A stretch of DNA of 64,000 nt. Source: Ignavibacteriota bacterium (lineage in GTDB: Bacteria; Bacteroidota; Ignavibacteria; UBA10030). The position numbers were made by a program, and so were the translations under genes. The number at the start of each line of letters is the position of its first letter. Position 1 is the first letter of the stretch. The notes under the pieces are model-generated. The model was not told where the DNA came from and did not search any database. It worked only from the letters and a program-made list of their open reading frames with translations. Location of the stretch: contig CAWHXW010000001.1 of the NCBI GenBank assembly GCA_963833465.1, positions 24,972 to 88,971 on the forward strand. Reading direction: 5' to 3'. Shown piece by piece: positions 1 through 64,000 of this stretch.

Positions 1-66
1 TGCATTCAAGCCGGGGCAGTCACCGCCGCCGGTAAGTATTCCGATTCTCTTCAAATTATTTTTCAT
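1..66 (-). CDS. pfkA: 6-phosphofructokinase, N-terminal 22 codons only (gene continues beyond window start)
   Basis: Revcomp of 1-66 reads ATG then MKNNLKRIGILTGGGDCPGLNA, the canonical PFK N-terminus with the GGDxPGxN ATP-binding motif. Start codon is the complement of 64-66. Confidence 0.6.
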   Translation of the reverse strand, partial: MKNNLKRIGILTGGGDCPGLNA

Positions 67-203
67 TTTTTAATTTCAATTGTGAATAATTCTTCCATTG
101 GTAAGATACAAAAAAGTGCTATCTGATTCCACAGACTCAACAAAACGAAAGAAGCCCCTCCAATCGGCACTGGAGAGGCTTCTTTTAAAATCAAAAAAGC
201 AAA

Positions 204-989
204 TTATGCTTCTTTCTTCTTTTCCTCTGCACTCTGTTGATATTTTTCGCCAAACCAAGCGCCAAAAAATGAAATTATAAATCCCAAAATCAATCCTATA
301 ATGAGATAAGTTGTTGTTAATGTTTGTGAGCTGAGTAAAATAACGAATCTGAGAAAAACCCAATCGAGAATTACTACCAGCAATCCAGCAACGGCAGGTT
401 CTCTCAGTGTAACACCTGGAGACTTAACACCGACGACAAATCCTGTCGCCACAAAACTTCCGATGAAGCCGGCAAATGCAAACTTGAAAATATGAGGAGG
501 AAAAAGAGTTGAGAGTATAAAAACTAATAATACGTTAAGAGCAAAACCGATAACTACGCCGACCAGTACCCACTTCCAAAGAAACTTTTTGATATTTTTT
601 TCTTCAGCCGAAGATTCATCGCCTTGCAATTTTTCACCTGCCCAACCGCCAACCCACGAAAAGCCAACGCCAAGAAGCAATAGAAGCAAGTTGACAGCTT
701 TTGAGAATTGAATTTCGACATTAGTAATTATGAGTAAAATCAGCATCACTACCATTACAATAGCTCCGCCTACTGTTGCTTCATTAATTGTTATGCCCGG
801 AGAAAAGTATCCAATAATAGCTCCGGTAACAATAAAACCACCTAACATAATCAGTGCTTGAATTTCACGACTGTGAAACATCGGCGCCACAATTAAATAA
901 GATGCTCCTACTATAATAAGTCCTACAATAACCGATAAGATGACCCATTTCCAATGCAACTTGGGTTCTTGATGCGCATTATGTGTCAT
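204..989 (-). CDS. polytopic membrane protein made of two homologous about 130-aa halves (internal tandem duplication), function unknown
   Basis: 261-aa ORF. It is hydrophobic throughout. Both halves contain (Y/V)xSPG(I/V)T and end in a charged ...EKxQxxxSAEEKxxK tail. Confidence 0.55.
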   Translation of the reverse strand: MTHNAHQEPKLHWKWVILSVIVGLIIVGASYLIVAPMFHSREIQALIMLGGFIVTGAIIGYFSPGITINEATVGGAIVMVVMLILLIITNVEIQFSKAVNLLLLLLGVGFSWVGGWAGEKLQGDESSAEEKNIKKFLWKWVLVGVVIGFALNVLLVFILSTLFPPHIFKFAFAGFIGSFVATGFVVGVKSPGVTLREPAVAGLLVVILDWVFLRFVILLSSQTLTTTYLIIGLILGFIISFFGAWFGEKYQQSAEEKKKEA

Positions 990-1232
990 AATAGTCTTCC
1001 TTCTGTTGGTTGATGAAGTTGAATAATATATTCTGCTAAATGTGAATATCTAAAAACAATGAAGGAAAAGCAAGAAATATGTTTGGGTTGTGAAAGATAT
1101 AACAAAATGGGAACAAATGTTTCGTTTTTGCATGTTAAAAGAAATCTCTATGCTAATTGGAATCTTTATTTTGGCGTAAAGATTTTTCTAAAATAAGTAA
1201 TTGATTATCGTAAATTGAGATATCAAAATGTA

Positions 1233-3251
1233 TCAGAACTGAACCTCTACCTCCATATTCACAAAACTCTGGCTGTTTCCATTGATTTCATCGTTACCTG
1301 TTCCTATTGACTTGACATTTTCCATAACAGTTTGAGCATATTTTGCAGCAATGTACATTTTTGAAAAGATCTGGTACCGCAAGATAAAATACCAGCGCAT
1401 ACCGCGTCCGTATAGAGCTGGATTTGAATACACTCCGGGTAAGTCATCTTCAAATTCATAAATTGACGAATCATAGGAATACGTATCGAAGACAGCAAGC
1501 CGTGCTTGGATTGTCAGTGGAAGAGATAAATTCCATCTAATTTCTTGAGACATTAGCATTCCTTCTTCTTCCGCTTTCAATCCGTTATATTGTACCGTTA
1601 TCCATTCGATCCTGCTTGATAAACGTAATGATTGAGATGAAGTGAATTCACTTGTAAGTCTATAATTTTGTTGAACACGAGAAAATGTCTGTTGAACCAA
1701 TCTGCCGTATAAATCATTCTCATAAGTTGCTGACGGCGAGTCTTTCCTTTTATAACGAAACGTGATTTCATATTGCTCAGTCGGTTTACATTCGGCAAGC
1801 ATAAGGAAATCGTTGCCATGCGACGGAGCCGGCACCAAGTACATCGGCTGAGGATGTTGAAACTGATCGTAATATGTTGATAACTGCAGACATGGAATCA
1901 GTTGTGTTCGAATTCCAGCATATACGCCGTTTTCATTTTGCACCTGTCCGCTTGATTCACCAAAAGCATTTCCGTGAATACTTTGAAATGCTGATGGATA
2001 ATCTCTTGCTACAATTGTCAAGGCAAGTGATGCTGTCGGTTCATAAACAACTCCTGTAATTGCAGCAAGCGCATTTGCGCGGTCGAGGGCACATTCTGAA
2101 AACACATCTACATTTTTATTAGTGAATGAAACATCCATTCCCCGCATCCATAATTCAGAAGCACTTTCGCCGTTTTTACCTGTAAGAATTAAAGGATTAA
2201 CAAATTGAGTGCGATAACAAGTACCTCCGATTTTCAATCCGTCTAAAATATATGTAAATGCACGGCATCCGATTAGTTTTTCCCGCGAAGAGTTTTTATT
2301 GCGCTGTTCGCTTGCTGTACGAAATAATCCGCTTTTATCGATAGACGATATATAACCGAGTGAATCTATTGTCGCATTAATTGCTTTATTGGAATAAAAT
2401 ATTTGAATCTGCATATTGTCTAATCCAATGGATGTGCTGATGCCTCGGAAAAAAGAATTTTCATTGGACAAAAGGTACGGGTGAATTCCGCAGCCATTTT
2501 TCCTCACAGGTGTAATGACATCGCTTCCTTTCCCGAATGCGGATTCAGTCCAAAAAATTAATCCTTCTGCATCTTCCATTTGATAATCCCCAATTATGCA
2601 ATGCGTTGCAAGCGACGGAATGGAAAAGCTGGCATAATAAGTCAAGAAATTTGCGAGACCTCGTTCACCGGGGTCTTTCTTAGTCAACACGCCGGCTTTT
2701 ATATCAGATACCGAAGATGATGAAGACGAATTTAAATTTTCAAGCGAGAGGCAAAACCGATTGAGGATTTTTTCCGGCGAGCCAGGATACGCGCCATTGA
2801 TAAATCCCTGCCGCTCTTCAATTTCTGTTGATGTTCTGCTGAGAAAAAAGGCATAGACGTTTGCCGTTTTCTTCATCCTTCCAATTTTCACAAACCTGCG
2901 AATGAATGAAAACAATTCCGGTGTTATTCCCTCAATTTCTAAAAGTTCATTTACAGAAGTAAATCGTTTATGTTTGCGTCTTTCGACAATCCGAGAAGAA
3001 ATGAGATTTGATATCGCCGGAATTCTATGCAGTTCTTCTGCTGAAGCCGTATTAAGATTAAGTGGATTATCTTCAAGCTGAGTCATTTCTTCAGCGAGAA
3101 TAGAATTCTCATCAGTTTGAATGGCACTCTCTAAAAATTTCTCCCATTGATTATCTTCCCAGAAATCCGAAGTATCTGCTGTTGATCGCTCCTGCGCAAT
3201 TGCAATAGATGCAACGGCAGCACAAAATAAGATAAACAAAAAAGGACGCAT
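1233..3251 (-). CDS. outer-membrane beta-barrel protein with N-terminal ComEA-like helix-hairpin-helix domain
   Basis: 672 aa. Signal peptide MRPFLFILFCAAVASIAIAQ. The motif NLNTASAEELHRIPAISNLISSRIVERRK...FTSVNELLEIEGITPELF is an HhH DNA-binding motif. A long segment of alternating hydrophobic residues ends in a C-terminal Phe (…VEVQF), typical of OM barrels. Confidence 0.6.
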   Translation of the reverse strand: MRPFLFILFCAAVASIAIAQERSTADTSDFWEDNQWEKFLESAIQTDENSILAEEMTQLEDNPLNLNTASAEELHRIPAISNLISSRIVERRKHKRFTSVNELLEIEGITPELFSFIRRFVKIGRMKKTANVYAFFLSRTSTEIEERQGFINGAYPGSPEKILNRFCLSLENLNSSSSSSVSDIKAGVLTKKDPGERGLANFLTYYASFSIPSLATHCIIGDYQMEDAEGLIFWTESAFGKGSDVITPVRKNGCGIHPYLLSNENSFFRGISTSIGLDNMQIQIFYSNKAINATIDSLGYISSIDKSGLFRTASEQRNKNSSREKLIGCRAFTYILDGLKIGGTCYRTQFVNPLILTGKNGESASELWMRGMDVSFTNKNVDVFSECALDRANALAAITGVVYEPTASLALTIVARDYPSAFQSIHGNAFGESSGQVQNENGVYAGIRTQLIPCLQLSTYYDQFQHPQPMYLVPAPSHGNDFLMLAECKPTEQYEITFRYKRKDSPSATYENDLYGRLVQQTFSRVQQNYRLTSEFTSSQSLRLSSRIEWITVQYNGLKAEEEGMLMSQEIRWNLSLPLTIQARLAVFDTYSYDSSIYEFEDDLPGVYSNPALYGRGMRWYFILRYQIFSKMYIAAKYAQTVMENVKSIGTGNDEINGNSQSFVNMEVEVQF

Positions 3252-3253
3252 AG

Positions 3254-4120
3254 TTATTTACCAAGCTTGAAAGAAAGTTCAATCTGATGAGTCCAGCCAA
3301 GATCAGGATGGCTGTATCCTGCATATCCAAATTCAAAAAATGAATATCTGGCAGCAATTCCTAAGGCATACTTGTCTGGATTATTTGCGACCCCTGCACG
3401 AATTGCAATAACATCGAAAACAATTTGCTCAATACCCATTTTTATGTTTGCAGGAAAACGAATATCTTTTTCCATTTCTATTGAAATTTGAATACCGTGT
3501 AATTGCGACCAGCAAGCTCCCAAGTTAAATACTTGCGGGAGCTTTTCACCTGTTCTTCCAAGAGTTGCATCTGTAACGTTGTGAACGCAAAAGCCGATAT
3601 CTACTCTTTCCAACACATGTGCAATTAATCCTCCATCTGTAATAAAACTGCCGGCGGTACCGTACCGAGCAATATCAAGCCGATAATATTGGCAGCTTAA
3701 TCCAGCTGAAATATTTCCATTGGCCTCTTTTGCAAGCGCCAAGCCAAATTCTGATTCTGAATATAAATCGAAACCGAATTTTTCTGCTTTAATTCCAATT
3801 GTTGCAAAAGGAAGCGGCGCTGCTATTGCAAGCGCAGTTGTTTTCAATTCTTGCAATCCAAATTGTTCTGGAACGGTAAATGCGGAGCATTGAAAAGCAG
3901 TTACATTGGTAAGACCCCCTGGATTATAGTTGATTGCCCAGCAATTATCAGACACAGCAACGAAAGCATTTGCCATTCCAATTGCCTTTGTGCCCAGCCC
4001 ATTATTTTCCATTGTAAAAAGGTGAGGGTGATAGATTGACAAGCAAATTATTATTGAACAACCTAACCTTTTTACTTGCTGAGGCAGTAGAATTTGGGTA
4101 TATTTTTCTAAAATAAACAT
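3254..4120 (-). CDS. putative outer-membrane beta-barrel protein (start uncertain; possible internal start near 4012)
   Basis: 288-aa ORF with amphipathic beta-strand pattern. It lies 2 bp downstream of the HhH-OMP gene. The ORF's 5' end overlaps the divergent gene at 4119, so the true start is probably an internal Met. Confidence 0.45.
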   Translation of the reverse strand: MFILEKYTQILLPQQVKRLGCSIIICLSIYHPHLFTMENNGLGTKAIGMANAFVAVSDNCWAINYNPGGLTNVTAFQCSAFTVPEQFGLQELKTTALAIAAPLPFATIGIKAEKFGFDLYSESEFGLALAKEANGNISAGLSCQYYRLDIARYGTAGSFITDGGLIAHVLERVDIGFCVHNVTDATLGRTGEKLPQVFNLGACWSQLHGIQISIEMEKDIRFPANIKMGIEQIVFDVIAIRAGVANNPDKYALGIAARYSFFEFGYAGYSHPDLGWTHQIELSFKLGK

Positions 4121-4133
4121 GGAATGTCCCCTT

Positions 4134-5045
4134 ATGAAAAAAATAAAATTAGCAGTCCTATTTTGCGCTCTTTTATTAGCCGTTACGCCTCTTCTTGTTT
4201 CTCAAGAACTCAACTGCACTGTCACGATTCATACGGAAGCTATCCAATCTGGACAACTCGGTTATCTGCGCACTTTTGCTCAAGATATAGAGCACTACAT
4301 GAATAACACACGTTTCTCCACCGAAGATCTTGATGGAGAAAGAATCCAATGCAGTTTAGATGTTTCCTTTATATCAGCAGCAAGCAACAACCAATATCAA
4401 GTGCAGGCTGTTATATTAAGTCAGCGCCCAATTTACAACGGTAATGAAAAAAGTGATCGTTCAACACTTGTTATTAGAATTATGGATAATAATTGGAACT
4501 TCACTTACACTCCTAATCAGCGTATGGACCATAATGAAATGATTTTTGATCCATTAATGGGATTTCTTGATTTCTATGCATATTTAATTATTGGATATGA
4601 TCTGGAAACGTACGTCCCTATGTCTGGATCTGCCTGCTTCCAGAAAGCATTAAATATAGTACAATTAGCAACTAACTCAGCAACAGCTAAAGACTGGCAG
4701 CAATCTTCTACCAGCTACAGCAAATTCGGTATTGTGGATGAACTCTCCAATGTAAAGTACAATCCTTTTCGCATTGCATTCAACAATTACCATTTTGACG
4801 GCATCGATCTGCTCTCTACAGAACGGCAAAAAGGACTTGTCAATATGCTTGCAGCTATTGAGGCAATTAATAATATTCGCCTACGTCAAAATTCTACCAG
4901 TGTCATTGTAAAGCAATTCTTTGATGCCAAGTACAGAGAGATTGCTGAAGCATTCCAAAATTATCCTGATCGCAGCGTGTATGAAACATTATCAAATTAC
5001 GATGAAGAGCATCGTTCCACATATCAAGAATGGAAAACAAAATAA
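4134..5045 (+). CDS. secreted/lipoprotein-like hypothetical protein
   Basis: ORF 4119-5045. A start at MKKIKLAVLFCALLLAVTPLLVSQ gives a clean signal peptide. No catalytic motifs recognised. Confidence 0.55.
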   Translation: MKKIKLAVLFCALLLAVTPLLVSQELNCTVTIHTEAIQSGQLGYLRTFAQDIEHYMNNTRFSTEDLDGERIQCSLDVSFISAASNNQYQVQAVILSQRPIYNGNEKSDRSTLVIRIMDNNWNFTYTPNQRMDHNEMIFDPLMGFLDFYAYLIIGYDLETYVPMSGSACFQKALNIVQLATNSATAKDWQQSSTSYSKFGIVDELSNVKYNPFRIAFNNYHFDGIDLLSTERQKGLVNMLAAIEAINNIRLRQNSTSVIVKQFFDAKYREIAEAFQNYPDRSVYETLSNYDEEHRSTYQEWKTK

Positions 5046-5054
5046 TAGCACATG

Positions 5055-7169
5055 TTATTCCTGCAGTAATTGAGTTGAATTGATCGTATCTCCAATTTGA
5101 AGACGATCAATAACTTCCATTCCCTTTACTACTTTTGCAAATATAGTATAGCGTCCGTCAAGTTGTGGTGTTGAAATATGCGTAATGAAAAACTGGCTTC
5201 CCTCCGTATCTTTTCCTGCACTTGCCATCCCACAGCTTCCTCGCTCGTAATTCACATCTGATATTTCCGTGCGCATTGTATATCCAGGTCCTCCCCAGCC
5301 ATCGCCGCGCGGATCACCGCCTTGAACTACAAAATCCGGCACAACACGGTGAAAGTACAAACCGTTGTAAAATCCTTTTTTGATTAATTTCACAAAATTC
5401 AACACCGTGAATGGTGATTGTTCTTTCATCAATTCAATTATAAATTCACCACGATTAGTTGCAATGCTAACTTGCTGATTCGGTTTAATATTCTCTAAAA
5501 GTTCCCAGTCATCTTCAGTTTTACTTTTAATTATTTGCCGAGGCAATTTACTTGAATAATCCTTGCCTGTAATTCTATGCAAAGATGCTGCAGCTTCATT
5601 GGCAATTGATCGTTCTGATTCGAACAATTCTTTTTCTAAAAACGCAACAGAGCGCACATTATTTATATTTCCTAATGTTTCAATAATGGACTGCTTCGCT
5701 TCTAAATCATCGTTAAGATTCATTTCCCCAAATGCCGAGATAAATTCATCAACAATATTGTCAGTAAGCCCGGCATTTCTAAAGTTATTAAATACTATCG
5801 TATCGGCAAAGAGATTAGCAACAATAGTGGTGATACCTATATCATTTTTGGCAAGTGCATTTCTTGCTTCCTTAAAAATATTATTAATCAATAATGTGCT
5901 TTCGCTTGAATCAAACCCAAGATTTTTAATGACTATCGGATTGAGTATCTGTTTAATAAAATCCCAAGCCGCCATTGCAACACGAGTCGATTTATGATTA
6001 AGATTGTTATAAAGAATATTGAGATGCTCTTTAGTTGTCTGCTGCGCTATTCCTTCCAGGAGTTTTGCTTTTAATCGTGGAGTGACTTGATGATCGTTAA
6101 TCCAAATATAAAATATCTCAAGTTCCTTCGGAAAATGTTTTCCAAGCGCAACAAGGGCTTCTCCACGTACAGCTTCATTTTCAGTATTATCATTTGCAAT
6201 AGCACGCAGCACCGATCGCATAGAATCTATTAGGTGTGATTGATCGGCGACCAGAGGCGGCGAGGCGCTAAACGCCTGTAACGCTGCAATTCTAATATGA
6301 TTATTCTTAGCCGTGAGATACCCAATATATTTCAACAGTGACTCATTGCTTATTGCTGAAAAGGATGCACGCGCGCGAATAATTTGCACCCACACATGCC
6401 AATCATTTAAATTCATTTCTGTTTTTTCAAGTGTGTCTAAAATTTCTCGCGAATCTTCGGACTTCGATCTTCCAAGCAACGTTGCCAAATGCATTCGAAT
6501 ATTCGAATTATAATTTTCAGCCAAAGAAATTAATTCTTCTTTATGCTTTGAAATTTCGAGATCAATTAATCCATTTGGTGCCGACCGCCAAAGTGCAAAA
6601 AGTGCGGCTGAGCATTCTTCCTGCGATTTGCTGCCGGCATACTCAAAACATTTCCAAATGGACCGTTCCGTTTTAATTTGACGAATTGCAAATCGGGCAA
6701 TGCACATCGAAAATTCTTTTGGCGAAAAAATATTTGGCTCCCGTTCGTTGATATTAAGAAGTGAATCCAAATATTTTTGAGAACCGCACTTTCCTATTGC
6801 CTCTAATATTCTTGCAATGACATTTGTATCCTTTTCAGTTGAACTAGCTGAAAGCAATTCATCAACCGCTTTCTCTGTTTTAATTTGCCCTAATGCAAGT
6901 GCCGATGCCGCACGAACATTCTTATCATTATCCTTTAATGAGATCGCAAGCGGTTCTACCGTTGAAGAATCTTGTAGGTTTGCAAGAGCAATAGCGGCTC
7001 GGTATCGAAGTTGAACATTCTGATTTTTAAGGAAGGATATTAGTTTCCCATTGCCTAATGAACGCTGATCCTGCAGTTGAAGGATTTCCCGTTCTCCCGG
7101 CGAAACAGGCTGTGCGTATTGAAGCGAACAAGAACATATGACAAGAATGATTAAAACTATTGTTTTCAC
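5055..7169 (-). CDS. periplasmic HEAT-repeat protein fused to a cyclophilin-type peptidyl-prolyl cis-trans isomerase domain
   Basis: 704 aa. Signal peptide MKTIVLIILVICSCSLQYAQ. The N-terminal roughly 500 aa are repetitive alpha-helical repeats (…VRYRAAIALANLQD…, …NVRAASALALGQIK…). The C-terminal segment …HRVVPDFVVQGGDPRGDGWGGPGYTMRTE…GMASAGKDTEGSQFFITH… is a cyclophilin signature. Confidence 0.8.
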   Translation of the reverse strand: MKTIVLIILVICSCSLQYAQPVSPGEREILQLQDQRSLGNGKLISFLKNQNVQLRYRAAIALANLQDSSTVEPLAISLKDNDKNVRAASALALGQIKTEKAVDELLSASSTEKDTNVIARILEAIGKCGSQKYLDSLLNINEREPNIFSPKEFSMCIARFAIRQIKTERSIWKCFEYAGSKSQEECSAALFALWRSAPNGLIDLEISKHKEELISLAENYNSNIRMHLATLLGRSKSEDSREILDTLEKTEMNLNDWHVWVQIIRARASFSAISNESLLKYIGYLTAKNNHIRIAALQAFSASPPLVADQSHLIDSMRSVLRAIANDNTENEAVRGEALVALGKHFPKELEIFYIWINDHQVTPRLKAKLLEGIAQQTTKEHLNILYNNLNHKSTRVAMAAWDFIKQILNPIVIKNLGFDSSESTLLINNIFKEARNALAKNDIGITTIVANLFADTIVFNNFRNAGLTDNIVDEFISAFGEMNLNDDLEAKQSIIETLGNINNVRSVAFLEKELFESERSIANEAAASLHRITGKDYSSKLPRQIIKSKTEDDWELLENIKPNQQVSIATNRGEFIIELMKEQSPFTVLNFVKLIKKGFYNGLYFHRVVPDFVVQGGDPRGDGWGGPGYTMRTEISDVNYERGSCGMASAGKDTEGSQFFITHISTPQLDGRYTIFAKVVKGMEVIDRLQIGDTINSTQLLQE

Positions 7170-7228
7170 AACTTCTTACCCCTTATTTAGCATACATCTT
7201 ACAAATTGAAATCATTTGCAGATTGCTT

Positions 7229-8056
7229 TTACATCGTTTTATCTTTTTCTAATAAATTAAGATTGAACAACCGAATCGTATTCTTTGTTGTAACACAAGC
7301 GACTTCTTCCTCAGAAATATCAAGTACTTCCGCTATCTTCCGACCTATCAATATTAAGTTCGCCGGTTCATTTCTTTTTCCACGCAACGGAACTGGCGTC
7401 ATATATGGAGAATCCGTTTCGAGTAAAATATTTTCGATTCCGACTTGCTTTATCACTTCCAAACTGTCTGATTTTTTAAACGTAACAATACCAGGATATG
7501 AAATGAAAAATCCAAGACCGCGCACAAAAGCAGCTTGCTCTGCGGTTCCCTGAAAACAATGAAATACTCCGCGCATCTGTTTTTTACTGCTTTCTTTCCA
7601 ATTTGGGTTGGCTTTCACAATCTTCTCTGCAATATAAAAAGAATCTTCAATCGATTCGCGCATATGTAAAACAACCGGCAGGTTCCTTTGTACAGCAATC
7701 TCCATTTGTTTTATAAAATATTTGCGCTGCAACTCACCTGGCGAAAAATCATAATGATAATCCAATCCTATTTCACCGACAGCAGCTACTTTGGGATGCT
7801 CACATAGCTTTTCGATTTCCGCTATATCTTGGCCGCCAGCTTTTAATGTCTCGTGCGGATGGATGCCTACACATGCAAAAATATTATCATTTTGCTCTGC
7901 AAGCAATACTGCTTCCCTGCTTGACTTCAAATCAGTTCCCGGAACAATTATGATATCTATTCCCGCTTCTTTTGCACGCAATAAAACTTCCGCCAGATCA
8001 TTTGCATAATCCTTAAAAAATAGATGAGCATGAGAATCAATGTAACTTGGCATCAT
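7229..8056 (-). CDS. tatD: TatD-family metal-dependent hydrolase/DNase
   Basis: MMPSYIDSHAHL... N-terminus and a TIM-barrel hydrolase motif pattern. The ORF as called extends to 8122, but the canonical TatD start is MPSYIDSHAH. Confidence 0.85.
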   Translation of the reverse strand: MMPSYIDSHAHLFFKDYANDLAEVLLRAKEAGIDIIIVPGTDLKSSREAVLLAEQNDNIFACVGIHPHETLKAGGQDIAEIEKLCEHPKVAAVGEIGLDYHYDFSPGELQRKYFIKQMEIAVQRNLPVVLHMRESIEDSFYIAEKIVKANPNWKESSKKQMRGVFHCFQGTAEQAAFVRGLGFFISYPGIVTFKKSDSLEVIKQVGIENILLETDSPYMTPVPLRGKRNEPANLILIGRKIAEVLDISEEEVACVTTKNTIRLFNLNLLEKDKTM

Positions 8057-8276
8057 AGTTTGCATCCGCCAGGCAGCTATTGGTAAAATAATACATTTAT
8101 ATTTTAATTTATTCAATATCATTCTTTAAATCTATAAATTGTTTAAGAATTGGAATTCTTAGCTCTCTTACGTATATTTTATATAATTAAGCTTAAATGA
8201 TTATAAATTATGATTAGATTAGCGATTGGCTGATAAACCTAATAGTTCAACGGCTTAGAGGTTTGATTAATAATAA

Positions 8277-9014
8277 ATGGCCAATTATCAAATACTAGAT
8301 CGGCATGTTTATGAAAAGAAATATGTGCATTCGCTTTTTGATTCCATTGCGCATAGGTACGATTTTATTAATCATATACTAAGTTCCGGTATTGATATTA
8401 TTTGGCGGCGAAGAGCCATTCGGCTTCTTCAACAATTTCAACCAAAACAAATTCTTGATGTCGCCACAGGCACTGCCGACTTTGCTATTGAAGCCGTTCA
8501 GTTAAATCCTGAACAAATTATCGGTATTGACATTTCACAAAAAATGCTGGAAATAGGCCGTAATAAAATTCAAGCTCGAAAATTTGAGCATTTCATCACA
8601 CTAGAACCCGGCGAAGCAGAACATCTGCGTTTCGAATCAGGTTCATTTGATTTAGTGATGGCTGCATTCGGTGTAAGAAATTTTACAAATCTTGAACTTG
8701 GACTGAAAGAATTCTATCGTGTTTTGCACGCAGGAGGCAATGCATTAATTTTAGAATTTTCTAAGCCGAAACAATTTCCGATAAAACAAATTTTTCGTTT
8801 TTATTCACGGTACTTTCTCCCTTTTCTTGGAGGAGTCATTTCAAACAATCGTGCGGCTTATAAATATCTCCAAAGCACAATAGCGGAATTCCCTGATGGC
8901 GAAGAATTTTGCGCTATACTGCGTTCTGCAGGATTCGCAGAGGTGACATATTTACCGCAGACATTCGGCATCACTTCTATCTATATTGCAAAGAAAGAAA
9001 TGTTTTCAAATTGA
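8277..9014 (+). CDS. ubiE: demethylmenaquinone / ubiquinone biosynthesis C-methyltransferase
   Basis: 245 aa. Motif I ILDVATGTADFA, DISQKMLEIG, and the SAM-dependent MTase fold. Confidence 0.85.
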   Translation: MANYQILDRHVYEKKYVHSLFDSIAHRYDFINHILSSGIDIIWRRRAIRLLQQFQPKQILDVATGTADFAIEAVQLNPEQIIGIDISQKMLEIGRNKIQARKFEHFITLEPGEAEHLRFESGSFDLVMAAFGVRNFTNLELGLKEFYRVLHAGGNALILEFSKPKQFPIKQIFRFYSRYFLPFLGGVISNNRAAYKYLQSTIAEFPDGEEFCAILRSAGFAEVTYLPQTFGITSIYIAKKEMFSN

Positions 9015-9934
9015 TCGGTCTTTATAAAATATTTGATGCTCACGTTCACTTTTATTCAAATTCTTTTTTCAAGTTTTTGGTAAAGCAAAAATTTAATCGT
9101 GCAGACATCAATACCGAGCTTCGGAATCTTGCTTCGAAAGGACACATCGAAATCCCCGGTGAAGATCCTGTGCAGCTTGCGAAACGCTGGATAGATATTA
9201 TCGATAAATGGAAGTTAGAGCGGTTGATGCTTTTTAGCAGTATTCCCGGAGATGAGGACTCGATCGTTAAAGCAGTGAAGGCATTCCCGGCACGCTTTTC
9301 GGGAATGTTCACAGTCGATCCCAACTCAAATTTATTGATGGAGAATGCCGCAAAGCGAATGCAGGAAGATAATTTGAAAGGAGTGCTGCTCTACCCCTCT
9401 CTTTATCAAATTAATGTCAACGATGAGTGGCTGTATCCTCTTTACAACCTTATTCAGGAATGCAACGGAATTATCCTCATACAATTCGGCAAGTTAGTTG
9501 TACGCCCGCGTGAATACGCCGGAATTCCTACGATAACTAACGACGAGTTCGCTAACCCAAAAGATTTGATACCGGTAGCAAAAAAATTTACAGGTATCAA
9601 ATTCATAATCCCGAATTTTGGCGCTGGGATGTTTGAAGAAACTTTGGAACTCGGCAAAGAATGTCCAAATGTTTATGTCGATACTGCCGGCTCAAATTCC
9701 TGGATTACCGAACATCCTACTAAGCCGGATATGCGTCGTGTGTTTCAGAAATTTCTAGAGGTTTATACAGCGAAAAGGATAATATTTGGATCGGATTCCG
9801 GTCTGCTGCCGCGCGGCTACCGATATGACATTGTGGACAACCAATTGAAATTAGTGCAGGAAATGCGTTTGCCTATGGTTGATATTAAAAATATTTTCTA
9901 CGAAAATATGTCCGGTTTGATGAACAATACGTAG
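9011..9934 (+). CDS. amidohydrolase-2 family (TIM-barrel metal-dependent hydrolase)
   Basis: Begins …IFDAHVHFY… (metal-binding HxH). The ORF track starts it at 8909, inside ubiE. The likely start is a TTG overlapping the ubiE stop (TTGA). Confidence 0.6.
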   Translation: MIGLYKIFDAHVHFYSNSFFKFLVKQKFNRADINTELRNLASKGHIEIPGEDPVQLAKRWIDIIDKWKLERLMLFSSIPGDEDSIVKAVKAFPARFSGMFTVDPNSNLLMENAAKRMQEDNLKGVLLYPSLYQINVNDEWLYPLYNLIQECNGIILIQFGKLVVRPREYAGIPTITNDEFANPKDLIPVAKKFTGIKFIIPNFGAGMFEETLELGKECPNVYVDTAGSNSWITEHPTKPDMRRVFQKFLEVYTAKRIIFGSDSGLLPRGYRYDIVDNQLKLVQEMRLPMVDIKNIFYENMSGLMNNT

Positions 9935-10023
9935 GATTTTCTTTAGATTTCTACCATACTCATAAAATGAAATCACATTTAACTGCCGGCAATCTGATTC
10001 GTTCAATCAGATTGAACAATTAG

Positions 10024-10572
10024 TCAGATTACGTTTTGTCTTTTTAACAAATTCTCTGATGAAATTAATTTGATTTCTCCGTTTGTAGGCATCATATTTT
10101 CCCAAAGCCAATTATGATGTTGAATTACTTTTTCAGCATTTAGATGAAAGCGATCCGCTGTTGTATGGCAATCTGTAATAACGAAAATATTATAATCCTT
10201 GTTTAAAGCAAAATGAACTGTTGCATCGACACAAATATCTGTTGCGCAACCTGTAATGAACAATTCCTTTATTCCATATTTTTTTAAAACAATCTCCAAA
10301 TCCGTTTTATAGAATGAATCGTTTGCCGTTTTACTTACGATAATATCATTCGCATCCTGAATTAACGTTGATAAAATATTCCAATCAGATGTACCTGGAA
10401 GAAAAGCATTTTCCTTTGTTCCATCATGCTGGATAAAGATTACTTTATCTCCATTTTGTCTGAAGTAATTTGACAATAAATTGATTTTCTGAATTATAGC
10501 TTCAGCATTAAAACGCGGAGTTTCAGGTTTAAAACATCCCACCTGCATGTCAATTATTAATAGTGCTTTCAT
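10024..10572 (-). CDS. isochorismatase-family cysteine hydrolase
   Basis: 182 aa. MKALLIIDMQ..., catalytic Cys in …ITGCATDICV…, isochorismatase fold. Confidence 0.8.
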   Translation of the reverse strand: MKALLIIDMQVGCFKPETPRFNAEAIIQKINLLSNYFRQNGDKVIFIQHDGTKENAFLPGTSDWNILSTLIQDANDIIVSKTANDSFYKTDLEIVLKKYGIKELFITGCATDICVDATVHFALNKDYNIFVITDCHTTADRFHLNAEKVIQHHNWLWENMMPTNGEIKLISSENLLKRQNVI

Positions 10573-10767
10573 TTCTCACTCTTTGATGGAATTTAATGTA
10601 CCATCTAACTAACAGTTGTTAAGCTGCCGCACTGATTACTTTTAAATTGCATTAATTGAAAAATGCTTATACTGAAAAAGTGAAAAACAAAAACTAAAAT
10701 CTTTAAAAGTAATCTTGATTGCACGCGCGCTCATTGTGTCAGAATATTGCACTGGCAAGATGCAACC

Positions 10768-11178
10768 TTATCTATCAGTATCCTTGTTATAGTTGGCGGG
10801 ATAACGATAGGCACAAGTGAATAGAATAAGTAATATTAGTTGCATCAACCAAGATGGTACAGCTCGCTCAATAGTAATAGTTCCAGATATAACAGCGCAT
10901 ATCTCTGTCAAGACAAAACCTAAAATTACTATTATTGTCAATATCGCTGCATATTTTCTTTCAACCGGCTTTTGATATGCCCATATTAAAAATATTGTCC
11001 ATCCCAACATAAGCGAGGCACCACACCCCATCGCAAATTGATACGCTCCGTTGAATTCTGTAATACCCCAGAATATATTTGCAAGTTTTGGAAAGAGCAT
11101 AGGTAATATTGCCAGTGCATCGGTGATTGCTCCCGCTAAAAACGCTATACGCAATATTTTTAATTGATTGACGCGCAT
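10768..11178 (-). CDS. small integral membrane protein, hypothetical
   Basis: 136 aa with four predicted TM helices. Confidence 0.45.
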   Translation of the reverse strand: MRVNQLKILRIAFLAGAITDALAILPMLFPKLANIFWGITEFNGAYQFAMGCGASLMLGWTIFLIWAYQKPVERKYAAILTIIVILGFVLTEICAVISGTITIERAVPSWLMQLILLILFTCAYRYPANYNKDTDR

Positions 11179-11285
11179 AAATTCTCCGCATTATTAATAT
11201 TTATTGCATCCACTAACTACAAAAAAGAAAGATATAGTTTCCGTCTCTGCATAAAATCTATTCTAGAGCAAGTTAAAATAATCAT

Positions 11286-12494
11286 TTATCGCAATACCGG
11301 TACTACATTTTCCTGCATTGGTAATCCGGTAACGATCACTTCCCGATCCTTCGAGATATAGACATCAATCTCACTGCGAATCCCAAACTTATCGCGCAGA
11401 TAAATTCCAGGCTCGATAGAGAAGGATGTCTGAGGGATAATAGCGCGCTCATCGCGAGTCTCAAGATTATCCATATTAGCACCGTTCCCATGTACTTCCT
11501 CTCCTATCGAATGTCCTGTCCGATGAACAAAATATTCGCCGTAGCTATGCTGCGTGATAAAATTGCGCGCGGCATCATCAACTTCATATCCATGAATAAT
11601 CTTGCCTGTCTTTATTGATAAGCGAATAAAATCTAACGCCGCATCCCGTGCACCTCTAACAATTTGAAATATCTTTTCAAATTCATCCGGCACTTTTTCT
11701 CCAAGAAATCCCATCCATGTGATATCGGCATAAACTGATCGCGGTTTATCTTTCTTCGCCCATAAATCTAACAATACATAATCGCCTTTATGCAGCGGAG
11801 AATTAATTTCTTTAGTCGGTTCATAATGCGGATTTGCACTGTTTGCATTCACAGAGCAATTCGGGTCGCTCGATGTTTCTAATCCTCGTTTCTTGAATTC
11901 CGATAACATGAACTGCTGAACATCATATTCTGTAATCGCGATATTGGATTTCATATTTTTGCTTATAAAATTAAATGTTTCATCGACAATCTGGCGTAAA
12001 TGTACCGCACTTTCAATATTGTCCTTTAATTGTTCATCATCCCATCTTGCTTCAAAGTACTGGATAAGATTAGCTGACGATACAATTTCGACTCCCGTGC
12101 CTCGAACAAGTTCAACTGTGCCTGCATCAACGGTCGAGATATACGGAATTGCACATCGAGGGGAATATTCCATCGCAACTTGTTTTGCATCGGAGAGAAG
12201 TTCTTTAAGTCCTTCTTCCAGCGAACACCAACTGAGATAAACTTTTTTATCACCAGGGAGAGCATCTAAATTCCATTCTTCAATCCTATGAACTAATTTA
12301 CGCGGTTCACCTTTAGCTGGAATATAATAGAAATATCTTCGAGTGAACATAATATGTTTGGGAAGCGATAGAAGGCGAGTAGCAAAAATATTCGATTCAC
12401 GAAAGTTATATAAAAGCCAGCCGTCTATTTGCTCTGCCTGTAATACTTTCTGGATATCGTAAATCAACACGGAGTAATCTTTCACTGCGCACAT
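11286..12494 (-). CDS. M24-family metallopeptidase (Xaa-Pro aminopeptidase/prolidase-like)
   Basis: 402 aa. C-terminal pita-bread motifs …VHRTGHSIGEEVHG… and …SIEPGIY…. Confidence 0.8.
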   Translation of the reverse strand: MCAVKDYSVLIYDIQKVLQAEQIDGWLLYNFRESNIFATRLLSLPKHIMFTRRYFYYIPAKGEPRKLVHRIEEWNLDALPGDKKVYLSWCSLEEGLKELLSDAKQVAMEYSPRCAIPYISTVDAGTVELVRGTGVEIVSSANLIQYFEARWDDEQLKDNIESAVHLRQIVDETFNFISKNMKSNIAITEYDVQQFMLSEFKKRGLETSSDPNCSVNANSANPHYEPTKEINSPLHKGDYVLLDLWAKKDKPRSVYADITWMGFLGEKVPDEFEKIFQIVRGARDAALDFIRLSIKTGKIIHGYEVDDAARNFITQHSYGEYFVHRTGHSIGEEVHGNGANMDNLETRDERAIIPQTSFSIEPGIYLRDKFGIRSEIDVYISKDREVIVTGLPMQENVVPVLR

Positions 12495-12553
12495 AATCTA
12501 AACCTTCCGATTGAGAATATTCTTTATTATTGTATTTGGGAATGATATAAAAT

Positions 12554-12587
12554 AAAAAATCCTGTCCCAGATTATCAGGACAGGATT
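12554..12587 (-). terminator. rho-independent terminator ending the Ddl2-Ddl1-GNAT-kamA operon
   Basis: Perfect 10-bp inverted repeat aatcctgtcc/ggacaggatt with a 10-nt loop. An A6 run on the plus strand gives a T6 run after the hairpin on the minus strand. Confidence 0.55.
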
Positions 12588-12605
12588 AATGTACGATTCA
12601 GTCGT

Positions 12606-13796
12606 TTACTTTCCAACTTGTTCAACTGGAACTTGTTCCATAGAAGCTTTTTCTTCAATCCTTTCATCTATATCTGCAACAATCACCGGTTTTCGTCTTC
12701 CATTCTGACGCTTCCTTAAATATTTATGCTCCACCGGATGTTGTTCAATTAGCTCTTCCTCTACATCGGGATAAGTATAAATTTCATATTTATAATTGCG
12801 GAGAATAATATCCTTCCCATTCCTTCCAAGAACATATTGCGGAAGCAGCGGAATTTTTCCTCCGCCGCCAGGTGCATCAATGACATAATACGGAATTGCA
12901 AGACCCGAAGTATGTCCGCGGAGTTTATCCATAATTTCCAACCCAACACGAACTGGAGTCCTAAAATGATTCGTGCCTTTCGTCAGATCAGCTTGGTAAA
13001 TATAATATGGACGTACGCGCATTTTAAGCAGCTTACGATGTAATTCCAGCATTACATCCGGATCATCATTCACGCCCTTCATCAACACAGATTGATTGCC
13101 GACAGGTATTCCGACATCAGCCAGCATATTGCATGCGCGTTCAGCTTCCGGTGTGCACTCCCATGGATGATTAAAATGCGTATTAATGTAAAGCGGATGA
13201 TACTTCCTCAACATTTTACATAACTTTACAGTGATGCGCTGCGGCAGTACGCAGGGCATCTTTGTTCCAAGGCGAATAATCTCTACGTGTGGAATTTCCC
13301 GCAATCCTGCCAGAACGCGTTCTAAGGCATAATCTGTCACCATTAATGGATCGCCGCCGGAGATAACAACATCCCGTATCTCAGGATGAGAGTTAATATA
13401 TTCCAATCCTCTTTGAATGTACTTTGCATTGATTTTCGTAGAATCGCTGACTTTTCTTTTTCTAGTACAGAACCGGCAGTACATAGAGCACTGACTGGTG
13501 ATAAGGAATAGTGCTCTATCAGGATATCGATGTGTGATACTTGGAACCGGGCTATCGGCATCTTCATTAAGAGGATCGACGGGTGCTTTATCATCCTGGA
13601 GTTCGATTGCATCAGGAATACACTGCCGCCAGATAGGATCGTTCGGATAACGAATTAAACTTAGGTAGTACGGATTAATTCTAATATGAAAAAATTTATC
13701 GAGCTTCTCTGCAGCTTCTTTACTAAATCCAAAACGCTCAACTAAATCTTTTGCGCTGTCAACGCTCTGTCTAAGCATTTCTTGCCAGAGTTCCAT
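12606..13796 (-). CDS. kamA: lysine 2,3-aminomutase (KamA-family radical SAM enzyme)
   Basis: 396 aa. CSMYCRFCTRKR radical-SAM cluster motif, GGDPL, and a C-terminal PLP/Zn region typical of LAM. Confidence 0.85.
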   Translation of the reverse strand: MELWQEMLRQSVDSAKDLVERFGFSKEAAEKLDKFFHIRINPYYLSLIRYPNDPIWRQCIPDAIELQDDKAPVDPLNEDADSPVPSITHRYPDRALFLITSQCSMYCRFCTRKRKVSDSTKINAKYIQRGLEYINSHPEIRDVVISGGDPLMVTDYALERVLAGLREIPHVEIIRLGTKMPCVLPQRITVKLCKMLRKYHPLYINTHFNHPWECTPEAERACNMLADVGIPVGNQSVLMKGVNDDPDVMLELHRKLLKMRVRPYYIYQADLTKGTNHFRTPVRVGLEIMDKLRGHTSGLAIPYYVIDAPGGGGKIPLLPQYVLGRNGKDIILRNYKYEIYTYPDVEEELIEQHPVEHKYLRKRQNGRRKPVIVADIDERIEEKASMEQVPVEQVGK

Positions 13797-13814
13797 AAAT
13801 AATACTATTGCTCC

Positions 13815-14288
13815 TTAAAAGTATTTAGAATAGATGACGAGGTCGTCATCTTGTGCATAATAATCTTTGATACGAGCCGCTTCTATATATTGATGCCGAA
13901 GATAAAACCGCCGCGTCGGTTCATACTTTGGTTGTGATGATGTTTCAACAACGAGTAATTTACCGCCCAATGTTTTTACATGTTCTTCACAATGTTCAAG
14001 TAATTCATGTCCAATTCGTTTTTTATGTACACGCGGATGCACGGCAATCCAGTACAAATCAAATGTTTTTTGCGTCATCGGTGTAGGACCCGCGCAATAA
14101 TATCCTTGTATGGTACCGAAATCATCCACATAAGAAAAAAGAAAATAATCTTTTTGTTCTTTATCGTTTGCAGTAATGTCCATCAGTTCTATCGCGACAT
14201 CAACTTCCTCTTTACGAAACACTCCGGTCGCCCTTACAATTTCTGCAAGCGGTTCGATATCTTCTTTTTCAAACTTTCTAATCGGCAT
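13815..14288 (-). CDS. GNAT-family N-acetyltransferase (candidate beta-lysine acetyltransferase)
   Basis: Start taken at MPIRKFEKEDIEPL. GNAT motif A …HPRVHKKRIGHELLEH…. Translationally coupled to kamA (18-bp gap) and to the upstream ATP-grasp gene. Confidence 0.7.
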   Translation of the reverse strand: MPIRKFEKEDIEPLAEIVRATGVFRKEEVDVAIELMDITANDKEQKDYFLFSYVDDFGTIQGYYCAGPTPMTQKTFDLYWIAVHPRVHKKRIGHELLEHCEEHVKTLGGKLLVVETSSQPKYEPTRRFYLRHQYIEAARIKDYYAQDDDLVIYSKYF

Positions 14289-14292
14289 ATCG

Positions 14293-15390
14293 CTACCGGC
14301 GCGACCGCTCAAAAGCGGTCTCCACAATTTTTAAAATCATATCGTCAAATGTCATTCCGGCTGTGCGGGCTGAACGAGCAAAACCTGCATCGCATGATAT
14401 ATCCGGATTCGGATTCACTTCTAAAACGTACGGTGTATTAGAAGCATCAAGCCGGATATCTACACGTGCATAATCTCTAATTTCCATTAATTGATACGCT
14501 TGCAATGCGACTTTCCTTATGCGTTGTTCTACATCAGTATCAAGCTGTGCCGGACATGTTCCAACAGTTCCTGCGTATTCCGGTGTCCCTTCGACCCACT
14601 TCGCATTGTAAGTAACAATCTTCGGATATCCGGACGGTAGTTTTGAAAAATCAATTTCAGAAATCGGCAATATTGTCGGCTGCTCGTTGCCAATGATAGC
14701 GACATTCAATTCCCTTCCTTCAATATATTCTTCAACTAACGCCGGTTCGTTGAAGGTTTTCAAAATATAGGCAACTTGTTTTTGAAGCGAAGGTATATCA
14801 TAAACAACAGACGAATTTTGTATGCCAATACTTGCATCTTCATGTATTGGTTTGACAATAAATGGAAAATGCAAATGTGCCTCGTCAATATGGCAGGCTT
14901 CAACATTTGCAGAAATTATATGCTGTGCAGTCGGTATTCCATATGCCCGAAGAATATCCTTTGCGCGGACTTTATTCAAGCATGTTCCTAATGCAAGCGT
15001 TGCAGCACCTGTATAGGGAATATTCATCAATTCATAAATGCCTGCAATGTGCATCTCGTGAAGTGATTCTCCCATTAGCGATTCACATAAATTGAAAATA
15101 AGATCAGGTTTTTGTATCTCGACAAAATTTATTAGGCGCTTGATATCACCATCAATATTAAATAGTGAAGTACGATATCCTTTATTTTGAAGCGCTTTTT
15201 CTACTTGTTCGCGCTCTTCGATTACGCCGACTTCCGACATATCAACTAAATGACTTGGTACATTAGCGACTATTTCTGAATGAGACGCAAGTGCCCCGAT
15301 TTGTCCTTCCGCAGAAATAAACATTCGTCCTTTTTCTGTTGTAATTGTAGGTTCGTTGAAAATAATTGCGATATGTGCTATTTTCGTCAT
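14293..15390 (-). CDS. D-Ala-D-Ala-ligase-family ATP-grasp ligase (L-amino-acid-ligase-like), paralog 1
   Basis: 365 aa. …MNIPYTGAATLALGTCLNKVRAKDIL… Ddl central motif and ATP-grasp C-terminal segment …EVNPNPD…. It lacks the canonical Ddl N-terminal GGxSxExxVS motif. Confidence 0.75.
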   Translation of the reverse strand: MTKIAHIAIIFNEPTITTEKGRMFISAEGQIGALASHSEIVANVPSHLVDMSEVGVIEEREQVEKALQNKGYRTSLFNIDGDIKRLINFVEIQKPDLIFNLCESLMGESLHEMHIAGIYELMNIPYTGAATLALGTCLNKVRAKDILRAYGIPTAQHIISANVEACHIDEAHLHFPFIVKPIHEDASIGIQNSSVVYDIPSLQKQVAYILKTFNEPALVEEYIEGRELNVAIIGNEQPTILPISEIDFSKLPSGYPKIVTYNAKWVEGTPEYAGTVGTCPAQLDTDVEQRIRKVALQAYQLMEIRDYARVDIRLDASNTPYVLEVNPNPDISCDAGFARSARTAGMTFDDMILKIVETAFERSRR

Positions 15391-15396
15391 TTATTT

Positions 15397-16500
15397 TCAA
15401 TTCTTAAGCAAATTATATCGCTTAATTCCTTCATCTAAAACAGCATTAATCAAAGTATTATAATCCATACCTGCCGATCTGGCGGCTTGTGGAAAACAAG
15501 AATGTTCTTCAGGATTTGGCAATATTCCAGGTAAAGGATTTAATTCCAACACATTTGGATGCCCATGTTCATCTAATCTTATGTCAATTCGACACCAGTC
15601 TCGGCAGCGTAATATTCGATATGCATTGCGGCAAACATCTTCAATTTCTTTTTGAAGTTTTGAAGGAATTTTAGCCGGACATTCATGCACATCGATGGGA
15701 TTTTCTATTGTGTCCCAAATCCATTTCGCTTCATACGAATAAACAGGATTTACATCATCCGGAAGTGAATCGAAGCGGATTTCTACAATCGGCAATATAC
15801 GAATATCGGAGTCGTTGCCAAGAATTGCTACGGTGAACTCCCGTCCAGTCAAAAATTTTTCTACTAACGCAGGTTCTTCATATTCTCCGATTATTCTTTT
15901 AACTTGACGATGGAGTTCTTCATCGGTGCGAACAACCGATGCATTGTAAATGCCTTTACTCGATCCTTCATGTAATGGTTTCACTATGCAAGGTAAAGAA
16001 AAATCTAATTTCGATAATTGATGAAGAGAATTTATGACAGCAAACGGCGGAGTCAGAATTTTATGATGTGATAATATTTCTTTCGCTCTTGATTTATCAA
16101 GACAAATTCCCAGCGTGAGCGAATCAGAACCTGTATAAGGAATGCCGAGCATTTCAAGAATTGCTGGAATTTGTGCTTCACGTGATGGACCGCGCAAACC
16201 TTCAGCAATATTAAAAACAATGTCGGGTTTCACAGCTAGAAGAGCCGGATATGCTTCCTCGGTTGCTTCGATAAGAGTAACGTCGTGATACAATTCGAGT
16301 GCTGTCTTTACGGCGAGAATAGTTTCTTCCTTATCCCATTCTGCGTATATGTCTGCTTTCGCCTGATGAAGTTCAGTTTTTTCTGCGACATTTTTTTTTC
16401 TTCCAGGAAATTTATCCGGATCATCGTCGCCAGTTAAAACTTCTTCTACACTTTCTTTCTTCACGTTGTAGACGAGAGCTACGTTCAGTCGCTGTAGCAA
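15397..16500 (-). CDS. D-Ala-D-Ala-ligase-family ATP-grasp ligase, paralog 2
   Basis: 367 aa. …MLGIPYTGSDSLTLGICLDKSRAKEIL…, …ELNPLPG…. Lies 6 bp upstream of paralog 1. Confidence 0.75.
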   Translation of the reverse strand: MLQRLNVALVYNVKKESVEEVLTGDDDPDKFPGRKKNVAEKTELHQAKADIYAEWDKEETILAVKTALELYHDVTLIEATEEAYPALLAVKPDIVFNIAEGLRGPSREAQIPAILEMLGIPYTGSDSLTLGICLDKSRAKEILSHHKILTPPFAVINSLHQLSKLDFSLPCIVKPLHEGSSKGIYNASVVRTDEELHRQVKRIIGEYEEPALVEKFLTGREFTVAILGNDSDIRILPIVEIRFDSLPDDVNPVYSYEAKWIWDTIENPIDVHECPAKIPSKLQKEIEDVCRNAYRILRCRDWCRIDIRLDEHGHPNVLELNPLPGILPNPEEHSCFPQAARSAGMDYNTLINAVLDEGIKRYNLLKN

Positions 16501-16748
16501 GCGGTAAGATCAACCTTTCAATTGTTGAACTAATCTATTTTGCTGTTTCAATGAACAACAAATGTTGATACTAATATAATCCTTTATATCTTGTTGTCAA
16601 GTTTTTTCGCTCTTTTTGACCATGAAATGTCGGCAAGAGATAAGGTCTACGAAAAGACAAATTCCTGATTTACGATTTTGAATTTGAGATTTGAAGATCG
16701 AAGGATGCAAATAATTTCGTCAGTAGTTTTTGATTTCTGTTTTTAACC

Positions 16749-18929
16749 TTACCCAATTTTTCCAAGTTCAAGAATTTCTCTAAACTCTCCTTCAAATTGT
16801 TTTCGAATACATTCATTTGATTTCTGACGAAGATGCGGATCGTTCTTGATAAGATCAAACGCTTCTTTTCGCGCTAATGAAAGTAAATCTGCATCATCAA
16901 TAAGATTTGCAATCCGAAGTACAGGCAGCCCGCTTTGTCGTGTACCAAAGAATTCGCCTGGTCCTCGTAATTTCAAATCTACTTCCGCTATTTTAAATCC
17001 ATTTGTTGTTTGCACCATTGTCTCTAAACGTGTACGTGCATGTTCTTTTTCATCGTGCAGTTCTAAAATTTCCTTACCTTTTGTGTGAGTGTCGAACCAA
17101 TTATAGTTTGCAATAAGAATGCAGTAAGATTGATCGGCCCCTCGTCCCACACGGCCGCGCAATTGATGCAACTGCGATAATCCGAACCTCTCTGCATTTT
17201 CGATAATCATAATAGTTGCATTGGGAACGTCGATACCTACCTCTATTACTGTTGTTGAAACAAGAATCTGAATTTCGCCAGATTTGAACTCCTGCATAAC
17301 TTCATCTTTTATTTCTGACTTTAGCCTGCCATGCAAAAGACCAAGCCGATAATTCGGGAAAATACTTTTTTGTAAATACTCATACTCTTTTGCTGCAGCT
17401 TTAAGATCAATCTTTTCCGATTCCTCGATGAGAGGAAAAACAATATATGCCTGTCTTCCGTGGTCAATTTCATCTTTAACAAATTGATAGACTTTTTGCT
17501 TTTGAGTTTCAGTCCTAAGTGCAGTCCGAATAGGTTTGCGGTTTGCAGGCAGTTCGTCAATGATAGATACTTCAAGATCGCCGTACAATGTCATCGCAAG
17601 CGTGCGCGGAATAGGTGTTGCCGTCATCACAAGCACATCAGGATTGATGCCTTTTCCACGCAATGTTGCACGCTGCATTACGCCAAATCGATGCTGTTCA
17701 TCTACAATAACAAAACCAAGCTTTGCAAATTCAACTTTTTCTTCTACTAATGCATGCGTACCAACAACAATATTTGCACTTCCACTCCGGATATCTTCTA
17801 ACACATCGTCCCTTAATTTTTTCCGCTGGCCACCTATTAACATGCGAACATTCGCCGATAAATTTTTTAGAAAAGATTTAATTGTCTGATAATGTTGTTC
17901 CGCAAGAATTTCTGTAGGTGCCATAAACGCAACCTGCAAGCCGTTCTCAACAGCGATGAGCGCAGCACAAAGCGCAACTATTGTTTTTCCGCTTCCTACA
18001 TCGCCCTGCAAAAGACGGTTCATTGAGAAAGGAGATTTTAAATCACTAATTATTTCTCGTATCACTCGTTCTTGCGCAGTTGTCAATGCAAATTGAAGTG
18101 AATCTACAAGCCTACGTGCGAGAGTGCTTTCCACATTATAAGTCAATCCGCGCAGTGTTTGCTGTGTTTCGCGTTTTCGCAATGCTAACATTAACTGAAT
18201 AAAGAACAGCTCTTCGAACTTAAGCCGTCTCTGTGCTGTATTTAATTCCTGAAAGCTATCCGGAAAATGAATTGAACGTATTGCTGATTGTTCATCACAA
18301 AGCGAATTACGAAGTAAAATATCCTGTGAGATGGTTTCCTCAAGGACCGTAAGATTATGATCCACTGCATTGCGAATGATACGCCGAAAGCCGCGGCTGT
18401 CAAGGCCGACTTTTTCAAGTTCAGCGCTAGAGCGATACTTCGGAATGATACTGCCTGTGTTGAATAATTTGCTCCAATCCGGTTCATCCTCTTCAACACT
18501 TTTCAATCTGTCAAATTGCGGATGAACGAATTGCGGGCGATCAAGTTTGTCAAGCGTTGGAATTGAAGAAAGTGCTATTAACTCGCCGATCTCAAACGCA
18601 TTTTTCAACCAGAAGAATCCTTCAAACCAGATACAAACAAGAAAGCCGCTTTCGTCTTTCACAGTAAGCATAAAAATTAATTTGTTGCTGCGCCTAGTGC
18701 GCCTTGCTTCTTGCCGATACACTTCAGCAAATATAGTTACTGCCTCACCTTTTTCAACATAATTTTTCAAATCAGCAATACGGACAATTTGACTGCGATC
18801 TAAATAACCTCGCGGATAATACGAAAAGAGATCTTTGAACCTGCGAATACCGAGATTTGCCAGCGCCGCTGCACGTTTAGGCCCCACACCTTTAATGTAT
18901 TGAAGAGGTGACTGTGAATTTAGAGTCAT
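16749..18929 (-). CDS. recG: ATP-dependent DNA helicase RecG
   Basis: 726 aa. Wedge domain, Walker A GDVGSGKT, DEQH box. Confidence 0.9.
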   Translation of the reverse strand: MTLNSQSPLQYIKGVGPKRAAALANLGIRRFKDLFSYYPRGYLDRSQIVRIADLKNYVEKGEAVTIFAEVYRQEARRTRRSNKLIFMLTVKDESGFLVCIWFEGFFWLKNAFEIGELIALSSIPTLDKLDRPQFVHPQFDRLKSVEEDEPDWSKLFNTGSIIPKYRSSAELEKVGLDSRGFRRIIRNAVDHNLTVLEETISQDILLRNSLCDEQSAIRSIHFPDSFQELNTAQRRLKFEELFFIQLMLALRKRETQQTLRGLTYNVESTLARRLVDSLQFALTTAQERVIREIISDLKSPFSMNRLLQGDVGSGKTIVALCAALIAVENGLQVAFMAPTEILAEQHYQTIKSFLKNLSANVRMLIGGQRKKLRDDVLEDIRSGSANIVVGTHALVEEKVEFAKLGFVIVDEQHRFGVMQRATLRGKGINPDVLVMTATPIPRTLAMTLYGDLEVSIIDELPANRKPIRTALRTETQKQKVYQFVKDEIDHGRQAYIVFPLIEESEKIDLKAAAKEYEYLQKSIFPNYRLGLLHGRLKSEIKDEVMQEFKSGEIQILVSTTVIEVGIDVPNATIMIIENAERFGLSQLHQLRGRVGRGADQSYCILIANYNWFDTHTKGKEILELHDEKEHARTRLETMVQTTNGFKIAEVDLKLRGPGEFFGTRQSGLPVLRIANLIDDADLLSLARKEAFDLIKNDPHLRQKSNECIRKQFEGEFREILELGKIG

Positions 18930-19118
18930 TGTATAATTTAATTAATTAAAATTGTACTAATACTTTGCGTTCATTTAAATATTGAAAGAAGATAGGCAAA
19001 GAGCATATGAAATTCAAACTTGGAGACATTTTGAATGCAAAAATTTTTAAACCTTCCACTATGGAATTCAACATTGCTTGCGTATATTATTATCAACATG
19101 TTTTTCCTTAACTAAAAA

Positions 19119-20402
19119 ATGACTTTAAAAATAATTCAAATGAAAATAATATTTTCCTCGTTAATGGTTATAATATTGATATTCGCATTACAATTATTTT
19201 CTGCAGAGCCAGCGGTGAAGCCGGGAATTGATGTGCTGCGCGATCGCGGCTTTGATATCCTTAAAGGTAAACGCGTCGGTCTGATTACCAATGCTACAGG
19301 TGTCACCTCAGATTTACAAAGCACAATTGATGTGTTATTTAACTCTCCCGTAGTTAAACTTGTCGCGCTTTACAGTCCAGAGCATGGCGTACGCGGTGAT
19401 GCTGATGCTGGAAAAGAAGTCAGTAGTTTCAATGATGCTAGAACTGGATTACCGGTGTACTCTCTATATGGTAAAACGCGCAGACCGACTAAAGAAATGC
19501 TGCAAGGCGTAGATGTTCTTGTGTACGATATTCAAGATATTGGCGTGCGTTCTTACACTTACATTTCAACGATGGGATTGGCAATGGAAGCTGCTGCGGA
19601 AAATGGAATTAAATTTATTGTCCTTGATCGACCTGATCCATTAACAGGCGAACGTGTAGAAGGGGCAATGCTAGAACCAAAATTTAAATCGTTTATAGGC
19701 GAGTACCCGATTCCTTATATCTACGGAATGACCGCAGGCGAATTAGCGCAAATGATAAACGGAGAGCAATGGCTTAACAACGGCGGCTCGCCTGGTGCGC
19801 CGGGTAAATGCGATCTAACAGTTGTGACAATGAAAGGATGGACACGAGATATGTGGTGGGATGAAACCGGTTTAATGTGGGTTCCAACATCTCCGCATAT
19901 TCCGCATTCCTTTACAACAATTTTTTCTGTGCTTACAGGACTTTTAGGGGAACTTGGCACTGCAAATCAAGGTGTTGGGTACACACTTCCATTTGAATTG
20001 GTTGGTGCTCCATGGATAGACGGCTACGCCCTTGCCCGTTACTTAAATAGTCTTAATATGCCCGGTGTTCAATTCCGTCCGGTTACGTATATTCCATTTT
20101 ATAAAGACACAACGGGAATTCGGTACAAAGGCGTACAAATACACATAATCGACCGGAAAATACTGAATATGACTCAAGTGCAGATTGCAATTCTTGAAGC
20201 CCTGCTTCATCTTTTTCCAGATAATAATATTTTTGATCGCGCAAAACCGGAAAGAATAAATTCTTTTGATAAAGCTGTTGGAACGGATGATATTCGACGC
20301 GATCTTCAGAGTAATACTTCCGTGGATGAAATACTTCGAAGGATTGACCAGTTGCGAACAGAGTTTATGATAAAGCGAGAAAAATATCTTTTATATAAAT
20401 AA
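19119..20402 (+). CDS. DUF1343-family protein (NamZ/YbbC-like, putative exo-beta-N-acetylmuramidase), secreted
   Basis: 427 aa. The signal peptide begins at the internal Met at 19140. GLITNATG motif typical of DUF1343. Confidence 0.55.
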   Translation: MTLKIIQMKIIFSSLMVIILIFALQLFSAEPAVKPGIDVLRDRGFDILKGKRVGLITNATGVTSDLQSTIDVLFNSPVVKLVALYSPEHGVRGDADAGKEVSSFNDARTGLPVYSLYGKTRRPTKEMLQGVDVLVYDIQDIGVRSYTYISTMGLAMEAAAENGIKFIVLDRPDPLTGERVEGAMLEPKFKSFIGEYPIPYIYGMTAGELAQMINGEQWLNNGGSPGAPGKCDLTVVTMKGWTRDMWWDETGLMWVPTSPHIPHSFTTIFSVLTGLLGELGTANQGVGYTLPFELVGAPWIDGYALARYLNSLNMPGVQFRPVTYIPFYKDTTGIRYKGVQIHIIDRKILNMTQVQIAILEALLHLFPDNNIFDRAKPERINSFDKAVGTDDIRRDLQSNTSVDEILRRIDQLRTEFMIKREKYLLYK

Positions 20403-20714
20403 TAATGTTATCAGTTTTATCAAAATACTAACGTCGTTTGTTTGAACAGCAGATCAATTGAAAAATTCCTTTTTCAGCCGTTGCATTTTGCATAAGGCTT
20501 TCCTATTTTAAGATTGAACTTAATATGCGTATCCATATAAATACGAGCCAATGGAGAAAATCGAAGCAGGTCGTCTGGACCTAAAACTACAAATCTGTTT
20601 CTTCTCATCTCGCTCCACGGAATACGAGTCCCCTGCACCATCTTCAAAATTAAATTATCACTGGAATCAGCTGCAAGCAAATGCTATTACAAATATTGCT
20701 AAAGGAAGGAGTGT

Positions 20715-21428
20715 TTGTTGTTTTTAACAATTGCAAAAATAATTTTTCTGTTTCCTATTTCTTTAGTGCTTTCATTATTGGCATTTGGATCTATTCCTTT
20801 TGATAAAAAGGGGAATTTTTTTCGCTGGTGCCCATGGGCTTGGTCAAAGTGTATTCTCTGGACTTTTGGCATCAAAGTAACCGTGAAGGGGCTTGAAAAT
20901 ATTAATCTCAATCAGCCGTACATTTTTGTATCGAATCATGCGAGCATGGCTGATATTCCTACAGTTATGGTGGCACTGAATGGTAAAGTTAATATTGTGT
21001 TTAAAAAAGAATTGACTTTGGTACCTATCTGGGGATGGGCGTTGCGATACGGGCATTTTATTATGATTGACCGCTCGAATCCACGGGATGCGATGGCAAG
21101 TATCGAACGAGCGGTACAAACTATTCGCAGCGGTCAATCTGTCATTTTGTTTCCGGAAGGAACGCGAACTATAAACGGAAAACTGCAGCCATTTAAGCGC
21201 GGCGCATTTACTCTGGCGGCAAAATCCGGAGTTCCAGTTGTACCAATGACTATCAATAATACATTTAGTATTATGCCAAAAGGATCTCTTAACGTCAAGC
21301 GTGCAGATATTTCAGTGATATTAGAGAAACCGATTCCGATAGATGGGCTTGAAAATAAAACTGACGAATTAGAATTAATGAATAAGGTGCATAAACTAAT
21401 CGAAAAGCATTATGTCGATCAATCGTGA
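20715..21428 (+). CDS. plsC: 1-acyl-sn-glycerol-3-phosphate acyltransferase
   Basis: NHASMAD (HX4D) and FPEGTR acyltransferase motifs. Confidence 0.8.
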   Translation: MLFLTIAKIIFLFPISLVLSLLAFGSIPFDKKGNFFRWCPWAWSKCILWTFGIKVTVKGLENINLNQPYIFVSNHASMADIPTVMVALNGKVNIVFKKELTLVPIWGWALRYGHFIMIDRSNPRDAMASIERAVQTIRSGQSVILFPEGTRTINGKLQPFKRGAFTLAAKSGVPVVPMTINNTFSIMPKGSLNVKRADISVILEKPIPIDGLENKTDELELMNKVHKLIEKHYVDQS

Positions 21429-21436
21429 GATAAAAT

Positions 21437-21732
21437 ATGGCAATAACGATAAAAGATGTTGAACACATAGCTAAACTTGCGAAATTAGAATTCACGGATG
21501 CTGAGAAGGAAAAGTTCACGTATCAGATGAATAAAATTTTAGACTACATGGAACAACTTAATACATTGAACACAGAGAATGTCGAACCTTTGTCACATGT
21601 TATTGAACTCAGTAATGTATTCCGCGCAGATGAAGTAAAGTACGGTGTATCAACTGAAGAAGCTCTGAAGAATGCTCCTGAGAAGAATGAACAGTTTTTC
21701 AAAGTACCAAAAGTAATTAGCGAGAAATCCTG

Positions 21733-21733
<1 letters not shown>
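21437..21733 (+). CDS. gatC: Asp-tRNA(Asn)/Glu-tRNA(Gln) amidotransferase subunit C
   Basis: 98 aa. …VEHIAKLAKLEFTDAEKEKF…. Confidence 0.8.
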
Positions 21734-24143
<2,410 letters not shown>

Positions 24144-24198
24144 ATCATAAAATGAACAATTGATTCTACAAAAAGTTTCTGTAATTGGGGTTATTCAA

Positions 24199-25083
24199 AT
24201 GAATCGGTTAAACATACTTCTACAGTTATCGTTGGCAATTATTGCAGCAAATATTTTCTTAGCATGTTCAATATCATCAGAAAATCCCGAAGAGGATGAA
24301 ATTTATTTTAAGCCTCTTGATCGGATTGTATATAAGAAAGCCGGGGCTGGTACGTTTATCCTTACCCGTGAAGGCTATACTACGCGAATTGATGATGAAT
24401 TAAAAGATTCACTTATACAAATACTTCGGCAGCAAAATAAACGATTGGATGAAGTATCGCAACATATGAATCTTCTAAATAAAAGAGAGAACGTCAATAA
24501 CAGTGTCGATCTTCTTACAACTAACGGTCGCATTTCAAATGAAATGTTGTTAGAAATGGTCAGAGATCAGAATCAACGGCTTAACGATGTCTTTGAACAG
24601 TTGAAACTTCTTTCCCAGAATCAAAATGAGCGCCATTCAAGACTTATCCCGCGTGACGAAGCGGTTCATGTTCGCCAATTTTCAACGCAAACAGTTTCCG
24701 AGTCTAAACATCTCACCGCTTCATTAAATTATGGAAAAGCGATTCAACTTTATCAGGATGGACAATATGAAAAAGCAATTGACGCGTTCGAAAAATTGTT
24801 GAATTCGAGAATCGAGCCAAAACTTGCAGACCGTTATCATTTTTGGATGGGTGTATGTTATTTTTATTTATTTAGAGGTCGTGAAGCAATCACTGAATTC
24901 TCAGAGGTGCTCAGATACACAAATTCAGATAAAATAGAAGGCGCTTACTTTATGATCGGTCAATGCTTTGAACGTATAGGAGCAAAGAAATATGCAAAAA
25001 TGGCATTTGAAAAAATACTGCAGATATATCCTCAGGGAAATCTTAAACAAATTACCGAAACAAAACTTGCGCTCCTGAAGTAA
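24199..25083 (+). CDS. lipoprotein with coiled-coil region and C-terminal TPR repeats (YbgF/CpoB-like)
   Basis: Start at MNRLNILLQLSLAIIAANIFLAC (lipobox). C-terminal TPR-like …YGKAIQLYQDGQYEKAIDAFEKLL…. Confidence 0.6.
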   Translation: MNRLNILLQLSLAIIAANIFLACSISSENPEEDEIYFKPLDRIVYKKAGAGTFILTREGYTTRIDDELKDSLIQILRQQNKRLDEVSQHMNLLNKRENVNNSVDLLTTNGRISNEMLLEMVRDQNQRLNDVFEQLKLLSQNQNERHSRLIPRDEAVHVRQFSTQTVSESKHLTASLNYGKAIQLYQDGQYEKAIDAFEKLLNSRIEPKLADRYHFWMGVCYFYLFRGREAITEFSEVLRYTNSDKIEGAYFMIGQCFERIGAKKYAKMAFEKILQIYPQGNLKQITETKLALLK

Positions 25084-25110
25084 GGGGGAAATCTTCAGGA
25101 GCGCTATTGA

Positions 25111-25156
25111 CGTCTCAATAAATCACATATCCACCGAATGTGATCGCGCTGAGACG
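25111..25156. terminator. nested hairpin between convergent genes (possible bidirectional terminator)
   Basis: cgtctca…tgagacg outer stem and atcacat…atgtgat inner stem. No strong T-run on either strand. Confidence 0.3.
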
Positions 25157-25166
25157 AACACTGAAT

Positions 25167-25922
25167 TTACTTTGTCATAATCATTTTGCGTGTTGTACTT
25201 TCATTATTCGCATCTAACCGGGCAAAATATATACCAGATGCTAATTTTTGTCCATTTATTGCATTGCTGTTCCATTCCACATTATAATTTCCAACTGATT
25301 GATATTGATCGACTAACCGGTTCACTTCTCGCCCCATAATGTCATACACGCTTAGCCGCACTTGTGCCGCTTTACTTAACTGGTATGCAATTCGCGTCGA
25401 CGGATTAAAAGGATTAGGATAATTTTGACCAAGCAAAAATGATTTGGAATCACTGTTTTCTGCAATATTGGATTTGTTGTTCCATTCCAAATTATTAATA
25501 GTTACGCCAAGACTATCCGCTTGACTATTTGTCACCATTACATTAGATAGAGAGACATTGGATAAATCAAATGAATTGATAATAGAAATAGAAAATCGTA
25601 CAAGCACGCCTTGACCGACAGAAAAGGTTTTTTGTTCCGAGTTCAAAATTAAAACGTTAACAGTGGAATCATTCGGTTCATAAGAAGCAACGATCCATTG
25701 CGATCCAGCGGTAAGATTACCTTGTCCGACTTCACCTAACACGACATCAGATGAAGTATGCAAACTGAACTGAACGCCAGCAATTAATTCAGAATTAGTA
25801 AGCTGAACTTCGAGAGTATTACTTGCAATCCGCACTACCGAAAGATTATTGCCTGCAAATGTAATTGATGCCGAAATAAGCAGGCTTAATAAAATTCTAT
25901 GATATCTTTTTCTCATCATCAT
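25167..25922 (-). CDS. secreted protein with type IX secretion C-terminal sorting domain
   Basis: Signal peptide MMMRKRYHRILLSLLISASITFA. C-terminal …NYPNPFNPSTRIAYQLSKAAQVRLSVYDIMGREV… T9SS CTD. Confidence 0.7.
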   Translation of the reverse strand: MMMRKRYHRILLSLLISASITFAGNNLSVVRIASNTLEVQLTNSELIAGVQFSLHTSSDVVLGEVGQGNLTAGSQWIVASYEPNDSTVNVLILNSEQKTFSVGQGVLVRFSISIINSFDLSNVSLSNVMVTNSQADSLGVTINNLEWNNKSNIAENSDSKSFLLGQNYPNPFNPSTRIAYQLSKAAQVRLSVYDIMGREVNRLVDQYQSVGNYNVEWNSNAINGQKLASGIYFARLDANNESTTRKMIMTK

Positions 25923-26209
25923 TTCAGTCGCCTTTCATCAAACTTCAACTAAAGAAGTTCATTCAGTGTGCCAATAGAAGAATGTTCACTCTTTAAAATG
26001 AAAAAACGAAGAAAGGACTAATAAATACTGTGAAAATGAAGATGGTTTTTATTTCTGCCGAGGGAAGAGAGTAGCTTAAATTGTGTAAGTTCTACAAATG
26101 TTTTGTACTCCTGAAATTTAGATTCTGAATAATTGCATGGTACATACGACAAATCGACGAGCTTTGTGAAAAATTTATCGCTGCTTTTTAATTAAAAATT
26201 AATTCAGAT

Positions 26210-26743
26210 TTATTTCTGAGTATTACTACGCTGTTTTCTTGTCCGAGGTTTAGTAGTTTGCAGAAGTGGCTTTACTTGTGTTGTTTCTTGAGCTGACAAT
26301 ACTTCCTGAATTTTAGTGGATTGCTGTGATATTGAAGCAGATTCAGATGTTAGATGCAATTGGTGGTGTTCAAGACGCTTTATTTGCACCATTTCCTTTC
26401 TAATACGAGATGTCAAAATTAGAAGAACGATATTCATTATACCAAGCAATGCCACAAGTGAATAAAGCCAAATAAAATGAACAGTGCTTTCTGCAGATGA
26501 TTTCTGAATTCGTCGTTGGATTGTATCCACCTTATTAATAATATTAACGTATGCCTGTACATTGCCCTGCATATATCCTTCATAAGCAGCGCATAGACTG
26601 TCTTCATGATAAGGAGAAACAAGATAAACAGGAATCGGCGGTTCTTTGACATTTGAATTATCTTGAGCAATAGTTTTATTGAATTGAATGCAGCTTAAAA
26701 GAAGTATGCAAATTATGGATATCACCTTGAAACTTTCTTTCAT
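26210..26743 (-). CDS. hypothetical exported/membrane-anchored protein
   Basis: 177 aa. N-terminal signal peptide, one internal TM helix, basic C-terminal tail. Confidence 0.45.
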   Translation of the reverse strand: MKESFKVISIICILLLSCIQFNKTIAQDNSNVKEPPIPVYLVSPYHEDSLCAAYEGYMQGNVQAYVNIINKVDTIQRRIQKSSAESTVHFIWLYSLVALLGIMNIVLLILTSRIRKEMVQIKRLEHHQLHLTSESASISQQSTKIQEVLSAQETTQVKPLLQTTKPRTRKQRSNTQK

Positions 26744-27104
26744 TGAAAATTCCCTTCAATAATAATGAAATTCGTGGATTAAGTTAAGAAGACACATTGC
26801 TAAATGCAAACAAAAAGTAATTTAACAGTAGATGGGTTCTTATAGAATTGCATAAGAAATGACATGAACAAAACAATACAAGTAAAAGAAATTTAATAAG
26901 TTTAAATCTATCAGGATTAACAATAGTTCGGTTGAAATGATTGTCGTTTGCCAGACATTAAAATCGATGTTCTAAAAATTGGAAATAGTTATGCGTTCGA
27001 AATTCAGATATCCCATCCTCAATAATTGAATGATAGCTGTATCTTTTATGAAAAATCATTTGATATTGTCAAATAACATTTTTATCTTAGTAGTGTCAAA
27101 TAAC

Positions 27105-27331
27105 AGTACACCGTTATGGCTCCCTCGGGAGACCTTTTCTGTAGAGTAAGTCCTGTGTCGCGAGTCGTTTGTTGGTGGTTCCATTCAATCCTTTGGCTTG
27201 AACACCTCAATAAAGATGTCACCGACTTCGTTGGGCCGTATCAATCCAGTAAAAGTGTTTTTGAGTAGAGTACGGCGTACACCCTGCCGGCGGTCGGCCG
27301 GTTTTTCAATCTTTATGAAAGGATATGTTCC
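27105..27331 (+). promoter_or_regulatory. long GC-rich structured 5' leader of cspA
   Basis: About 230 nt just upstream of cspA, markedly more GC-rich than its surroundings, with stems such as ccctgccggcggtcggccgg. Cold-shock genes characteristically carry long structured 5' UTRs. A TGTCAAATAACA direct repeat occurs twice, at 27067 and 27094, immediately upstream. Confidence 0.4.
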
Positions 27332-27535
27332 ATGGAAAAAGGAACAGTCAAATGGTTTAATGGAGCCAAAGGTTTTGGTTTCATTTCACGTGCAAGCGGC
27401 GAAGATGTATTCGTACACTTCAAAGCTATTACCAGTAATGGCTACAAGACACTCAATGAGGGTGACAAAGTAGAGTTTGAAGTTCAGCAAGGACCAAAAG
27501 GCCTCCAAGCTGCAAACGTTACAGTAGTTTCCTAA
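27332..27535 (+). CDS. cspA: cold-shock protein (CspA family)
   Basis: 67 aa. [16 protein letters not shown] (RNP1) and VFVHF (RNP2). Confidence 0.9.
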
Positions 27536-27556
27536 AAAACCATTTAGCGTTAAATC

Positions 27557-27588
27557 AAAAAACCCTATCGATGAGATGGGGTTTTTTG
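27557..27588 (+). terminator. rho-independent terminator of cspA
   Basis: ccctatc-gatga-gatgggg stem-loop followed by TTTTTT. Confidence 0.7.
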
Positions 27589-27602
27589 TTATAGCCCTAT
27601 TA

Positions 27603-28592
27603 TCATTTTCCCAGCCGCTGCATTTGCATTGCAGGGTAACGTTCTCCAGACGCCACACCTACTGGTAATGCCTCGTTTATTTTTTTTATATCTTCTAAAG
27701 TCAAATTGACGTTCACTGCTTTAATATTTTCTTGAAGATATTCCAATTTCTTTGTACCAGGGATCGGAACAATATCTTCTCCCTGTGCTAAGCACCAAGC
27801 AAGTGCTAATTGAGCTGGAGTGCATTTCTTTTCAGCTGCGAACTTCTCGATCTTCTCAACAATCTGTAAATTCCTTTTAAGATTCGCTTCTAAAAATCGC
27901 GGATGATTGCTTTTTCGGAAATCACCTTCTGCAAAGTCCGAAAGAGATTTATATTTTCCTGTTAAAAAACCTCTCCCCAATGGACTATAAGGAACAAATC
28001 CGATTCCCAGCAACCGGCACGTCGGAAGTATTTCCTTTTCGACATCGCGGGTCCATAGAGAGTATTCCGTTTGCAACGCTGTGATTGGATGAACTGCATA
28101 TGCCTTCCTAATAGTTTCAGGTCCGGCTTCTGAAAGCCCGAGGTATCTGATCTTCCCCTCGCGTACAAGTTCCGACATTGCTCCTACGGTTTCTTCAATC
28201 GGAGTATTTGTATCAACCCGGTGCTGATAATAGAGATCGATGTGATCGATATTCAATCTACGCAAACTGTCTTCACACGCTGATTTGACATATTCGGGTC
28301 TGCCATTGATCCCTAAAAAGCTTCTATCGGCACCCCGTACATTTCCGAACTTCGTAGCAATAAACAAACTCTCTCGTTTGCCTTGGATAGCTTTCCCGAG
28401 TAATTCTTCATTATGACCGACACCATACATATCGGCTGTATCGAAGAATGTGATGCCGAGACCAATCGCAGTATGAATCACGGCAATCGATTCACTGTCG
28501 TTAGCTTTGCCGTAAAACTCCGACATTCCCATGCATCCGAGACCAATTGCTGAAACAACAGGCCCATTTATTCCTAATCTTCGCTGATTCAT
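27603..28592 (-). CDS. aldo/keto reductase family oxidoreductase
   Basis: 329 aa. …[13 protein letters not shown]…DTADMYG… AKR signatures. Confidence 0.85.
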
Positions 28593-28687
28593 ATTCAGTT
28601 CCTTCCTGTATGAGATTATAGAAATATTTTATATTATTTACTTATCTTGATAATCAAGATATTTTCGTTCAAGTTCCCAAGTCTAAT

Positions 28688-29113
28688 TTACAGTAAATGT
28701 TCGTTACTTGATGTTGATATTGAAGTCTTGAACGTCCACCGGTCGTTTACTAAATAATTTAATATCGTACCGACCGTGATTCCTATAAGATTAGAAAGTA
28801 AATAATATATCCCTAACCAACCTGTAAGAATTATCAGGAAAATATAATTGAAAAGAAAAGCAGTGCCAGCAACTCCAACGTGGTACCGCAAAAGCTTTAT
28901 CCACAACGATCCGCCTCTATCCTTCCAAGTCCAAATATGATTTAAAAAGAAGTTTGAAATAATTGATAATTCTATCGCAATAAGACTTGCGATGTAGTAA
29001 GGAATTCTGAAATACTCAGTAAACAGATAGAGAACACCCATGTTGACAACTACTCCGCTGCCGCCAACAACACAAAATTTGAGAATCCTAGAATTCAAAA
29101 CTATTTCATACAA
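28688..29113 (-). CDS. GtrA-family membrane protein (polyprenyl-phosphate-sugar flippase-like)
   Basis: 141 aa with four TM helices. …KFCVVGGSGVVVNMGVLYLF…HIWTW… GtrA pattern. Confidence 0.7.
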   Translation of the reverse strand: MYEIVLNSRILKFCVVGGSGVVVNMGVLYLFTEYFRIPYYIASLIAIELSIISNFFLNHIWTWKDRGGSLWIKLLRYHVGVAGTAFLFNYIFLIILTGWLGIYYLLSNLIGITVGTILNYLVNDRWTFKTSISTSSNEHLL

Positions 29114-29143
29114 CTTAAAACTCTTTCTCTCCGGCCGTCAAAA

Positions 29144-30634
29144 TTATTGATCAACATTTTTATAGACATAAATTGTTTCGTTTTTATTGTGCTTTGGATT
29201 GAGGCGATAAAACACATCATCTAGAAAACTCGCATCAATCCTTTTATCAAGTACAAGTTTTAATCCCAAAGTAGAATCGATTTGTTGCACTCTCTTATCA
29301 AGGTCTTCGGTACCATAAAAGATCGCATAGTTTGGAAGAGATGTCGCAGACTTCAATTGTGTCTGGACTTGAGGAATTTGCCCCTCATCTTCGATTTCAT
29401 AATATGGAACTGAATATACACCCGAATAAAATCTGGGGCATTGTGTAACGCCAAGTTTGCCACCCACCAAGACAATTCCCTTAATTGGTTTTCCATAAAG
29501 CGCATACATTGCCTCGACTCTTGCTTTCTTTGAATAGTACATCGAGAAAGGAATCAGAAGAATAATATTGATCATCCAAAACCACACCCAAAACGAACGC
29601 AATGTGATTTGATGGCGCAACCAGAAAGCAGAACCCTTTACATATTCCTCCCATCCGACAACACTTAAAACAAGAATGATCGGAACTACCGGGAAAATAA
29701 ATCGTTCCTGTTTATTTGGAAATAAAGAATGCAACACAAAGAACACCAAGACCGGCAAGAGAATTAACAAACTTTTTCGCCAATTCTTAAAGAAGCCATA
29801 AAGCAATAGAAAACTCATTGGAGGAATCATTGCACCCGTAACTAAAAGTAAATAATTATACCACGGCCCGGTTGTATAATCCTCTCCATGAGTCGCATTA
29901 TAACCAACATATTCAAGAAATGATGCAAACGGATATCCCCAGGCAAAGACATCTGCGCTTCCTTGAATGACAAATGCCGTGACAAGAAATCCACCGGCAA
30001 GCAAGAACATCTGCTTGAATTCCTTCCGAAAAAGAAATATCAATCCTAATGTACCTGAAATGGAAAGCGTTTGATACCTGAATACAAACGCTAATCCAAA
30101 AAATAATCCAGCAATGAAGGCGTTACGAATTCTCTCTTTTGAAATCAACGAATAGTAAAAACCAGCCATCAATGGTGGAATACAGACCATCTCGATAAGA
30201 TTTCTTACACTAAGAAAAGGGAGTGCCCAGAATAATGCAAGAACGAGTCCGACTTTCTTTGCAGTCTTTTGGTCGCTGAGTTTTTCAGCGATCTTAAAAC
30301 CAAAGAGCACAACAATCAATGAATATAGAGCGTGAAGAAATCGTACAATGTACATTGTATATTGCGGATTTTTGATACCAAGAAATTCTAATCCATTGAA
30401 GAGGACATAATGAATCATCGGGTACACAATACTATGACCAAATGGAGTTGTTCGGCTCGTCCAAAAAGTCATATCTTGCATGATATGGAATGGATGTTCT
30501 ATTGGCCCGAAGTGGTCGTCAGCCATCCCGTATCCCTTAGAAAAAATTGTCGCCATTAGCCGAGGAATCATCGCAATGATTAAAATAGCTAGAAGTGGAT
30601 GTTCATTCCAAAAGCGTCTAATTGATTCTCTCAT
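29144..30634 (-). CDS. GT-C fold integral membrane glycosyltransferase (ArnT/PMT-like)
   Basis: 496 aa, more than 10 TM helices. DD motif in the first periplasmic loop (…GMADDHFGP…). Immediately upstream of the GtrA gene. Confidence 0.5.
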   Translation of the reverse strand: MRESIRRFWNEHPLLAILIIAMIPRLMATIFSKGYGMADDHFGPIEHPFHIMQDMTFWTSRTTPFGHSIVYPMIHYVLFNGLEFLGIKNPQYTMYIVRFLHALYSLIVVLFGFKIAEKLSDQKTAKKVGLVLALFWALPFLSVRNLIEMVCIPPLMAGFYYSLISKERIRNAFIAGLFFGLAFVFRYQTLSISGTLGLIFLFRKEFKQMFLLAGGFLVTAFVIQGSADVFAWGYPFASFLEYVGYNATHGEDYTTGPWYNYLLLVTGAMIPPMSFLLLYGFFKNWRKSLLILLPVLVFFVLHSLFPNKQERFIFPVVPIILVLSVVGWEEYVKGSAFWLRHQITLRSFWVWFWMINIILLIPFSMYYSKKARVEAMYALYGKPIKGIVLVGGKLGVTQCPRFYSGVYSVPYYEIEDEGQIPQVQTQLKSATSLPNYAIFYGTEDLDKRVQQIDSTLGLKLVLDKRIDASFLDDVFYRLNPKHNKNETIYVYKNVDQ

Positions 30635-30835
30635 AGGTAATCTTGCTTTAGTTAGTTTGAAGTGAATAATTGTTTCGGATCAATGTATCAATTTTGAGCT
30701 TATATTGATTGATGTAATTTTAGCAATCGGTTCCTTTGAAATCAAGTTGTTTCCGAATTTTTGAAATTACTCAACTTCTCTGTATCTTAATTACAATCAC
30801 ATCAGAAATATCAATGACAAGGAGCTTTTTACAGA

Positions 30836-31483
30836 ATGATAAAAGCTGTTCTTTTTGATTTAGACGGAGTACTAGTCTCAACCGATGAATACCACTACCG
30901 CTCGTGGAAAAAGTTATCTAATGAAGAAGGATTTGATTTTTTCGATCATGAATTTAACCACAAATTTCGCGGTGTAGCAAGAAACGAATGTGTGGAAATA
31001 ATAACAAAAGCTTCCGGAAAAAAATATACATCCGAACAAAAAATAGAACTTGCAGACAGAAAAAACAGATATTTTACCGAATCTCTTTCATCAGTATCCA
31101 TGGAAGTGCTGCTGCCCGGTGCTCTTTATACACTGATGGAATTAAGAAAGCGTGGAATCAAAACCGCCGTAGCATCTAACAGCCGCAATGCCGTGACTAT
31201 TATAAAGCAAGTAAATATAGAACATTTATTAGATGCAATAGTCGACGGATACCAAATCGAAAATTCCAAACCAGACCCTGAAGTTTTCTTGCTCGCCGCA
31301 AGAAAGGTCGCTGTCCCTCCTGCTCATTGTCTTGTAGTTGAGGATGCTGTTGCAGGCATTGAATCTGCGAGACGCGCCGGTATGAAAGCACTCGGAATTG
31401 GCACAAAGGAACGGCTTCCTAATGCCGATAATATCGTTCCTGATCTATCTTCCATTTCAATTGATAAATTATTAAATTTGTAA
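30836..31483 (+). CDS. pgmB: beta-phosphoglucomutase-family HAD hydrolase
   Basis: 215 aa. FDLDGVLV motif I and HAD motifs II and III. Confidence 0.7.
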   Translation: MIKAVLFDLDGVLVSTDEYHYRSWKKLSNEEGFDFFDHEFNHKFRGVARNECVEIITKASGKKYTSEQKIELADRKNRYFTESLSSVSMEVLLPGALYTLMELRKRGIKTAVASNSRNAVTIIKQVNIEHLLDAIVDGYQIENSKPDPEVFLLAARKVAVPPAHCLVVEDAVAGIESARRAGMKALGIGTKERLPNADNIVPDLSSISIDKLLNL

Positions 31484-31593
31484 CAACAAATTAATCAAAT
31501 TAAACATACTTTTGAAAAACGTACTAATATTTCCTTAAATTATTAAAAAGAACTTCTAAACTTTTTTCTAAAACACTTCAAGGAACTCTTCCT

Positions 31594-33642
31594 ATGAAAA
31601 CATATTCAGTAGTGTTCGCGGTCGTTTTAGTTTTAATGATTACAGGTGAGACAATTTGCCAGAATGCAACATCCCAAACTAAGGCGATTGATCCGGCTAA
31701 TATGGATCTATCTATAAAACCATGTGATGACTTCTTTCACTATGCTAATGGAACTTGGCTAAGGAATAATCCCATTCCTGCGGCATTCGATCAATGGGGA
31801 AGCTTCAATGTTCTTGCCGACCATAACAGAGATGTTCTTCATGAAATTCTCGAAAATGCAGCAAACGACAAAACATCTGTTCCAGGAAGCAACAAACAAA
31901 AAATTGGAGATTTCTATGCAACGGGCATGGATTCCGCTGCTATTGAAGCACTCGGATACAAACCTATTGCAAAGGATTTGAATCGAATCAATTTAATTAA
32001 AGATATGGACGGCATACAAGCAGAACTTACCAGGCAACAATCCATATCAATTCGCACGTTATTTGGTTTTGGTTCTGAACAAGATCCAAAAAACAGCAAT
32101 GAAGTCATCGGTGAACTGCATCAAGGTGGATTAGGTTTACCGGAACGAGATTATTATCTAGCCGAAGATGCTCGTTCTAAAAAAATCCGCGAGGAATATG
32201 TCAAGCATATGACTGCAATGTTCAAATTAGCAGGTGACGATGAGGCAACAGCTTCTGTTGAAGCACAATCTGTGATGTCATTTGAAACACGACTCGCCAA
32301 AGCGTCACGTCCGCTTGGCGAATTACGCGACCCTGACAAAAATTATAATAAAATGACACAAGAACAGCTTGCTGCACTTGCACCATCTTTGAATTGGAAA
32401 CGTTTCTTTATAAATCTTGGTTGGAATAACCCGAGCAGTGTCGATGTCGGTCAACCGGAGTTTTTCAAAGAAGTGAATACAATAATTGGAAGTGTTCCTA
32501 TATCTGAATGGAAAAATTATCTCCGTTGGAAAGTTATAAGCGCATCTGCAAATGCTCTGAGTTCAGCATTTGTTGCAGAAAATTTCCACTTCCGCGGCAC
32601 TATTATGACCGGTGCAAAGGAAATGCAACCTCGCTGGAAACGCACCTGTGATGTAATCGACAGAATGATAGGTGAAGCTCTAGGCGAAGTATATGCTGCA
32701 AAAGAATTTCCTCCAGAGGCAAAGGTTCGCGCACTGGAATTGGTATCCAATATCAAAACTGCACTTCGTGAGCATATTATCGCTATTACATGGATGGACG
32801 ACACAACAAAACAAGCTGCATTAAAAAAACTCGATGCCATCACGGTGAAAATCGGTTATCCTGATAAATGGCGAGATTATTCCAATCTAAAAATTGATCA
32901 TACTTCTTATCTTGAAAATATACGAAGCGCGTCTCATTTTGCTGTCGAACGTGAAGTGCGCAAGATCGGCAAACCGGTAGATAGAACAGAATGGGGAATG
33001 ACACCGCCAACTGTCAATGCATACTACGATCCGTCTATGAACGAAATCGTTTTCCCGGCAGGAATTCTTCAGCCGCCGTTCTTCAATTTTAAAGCAGACG
33101 ATGCTGTTAATTATGGCGGCATCGGTGTTGTTATCGGTCATGAAATTTCTCACGGGTTCGATGACCAAGGAAGTAAATTTGATGCTGAAGGGAATTTAAA
33201 AGTTTGGTGGACTTCCGGAACGAGAAAGAATTTTGATGAACGTACAACTGTTCTGGCTAAACAATTCGATGCAATTATTCCTATCGACTCGCTCCACATA
33301 AATGGTGCGGCTACACTCGGAGAAAATATTGGCGATTTGGGCGGGCTTGCAATTGCATTTACTGCATTGAAAAATATTCTCAAAGGAAAAACTATAGAAC
33401 AGATCGATGGTTTCACACCGGAACAAAGGTTCTTCCTTTCTTTTGCGCAGTTGTGGAGAAGCAACGTGCGTCCAGAACGATTGAGAATGCAATTAAAAAC
33501 AGACGTGCACTCGCCAGCAGAGTATCGTGTAAATGCGTCACTGCCGAACTTGCAGGCATTTTATGATGCATTTGGTTGCGGTACAACAGGAGCGATGTAC
33601 TTGCCGCCAGAAAAAAGAGCTCTAATTTGGAATTTGAAATAA
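31594..33642 (+). CDS. pepO: M13-family zinc metallopeptidase (neprilysin/PepO-like), secreted
   Basis: 682 aa. Signal peptide, HEISHGFD (HExxH), GENIGDLGG. Confidence 0.85.
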   Translation: MKTYSVVFAVVLVLMITGETICQNATSQTKAIDPANMDLSIKPCDDFFHYANGTWLRNNPIPAAFDQWGSFNVLADHNRDVLHEILENAANDKTSVPGSNKQKIGDFYATGMDSAAIEALGYKPIAKDLNRINLIKDMDGIQAELTRQQSISIRTLFGFGSEQDPKNSNEVIGELHQGGLGLPERDYYLAEDARSKKIREEYVKHMTAMFKLAGDDEATASVEAQSVMSFETRLAKASRPLGELRDPDKNYNKMTQEQLAALAPSLNWKRFFINLGWNNPSSVDVGQPEFFKEVNTIIGSVPISEWKNYLRWKVISASANALSSAFVAENFHFRGTIMTGAKEMQPRWKRTCDVIDRMIGEALGEVYAAKEFPPEAKVRALELVSNIKTALREHIIAITWMDDTTKQAALKKLDAITVKIGYPDKWRDYSNLKIDHTSYLENIRSASHFAVEREVRKIGKPVDRTEWGMTPPTVNAYYDPSMNEIVFPAGILQPPFFNFKADDAVNYGGIGVVIGHEISHGFDDQGSKFDAEGNLKVWWTSGTRKNFDERTTVLAKQFDAIIPIDSLHINGAATLGENIGDLGGLAIAFTALKNILKGKTIEQIDGFTPEQRFFLSFAQLWRSNVRPERLRMQLKTDVHSPAEYRVNASLPNLQAFYDAFGCGTTGAMYLPPEKRALIWNLK

Positions 33643-33652
33643 AAGGTCATTC

Positions 33653-33690
33653 TGTCCCGTTTTCTATTCTTCCTGGAGACGGGATTTTTC
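33653..33690 (+). terminator. candidate terminator downstream of pepO
   Basis: tcccgt…acggga stem followed by TTTTT. Confidence 0.4.
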
Positions 33691-33825
33691 TAATAGCAAA
33701 GAAATCGGTCTTAGCGATGATTGTGATACAAATAATTCCAGCGTGACTCGTTCGTTCCGGGATATGCACGAAACGATATCTTCATTTGATGTAGAGCATA
33801 TAATCTGAAACACATATTACTTTGT

Positions 33826-33899
33826 GACCCCGGCGCGACTCGAACGCGCGACCCACAGCTTAGAAGGCTGTTGCTCTATCCACCTGAGCTACGGGGCCG
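33826..33899 (-). tRNA. tRNA-Arg (anticodon TCT)
   Basis: Revcomp is GGCCCCGTAGCTCAGGTGGATAGAGCAACAGCCTTCTAAGCTGTGGGTCGCGCGTTCGAGTCGCGCCGGGGTCA. It has a 7-bp acceptor stem, GTTCGAGTC T-arm, and anticodon loop CTTCTAA. CCA is not encoded. Confidence 0.85.
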
Positions 33900-34088
33900 A
33901 AGAAATTACGGTACTCCTTAATATATATTACGTAATATTCATTTTTGATTCAATGTGCTACATTGCTGCCTAACGAGAAAACTTTGATCTTTCTGAACTT
34001 ATTAGTATTACTAATATGGATGTTAACAAGGACACAAAACCTTGATTATATTCTCAAGTAACAAAAACCTTTTCTGCTTATTATTTCT

Positions 34089-35438
34089 TCATCGATCTAA
34101 TTTTGTTTCGAGATGAAACCTATGCAGTATCTGGCTTAAATCCTCAATACCTTTTGAGCACTGTAAAAGTATTCCATTGTGAATCATTAAAATATTTGCC
34201 CTGCCTCTCAAGCAATATGCTGAAGACATTACATCGCTGTAAGCGCCTGTATCAAGAACACCTAAAACATCACCTTCTTTAATTTCAGGAATTTCTCTCG
34301 GCTCATCTTGAGTAAATGTATCTCCTGTTTCGCATACATTACCATCTATAGAATAAACCTTTAGCGGACCATTTGGATTTGATATATTAATTATTTCATG
34401 ATATGCATGATACAGTTTGGGACGTATCAATGTTCCCATACTTGCATCAGTATAGGCATGAAGAACGCCATTCTTCTCTTCAACGGTATTCACCTTTGTC
34501 AATAGAATTGTTGAATCGCCGACTAAGCTCCTTCCGGGTTCAACGATTAGTTTATTTATCTTAACGCCGCTCCTGTTGAGCTCGTCATTGATTATCTTAG
34601 CATAAGCATTGAAAGGAAAAGATTCTTGATTTTCTCTATATCTTATTCCGGGTCCACCGCCAACATCGAGATTTAAGTTATTAAAATCGTAATTTTCTAA
34701 TTCATTCATTACATTAAGTGTATTCTGCAATGCAATTCTAAAACTATCAACGTCATTACCAAGCCACCCTGAACCTATGTGTATGTGCAAGGTGTCAGGA
34801 TAAAAATCATATTCGCGCGCAGCTATAAAAGTATTAATTATTTTATCCTGTTCGATTCCAAACTTTATCGGAACACCTCCCTCATTTATTGAGCCGGCAG
34901 TTATAACATCAGGATTATGGCCTGCGCCAACATTTGGATTTAATCTTATTGAAAGACGTAAGCCCTTTATATTCCATTCGTCACGATGCTCTCCAAGTTT
35001 TTTTAACTGCGAATTGGAATCAATGTTGATTTTATAATTTCCAAATTTAACAAGTATTTCGAGATCATCTTTGGAAACGGATGTTCCGGTGAACATAATT
35101 TTATTTCGAGGAATTCCACGTTCCTCTGCAAGAATTGCTTCGTTGGGTGAAACTGCATCTGCACCTAAACCAAGCATTGCAATAAGATCAATAACTTGAG
35201 GACAATAATTTGCTTTTATTGCATAATTAATATCAATAACACCTGAATAGTTTTTTCCAAAAGCTTCTTTAATCAATCTCGCCTTATCTTCAATTCTTTT
35301 TCCGTGAGTAAGATATATAGGAGTAGGATTGGATTTCGCCAACTCATCTAAATTGTAATCCCTGAACGAACGAGACCAGACTTTATTATTTCTAACATCA
35401 AAACCTTTAAAAAACCACCAGTATTGCTTATCATTCAT
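34089..35438 (-). CDS. PLP-dependent Orn/DAP/Arg decarboxylase family 2 (diaminopimelate decarboxylase-like)
   Basis: 449 aa. …CETGDTF…, …GAYSDVMSSAYCLRGRANILMI… at the C-terminus. Has an N-terminal extension relative to LysA. Confidence 0.65.
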   Translation of the reverse strand: MNDKQYWWFFKGFDVRNNKVWSRSFRDYNLDELAKSNPTPIYLTHGKRIEDKARLIKEAFGKNYSGVIDINYAIKANYCPQVIDLIAMLGLGADAVSPNEAILAEERGIPRNKIMFTGTSVSKDDLEILVKFGNYKINIDSNSQLKKLGEHRDEWNIKGLRLSIRLNPNVGAGHNPDVITAGSINEGGVPIKFGIEQDKIINTFIAAREYDFYPDTLHIHIGSGWLGNDVDSFRIALQNTLNVMNELENYDFNNLNLDVGGGPGIRYRENQESFPFNAYAKIINDELNRSGVKINKLIVEPGRSLVGDSTILLTKVNTVEEKNGVLHAYTDASMGTLIRPKLYHAYHEIINISNPNGPLKVYSIDGNVCETGDTFTQDEPREIPEIKEGDVLGVLDTGAYSDVMSSAYCLRGRANILMIHNGILLQCSKGIEDLSQILHRFHLETKLDR

Positions 35439-35504
35439 AATATCAGTTATCTATTCTTTTGAAATCTATGATTGATTCTTAAATGACATTGCGTCCAATA
35501 TCAA

Positions 35505-36557
35505 TTATTGCTTCCTTAAGATTTGATTTACTGCTTCGGCGACTTCGTCAACATGAATTTCATTCATGCATCGGAAATGTTTCTCGGGACAAATCTTACC
35601 GCCGATATGTGTGCATGGTCTGCAGTACAAGCCATTCCGTTCTAAAACAATTTGTTCTTTGCCTACAGGAAAGAATCCGAATTCTCGGACTGTCGGTCCA
35701 AAGATCGCTATGACTTTTTTCTTCATCGCGGAAGCGACATGCATCAACCCGGAATCGTTAGTCACAACAAGATTACAAGCTTCCATTGCAATCGCGCTTT
35801 CAAGAAGAGATAATTCACCACTGAGATCTACTGCCTTGCCATTTCTGCTTCGATCATTTATTGCATTAGCTATCGCTGCACATCTATCTTTATCAGCTGC
35901 AGCTCCAAATAGAAGTATTTTCGCCCCGTATTTGTTCGCAAGCCGAATGCCAAGTTCTGCAAATCTTTCCTGCGGCCAGCACTTGGTCGCATGCTTCGCC
36001 GATGGACAAAATCCTATCATCATTCCATATAGATGAATACCTAATTTATTCATTTTGGCAAAGGCCTGGGCACGAATTCCAACTGAAATGTACAACTCGA
36101 GGCCTTCACCATCATTCTGAATTCCATATTTCTGTAATGGTTCTATGTATCGGTCGGCAACAGAGACTATATTTCCGTAGAAATTTTTTTTGAATCGAAC
36201 AAGCATCGTTCTTGCAAAAATTCGTTTAGAGACAACCACAACATCTCCAGATCCAAGCATCCATCGCAAATACCGGCTTCGCAAACTATTATGAATATCA
36301 ACTATAAGATCATATTGTTCCGATTGAAGTTGTTTCCTTAGCTTGTGCATTCCTGAAAATCCACTTTTAGGATCAAATTCATATATGCGGTTGAGATTTT
36401 TTTCATTTCGAACAAGTTCGGCATATTCTTTCTTCACTACAAAATCTATCATGGAAAACTGAAATGTTGTATGAAGCACACGCAGTAACGGTGTTGTCAG
36501 TACAACATCGCCTATCGAGCTAAAACGAATAATTAGAATTTTTTTGGGAACAATCAT
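35505..36557 (-). CDS. glycosyltransferase family 9 (LPS heptosyltransferase)
   Basis: 350 aa. …ILIIRFSSIGDVVLTTP… GT9 N-terminus. Confidence 0.75.
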   Translation of the reverse strand: MIVPKKILIIRFSSIGDVVLTTPLLRVLHTTFQFSMIDFVVKKEYAELVRNEKNLNRIYEFDPKSGFSGMHKLRKQLQSEQYDLIVDIHNSLRSRYLRWMLGSGDVVVVSKRIFARTMLVRFKKNFYGNIVSVADRYIEPLQKYGIQNDGEGLELYISVGIRAQAFAKMNKLGIHLYGMMIGFCPSAKHATKCWPQERFAELGIRLANKYGAKILLFGAAADKDRCAAIANAINDRSRNGKAVDLSGELSLLESAIAMEACNLVVTNDSGLMHVASAMKKKVIAIFGPTVREFGFFPVGKEQIVLERNGLYCRPCTHIGGKICPEKHFRCMNEIHVDEVAEAVNQILRKQ

Positions 36558-36773
36558 ATCGTGCTGAAATTACGATGTTTTTATTGGAGGTGCAAATTTT
36601 TATCTTTTAAATAAAAACTAACGTGACAATTTAATTCTTTTCATTTCATGCATCGATAAACACAGCAGGGTTATTTATCTTTCTTGAATTTCGCCGATTT
36701 TTTCTGCATTTTAATGATATAAATAATTTTTATGATATTCAGAAAGAATTATTGACTTCGGTAAAGCTTTAAG

Positions 36774-37538
36774 ATGATACTTATTTATCCGGCAATTGAA
36801 ATCAGCAATAAATGCAGTGTAGAATTCGTCCACGGCATTGCAGGATCTGAACATGTGTACTCGGTTGATCCAGTTAAACTGGCTGTGATGTGGCGTGGCG
36901 AAAACGCCAAAACTTTGCATGTCGTTGATCTGGATGGAGTTGCTGAAGGACGAATCGTAAACGAAGATATTATTCGAAGAATGGTTAAAGCAGTCGATAT
37001 CCCAATTCAAATGGGCGGCGGCTTAAGATCTTATGAAGAAATTAAAAAAGTACTTGATCTTGGTGTGTACCGCGTTTCAATTGCTACTGCAGCAGTTGAA
37101 CAGCCCGGTTTAATTAAACGGCTTTTAAAAGAATTCGGCACACGGAAAATTGACATTGCTATTTTATCGGAAGGCAGAAAGGTATCCATCAAAGGAGGTG
37201 CAACACCGACGGAAATTTCACCGCTTGAACTAGCATTACAAATGGTAGACATTGGTGTTTCTAGAATTCTATATGGCGAACGTGAAAACGGCGATCTCGA
37301 TAAATCATTGCCGTATGATACACTTAAAGAACTTGCAATAAAGACCGGAGTTAGAATCACAGCTCGCGGTGGTGTTTCTGACTACAAAGATTTGATGAGA
37401 ATACAAGAATTGGAAAAATACGGTGTAGATTCTGTTGTTATCGGAAAGCCGCTATACGAAAATCGTTTTCCATGTCAGGCACTTTGGCGCGTGAACGAAT
37501 TAGCACTCACTGACCTTGGACCCACGCGAAGAGTATAA
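36774..37538 (+). CDS. hisA: HisA/HisF-family (beta/alpha)8 isomerase (ProFAR isomerase-like)
   Basis: 254 aa. …PAIEI…, HVVDLDGV, GGGLRS, and C-terminal GVDSVVIGKPLY phosphate-binding motifs. Confidence 0.55.
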   Translation: MILIYPAIEISNKCSVEFVHGIAGSEHVYSVDPVKLAVMWRGENAKTLHVVDLDGVAEGRIVNEDIIRRMVKAVDIPIQMGGGLRSYEEIKKVLDLGVYRVSIATAAVEQPGLIKRLLKEFGTRKIDIAILSEGRKVSIKGGATPTEISPLELALQMVDIGVSRILYGERENGDLDKSLPYDTLKELAIKTGVRITARGGVSDYKDLMRIQELEKYGVDSVVIGKPLYENRFPCQALWRVNELALTDLGPTRRV

Positions 37539-38520
37539 ATGACTATTACAATCATCGGACATCTCTGTAAAGACATCGTCCATTTGCCAGGCGAAGAAGA
37601 AAAACATGAAGAATCATTTGGTGGAATCATGTACACACTACTTACTCTTGCAAATTTGATGAGCGAGAGGGATTGCGTCCAGCCCGTTTTTGGAGTCGGT
37701 CAAGCTGACTACGAAATGCTAATGGAGCAATTGAATCCTTACAAAAATATTGATGTAAGCGGTATTTTCAAATTTAAAGGTCCAACAAATCAGGTCCAAC
37801 TTTTCTACCAGAATAATGCCGGAACACGAATTGAATGTTCACAAAATATTTTCTGCCCCAATTCCATTCAATCGGATCAGACCGTACTTAGACGGCGATG
37901 GCGTGCTAATTAATATGATTTCAGGATCTGACATCACTCTTGAAACACTGGGATATATTCGCATGGAAATTCGCGAGAAAGGAATTCCGATTCATTTTGA
38001 TTTCCATTCGCTTACATTAGGCACGGATCAAGAGTTTAAGCGCTTCCGCCGCCCTATTACCGATTGGCGGCGATGGTGTTTTATGCTGAATTCGATTCAG
38101 ATGAATGAAGATGAGGCGCTCGGATTGTCAGCTGAACGATACGATGAAAAAACGCTCACCAATCATCTAATGCCGTTGATGGTCGAGACACTTCTAATTA
38201 CAAGAAGCGAGCGCGGAGTGACTGCGATTGTACAGGATATCCACAAGAAGCTGACGTACAAAGACATTCCAGGTGTTTCTTTTAGCAACACAATTGATAC
38301 AACTGGATGCGGCGATGTATTTGGCGCAGCATTCTTATTCCAATATCTAAAATCTAAAGACAGCTTTATTGCTGCAGAGTTTGCAAATAAAACCGCTGCG
38401 CTAAATGCAACATTTAAAAATATTAAAGATCTTGAAGCATTACGCTCAAAATTAGAACAACTTGGAGTTGCAATTTCTAAAGTAACAGCAAATGGAAAAA
38501 GCACCAATGCCTCACGATGA
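37539..38520 (+). CDS. PfkB-family carbohydrate kinase, reading frame broken by a 1-nt indel near 37847-37853
   Basis: ORFs 37539-37913 and 37816-38520 overlap in different frames. Together they form one ribokinase-like protein with the C-terminal DTTGCGDVFGAAF signature. Confidence 0.65.
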
Positions 38521-38537
38521 TCACGGAGAATGGCAGC

Positions 38538-39386
38538 ATGATTCTAAAAGAAAGAATTGAATTACTTTTCCAGCAAGATTTAGATAAAATAGATCGGCAC
38601 GCGGCGATGCAGACTTTTAGCGAGTTTAAATTCTTTTTAAACAACGGCGAAATCCGTGCTGCATCACCATCAAGGAACGAAGAAAACAAATCCGGATGGA
38701 TTGTAAATGATTGGATAAGGAAAGGAATTCTGCTCGGATTCCAGATCGGTGAATTTACAGATTTTTCAATTAATGAGCATTTCAAATATTTTGACAAGAG
38801 TACATATCCCCTCAAGAAATTAACACATGAAAATAAAGTGAGAATTGTGCCGGGAGGTACATCTATTCGCGATGGATCATATTTAGCATCAGGTGTTGTA
38901 ATAATGCCGCCTGCGTACGTTAATGTTGGTGCGTATGTAGACAGCGAAACCATGATTGATTCCCATGTGCTTGTTGGTTCGTGCGCACAAATTGGCAAGA
39001 ATGTTCACTTAAGTGCAGGCGCGCAAATTGGTGGTATAATGGAACCAATCGGCGAACTTCCGGTTATTATTGAAGATAATGTATTCGTCGGAGGGAATTC
39101 CGGCATTTTTGAAGGTACTATTATCAAACAGCGAGCAGTTATTGCCGCAGGCGTGCTTCTCACCAGTTCTACTCCTGTTTATGATTTAGTAAATGAAATA
39201 ATTTATCGCAGGACGAAAGAAGCACCTCTCATTATTCCTGAAAATGCTGTTGTGGTTCATGGCAGCCGTACCATCAACACACAATTTGCAAAAGCCAATT
39301 GCCTTTCACTCTATACGCCAATCATTATTAAATACCGCGATAGTAAATCAGACACTGCAACAGTATTAGAAGAAAGTCTCCGATGA
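38538..39386 (+). CDS. dapD: 2,3,4,5-tetrahydropyridine-2,6-dicarboxylate N-succinyltransferase
   Basis: Close pattern match to DapD: …RIVPGGTSIRDGSYLASGVVIMPPAYVNVGAYVDSETMIDSHVLVGSCAQIGKNVHLSAGAQIGG… (left-handed beta-helix). Confidence 0.8.
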   Translation: MILKERIELLFQQDLDKIDRHAAMQTFSEFKFFLNNGEIRAASPSRNEENKSGWIVNDWIRKGILLGFQIGEFTDFSINEHFKYFDKSTYPLKKLTHENKVRIVPGGTSIRDGSYLASGVVIMPPAYVNVGAYVDSETMIDSHVLVGSCAQIGKNVHLSAGAQIGGIMEPIGELPVIIEDNVFVGGNSGIFEGTIIKQRAVIAAGVLLTSSTPVYDLVNEIIYRRTKEAPLIIPENAVVVHGSRTINTQFAKANCLSLYTPIIIKYRDSKSDTATVLEESLR

Positions 39387-40294
39387 AACGCATTTTAATC
39401 TGCGGTGCAAATGGATTACTTGGCCAGCGTCTTTCACTAATGCTAAGTACGCAAAATGATTATGAAGTTTTAAATACTTCTGTTGAGCGTTCGTTTGTTT
39501 ACGACAATAAATTATTTGATTATAACCAACTGGATATAACTAACCGCAGCGATGTAAAGAGTCTTATTTCAAGTTTCCAGCCGAACGTGATTTTGAATGC
39601 GGCAGCTGCTACCAATGTAGATTGGTGCGAATCGAATCGCGAAGAAACTTGGAAAATTAATGTGACAGCCGTCGAGAATCTCGCAGAAGCATCGCGCAAA
39701 GTTGATGCAAAGCTTATTCACGTTTCTACTGATTATATATTTGACGGCAAAAACGGCCCTTATGATGAAACTGCAAAACCTAATCCTCTGGGATATTACG
39801 GTAAAACGAAACTCGCCAGTGAGAACGCTGTACTGAGTGCTGAAATTAAATATACAATTATAAGAACAATTGTTTTGTACGGAAGCGGAATCGGTGTAAA
39901 AGCTAACTTTGCCCTTTGGGTTGTCAACAGTTTGAAAGCGGGCAAACAAATAAATGTCGTTGATGATCAGCTTGGCAATCCGACGTTTGTGAGCGATCTT
40001 GCAATAGCAATGATTAAAGCATTTGAACTGAACCGCGAAGGTATTTTTCATGTAGGCGGTGGAAATCAATTAAGCCGTTACGATTTTGCTTTACAAGCGG
40101 CCGAAGTATTTGAACTCGATGCATCATTGATTAAGCGGATCAAGACAAGCGATTTAGTACAAGCTTCGCCGCGCCCAATGGTCTCCGGATTTATAACATT
40201 GAAAGCTGAAATTCAGCTTGGCATGCGTTTCCTAACCGTAAAAGAGGGATTGACGCTTTTAAAGCATGAACTTCAAAGCAATGGTAGAAATTGA
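39383..40294 (+). CDS. rfbD: dTDP-4-dehydrorhamnose reductase (SDR family)
   Basis: 303 aa. ILICGANGLLG, YGKTK catalytic motif. Confidence 0.75.
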   Translation: MKRILICGANGLLGQRLSLMLSTQNDYEVLNTSVERSFVYDNKLFDYNQLDITNRSDVKSLISSFQPNVILNAAAATNVDWCESNREETWKINVTAVENLAEASRKVDAKLIHVSTDYIFDGKNGPYDETAKPNPLGYYGKTKLASENAVLSAEIKYTIIRTIVLYGSGIGVKANFALWVVNSLKAGKQINVVDDQLGNPTFVSDLAIAMIKAFELNREGIFHVGGGNQLSRYDFALQAAEVFELDASLIKRIKTSDLVQASPRPMVSGFITLKAEIQLGMRFLTVKEGLTLLKHELQSNGRN

Positions 40295-40315
40295 ACAATT
40301 AAGGTCATCACAACT

Positions 40316-41580
40316 ATGTTAGACATAAAATTCATTCGTGAGAACCGCAACCTAGTGTATAACGGTGCTGAAGCGAAAGGTATTAGTATTAATCTTGATG
40401 AAATTTTTGCACTTGACGATAAGCGCAGGGCTCTTATTCAAGAAGGCGATGCGCTCAAAGCAAAACGCAATCTAGTTTCTGCTCGGGTTGGTAAAATTAA
40501 AAAACAAGGCGGAGATGTTGCTGAAGCCATTTCAGAAATGGAATCGGTCAAAAATAGAATTCAAGAAATAGATCCTGAAATACGTAAAATAGAAACGAGT
40601 TTAAATTCTCTTCTTCTTACTGTGCCAAACATCCCGCATCCATCAGTGCCAATTGGAAAAACACAGGAAGAAAACAGGGAGATTTTCAAATGGGGTGAAA
40701 TACTTAAAACTGATTTTCCGTTAAAACCGCATTGGGAATTAACCGAGAAATTAGGTATTATCGATTTCAATCGAGGCGCAAAAGTCGCTGGTGCAGGATT
40801 TCCTTTCTATGTCGGTAAAGGTGCAACACTGGAACGAGCGCTTATCAATTTCTTTCTTGATCAGGCAACAAATCGAGGATATAAAGAAATTATGCCGCCT
40901 ATCGTCGTAAATGAAGATAGCGCGCGCGGCACTGGACAAATACCTGACAAAGAAGATTTGATGTATACAGTCGAGCGGGATAAGTTGTACATGATTCCAA
41001 CAGCAGAGGTTCCGGTGACTAACTTTCATCGTGAAGAGCAATTAAATGAAAAAGATTTGCCGATTCGCTACGTCGCTTATACTCCCTGTTTCCGTCGCGA
41101 AGCCGGTTCTTACGGCAAAGATGTACGCGGACTCAATCGTCTTCATCAATTTGATAAAGTCGAATTAGTAAAGTTTGTTCATCCATTAAAATCATACGAC
41201 GAGTTGGAATCATTGCGGCAAGATGCAGAGCACATTCTGCAAATTCTCGGCCTTCCTTACCATACACTTTTGATGTGTACAGGTGATATGGGATTTACGC
41301 AAACTAAAAAGTACGATCTCGAAGTCTGGCTCCGGGCCAAAATAAATGGCTGGAAGTTTCATCGTGCAGCAACTTTGAATCATTTCAAGCGCGGCGCATG
41401 AATATAAAATTCCGGCCAGGGAACGGCGGAAAACCGGAAATTGTTCACACATTGAACGGATCTGGTCTGGCACTTCCGCGAGTCGTTGCAGGACTCATTG
41501 AGAATAATCAAACACCGGAAGGAAAAGTCATTATTCCAAAGGTACTGCATCCATATACAAAATTTGAAGTGATTGGATGA
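40316..41580 (+). CDS. serS: seryl-tRNA synthetase, frame broken by apparent loss of one C near 41331-41334
   Basis: ORF 40316-41401 carries the coiled-coil N-terminus and class II motifs 1-2. ORF 41398-41580 is the SerS C-terminus (…[10 protein letters not shown]…). A +2 frame across the junction reads the expected …[33 protein letters not shown]…. Confidence 0.85.
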
Positions 41581-41689
41581 AAAAACATTGACGATTTTTA
41601 ATTCAAAATTTATTATTGAATCAAATGTTTTTTTTTCCAATTTTGATATTTTATTACTTTTTCATCTATATATTTTACTCTTAACTTGA

Positions 41690-43450
41690 ATGCGGCAGCT
41701 CTTACGTCTTAAACCATATCTGCTTCGCTATAAAAAACCTCTTCTTTTCGGATTACTGACAGTAATAGGAAGCAATATATTTACTGTTGTCCAACCGATG
41801 TTTCTTGGGAAAGCTGTTGATGAATTGAAGCGCGGCATCGAATCGCAAACATTCGCATCTAACGACTTGCTGATGTGGGCTGCACTCATTGTCGGCTTCT
41901 CCCTCGTTGCGGGAATATTTACATTCTTGACCCGTCAAACAATTATCGTTACTTCGCGTCACATTGAATTTGACTTGCGCAATGATTTTCTTTCCCATCT
42001 CCAGAAATTATCTTATTCTTATTTTCAAGATAAACCTACGGGCGATTTGATGGCTCATGCTACCAACGACATCAGCGCTGTTCGGAACGTTGTAGGTCCC
42101 GGTATTATGTATCCATCAGATACAATTTTGACACTGACGTTTGTCCTGATTATGATGTTTATTAGTGATTGGAAGCTCACATTTCTTATTCTAATTCCCA
42201 TGCCGTTTGTTTCCTATGTCGTATATCGGTTGGGAAAACTTATCAATAAAATATTCACAGATCGTCAAGAACAATTCTCATTACTTACAACTCGTGCACA
42301 GGAAACATTCTCCGGCGCTCGTATTATCAAAGCGTATGTACGCGAAGAATATGAAGAAGAACGGTTCCGCAAACTTAGCTGGGAATATTTAAAAAAGAAC
42401 CTCGTGCTTGCAAAAGTGCAATCAATTATGTGGCCGTTGATGTTCGTCCTTGTCGGTTTATCACTGGTCATCACTATTTATTTTGGTGGATTAAAAGTAA
42501 TTAACGGGCAAATAACAATCGGAACATTGACGGCATTTACTGCATATCTAGGTATGTTGATTTGGCCAATGATTGCATTTGGTTGGGTGACAAATATTTT
42601 GCAGCAAGGTGCCGCTTCCATGGGACGATTAGCAGTAATTTTTGATACAGAGCCAAAAATAAAAGACACATCCATAACAAATCACGCTATCGGTAATATT
42701 GAGGGCGAGATTGAATTCCGATCTGTTTCATTCACACATGAGAATTCCACTCAACCGACTCTGAAGAATATCAATCTCAAAATCGACTCAGGAATGACAG
42801 TCGCGATTGTTGGATATACGGGGACAGGAAAGTCGACTCTGATCAATCTTATACCACGCCTCTACGACATAACTTTCGGTGAATTGCTGATCGACGGAAA
42901 CGACATCAGAAGAATTCCACTTGAAATCCTTCGCTCCAACATCGGATTTGTACCGCAGGAAACATTTCTTTTTTCGGAGACTATAGCAGAAAACATTATA
43001 TATGGTGTGGATAATTTAGTCGAGGAAGATCTAAAATCTGCAGCCGATATTTCCCAAATTGCAAAAGATGTTTCAGAATTTCCTAAACAGTTCGATACAA
43101 CTATTGGTGAACGCGGTATTACACTTTCCGGTGGACAGAAACAACGCATAAGCATTGCTCGCGCCGTTATGCGTAAGCCAAAAATATTGATACTGGACGA
43201 CGCACTTTCTGCAGTTGATACTTACACTGAAGAGAAAATTCTTAAGCGACTTCAGGAGTATATGAAAGGCAGAACATGCATTATAATAAGCCATCGCATT
43301 TCTACGGTTAAGAATGCCGATTTAATTGTAGTGTTGCAGAATGGAGAAATTGTCGAACGCGGAACGCACGATGAACTTGTGGCGCTAAATGGAATTTACT
43401 CAGAACTGCACACGAAACAGTTGCTCGAACAAGAACTGGAAACAATGTAG
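41690..43450 (+). CDS. ABC exporter, fused permease/ATPase (MsbA-like), subunit A
   Basis: 586 aa. Six TM helices, Walker A GYTGTGKST, signature LSGGQKQR, Walker B ILILDD. Confidence 0.85.
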   Translation: MRQLLRLKPYLLRYKKPLLFGLLTVIGSNIFTVVQPMFLGKAVDELKRGIESQTFASNDLLMWAALIVGFSLVAGIFTFLTRQTIIVTSRHIEFDLRNDFLSHLQKLSYSYFQDKPTGDLMAHATNDISAVRNVVGPGIMYPSDTILTLTFVLIMMFISDWKLTFLILIPMPFVSYVVYRLGKLINKIFTDRQEQFSLLTTRAQETFSGARIIKAYVREEYEEERFRKLSWEYLKKNLVLAKVQSIMWPLMFVLVGLSLVITIYFGGLKVINGQITIGTLTAFTAYLGMLIWPMIAFGWVTNILQQGAASMGRLAVIFDTEPKIKDTSITNHAIGNIEGEIEFRSVSFTHENSTQPTLKNINLKIDSGMTVAIVGYTGTGKSTLINLIPRLYDITFGELLIDGNDIRRIPLEILRSNIGFVPQETFLFSETIAENIIYGVDNLVEEDLKSAADISQIAKDVSEFPKQFDTTIGERGITLSGGQKQRISIARAVMRKPKILILDDALSAVDTYTEEKILKRLQEYMKGRTCIIISHRISTVKNADLIVVLQNGEIVERGTHDELVALNGIYSELHTKQLLEQELETM

Positions 43451-43460
43451 CAATATTCCA

Positions 43461-43754
43461 ATGCAAAAAACTTCAACGAAAAATGAAATAAGTTCATCAG
43501 ACGTGAATGAAAAGCCATATAACATTCAGCAACAGATTATTTTATTCGGATTAAATAATATTCAAGTATCAGAACATCTATCTTATCACCAAACAGGCAA
43601 AATTCTTTGCAACCAATTGGTGCGAGTTGGAACATCTATTGGCACTAATTTTGAAGAAGCAACCGCTGCTTACGAAAAACAAAATTTTATAAACAAATCA
43701 AATATATCTCTCCGCGAAGCGAGGAAAACCAATTATTGGCTTAGAATTATTTAA
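43461..43754 (+). CDS. four-helix-bundle protein (TIGR02436 family, formerly '23S rRNA intervening sequence protein')
   Basis: 97 aa from the ATG at 43461. …LVRVGTSIGTNFEEATAAYEKQNFINKSNISLREARKTNYWLRI… matches the family's conserved C-terminal helices. Confidence 0.55.
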   Translation: MQKTSTKNEISSSDVNEKPYNIQQQIILFGLNNIQVSEHLSYHQTGKILCNQLVRVGTSIGTNFEEATAAYEKQNFINKSNISLREARKTNYWLRII

Positions 43755-43911
43755 AAGTGGAATGATCAAATCGCCACGATAGGGTATATTAATTAGAGAA
43801 TCACATGAATTAATGAAGATTCTGGGAGCAATTGCAATTAAAGCTCGAGGAAAACGAAAAGTTTAATTATTTTTATTTTTCATTTTTATTTTATTCATTT
43901 TGAATTGATTT

Positions 43912-45708
43912 ATGCAGGAAGAAGAAGTCTTAGGTAAAGCGTACGACGCCCGTCTAATGCGGCGACTTATTAAATATCTAAAGCCGTATCGCTGGCACGT
44001 GGCGATCGGCATCGTGCTCAGTTTACTGGTAAGCGCTATGGAAGCAGTGCGCCCGTACTTTACAAAGATCGCCGTAGATACGAACATTGTACAAGGTGAT
44101 AAACACGGCTTGCTCGTAACGATGCTTTTTTTCCTTTCAATAATGATAGTGCGCGGATTTATTCAATACGCCAATGCATATCTTACACAATGGATTGGAC
44201 AAAGAACAATTTTTGATCTCCGGATAGAAGTCTTTCGGCATCTCCAGACACTTTCACTCAGGTTCTACGACAACAATCCGATCGGCAGACTTATTACCAG
44301 AGTGACGAACGATGTAGAAGTACTAAACGAGATGTTTTCCTCAGGAATTGTCATGGTTTTCAGTGATGTTTTTACGATCGCTGGTATTTTTTATTTCATG
44401 TTTTCAATGAATTGGAAATTGGCACTTGTAACGTTAAGTGTGCTGCCATTTCTATTTTACGGTACATTTCTCTTTCGTAAAAAGGCTCGGGAGACATACC
44501 GTGATGTCCGCATTCAAATTGCCCGTATCAACACATTCATGCAAGAACACATTACGGGTATGCTTGTAGATCAAATTTTTAATCGGGAAAAAAAATCTTA
44601 TTCATATTTCTCAAATATCAATGCTGCGCATCGTGATGCAAATATCAGATCTATTTTTTACTATGCTGTTTTTTACCCGGGTGTCGATCTCATCGGTGCA
44701 GTGGCAGTTGGATTAATAATATGGTACGCAGGGCGAAATGCGCTTGAAGGTGTTGTTTCAGTCGGAACAGTGATGGCATTTGTGCAATTCAATGAAATGT
44801 TTTGGCGGCCCATCCGCGATCTTTCTGAAAAATACAATATTCTTCAAACTGCAATGGCATCTTCCGAAAGATTATTCCAACTATTAGATGACAAAACTGT
44901 TTTGAATATTCCTTCGACACTTTTTCCATTGAAGCACATACGCGGTGACGTTGAATTTCGTAATGTCTGGTTCGCCTATAATTCAAATTCCGACAAAACA
45001 CAATCGCCTGAATGGGTATTAAAGAACATCTCTTTCTCGATCAAGCAAGGGCAAACGATAGCGATTGTGGGACATACCGGCGCTGGCAAAACAACAATTA
45101 TCAACTTGTTGAGCCGATTTTACGATTTTCAGCGGGGGAAAATATTCATTGACGGGATCAATATTCAGAATGTCCATCCAAAAGATCTGCGCAAACATAT
45201 TGCCGTCGTACTACAGGACGTTTTTTTATTTTCTGGCGATATACAGAGCAACATCCATCTTGGGGATGAAAGCATTCCATTAGAGCGAGTGAAAGCTGCC
45301 GCACGAATGGTCGGTGCGAATCGGTTTATTGATGCATTACCAAATACATATGCCGCAGAAGTAAAAGAACGCGGCGCAACACTTTCAGTCGGGCAAAAAC
45401 AATTGCTATCATTTGCACGTGCTCTGGCTTTCAATCCTCGCATTCTTGTGCTGGATGAAGCAACATCGAGTGTTGATACAGAAACTGAACAATTAATCCA
45501 GCGTGCAATTAAAAAGATGCTTCAGGGACGAACTTCTATCGTAATAGCACATCGCCTTTCTACTATTCAAAGCGCCGATAAGATTATTGTTTTGCATAAA
45601 GGTGAAATCCGCGAGATGGGCAATCATCAAGAATTACTTGCGCTTAATGGCATTTATCGGAAACTTTATGAGCTTCAGTACAAAGATCAAGAAATAAAAT
45701 CCAATTAA
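43912..45708 (+). CDS. ABC exporter, fused permease/ATPase, subunit B (partner of the gene at 41690)
   Basis: 598 aa. Walker A GHTGAGKTT, LSVGQKQL, VLDEATS. Confidence 0.85.
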   Translation: MQEEEVLGKAYDARLMRRLIKYLKPYRWHVAIGIVLSLLVSAMEAVRPYFTKIAVDTNIVQGDKHGLLVTMLFFLSIMIVRGFIQYANAYLTQWIGQRTIFDLRIEVFRHLQTLSLRFYDNNPIGRLITRVTNDVEVLNEMFSSGIVMVFSDVFTIAGIFYFMFSMNWKLALVTLSVLPFLFYGTFLFRKKARETYRDVRIQIARINTFMQEHITGMLVDQIFNREKKSYSYFSNINAAHRDANIRSIFYYAVFYPGVDLIGAVAVGLIIWYAGRNALEGVVSVGTVMAFVQFNEMFWRPIRDLSEKYNILQTAMASSERLFQLLDDKTVLNIPSTLFPLKHIRGDVEFRNVWFAYNSNSDKTQSPEWVLKNISFSIKQGQTIAIVGHTGAGKTTIINLLSRFYDFQRGKIFIDGINIQNVHPKDLRKHIAVVLQDVFLFSGDIQSNIHLGDESIPLERVKAAARMVGANRFIDALPNTYAAEVKERGATLSVGQKQLLSFARALAFNPRILVLDEATSSVDTETEQLIQRAIKKMLQGRTSIVIAHRLSTIQSADKIIVLHKGEIREMGNHQELLALNGIYRKLYELQYKDQEIKSN

Positions 45709-45721
45709 GATACAGCCAACA

Positions 45722-46321
45722 ATGCAAGATTCTCATCTATCAGATAGTACATTTGTTGTAGTGGATGTTGAAACAACCGGTCTTAGTCCGGTCGAAGATC
45801 GGATCACAGAGATTGCAATGATGAAAGTTAAAAACGGCGTTCTGTTAGATGAATTTTCGACACTAATAAACCCGTTAGTAACCATTCCCGCTTCTATTAC
45901 AAATTTGACTGGAATTGATAACTTAATGGTTGCGGATGCGCCTACTGCAAGAGAAGTGGTGCCCACAATTGCAGAATTCTTGGGTAATGCAATCTTTGTT
46001 GCTCATAATGCACAATTCGATTGGGGATTTGTTTCTCGAACAACTCTGCGCGAACGTGGAATAGAAGTTAATAATCAGCAATTATGCACAGTTAAACTTA
46101 GCCGCATTATTTTGCCGAACTTACCAAGCAAATCACTTGGTCTTGTAGCGAAAGCATTAAATATCAAGATACCAGAACGTCATCGTGCCTCCGGCGATGC
46201 ATACGCAACTGCGCTTGTACTCGTTAAATTTATTTCGTACGTTCAACGCAAGCATGATATTCATCTCGTTAGTGAGCTATTGCGATTTCAGAATGGGTGG
46301 TCACCACGATCATCTGCATAA
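45722..46321 (+). CDS. DnaQ-like 3'-5' exonuclease domain protein
   Basis: 199 aa. Exo I FVVVDVETTGL, Exo II, and Exo III motifs. Confidence 0.75.
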   Translation: MQDSHLSDSTFVVVDVETTGLSPVEDRITEIAMMKVKNGVLLDEFSTLINPLVTIPASITNLTGIDNLMVADAPTAREVVPTIAEFLGNAIFVAHNAQFDWGFVSRTTLRERGIEVNNQQLCTVKLSRIILPNLPSKSLGLVAKALNIKIPERHRASGDAYATALVLVKFISYVQRKHDIHLVSELLRFQNGWSPRSSA

Positions 46322-46427
46322 CTTCTTAACTTTGGCAGCAATCTTACGAACTACGCTGAGTATTTGCCCACTAATTTAGATCTCTACTTAAAACATTTCG
46401 GGATGATTCCGATAGATAATATTGGAA

Positions 46428-46709
46428 TCATTTGAGTACCAGCATTTTCTTCTGGAAAATGTGATGTTTGTTTTGTCCGTCCGTTGCTGAAAGACGATAT
46501 ATATACATACCGCTCGCAAACCTATGAGCATCAAATGTTGTTTGATGATACCCGGCTTCTTCCTGTTCATCAATCAGGTTTGCAACTTCTTTACCGAGCA
46601 CATCATATATTTTCAAAGTCACTTTACTATCTGATGAAAGCTGATAGCTGATTATTGTTGTAGGATTAAATGGATTCGGTCGCGTTGCCAAAGCGGGTAT
46701 CACGCTCAT
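46428..46709 (-). pseudogene. orphan type IX secretion C-terminal sorting domain (remnant of a former cargo gene)
   Basis: 93-aa ORF consisting almost solely of a T9SS CTD (…RPNPFNPTTIISYQLSSDSKVTLKIYDVLGKEVANL…GMYIYRL…). It has no signal peptide and no upstream passenger domain. Confidence 0.5.
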
Positions 46710-46753
46710 AGCCCGAAATGCCTCTTCTGCTCACTACCTTGGGTGAGCACCTG

Positions 46754-46925
46754 ATGAAACGGTGGCTCGAGCGGAACCTGACGAAGTCAGGAACCGCCCG
46801 CTTATTGCACGTCTCTTAGGAGTGGACAAGGTGGTTTTGAGACGATGGGAACGAGATGAGTTTCAGCCACAAGGTAAGATCAAAAAAGGACTTGAAGCTT
46901 TTCTAAATTCTTTACTAAAATTATG
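46754..46925 (+). pseudogene. XRE-family helix-turn-helix ORF split across two frames
   Basis: Frame 1 reads MKRWLERNLTKSGTARLLHVS*. Frame 2 continues …IARLLGVDKVVLRRWERDEFQPQGKIKKGLEAFLNSLLKL*. Joined, they form a canonical HTH_XRE. The junction carries a roughly 12-nt near-duplicate (gcccgcttattg / gcacgtctctta). The region is unusually GC-rich. Confidence 0.35.
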
Positions 46926-47009
46926 AATAAAATTCTTTCAAAAAGGAAGCCTCGTCGACAATTGCAACGAGGCTTCAGCTTTTACCTATATAAACCGTCT
47001 ATTACTCAA

Positions 47010-50000
47010 TTACTTCATCATCAGCATCTTCATCGTCTTTGTAAATGTCGCAAAGCCATCTACAGGCTGCGCCGTAAATCGGACGAAGTAGACACCGCTG
47101 GAAAGATTATCGCCATGAAAAGTAACGGTATAGTATCCTGCCTCTTTCGTTCCCTGCGCCAGCGTTACTACCTCGCGACCGAGCATATCATAGACTTTCA
47201 TTGTAACATAACTGATTGCCTTAAGCTGATAGTTGATCACTGTGCTTGGATTAAAGGGATTGGGATAATTATTCGAAAGCCCAAATTCTGTCGGTAACTC
47301 AAGATTTTGCTTTAAAGATTTATCATCCTGCTCAGGAGTCCATATGCCCTTTGCAAGCATTCCTGCATCCATCGAAAGGTCTTGATCAATTAATGAGATC
47401 AATGTTGTGTCACTACCATATTGATTACGCAGTCCTTGCAATATAGTTTGTGCATTTTGCAACTGTCCCATGCGCGCGTATGTGTGAGCTAAATCCGCCA
47501 TCACCCACTTCTTCTCCTCGCCCGTTAGAACCGTCAGTGCCTTCTGCGACAATTCAACAACAGCTGCATTGCTCTGCTCTAACATCTTCCAGAATATCAT
47601 ATACCGCAGTGCCTGCTTGCCCATTGGTGTTGCAGGGTAATTATTCATCAATCCTTGTAGATATAAAAAGAATTTGCTGTTCTCTCCCAACTGATCTTCA
47701 GTATAGTCTGTGCGAAGTATCGTGTAGAGCCATATCAACGCTGTTCTACCATCTTCCGTAGAAGGATTCTTTGCGATGATATCCTTGCACCGTGTTACTT
47801 TCTCAGCATCAGGAATCCGTGGATCATAGATCCATGGAATGCTGTCCGATACTACAGGTGCAGCTATTTTCCCTAACGGGCTGCCTGCAGTGCGTGGCTG
47901 CGCATCCCAATTCGGAATAGAGTTTTGAGGATTGTCTAAATATACTGAGCCTGTATCATTACATCCGTTTGTTCCCCAAAATCCATAAGTAGTATAAATT
48001 TGTGGATTGCCAGAAGTATTGAAAATCTCATATGGAGGATATGGGCCTACATCATGGATTGAAGAATAACAAATCTGAACTGTAGGACTACCGGAGCTTG
48101 CATAGACTTCCGTGTTGCCGTTACAGCTGACGGTATTATACCCTTCCCATGTATATGGCCAACCAATACGGATAATATCGGAACTGGCTGTATAAACGCC
48201 GTAGGTACTATTGGAATCAATCGCATTGCCATACAACTGCACTACATTTGATCCGAACGAATGAAGTCCATCAGAGGAATTGTAATGAATCGTATTTCCC
48301 ACTAATTTCACATCTGACGTAGTGCAGCAATAGATGCCAATACTGTTGTTCGTTAGTTCACAGCTTTTGACAGTCACATTGCTGTGGTATACATACATGC
48401 CTTTGGTGTTTCCTTGAAATGTGCAGTTCTCAACATCTGTACGATTTCCAGCTGTCGCATTGGACAGATAGAGCCCTGTAATTGCATATTCGAATGTGCA
48501 GTAATAAAAAATGCTATTACCGTTTTGCACTAAAACATTATTCCACGATCCCGGTGTTGTGCCTGATGCTGAGGTAAATTGTATCGGATTTGTTACAGTG
48601 CCTTGTGCATTCACCACACCGTTGACGACCAACGCTGTCCCTGATGTAAACGCTATGGAGCTGCTCGGAGAAATGGTCAATGTTACCCCGGAGTTGACTG
48701 TAACCGTGCCTGCTACTGTTATAGTACCACTCCAGGTTGTATCATGACTGATTGTTCCAGAGACTTGTTTAGTAGAATCGATTAATTTCATATTGATTTG
48801 ATATGGTGCAGCTGTTCCTGACGTCCATAGTGCTTTAATACTATCCATTTCACGGTATAAGTACGATGGAAATTGCATACCTATTCCTTGTCCCAGGTAG
48901 ATAGCAGAAGACCATGTTGAACCTCCGTTCGGTTTTCTTACCTTTCCTATTTGATTACCACATTGGAACAACATATAAATCATATCAGGACTCATACAGA
49001 GTGTGGGTTGTGATAATATATCCGAACCATGTGTAAACTCTTTAATTGTCCCCCAACTATTGCTATTGCCGCCATTACTCGATTCTATATAATATATCCT
49101 ATGGTTTGCGCTATTCTCCCATGCGACACCTACAGTCAAGGATGGAGATGGAGATTGATCGTTGACAATGGTCGGATTTGTATTTCCACTCGCTGGAGAA
49201 GGAGCCGCAGATGATAATGTTATAGGAATAAAACTACAACTATCAATATCAGAATTAACATAAAGTATATGATATTTTATTACCCCTGAACCACTTTGAA
49301 ATACCAAATGATACATTTCAGGGGAAACCGGCGGAGTAGTTGTATATCCGATTTCTGAACCAGATGGTAGTTGTGCGCTGAAATCGTTAACTAATTGTCT
49401 TCGAAAATTTGCGCCATTCGGTTCAAAGACTGCGTACAAACCACCACTACCCGACTGTCCAAATCTCCATACTACTAATGCACCATAATCCCCGATTACT
49501 ATTGGAGTCGCATCAAGTCCTCCAGAAATCTCTAAACCGTTAAACGACGTCGTCGATCCCCAGCTTTGCCCACAATTAGTAGAACGACAATAATACACTC
49601 TGGAATAGGTATGAGACTGATCTGTATAATTTTCCCAAACCACATGAATTGTATTTGAATTCGTCACTGTAATTGAAGGATTTCTGCCATCACCAAGTTT
49701 CACTTCTGGTGTCCACGTTCCACCTTCTGTAATCTCATGAGTGTACCAAATACTCCCACTGCTGCAATAAACAGAATGTAAAAATGTATCGCTGTTATCA
49801 GATGCAACTTTTCGTTGATTGCTTGCCGCTGCACCATTATTCACTGTTGCTGTAGCAGTTGATAACGATGAGCCGAGGTGCGCTTTGTACTTTGCCGTTA
49901 CTGTAGCTCCAGCATTATTAAACACAACCGCTGTTGTATCTTTAGTGGAATCGGCAAGTGTGGCACCAGATGCTGTCCAGCCCTGGAAGTAGCCTGTAAA

Positions 50001-51483
50001 ACCATTGATATTCGTTTGTGTTAAAGGCTCGCTGACTGAATAATTTGGAATCCCTTGTTGAAATTGAGTATTTTGATTCAAGAACACACCTTTGTAGACA
50101 TCGCCATTATAGTTAGTTCCGATGTTTGGCGAGAAGGGAGCTGTGCGGCTTTTGTATAGTGCATTCATACCACGATTGAGCGGTTTGTTATTATGTGCCG
50201 CATCAGCGGAATCGATGAGCCATGGATCTTTGAACTGAACTGTGCCGCTATAATTCCCCGGCGCATCAAGGAGATCAACTTTGATTGTGCTGCCTTCTGT
50301 GGTGGGTTGAAATTGAGAAGTTAGAGTGGTAGTCGTCTGTGTAATAGGGAAATTATGATGGTTGGTAACATCGGATTGGATTGTGTTATTCGCATACCAG
50401 GTATTATATTTTTCACTCGACTCGATATCCTGATAGCCCAGCAGACATTGTGTGGAAGGATATGGAAACATAAATGAATCTGGCACACACCAGCTATCAA
50501 AATCGGGACCAGTCGTCCAACGACCAATTCCTGCCACGGTCAGAGTACCATTGCTGTGTTTTTGTGTCACTACTACTGCATGCGTAGCCACATAATTGGC
50601 TCTGTAAGTAATATCTACAGTTGGGGTAAACTGATAGGGATTTGAAGAAATATTTGCCCCAGTGTTCATATTAGTCCAAGAGGTAGTTGAATTTGGCGTG
50701 TAAGTAACTCCAAGGTACGGTTGTTCATAACTCAATACCGTAATAGGGGAATCACCAGTGTACCATTTTTTGTACATATCCAGATGGCTGATTACTGCCG
50801 TTTACCTTTACATACCCATGCCCGAAATCATTGTTCACGGTGATATGAATTGCGGGAGTATAAGTAATCTTCAATTGTATGTCGATATTTGCCTCAGTAT
50901 GATTATTAGATTCTTGACCACTCAATGCGCCAATATAGAGATATTTACTATTTGACCAGGCAGTCTTCCAATCAGTCGTCAATTGAGAACTCGACTTTGT
51001 CACCTGATATGTATCACTGTATTTCAATTGATCTACATAAGTGGAACCATTTCCAACTGCCTTCCAGTCGCTCGTTGGATCACCGAAAACCAGGCTGGAA
51101 GATAAGCCAACTACTCGTGCACTATTATCTCCTTGCCCGCTTTCATAATTGCTTATGGATATAATAAGAGATACATCCGTAATCTTCGCATCTGATGGAA
51201 TTGTACCAGAAAAATAAGTATGTGGGTCAAACATATATACCGTTCTGTAAATATCCGATGTGGAATTAGGATAATAATCATTGCCGGAACCATTCAATCT
51301 CCCGATATTGTATTTAGTTGACGAAGTATAATATGTGTTTCCGGAGCTATCGGTATAGGTGACAAATGTTTCTTTACTGCCACCTTCTGTTAATTGTGCA
51401 TATACAACATTGAAAGCAAATATGCACGAAAGGAGCGCTATTGAAAACAATAAATAATTCCTTTTCATAAATATCCTTTCCAT
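47010..51483 (-). CDS. giant secreted T9SS cargo protein with BNR/Asp-box repeats, right-handed parallel beta-helix, TPR-like segment and C-terminal sorting domain; frame broken in a homopolymer at 50766-50771
   Basis: ORF 50752-51483 carries the signal peptide MKRNYLLFSIALLSCIFAFNVVYAQ. ORF 47010-50777 carries SxDxGxTW-like Asp-boxes (STNCGQSWGST, SSNGGNSNSWGT, PNGGSTWSS), NxxGxxxxG beta-helix repeats, and the C-terminal …NYPNPFNPSTVINYQLKAISYVTMKVYDMLGREV… CTD. The two ORFs join as …GYVQKKWYTGD… across the homopolymer (A run on the coding strand, T-run 50766-50771 on plus). Confidence 0.75.
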
Positions 51484-51696
51484 ATGATTATGTAAGACAA
51501 TGGTTGAAATTATTGTTTAATTTGCATGAGTATCGTTAATGTTGTATTTTGAAAATGAAAACGGTGCCGCGGCTTACCTTAAAAGGTAAGAAAGGACACG
51601 GCCTGCCGTTTTCGTAATATCCCGTTTGGTGCTCGTAACACCAGACGGGATTTTATATTCTAAACAGGTGGTGAGCGGTTCTCGATAGCCATAACA

Positions 51697-52779
51697 TTAT
51701 CTCCTTCCGATTGTGACAACGGCACGCGGTGAATCCATTCCAACAGCGATGACTAAATTATTTTTCAAAGCCACAGAGCCATACGCACCGTTGCTTAGAC
51801 CTGTTATTGATTGATAACTCAACCAGCTTTTTCCATTGTAGTGCTTGACCTCTCCACCTGCACCGACTATAAACACATCGTTAATTGAATTACCCCTTAC
51901 TTGCGTAGTATAATACTGAGTAAGGTCAAGTTGATGAACAATCCAACTGGCATCAGATAGATTATTTTTCTCATAAATTCCATCTCCCACAACATAATAA
52001 CGTTGATTAGGTACAAACCACACACTGCTCAACGACAAAGAGATGGGATTATCTGAGAGAGTTGAGGCACTTGTCCCTTTAATTTGCAATATCTTTCGAT
52101 CATAGCTTGAGCCAGCATTTCCTGCCACAGCAAGTATCTCCCATTGGCTTGTTACGGAGTTATAAGCTCCATAAATATCCTGTATGTCCAAACTTGTTCC
52201 AGATTCTATCTTCGTCCAACTGCTGCCGTTGTAATGAACAATAGTTCCATTATTTCCACAAAAGTATAGATCATTTAAAGATGTTCCCCATATATGATTT
52301 ACACTTCCATCGTTTTGACTTAAGACACCCATATCCCATAAGTGATATAAAGTCCAGCCGTTGCCATTGGGTAAATATGGTAAACCGCTTGAAAGAATAA
52401 TGGTGCCATCTGATAAAACAAAAATACCTGTTAATGGTGCAACTGTCTGATTTCCTTTGTACTCAACTGATATTTTTTCCAGCTTCCATTCTCTTCCATT
52501 CCATATGGCTAAATTGTATGGTAATGAATCCCAATTTCCCAAACTGTCTTTTAAATAAATCGCACCAACCGCATACGCAAGAGTATCATTTATTATCGCA
52601 ACGTCATAGAGCATACTGCTTGCGCCATCGCCAAGCTGTGTTATCGTCCAGCTAAAGTTATGGCTTGTCGTATCCGGGGTATTGTCTTTTGGTTGTGTCG
52701 GCTCATTTTTGCACTTGAGATTTAAAAACGCTGCGCATAAGAAAATTGCAAGGAGAATAATTTGAGAATGTTTCTTCAT
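51697..52779 (-). CDS. beta-propeller lipoprotein, tandem paralog 1 (Ycf48/BNR-like repeats)
   Basis: 360 aa. Lipoprotein signal MKKHSQIILLAIFLCAAFLNLKC, Pro/Thr linker, then repeated …IWGTSxNDLYFxGxxGxIxHYNGSSW… blades. Confidence 0.7.
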   Translation of the reverse strand: MKKHSQIILLAIFLCAAFLNLKCKNEPTQPKDNTPDTTSHNFSWTITQLGDGASSMLYDVAIINDTLAYAVGAIYLKDSLGNWDSLPYNLAIWNGREWKLEKISVEYKGNQTVAPLTGIFVLSDGTIILSSGLPYLPNGNGWTLYHLWDMGVLSQNDGSVNHIWGTSLNDLYFCGNNGTIVHYNGSSWTKIESGTSLDIQDIYGAYNSVTSQWEILAVAGNAGSSYDRKILQIKGTSASTLSDNPISLSLSSVWFVPNQRYYVVGDGIYEKNNLSDASWIVHQLDLTQYYTTQVRGNSINDVFIVGAGGEVKHYNGKSWLSYQSITGLSNGAYGSVALKNNLVIAVGMDSPRAVVTIGRR

Positions 52780-52841
52780 ATTTCTTCCTCAAGAATTACG
52801 TTGACTGGATTTGCAAGGGCAATATAGATATTTGACCTCTT

Positions 52842-52871
52842 CCTGTCAGTCACGTAAACGCGTGATTTTTT
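52842..52871 (-). promoter_or_regulatory. palindromic operator plus promoter of paralog 1
   Basis: TCACGTAAACGCGTGA (perfect TCACG-N6-CGTGA) at 52850-52865. On the gene strand it abuts cTGACA (-35). A 17-bp spacer and TATATT (-10) follow about 45 bp before the ATG. Confidence 0.45.
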
Positions 52872-52910
52872 CATAACAAGTATCATTTTTGGCGTCTTTT
52901 AGCTCCCTTC

Positions 52911-54276
52911 TTATTGTTGTCTTCTTCCCATTGTGATTGCTGCTTTCGGACTATTTCCCCCAACAGCTATGACAAGATTCCCTTTCACAGCAACACTTGT
53001 AAAAGAACCGATAGGCAAAGAAGTTTGGTCAAAATAATCTTTCCATGTCAAACCATTATAATGTATCATATCTCCATATGCTCCAACGATAACGACATCA
53101 TTACTATTATTCCCCCTAACAGATGTCGAATAGTTTCTTGCAAGAGTTCCAGTTGGATGGACGGTCCAGGGATTTACATCCTGCAATGAATGTTTTTGAC
53201 CGACTCCATCCCCTACAATGTAATACTGTTTACCGGGAAGGAACCAGACTCCTACGATACTCCATGACAATCCGCTGCTATTGATCGGCACAACAGTTGT
53301 TCCTTGAATTGAAACAATCTTATTTCCCTGATTGATATCTAATTGAGAAGCGACTGCAAGGATTTCTAATTGATTTGTTTGAGAATTAATTGCACCATAA
53401 ATATCTTGAAAGTCCAAGGTCGTACCTGATTCGATTCTCGTCCAACTGCTGCCGTTGTAATGAATAATACGACCATCGTTGCCAACGAAGTACAAGTCTG
53501 AAGATGATGTTCCCCACATTTTATTGCAAGCACCAGGTCCTTGATTGAAAGGAATGCTCAACATTACACATTGCGTTCCATTCCAATGTGACACTCCACC
53601 AGACTGCGATACAACCCAAATATCATTTTCATTGAAAGCATAAATTGTATTTAATGGGTCCTGATCTGTTACAATTTGCGAATTAGTATATGTGAGTGTA
53701 ACAGAAATGTGCATGGTATCCCATTGCTGCCCATTCCATCTTGCAAGATTACAAATTGAGCTACCATAATAAATTTCGCCGCAAGCATATGCAAGCGAGT
53801 CATTTATTATCGCAACATCATATAATGCGCTGCTGCCACTGCCATCACCAAGTGTAAAAGTCTGCCATAAAAAAGAATGACTTGATGTATCCATTGTCGT
53901 CGCCTGCGTATGGGCAGTCAAGTTGCCATTAAGAGAGGCAGTGTAATTGTATATGTGTCCCGGTAAGAGATTGGTATCTGTCAGTGTCGTTTGTCCCGAA
54001 GCTACACTCATGCTAAGAACTTGTATCGTATCCCGCATGAGTGTCAACTGTACGAGAACCAAGTGCCGAGCCTACTATTAGCTGCAAATACACTTCTGTG
54101 CAATTTGCATCGGTTACTGCGATGGCAAATGTGTTGTCAGGCGGCGGCCCAATAGGGTTTTTCTTGCAATTGAGGTTGAAGAATAGTGCGAACAAGAAAA
54201 TAACTACGAGAGCGACAAATGTAGACTTTTGATTTTTTCCTTGCATCCACATTTTGCGTAATTTCATGAATTTCAC
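52911..54276 (-). CDS. beta-propeller lipoprotein, tandem paralog 2 (frame broken between 54013 and 54062)
   Basis: ORF 54013-54276 gives the lipoprotein signal MQGKNQKSTFVALVVIFLFALFFNLNC. ORF 52911-54062 gives the propeller (…MWGTSSSDLYFVGNDGRIIHYNGSSWTRIESG…). Confidence 0.65.
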
Positions 54277-54439
54277 CCTTTGTTTTTTTTAACTATAGAA
54301 GAAATTTGCGACGCGAATTGACCCTACCTTGCAAAAAATATAGAGTTAATTAAAATCATTGTCAAGACTCGCGCTCAAAAATCTCTATTTTGAAATTGTT
54401 CTGTTCGCAAGAACCTCATATTCGTTTTCATAACAAGAT

Positions 54440-54545
54440 CTCCTTTTTGTTTTTGTGGGACTCATTGTATTCGTTACAATGAAGTTGTATTTTGAAAATG
54501 AAAACGCTGCGCACAAGTATATTGCAATAAGAATAATTTGAGAAT
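54440..54545 (-). pseudogene. remnant 5' end of a fourth paralog
   Basis: Sequence homologous to the N-terminal coding region of paralog 1 (aaaacgctgcgcacaagtatattgcaataagaataatttgagaat). It reads ATG AAG TAA on the minus strand. Confidence 0.3.
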
Positions 54546-54617
54546 ATTACTTCATATCAAGACCTCAAGGAATGCAACGGTTAGATAAGCACGAATGAGA
54601 TAGATATTTATGCATTT

Positions 54618-54647
54618 CCTGTCAATCACGTAAACGCGTGATTTTTA
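54618..54647 (-). promoter_or_regulatory. second copy of the TCACG-N6-CGTGA operator with perfect TTGACA -35
   Basis: tcctgtcaaTCACGTAAACGCGTGAttttt. On the minus strand it reads TCACGCGTTTACGTGA followed by TTGACA and a 17-bp spacer. Confidence 0.4.
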
Positions 54648-54944
54648 CAAAAGTATCTCAAGCTGGGATGGGGTTGGACTCCCGACCTACTTTATATGTT
54701 TTGCCATTCAACAATTGTCGTCGTGATTAAATAGAAATCAACGTCTGAGATTATCTTCCACTTGCTCATTGAACTAGTTAGTTCGAGAGAACATCTCCCT
54801 CACAGCGAGTGTAGAACGCCATTTGTACAAGCTTTATCGGCGTATAAGGTGTATAGCCTTCATTTTCTTCTTGCGCAAACATTGCAGCGGGATGGTACAA
54901 ACATCCTGCTGCATTTTTAAGAGAACTGTTCTCCTTTCTTTGGG

Positions 54945-56031
54945 TTACCTTTTCCCCATTAATAAAACAGCATTCTGATCAACATCTCCTACCGCAATCA
55001 CTGTGTTGCCGCGAATAGCAACACGAGAATATGATCCGTATCCGTTTGGGAGTTGATTTACATAGTCGTACCACGTTGAGCCGTTATAATGGACAACGTC
55101 GAGATAACCACCAGTGACGAATATATCGTTAAGAGCTGCCCCTCGGATTCCACCGGCTTCAAATTGTGTGACAGTACCAATAGAAATATTGCTCCAAATA
55201 GGATTTACTGATGAATTCGTTGAAATGATTCCATCACCAACTAAGTAATACTTTTCTTCCGGTACAAACCAGAGACTAAAATACACTTTGGCAAGCGTCG
55301 TAATAAGAGAGACTGATGTTCCTTGAATAAGCAGGAGTTGGGATTGAGACGGCAATGAATCTACTTGTGTTGCAAGAGCTAAAATTTCCAACTGACCTGT
55401 TCTCGAATCTGTCGCTCCATAAATATCTGTAATATCCAATTGCGTCGGACTCGATAGCTTCTGCCAGTTTGTACCGTCGAAGTGAGCAATAGCACCTTTT
55501 CTTCCTACTGCATATATATTATTGTCCGATGTACCCCATATCTTTTTGTACGAACTGACCCGGTCCTAAGAGAGTATTATTTGGCTTGATTGCGGATGGA
55601 GAAATCCAATAAGATTGTGTAATTATATTACCATCGAATTTATGTACGCCAGTGCCATCTGCAAGCCAAATATCTGTTGGACTGAATACCATAATTCCTG
55701 TCCAACCTAAAAAATATGCATTTCCTATTTCGTCATTTGCCATAAGCTTAATTAATTTCCAACTAACTCCATTCCAATGAGCCGCGTTATATATTGAATC
55801 TGGAAGTTGTATCTCTCCTACTGCCCAGATATTTGTGTCGCTCAGAATTGCAACATCTTGTAAATACGAACTTCCGCCTCCGCCCCACGTAAATTGCTGA
55901 AACACAAATGCATGGCTCGTGGTATCGTTTGCAGGAGACGGCGGTGCAACAGGGTTTTTCTTGCAATCGAGATTTAAAAATAACACACATAAGCAAACAG
56001 CAAAGAGAATAGATTGAGAATACTTCTTCAT
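54945..56031 (-). CDS. beta-propeller lipoprotein, tandem paralog 3 (frame broken at T-run 55543-55547)
   Basis: ORF 55519-56031 has the lipoprotein signal MKKYSQSILFAVCLCVLFLNLDC. ORF 54945-55439 is the C-terminal half. The correct frame across the gap reads …IWGTSDNNIYAVGRKGAIAHFDGTNWQKL…. Confidence 0.65.
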
Positions 56032-56093
56032 ACAGAGACCTCAAGAGATATAATGGCTGGTATAATGTGCATAAAATATTTATTTATCTGTTT

Positions 56094-56125
56094 CCAAGCA
56101 ATCATGCAAATGCGTGGTTTTTGAT
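56094..56125 (-). promoter_or_regulatory. degenerate third copy of the operator
   Basis: caaTCATGCAAATGCGTGGttttt, about 70 bp upstream of the paralog 3 start. Confidence 0.3.
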
Positions 56126-57067
56126 TTTCGGTTTTTTCCCTTTGTTACTGTTTTCGCCCTATCGTAATAACAGCTTGAGGCAGTCAAAAAAATAGGTTCC
56201 GGATAATAGCTCCAATATCCTGTAATTGTCCCGCCTATACTATTGCCACCACCATTCACTGAATTTGTTATAGTTGTAACACCTCCCAAATTACTGCCAG
56301 TTTCCAAGCGAACCTCAAGTCCTATTCCACAGGGAATGTTAACGGTAGCAGGATCATTACTGATTGATGTTATAAATACCTCTGGCGTTCCTAAAACAAT
56401 CGCTACAGCTACGCCTTGTGATGCTGCGATGTATCCTGATGCAGTAATTTGACAGGGTCACTGTACGATAAATAATGGACTGCCATTATTTTGATCAACT
56501 CCACTCATTATAAAGAAAGGCTCATCTGAACTTGAGCTAGATGCATTAAAAGTTTTTATCTCCCAAATCGGTTTTATCTCTACCCGCTCTTTAATTTTAA
56601 CTCCCGTCTGAGCGTTTAGAATATTAGAAATTATAAAAAGAATTCCGAGAAATGAAAGTCTGAATACATGGTTTATGCCTATAGGTATCTTGTTATCCCC
56701 AATAATAGTATAGTATTGTAGTATGGTAAATCACAAGAAATGAACGCAAGTAAAATACAACCAGCGGGGGACAATGTCAAGTCCAGGCGGTGAATGTCAA
56801 ATGATTTTTAAAGAAAATAATAAAATCACAATTTGCCTTTCATTAGATACTCGATTGCCAAATATATTGCTGTTCACACTGCATTTATCAAAGTTTTAAA
56901 CATTCTGCTTTTCTTAAATCAGCTTCCAATTGTAGAATTTTCACCTCTAAAATTTCTTACAACTGCGTTTCTGTGCTGAAATCAATGATACTGTTACGGT
57001 ACTCGCATTGTGCCATTTTCTATAAGAAATCATAAAGGAGTGAGACAAAAATCTCAAGGAGGATACA

Positions 57068-59074
57068 ATGGAAGCAGCATCAAGTGGTGTCAATATAATT
57101 CCGTTCGTTCCGTCAGCCGCAACAATACAAATGCCGGTAAAACAATCTAACAAACAAATATTTTTAAATAACGGTACACGGAATGCCACAAAGATTCTTT
57201 TATCCATCTGGGAAAATTCGGATGAAGGAATGAGATTGACGGATAGCAAAGGTATTATTGTGGCTGCAAATCCAACATATTGCCGGCTTGTAGGTAAAAC
57301 ATCTGAAGAACTTATCGGTTGCCTATTTACCAGCGTTCACGCTGACGTGGAAAACTTTGAAAAGATGGCGCACACTTATGAATCACATTTCATTGAGCGC
57401 AGAGCAGAACTGCAATCCGAACGAAGATTTGTACTTTGGACGAACGACACTATCAACGTTGAAATAAATGATTCATATGTAGAAACAGATGATGGACACA
57501 TGTTAATGCTTTCGCGATTTCGCGATATTGCGATAGAAAAGCTTACCCAGAATGCCCTTACCGAAAGCGAATCGAAGTATCGCGGCCTCTTTGCAAATTC
57601 TGTGATGCCGATGTTTCAAAGTACTGTCGAAGGAAAATTAGTGAATGCTAACCGTGCTATGCTTAAACTACTCGGGTACAACAATTTCTATGAACTTGCA
57701 GAACTTGAAATCGCTCGCGACATATATGCTCAATCAGATGAACGCAAAGCTGTAACAGAGGCATTGCACAGAAAAGGATATGTGGTCAATGCAGAACTGA
57801 CATTAAAAAGAAAAAACGGAAAAATTCTTACTGTGCTGGAAAACGCACGCACCTTATATGATGAAAACGGAAAAGTTATCGGCTATGAAGGCATCTTGGA
57901 AGATATCACTGCACGTAAGTCTATGGAAAAGAAATTGCAGGAATATGTTTGGGCGCTCGAAAAATCCAAGAGCGCACTAACCGAATTAAATGCACAAAAA
58001 GACAAACTATTTTCAATTCTTTCACATGATCTTCGATCTCCATTCAGCAGTATTTTGGGGTTTTGCGATATTCTTTTAAAAGAAAATGAACAACTCACAA
58101 ATGAGGACAGATTGCAGTTTATAGCATATATACAGGAAGCGGCACAGGATCAACTTGCATTAGTGAATAAGCTTCTCGATTGGTCGCGTTTAGAATCCGG
58201 TCATGCTCGAATTGAACAGACAGAGATCGACATACAAGACATTGTCAAAAAGAGTATTAATTCTTTATTAGGAATGGCACATCAAAAACAAGTGAAACTG
58301 CAGACGACATTACCTGCTAATATAGCTGTACGCGGAGATAGATATATGCTGGGTCAAGTATTCGGGAATCTCATTGGAAACTCGCTCAAGTTCACACCGG
58401 CAGGTGGTGCAATCACGATAGAGCTAATCAAAGAACAAAGCGACCAGTGGGTGATCGGAGTTCGCGATACAGGTATTGGCATACCTGAAGAAGATTTGCA
58501 CAAGCTTTTCAAGATCGAAGAGAAATATACACGCAAAGGATTGCAGGGTGAAAAAGGGACAGGATTAGGTTTACCGATTGTTCATGAAATCATTTTGAAG
58601 CATAACGGAACGATTGACGTTAAAAGTCATTTTGGTGCAGGAACCATCTTTTCAATTACACTCCCTAAAAGTCGGCCTCAAACAAATGAAAACATTCTTG
58701 TAGTCGATGATGAACAGGGGATGCGTATGCTCCACACACGATATATCAAACGAGTACTCCCGGATGCAAATGTATTGCACGCGTCGAACGGTGCGGAGGC
58801 ATTGCAGCTTGCACGTGAGTTTAATCCGAAAGTAATTATTTCTGATAACGATATGCCGGACGTTGATGGTAAAGATTTAGTTCGCAATTTAAAATTAGAT
58901 CCGATGACAGCCAACATTCCAATCATTATAGTCACCGGACACGATTCGGATGCAAATCGCGAAGCTCTTAAACAGTATGGAGCAGCTGCTATATTAACTA
59001 AACCAATTACATCTGAACAACTTTTAGATATTATAAAAAATATAGAAACTTGTGAGATTAATATAGCTGTTTGA
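57068..59074 (+). CDS. hybrid sensor histidine kinase/response regulator with PAS domains
   Basis: 668 aa. PAS segments, HisKA LSHDLRSPFSSILGF, HATPase (GTGLGL), and a C-terminal receiver with …LVVDDEQGMR… and …ISDNDMPDVDG…. Confidence 0.85.
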   Translation: MEAASSGVNIIPFVPSAATIQMPVKQSNKQIFLNNGTRNATKILLSIWENSDEGMRLTDSKGIIVAANPTYCRLVGKTSEELIGCLFTSVHADVENFEKMAHTYESHFIERRAELQSERRFVLWTNDTINVEINDSYVETDDGHMLMLSRFRDIAIEKLTQNALTESESKYRGLFANSVMPMFQSTVEGKLVNANRAMLKLLGYNNFYELAELEIARDIYAQSDERKAVTEALHRKGYVVNAELTLKRKNGKILTVLENARTLYDENGKVIGYEGILEDITARKSMEKKLQEYVWALEKSKSALTELNAQKDKLFSILSHDLRSPFSSILGFCDILLKENEQLTNEDRLQFIAYIQEAAQDQLALVNKLLDWSRLESGHARIEQTEIDIQDIVKKSINSLLGMAHQKQVKLQTTLPANIAVRGDRYMLGQVFGNLIGNSLKFTPAGGAITIELIKEQSDQWVIGVRDTGIGIPEEDLHKLFKIEEKYTRKGLQGEKGTGLGLPIVHEIILKHNGTIDVKSHFGAGTIFSITLPKSRPQTNENILVVDDEQGMRMLHTRYIKRVLPDANVLHASNGAEALQLAREFNPKVIISDNDMPDVDGKDLVRNLKLDPMTANIPIIIVTGHDSDANREALKQYGAAAILTKPITSEQLLDIIKNIETCEINIAV

Positions 59075-59093
59075 ATTAAAAATCTTCTTCTCA

Positions 59094-59145
59094 GGCCTTT
59101 CCACGGATGCTTCCTCAAGAATGATCTTGAACTGTGGAAAGGTCC
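59094..59145. terminator. long hairpin between convergent genes (bidirectional terminator candidate)
   Basis: ggcctttccac…gtggaaaggtcc, an 11-bp stem with 1 mismatch. Confidence 0.45.
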
Positions 59146-59271
59146 CTCCTTAAATATTCAAAAAAAGATTGAAATTGCTTCGGTAGTTCAAATCCAGACA
59201 ATTTTTAAACAACCTGAAAATATTCTTCAATGAAGCGAAGACTTTTTAAATATCTCACATATAAAAACAGT

Positions 59272-59976
59272 CTAATTTAGGCGCAGAAGATTTGTTGCCG
59301 GAAGAAACCATGTATAAAGCAACCAAAGGGAGAAACCAACAGAGAGAGGAATCGAAATATTATCGTCAATCTTGACAGGGAGTGCTTCTACAATAGTTCC
59401 GATTATCGAAGCAATGATTCCGATAAAGTATTCCATTGGAATATTTTCGATCTTTGGTGCAACAAGAATTACAAGAACAGCAGAGATAAAGAAAGCCAGA
59501 GAGCCCTCAAAACTTTTGGCAAGAAAACGATGTTTGCCGTATCGCCTGCCAATGAGTGCAGAAGTCGTATCTGAAATTATTAAAATAGTAAAAGCGCTAA
59601 TGGATATAACTTTGGGAAACAATAAAACGCATAGCAGCGCTGAGACAAGCACATTTGAAGCACCGTTTAATCTCTTTTTATTGATATCGGTTTCGTGCCG
59701 CCTTAGAAGCCATCCAAACCATTTATAAAACCATCGCGCAACAGATTGAATATAGTACCGTGCTATATCGATACTAATGAATGCTGCTGTAATTGGCACA
59801 AGCAGAAAAAGTGCCATTTGCTTAGATATAAAAAAATAAATAATTGGGATACAAAGAGAAAAAAGATGAATTGACTTCCGTACCAATTCATACTTGTATT
59901 CGATGGTTGCGGAGTGATTTAATTGGTTTATCTCGTTACCATGCAAACTGAATTTCTCCTTAGTAACGTAAATCAC
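59272..59976 (-). CDS. CTP-transferase-1 family membrane protein (CdsA/dolichol-kinase/phytol-kinase-like)
   Basis: 234 aa, six or more TM helices. C-terminal …ISDTTSALIGRRYGKHRF…KSFEGSLAFF… resembles the CdsA/Sec59 family motif. Confidence 0.5.
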   Translation of the reverse strand: MIYVTKEKFSLHGNEINQLNHSATIEYKYELVRKSIHLFSLCIPIIYFFISKQMALFLLVPITAAFISIDIARYYIQSVARWFYKWFGWLLRRHETDINKKRLNGASNVLVSALLCVLLFPKVISISAFTILIISDTTSALIGRRYGKHRFLAKSFEGSLAFFISAVLVILVAPKIENIPMEYFIGIIASIIGTIVEALPVKIDDNISIPLSVGFSLWLLYTWFLPATNLLRLN

Positions 59977-60045
59977 TATGGTTTTTTCTCATCACTTATT
60001 GTGGGAGACACCGGCTCACTTGCCTTTGCCCGTGCAGGCTTAATT

Positions 60046-62112
60046 TCAGAATACTTCTTTTTGAAGAGCTGATGTTCCATTTATATGTTTGCCGACAGGC
60101 GGCAATTCTTCCCCGTGAATAATTTTATCTATTTCTTCGGAGTCAAGGATTTCACGCTCAAGCAATGCATTTGCCAGGCGATGAAGAATCTTCGAGTTTT
60201 CTTTAAGAATTTTATCAGCACGTTTCATTGCCTTTGTCACAATTAATCGTACTTCAGCATCTATGGCAATTGCTGTGTTTTCACTGAAGTTGCGGGTTTT
60301 AGTAATTTCGCGGCCGAGAAAGAGTTCTTCTTCTTTCGCGCCATAAGATAATGGACCAAGTTTTTCGCTCATACCCCATTCGCACACCATTTTTCTTGCA
60401 AGTTCCGTAGCACGTTCAATATCATTACCTGCACCGGTCGTGAATTGATTAAAAACGAGCTTCTCTGCTGCGCGCCCGCCAAGCATATAGGTAATCATAG
60501 CTTCGAGATACTCACGCGAATAAGAATGCTTTTCGTCAATCGGCAAATATGTCGTTACACCAAGTGCACGGCCTCGCGGTATAATCGTTACTTTATGTAC
60601 GGGGTCGGCTTCCGGTAAAAATCGCGCTACGAGCACATGACCCGATTCATGATACGATGTCGTTTTCTTTTCTCGATCGGAAATGATCATGCTTTTTCGT
60701 TCCGTTCCCATCATCACTTTATCTTTTGCCTCTTCAAAATGATGCATAGCAACGACCTTACTGTTTTGTCGTGCAGCAAGCAGCGCAGCTTCGTTCACAA
60801 GATTTGCAATATCCGCACCTGATAAACCTGGCGTTCCTTTTGCCAGCACTTCCAATTTTACATCTTGATCAAGTGGAATATTCTTCGTATGAACGATAAA
60901 AATTCCTTCTCGTCCCTTTACATCCGGACGATCTACAACAACCTGTCGATCAAATCTTCCGGGACGCAGCAAAGCCGGATCAAGAACATCCGGCCGGTTT
61001 GTTGCGGCAATAATGATGACACCAGTATTTTGTTCAAAGCCATCCATTTCAACAAGCAACTGATTGAGAGTCTGTTCACGTTCATCGTGACCGCCGCCAA
61101 TTCCGGCGCCACGGTGGCGGCCAACAGCATCAATTTCATCTATAAAAATAATACATGGGGCGCTTCGTTTCCCTTGCTCGAATAAATCTCGAACGCGGCT
61201 TGCACCTACACCGACAAACATTTCCACAAAGTCCGCTCCGCTGATGGAAAAGAACGGAACACCAGCTTCTCCGGCAACTGCGCGCGCCATTAAAGTTTTA
61301 CCTGTGCCTGGAGGTCCAAGCAGCAAAACTCCTTTAGGGATCTTTCCACCCAACCGCTGGAATTTTGTCGGCTCTCGCAAAAATTCGATAATTTCCTGCA
61401 ATTCAACTTTCGCTTCATCGGCGCCGGCAACATTTGCAAATGTAACTTGCGTTAATCCTTCCGTCAACAATTTCGCGCGGCTTTTCCCAAACGAGAATAA
61501 GCCCTTTGCTCCGCCGCCCGCACCGCCGCTTTGCATCCGCCGGAAAATGAATAACCAAATTCCGATTAGTAAAACCCATGGCAGAATACTGATTGCAGCA
61601 TTTAACCAGGTGTTGTCTTCTTTTTCTACGCGAAACTTTAATCCTTTTGCCAACCAGTTATTGATGAGTGATTCATCAAGATTAGTATAAGGAAGTGTCA
61701 GTGTTATACGCGAAGCATTTCGAGCTGTTTTACCGTTAGCAGTCTGGATATCCATAGGTTCTTTTAATTTCCCATGAAAATCAAATATTGCATAACCGTT
61801 AATTTTCACTGCTGCATCGCTGAACTTCTGATCGTTCAATAGCTGCTGGAAGGTTGTAAAGTTGACTTCATATTCAGTCTCTTCGTTAGTACGAAACACC
61901 CACATAAAAAGAAAAACCGCAAATAAAATAGCAACCCAGCTTAAAATTACTTTTCCAAATTTTCCCCAGGGTGAATTTTCTTCATTTATCTTTTTTAACT
62001 GCCGCTTGGGAAAACGGGGAGGAATTGCACGCTTTTTCTGAGGTGCGTTTTGTTCATTTTCATCTTTGTTTTCTTTTTGTATATCACTGCTCATTTCAAA
62101 CTCCATTATCAT
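60046..62112 (-). CDS. ftsH: ATP-dependent zinc metalloprotease FtsH
   Basis: 688 aa. AAA Walker [17 protein letters not shown] zinc site. Confidence 0.95.
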
Positions 62113-62120
62113 TAAGCCAC

Positions 62121-62684
62121 TTACTCCGGTTCGATATTCCTTTCCAAAGTAAGCCTATAAATTGACTTTAAGTTACGAACTTTTTGCGCGTAGTCCAAGC
62201 CATAGCCAATAACGAAATCCGGTGGGATCTCAAAACCGGTATAATTGACAGGGAAATCGATTTTCAGATTATCTTTTTTTAATAACAATGAAACGAACTT
62301 CAATGATGTTGGATTCTCTTTTTCTATAATTTTCTTAATGAATGCAATTGACAATCCAGAATCGATAATATCTTCCACCACAAGTATATCCCGCCCCATA
62401 ACCTCACAACTCAAGTTCTTCAATAGTTTCACTTGTCCGGATGAGATTTTGGCATCTCCATAACTGGAAAGTTTAAGGAAATCTATTTCACAATCAATAG
62501 TAATTTTGCGAATAAGATCCGCAAGAAAAATAAACGAGCCATTCAAAATACCGATAAACACTGGTGTCTTCCCTGCATAATCGGCGTCGATAATTGCGGC
62601 AAGCTCCGTAATTCGTTTTCGGATTTGTTCTTCAGATATGAAGGGTTCAAATTTATCGTCGTTAATTCTAATAAATTCAGTCAT
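62121..62684 (-). CDS. hpt: hypoxanthine phosphoribosyltransferase
   Basis: 187 aa. PRPP-binding motif [13 protein letters not shown]. Confidence 0.9.
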
Positions 62685-64000
62685 GACAAACTACTGCTAA
62701 TGATTTACAAGAAAGCCGAATCGCTGTTCGTGTTTGACCTGTCAATTTGAATCGATCGTCTAGCCGCTTTCCGCAGATCCAAACGATATTGCCGTCAGAC
62801 TCTAAGATGGGAATGAAAGATTTTTGATATCGCGGTACTTTTTGATCTGTAAAGAAATCACTCAACTTCTTCTTAGTTTTCATGCCGAGCGGAATAAACC
62901 AATCACCTGCGTGCCATGGGCGCAGAATAAGGTGTTTACCTAATCTCTCGGCATCTATAAACTCAATTCCACATGTTCCAGTATATGCAGATGGTACTTT
63001 TTCCGGTGTGCTGATAGAGACAAGATAATTTTTATAGTCATAGCTTTTACCAAGCTCTACTTGTTTAACATTTTCTTGTTCGTCATCTGTAATTTTAAAA
63101 ACGATATAATCTCGATTGCGGCATGCGAGAAATCTGTCGCCTAATTCCACAATTCGCCCGGTTGGTTGAAAGCAAAGCCGGCGAAGCGCATTGACTTTTT
63201 TCTCTGTTGGTTCAACATTCATCCGATTAAGAATATCAATAAATAATTCATTCCATAGAAAGTTGGGTTCCAATTTCATTTTTTTTACATTCAACGTCAA
63301 ATGTTTATGCAAATCTTTTCGTGTGATCAAAGATATTTTCTTTTTAACAATGCCTTGCATTTTATTATTCACATCCAGCATAATATCGGCAACATTATTC
63401 AATGTCTGAATAATGTCAGGATTGCGTTTCTGTAAAACTGGAAGAATGCTATGCCGCAGTTCATTCCTTCGATATACAAGCGAACGATTTGATGAATCGT
63501 TCCTATACTTGATACCCTGATCTATTGCATATGCTTCAATCTCTTTTCGCGTTGCAAAAAGTAACGGGCGAATAATACAACCTAATTTTCGTTTTGGAGG
63601 AATCCCGGCCAAGCCATGGATACCGGTTCCCCGCATAATATTAAGAAGCACTGTTTCTGCATTATCATCTGCATGATGTGCGGTTGCAACTGTACAAGCA
63701 TTAGTCTTTAATCTAATTTGCTCAAAGTAATTATATCGCAGAATGCGCGCAGCAAGCTGTTTAGAAAATCCAAATTTGTGCGCGAAGTGGCTTACATCAA
63801 CTCGCTCAAAAAAGAACGGAATATTGTGATAAACCGACACTTCATTGACGAATTTTTCATCTTCTAAAGATTCTTCACCGCGCAATTGATGGTTGACATG
63901 AATAACTGAAAGATGTAATTTTATTTTATCGCTCAATTTTAAAAATAAATTAAACATAACCATTGAATCAATACCACCACTTACAGCAAGAAGCAATGAT
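62677..64000 (-). CDS. tilS: tRNA(Ile)-lysidine synthetase (probably 5'-truncated by window end)
   Basis: LLAVSGGIDSMV PP-loop at the extreme N-terminus of the ORF. The ORF starts at a TTG 4 nt from the window edge. Confidence 0.8.
   Translation of the reverse strand, partial: SLLLAVSGGIDSMVMFNLFLKLSDKIKLHLSVIHVNHQLRGEESLEDEKFVNEVSVYHNIPFFFERVDVSHFAHKFGFSKQLAARILRYNYFEQIRLKTNACTVATAHHADDNAETVLLNIMRGTGIHGLAGIPPKRKLGCIIRPLLFATRKEIEAYAIDQGIKYRNDSSNRSLVYRRNELRHSILPVLQKRNPDIIQTLNNVADIMLDVNNKMQGIVKKKISLITRKDLHKHLTLNVKKMKLEPNFLWNELFIDILNRMNVEPTEKKVNALRRLCFQPTGRIVELGDRFLACRNRDYIVFKITDDEQENVKQVELGKSYDYKNYLVSISTPEKVPSAYTGTCGIEFIDAERLGKHLILRPWHAGDWFIPLGMKTKKKLSDFFTDQKVPRYQKSFIPILESDGNIVWICGKRLDDRFKLTGQTRTAIRLSCKSLAVVCHD

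Follow-up and report, generated by a model that had tools for sequence, protein, structure and literature searches.

A conserved gene cluster of Ignavibacteriota that combines two Ddl-like ATP-grasp ligases, a GNAT and a lysine 2,3-aminomutase: a candidate pathway built around beta-lysine

In the AblA/AblB pair (KamA/YodP) of methanogens and some bacteria, a LAM-type aminomutase and a GNAT acetyltransferase are encoded in one operon. In the EpmB/EpmA system of EF-P, an aminomutase of the KamA family provides the beta-lysine that an ATP-dependent ligase uses. Some ATP-grasp enzymes, such as CphA and RimK, work iteratively, and others act together with an acetyltransferase. The latter is the case in mammalian NAAG synthesis and in NAGGN synthesis, where Ngg, a bifunctional GNAT and ATP-grasp enzyme, acts with AsnO; in both, the two activities yield an N-acetylated dipeptide solute. 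In the phevamine (hsv) pathway of Pseudomonas syringae, the amidinotransferase HsvA is accompanied by the ATP-grasp enzymes HsvC and HsvB, which attach amino acids one after the other to a polyamine-type amine that a dedicated first enzyme provides (PMC6187163). Here we analyse a locus in a 64-kb stretch of Ignavibacteriota DNA (the window) in which two ATP-grasp ligases, a GNAT and a KamA are encoded side by side. No published description of this cluster was found in the searchable literature.

Organisation and conservation of the cluster

The genes occupy positions 12606-16500 on the minus strand, in the order AG1, AG2, GNAT and KamA, between a sigma-70-type promoter and a strong terminator (Table 1). 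AG1 and AG2 are separated by 6 nt and GNAT and KamA by 18 nt, as the first-pass annotation had stated. The overlap that it reported between AG2 and GNAT did not hold: with the ATG start of GNAT a spacer of 4 nt (TAG cgat ATG) separates the two genes, and they overlap only if the alternative TTG start at 14327, giving 170 aa, is used. The terminator starts 19 nt past the KamA stop codon. Terminator-like matches are not enriched across the region (8 found, 6.3 +/- 2.6 expected), and that of the operon has by far the longest stem among the eight, in agreement with the strong hairpin described initially.

Table 1. Positions of the analysed features within the window
Feature	Position	Strand	Description
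AG1	15397-16500	-	Type-A Ddl-fold ATP-grasp ligase (predicted), 367 aa, TTG start
AG2	14293-15390	-	Type-B Ddl-fold ATP-grasp ligase (predicted), 365 aa, AG1 paralogue
GNAT	13815-14288	-	Small N-acetyltransferase, 157 aa from ATG
KamA	12606-13796	-	KamA-family lysine 2,3-aminomutase, 396 aa
Sigma-70-type promoter	16573..16600	-	TTGACA, 16 nt, TATATT; 11/12 consensus matches (consensus scan)
5' leader	16501..16572	-	Invariant motifs GTTCATTGA and GAAAGG
Intrinsic terminator	12558..12587	-	12-bp stem, 6-nt loop, TTTTATTTTA T-rich tail
dapD-like gene	38517-39386		Unlinked to cluster
Orn/DAP/Arg decarboxylase	34089-35438		Unlinked to cluster

Upstream of AG1, CTTGACA-N16/17-TATATT is retained in most Ignavibacteriota-type loci, and the remaining intergenic sequence is divergent. 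Alignment of the window with 17 related leaders, drawn from loci L001-L021 with AG1 proteins of 61-84% identity, showed both leader motifs to be unchanged; GAAAGG is a probable ribosome-binding site. The same alignment gave no consensus RNA structure, and an Rfam search with the operon's 5' leader returned no match.

The ligases had been described as not adjacent to murein genes, and indeed neither the surroundings of the cluster in the window nor its conserved flanks contain a mur or fts gene. Another ddl is absent from the 64-kb window. The two genes initially named as lysine supply are present in the window, but at a distance of 18-25 kb, surrounded by unrelated genes and outside the conserved block.

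The gene order AG1-AG2-GNAT-KamA is identical in 73 of 80 Ignavibacteriota-type genomes, while the flanks, with the exception of recG, vary. The same parts recur in Desulfovibrio mangrovi, in many other, metagenome lineages and on an apparently Nitrososphaerales archaeal contig, assigned from its neighbouring Pfam families and MAG label and apparently murein-less. In all, the module was found in hundreds of bacterial species, besides at least one contig that appears to be archaeal. Each neighbouring pair was also seen fused (KamA-A, A-KamA, A-B and B-GNAT, where A and B denote the two ligase types), and the fusions with a GNAT domain fall in the type-B clade. A lack of synteny in related genomes had been named at first as grounds for rejection; conserved order, distant recurrence and fusions instead show the four genes to be one conserved unit. 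All clusters examined contain exactly one ligase of each type. In the metagenome loci, a non-random set selected for resemblance to a single type-B protein, type A adjoins type B in all 18 with enough flank; 16 of these carry KamA and two carry homospermidine genes, never both together. GNAT is missing in some lineages, in which KamA, A and B persist. Its slot can be occupied by unrelated GNAT families (an Acetyltransf_1 type and an Acetyltransf_3 type) or by a methyltransferase. KamA and ligases A and B make up the conserved core of the cluster; a GNAT often accompanies them but can be absent or exchanged for an unrelated one.

Nearly all Ignavibacteriota from freshwater, soil and groundwater carry the cluster, and its promoter looks constitutive. 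Comparison of the flanks revealed no conserved exporter, precursor or resistance gene alongside it, and no conserved efp, ribosomal-protein or small carrier gene beside it. EpmA and efp were found neither in the window neighbourhood nor in the conserved flanks, and in Ignavibacteriota no hydrolase gene is associated with the cluster. Among the neighbours of individual loci are an FmdB zinc ribbon (locus L087), which has no acidic tail and does not recur, and sigma-54 activators of the NtrC type, which in two lineages lie beside the cluster or within it. Related A-A' fusion proteins adjoin a gene for Peptidase_S58, the DmpA/BapA family, to which beta-aminopeptidases belong.

Enzymes encoded by the cluster

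The Pfam profiles anticipated by the first-pass annotation were all matched, with Dala_Dala_lig_C in both ligases, Acetyltransf_1 in GNAT, and LAM_C and Radical_SAM in KamA. With 302.6 bits against TIGR00238 (cut-off 199.2), KamA belongs to this NCBIfam family; it scores under the cut-offs of the equivalogs AblA (TIGR03820; 464.3 bits, cut-off 525.4) and EpmB (230.1 bits, cut-off 369.3). It is 54% identical to the LAM of C. subterminale (2A5H, E 2.5e-122) and retains equivalents of C125, C129 and C132 (Fe-S), R134, D293, D330 and K337 (PLP) of this reference, in which, according to the literature, D293 and D330 bind the epsilon-ammonium group of lysine and R134 the carboxylate. The residues binding lysine, PLP and Fe-S are likewise retained in eight of nine cluster-linked KamAs. 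Since KamA has every residue that binds lysine, PLP or Fe-S in the solved enzyme, the formation of beta-lysine predicted for KamA from the outset is well supported.

AG1 and AG2 matched Dala_Dala_lig_C with E-values of 9e-38 and 2e-34, respectively. In a Foldseek search with an AF2 model of AG1 (pTM 0.81), all 50 of the PDB matches listed were Ddl, and the whole three-domain fold was aligned with TM scores of 0.79-0.84 normalised to the target. The model thus predicts the three-domain Ddl ATP-grasp fold for AG1, and the Pfam match predicts a Ddl fold for AG2. Identity to Ddl is 20-27% in structure-based comparison and about 31-33% within the tblastn alignment. The residues for ATP, Mg and catalysis or phosphoryl transfer are retained in both ligases, in AG1 as equivalents of Ddl K97, K144, E180, K215, R255, D257, E270 and N272.

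The substrate-binding positions differ from those of Ddl. The first-pass annotation had noted that both ligases lack GGxSxE, and this is the case: in AG1 a low-confidence insertion of 36 residues precedes YAEWD, with no glycine loop, and in AG2 the sequence is MSEVG. The AEWD motif, of the type-A form AE[WFY]D, occupies the position of Ddl E15. Y216 is replaced by Trp in both proteins; S150 is retained in AG1 and changed to Ala in AG2, where G276 is also replaced by Asp and S281 by Ala. Both ligases depart from Ddl in its N-terminal loop (GGxSxE) and in the substrate triad E15-S150-Y216. Against the best NCBIfam Ddl model, PRK01372, AG1 scored 193.5 and AG2 172.8 bits (cut-off 243), and both were even further under the cut-offs of the other Ddl and Van models. 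In a tree whose outgroup comprised just two true Ddl sequences, E. coli DdlA and DdlB, they fall outside these in paralogous clades A and B. The scores below cut-off, the separate clades, the fusions to KamA or GNAT and the occurrence on the apparently murein-less archaeal contig argue, as had been suspected, that AG1 and AG2 are not bona fide Ddl enzymes, at least as judged by their sequences.

GNAT matched Acetyltransf_1 with 36.8 bits (cut-off 20.7, E 5e-9) and reaches no curated NCBIfam family. Its best named match there is rimI (31.7 bits, cut-off 86.4), and no AblB-type model is among its NCBIfam matches. The nearest solved structure is 2R7H, a 'putative D-alanine N-acetyltransferase' (E 4.5e-28), for which a 99% near-identical protein and the closest relatives come from Oleidesulfovibrio/Desulfovibrio. 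We found no functional study of the 2R7H protein.

A candidate pathway and competing readings

We consider it fairly probable that the products of the four genes act in a single pathway that makes a small, amide-linked compound with beta-lysine at its centre. The gene order shared by most Ignavibacteriota-type genomes while the flanks vary counts for a single pathway. In the proposed scheme, KamA, a radical-SAM/PLP enzyme, would convert L-lysine to beta-lysine (3,6-diaminohexanoate). AG1 and AG2 would then each form one amide bond via an acyl-phosphate intermediate, as their fold, catalytic residues and gene fusions suggest; phevamine synthesis, with its two ATP-grasp enzymes, offers a precedent for such stepwise ligation. 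Because A-B fusions exist, the ligases probably act as a physical pair. Either ligase could handle beta-lysine, which might donate the acyl group or provide the accepting amine. Finally, GNAT would acetylate a remaining free amine. That one slot holds varied GNATs or a methyltransferase counts for an N-capping step, and the absence of GNAT in some lineages indicates that acetylation is not essential. The most likely product would be an N-acetylated pseudo-di- or tripeptide, or an aminoacyl conjugate, that contains beta-lysine.

A sister class of operons bears on the substrate. There, KamA and GNAT are replaced by a methyltransferase and homospermidine synthesis genes, namely a SpeY-type DHS homologue, an agmatinase and a pyruvoyl arginine decarboxylase. 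In one of them, L068, the type-A ligase shares 61% identity with AG1 and matches it at all examined active-site positions, and no KamA is nearby, so either KamA is located elsewhere in the genome or beta-lysine is not a substrate of ligase A. The bacterial DHS homologue SpeY is described as an enzyme that makes homospermidine and does not modify protein (PMC13625781). These operons without KamA point to polyamine-like amine chemistry, which was absent from the first-pass annotation. Beta-lysine shares the 1,4-diamine spacing of putrescine, and together with the sister class this makes it a reasonable sub-hypothesis that the A-B ligases transfer acyl groups to a diamine resembling putrescine, which could be either beta-lysine or a polyamine.

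As for the role, our guess is a protective solute of the cytoplasm or a cation resembling a polyamine, rather than a secreted antibiotic. The antibiotic or signal function considered at first is unlikely, since no exporter, precursor or resistance gene accompanies the cluster, and its near-universal presence and constitutive-looking promoter fit poorly to a classic salt-induced osmolyte. In outline, the initial interpretation of the cluster holds.

The ligases might instead form a polymerase or oligomerase that builds a cationic, nitrogen-rich peptide chain from beta-lysine, alone or together with another amino acid, and GNAT would cap this chain; by analogy with cyanophycin synthetase or RimK, the polymer could be a reserve or a polycation. 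We regard this as unlikely. Iterative action is established for CphA and RimK, lysine may be the sole dedicated input where only KamA, A and B are present, and both the Peptidase_S58 gene beside the A-A' fusions and the NtrC-type activators in two lineages would be in keeping with a polymer. However, Ddl-clade enzymes are known for single-turnover dipeptide ligation, no primer or membrane component is present, the Ignavibacteriota clusters have no accompanying hydrolase, and the capping enzymes suit a defined small product better. A protein target appears more doubtful still. Beta-lysine would in that case be joined to a lysine or carboxylate of EF-P or a ribosomal protein, for example, with ATP-grasp enzymes taking the place of EpmA/EpmB or RimK. 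Two ligases and an acetyltransferase exceed what this would need, no gene for such a target is conserved beside the cluster, and the FmdB protein at L087 has neither the acidic tail nor the recurrence of a target. Moreover, KamA is of the full-length LAM type, with about twice the score for AblA as for EpmB. In favour of a protein target are the combination of a KamA-type enzyme with an ATP-dependent ligase, as in EF-P beta-lysylation, the housekeeping look of a phylum-wide core, and the weak match of GNAT to RimI. A further point in favour is that the alternative A-B partner is a homologue of deoxyhypusine synthase, whose family makes the other known lysine extension, that on IF5A; SpeY itself, however, is described as homospermidine-making (PMC13625781).

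It is very improbable that KamA and GNAT alone provide an AblA/AblB-like route to N-epsilon-acetyl-beta-lysine next to ordinary or variant cell-wall ligases of the D-Ala-D-Ala or D-Ala-D-X type. The fusions of ligases to KamA or GNAT in other organisms already largely refute this reading, which also has to accommodate ligases under all Ddl cut-offs with an altered loop and triad, their presence on the apparently murein-less contig, a core that survives the absence of GNAT, and a 157-aa GNAT that matches no AblB-type family. What speaks for it is that AG1 and AG2 match Ddl best in both Pfam and the PDB, that LAM beside GNAT is the known acetyl-beta-lysine arrangement, and that the window holds no other ddl.

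Comparison with known systems

The cluster resembles AblA/AblB in its operon of aminomutase and GNAT, and its KamA shares the substrate residues of the solved LAM, to which it is 54% identical. In contrast to this two-gene unit, the cluster has four genes with two integral ATP-grasp ligases, its KamA lies under the AblA equivalog cut-off, its GNAT is short and of a different family (nearest 2R7H), and GNAT is dispensable whereas the ligases are not. With DdlA/DdlB and the VanA family, AG1 and AG2 share the three-domain fold and the residues for ATP, Mg and phosphoryl transfer, but they are a paralogue pair outside murein context in which the N-terminal Gly-rich loop is replaced. EpmB/EpmA likewise couples a KamA-family aminomutase to an ATP-dependent ligase; however, EpmA is a LysRS paralogue, the target is a protein, EpmB is a short aminomutase, and the cluster has no efp linkage. 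Ngg of NAGGN synthesis and the B-GNAT fusion proteins contain the same two domain types; NAGGN synthesis differs in using Gln/Glu, a single ligation and no beta-amino acid. The best mechanistic analogue, chiefly for the sister homospermidine operons, is phevamine synthesis, and the likeness is one of logic only. The phevamine pathway has neither an aminomutase nor an acetyltransferase, and its narrowly distributed product is secreted as a virulence factor, whereas the cluster described here is a phylum-wide core.

Organization and conservation of the four-gene cluster

The ORF call for the window filled the cluster interval with four minus-strand ORFs. They encode two Ddl-like ATP-grasp paralogues, AG1 (type A) and AG2 (type B), the small acetyltransferase GNAT and the lysine 2,3-aminomutase KamA, separated in this order by spacers of 6, 4 and 18 nt (see table). 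A terminator with a 12-bp stem and a T-rich tail starts 19 nt past the KamA stop codon. The domain calls of the first-pass annotation agreed with a Pfam profile search for all four genes; ORFs, spacers, terminator and Pfam matches together confirmed the compact operon it had described. The gene overlap it had reported holds only for an alternative TTG start of GNAT, and the AG2/GNAT spacer reads TAG cgat ATG.

A promoter, TTGACA-16-TATATT, lies about 75 nt 5′ of AG1, and CTTGACA-N16/17-TATATT is retained in most Ignavibacteriota-type loci. Conservation of the promoter and the approximately 75-nt leader is far above that of the coding sequence, and neither of the leader motifs, GTTCATTGA and GAAAGG, varies between the window and 17 aligned related leaders. 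The remainder of the recG-AG1 spacer diverges among related loci. Since the operon leader had no Rfam match, even at E up to 1, and RNAalifold found no consensus structure in its conserved part, we rejected a riboswitch or leader RNA; the leader may instead be a protein-binding or translation-control site. A 5′ leader hairpin apparent by eye was unsupported.

To describe the distribution of the cluster we scanned one genome per species; at least 545 loci encode a relative of AG1. Of these, the 80 best came from Ignavibacteriota and allied MAGs according to their MAG labels, with 55-84% identity. The four-gene block is conserved, its order being identical in 73 of these 80 loci; three others are cut by contig ends, three lack GNAT and one (L068) has neither GNAT nor KamA. 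Among 1.84 billion protein-cluster representatives searched, 1289 families matched at E ≤1e-30. The flanks of the Ignavibacteriota-type loci are variable save for the upstream recG, and no transporter, carrier or regulator was found in them.

In the window the cluster is surrounded by unrelated housekeeping genes, including recG, an M24 peptidase gene, an isochorismatase-family gene and namZ. The M24 peptidase was excluded from the system, as it lies beyond the terminator and is syntenic in the closest relatives only. The lysine-supply genes noted earlier, a dapD-like gene and a decarboxylase, lie 18-25 kb away and were not counted as part of the system. No small ORF with the zinc ribbon or acidic tail of a LysW-type carrier was found in the recG-AG1 gap, and a zinc-ribbon gene considered as a carrier in L087 encodes an ordinary FmdB-type protein whose tail is rich in Ser and Thr; it does not recur. 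When the window and all fetched loci were searched for a true ddl, only AG1/AG2 homologues came up (the ddl and kamA searches cover loci, not whole genomes). Elsewhere in the window, the seryl-tRNA synthetase gene seems frameshifted, its main ORF ending in an aberrant tail and its normal C-terminus resuming in another frame; the probable cause is an indel introduced in assembly or sequencing, not pseudogenisation.

Features of the cluster, of homologous loci (L numbers) and of their surroundings
Feature	Sequence	Coordinates	Strand	Content or gene order
Four-gene cluster	window	12606-16500	-	four ORFs
AG1	window	15397-16500	-	367-aa ORF
AG2	window	14293-15390	-	365-aa ORF
GNAT	window	13815-14288	-	157-aa ORF
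KamA	window	12606-13796	-	396-aa ORF
Promoter region	window	16501-16600	-	equivalents in L001-L021
M24 peptidase gene	window	11286-12494		
Seryl-tRNA synthetase gene	window	40316-41580		main ORF stops at 41401; C-terminus resumes at 41398-41580
Cluster context	L081			adjacent gene pair [KamA-A][B-GNAT]
Cluster context	L093			KamA, A-B fusion, GNAT
Cluster context	L090 (Desulfovibrio mangrovi complete genome, CP104208.1, block at about 3,558,300-3,562,300)			KamA, A, B, GNAT, GNAT-deacetylase fusion; sigma-54 activator upstream
GNAT-Hist_deacetyl fusion	L090	9629-11386		585 aa
Cluster context	L085			B divergent from KamA, A, GNAT; archaeal neighbours on contig (Nitrososphaerales label via a member of the same 90% cluster)
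Cluster context	L087, L089			A, B, KamA; no GNAT
Cluster context	L088			KamA, A, B, two further ATP-grasp genes, decarboxylase
Extension	L088 (also L094, L095)	4363-8416		ATP-grasp proteins of 440 and 427 aa; Orn/DAP/Arg-type PLP decarboxylase
Cluster context	L098			A, B-GNAT fusion, NTP_transferase + CDP-alcohol phosphatidyltransferase gene, DHS, ArgDC
Bifunctional gene	L098	2618-3955		NTP_transferase/CDP-alcohol phosphatidyltransferase
Polyamine-class operon	L068	1772-7229		
Polyamine-class operon	L151, L155	~5300-10750		
Polyamine-class operon	L139, L148, L158, L164			
A-A′ fusion context	L082	8001-11432		A-A′ fusion, Peptidase_S58 gene; no KamA
Replaced GNAT slot	L019, L020	~10750-11390		cysteine-rich ORF, ~200 aa
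Empty GNAT slot	L064	10223-10305		
Second KamA-family protein	L062 (similar in L056, L063, L077)	1867-3255		462 aa

Features of the aminomutase, the ligases and the acetyltransferase

KamA scored 302.6 against the KamA-family cut-off of 199.2 and 464.3 against the AblA equivalog cut-off of 525.4, just below it; it fell far below the cut-offs of glutamate aminomutase, arginine aminomutase and EpmB. Compared with the solved Clostridium subterminale enzyme 2A5H (54% identity, E 2.5e-122), it retains the CxxxCxxC cluster, the PLP lysine K337, R134, D293 and D330. In 2A5H, R134 binds the carboxylate, and D293 and D330 hold the lysine epsilon-ammonium. Because this residue set is kept in the window and in eight of nine KamAs of homologous clusters from other lineages, beta-lysine formation is the best-supported step of the proposed pathway. 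KamA is also much more conserved across loci than AG2 or GNAT (63-93% versus 37-92% identity). In some Ignavibacteria another radical SAM protein of the KamA family, only distantly related to the window KamA (27-30% identity), is encoded a few kb 5′ of recG on the opposite strand. A link to EF-P through this gene was rejected, as it encodes a different radical SAM protein with no adjoining efp or epmA.

Ddl remained the best match of both ligases, with AG1 at 193.5 and AG2 at 172.8 bits against a cut-off of 243 for the most permissive NCBIfam Ddl model. The AlphaFold model of AG1 (pLDDT 79.5, pTM 0.81) superposes on Ddl structures over three domains with a target-normalised TM of 0.79-0.84 at 20-27% identity, and residues 17-52 form a low-confidence insertion at the site of the Ddl glycine-rich loop. 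Alignment with E. coli DdlB shows K97, K144, E180, K215, R255, D257, E270 and N272 in both proteins, and since the ATP, Mg and phosphoryl-transfer residues are kept, AG1 and AG2 look catalytically competent. Where substrates bind, the two proteins depart from Ddl and also from one another. An AE[WFY]D motif occupies the E15 position of AG1, in which S150 and S281 are unchanged and Trp replaces Y216; in AG2 no E15 motif is conserved, S150 and S281 are both Ala, and G276 is Asp.

In a distance tree of 29 sequences, the cluster-linked ligases formed two sister clades, A and B, outside E. coli DdlA/DdlB, and each cluster examined has exactly one ligase of each type. As the outgroup of this tree is small, the curated cut-offs weigh more than the tree against counting the ligases as Ddl. 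If the proposed reading is right, a motif rule (AE[WFY]D/EGSS/N.LPG for type A, E[DH][AG]S/N.NP for type B) would set these ligases apart cleanly. This matters for annotation: public records name these ligases 'D-alanine-D-alanine ligase' or 'ATP-grasp domain-containing protein', and thousands of such proteins bear the former label in public metagenome annotation. An exact-protein look-up found no protein on record identical to the window AG1.

The closest solved relative of the GNAT is 2R7H, entered as a 'putative D-alanine N-acetyltransferase'. The closest database relatives of 2R7H are from Oleidesulfovibrio/Desulfovibrio, and the family reaches Planctomycetota and Desulfobacterales; 2R7H itself appears to come from Oleidesulfovibrio alaskensis G20. 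As the cluster is present in cultured Desulfovibrio species and a mapped transposon library exists for G20 (PMC4045070), the question of its function is directly testable. In two Ignavibacteriales MAGs the GNAT slot holds an unrelated cysteine-rich ORF (CKDCSFCHDECCAHG...), and in a third MAG it is empty. An acetyltransferase is therefore not obligatory even within the phylum.

Gene fusions and alternative partners of the ligase pair

Many relatives from the cluster-representative search are fusion proteins: KamA-A (P0131, P0239), A-KamA (P0233), B-GNAT (P0234 and others) and A-B (P0168), besides a related A-A′ type. By clade assignment, KamA is always fused to type A and GNAT always to type B. 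Gene fusions and recurring cluster contexts provide strong 'Rosetta-stone' evidence that the four proteins belong to a single pathway, in which they probably touch one another.

Several distant contexts carry additional genes. The L088-type extension, seen in one lineage, adds two ATP-grasp proteins that are more distant in sequence and suggests a longer or decarboxylated product. In D. mangrovi, the GNAT-Hist_deacetyl fusion gene lies directly 3′ of the cluster GNAT and the gene of a sigma-54 enhancer-binding protein 5′ of KamA, a hint of regulated expression and of a cycle in which acetyl groups are added and removed; the deacetylase belongs to the Hist_deacetyl superfamily, which includes acetylpolyamine amidohydrolases. 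The A-A′ tandem fusions form a large related family of about 650-720 aa (e.g. P0124, P0127). In the one context examined, such a fusion is followed by a gene of Peptidase_S58, the DmpA/BapA family that includes beta-aminopeptidases, and the two may constitute a separate synthesis and degradation system.

A metagenome scan yielded 80 further loci, a sample biased by its query, the type-B alignment. A adjoins B in all 18 of these with enough flanking DNA; 16 of the 18 carry KamA, two carry a deoxyhypusine-synthase (DHS) homologue, agmatinase and pyruvoyl arginine decarboxylase (ArgDC), and none carries both. Counting shorter contigs and L068, this polyamine class comprises at least eight loci. 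Its usual order is DHS-agmatinase-ArgDC-A-B-methyltransferase-GT4-GT4, with a SpeY-type DHS homologue and a Methyltransf_11 protein, and neither KamA nor GNAT was found within 9 kb. Contigs of the KamA-less class include CAZAGD010000146.1, Ga0315288_10002281 and Ga0315314_1000098. In L098, a bifunctional gene lies between the B-GNAT fusion and the DHS/arginine decarboxylase genes; its domain pair is typical of di-myo-inositol-phosphate synthases. A 2026 paper places SpeY, a bacterial DHS homologue, in an agmatine-dependent route to homospermidine (PMC13625781). In about 20 loci of one lineage the order is A, histidine kinase, sigma-54 activator, response regulator, KamA, B.

Across the operon contexts the A-B pair is the invariant module, whose partner is predicted to supply either beta-lysine or putrescine/homospermidine. 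The putative capping slot holds a methyltransferase or a GNAT from either of two families, or is empty. The two amines of beta-lysine (3,6-diaminohexanoate) lie four carbons apart, like those of putrescine, and we infer that this spacing may be a chemical reason for the alternation.

Proposed pathway and comparison with known systems

In the proposed pathway KamA would make beta-lysine, as its residues support. Ligases A and B would then each form one amide bond via an acyl-phosphate, as fold, residues and fusions suggest, and GNAT would acetylate a remaining free amine, a step to which non-orthologous replacement in the same slot points. The product would probably be an N-acetylated beta-lysine-containing pseudo-di- or tripeptide. 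Evidence on which ligase takes beta-lysine conflicts. KamA-A fusions and extra acidic residues in type-A site 1 suggest A, whereas KamA-B adjacency in the approximately 20 loci and the altered type-B site-2 residues suggest B. An AG1-like A (61% identity) with the same pocket residues in KamA-less operons also points to B.

That the ligases are ordinary Ddl enzymes adjoining an AblAB pair, which the best match might imply, is contradicted by the gene fusions, the scores below cut-offs, the changes at the substrate sites and the presence of such ligases on an apparently archaeal contig. An EF-P-like protein modification is unlikely, since KamA belongs to the long LAM type, the cluster has no linked target gene and the product of SpeY is a free polyamine. 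An iterative polymerase of the cyanophycin or RimK kind is possible: minimal KamA+A+B cores, the S58 peptidase adjoining the related A-A′ fusions and the NtrC-type regulators fit it, but the cluster here comes with no hydrolase, and polymerisation is not known from enzymes of the Ddl clade.

As to physiology, the Na+/H+ exchangers adjoining L081, the DIP-synthase-like gene of L098, the polyamine genes and the D. mangrovi deacetylase hint at a role in stress/solute or polycation biology. The near-universal presence of the cluster in non-saline Ignavibacteriota and its constitutive-looking promoter argue against a purely salt-induced osmolyte. As a tentative proposal, possible rather than probable, KamA plus an A-B pair, with or without a capping GNAT, would be the signature of primary metabolites of an unrecognised, widespread class, namely aminoacylated (and N-acetylated or N-methylated) 1,4-diamines. 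The diamine would be beta-lysine or putrescine/homospermidine, and the compounds would act as a protective solute or stand in for polyamines in Ignavibacteriota, sulfate reducers, Planctomycetota, ammonia-oxidising archaea and others. If true, the whole phylum Ignavibacteriota and many other anaerobes, possibly also some soil archaea, make an undescribed beta-lysine-derived compound, and the well-studied Ddl fold holds two new specificities. Each molecule would cost two ATP and one radical-SAM reaction, which would imply that the compound is important to the cell, for instance in protecting it from stress, in balancing charge or in acting like a polyamine.

Every part belongs to a known family, and there are precedents for an aminomutase feeding a ligase, for paired ATP-grasp ligases and for N-capping; the product is probably new. 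A full-text literature search found no description of the four-gene cluster, and a 2010 comparative paper on EF-P and LAM names no neighbours of LAM other than ablB and efp. The combination of GNAT and ATP-grasp logic has analogues, among them NAGGN and NAAG synthesis. The closest working analogue of the cluster is phevamine synthesis, in which HsvC and then HsvB, both of them ATP-grasp enzymes, attach Val and Phe to amidinospermidine (PMC6187163).
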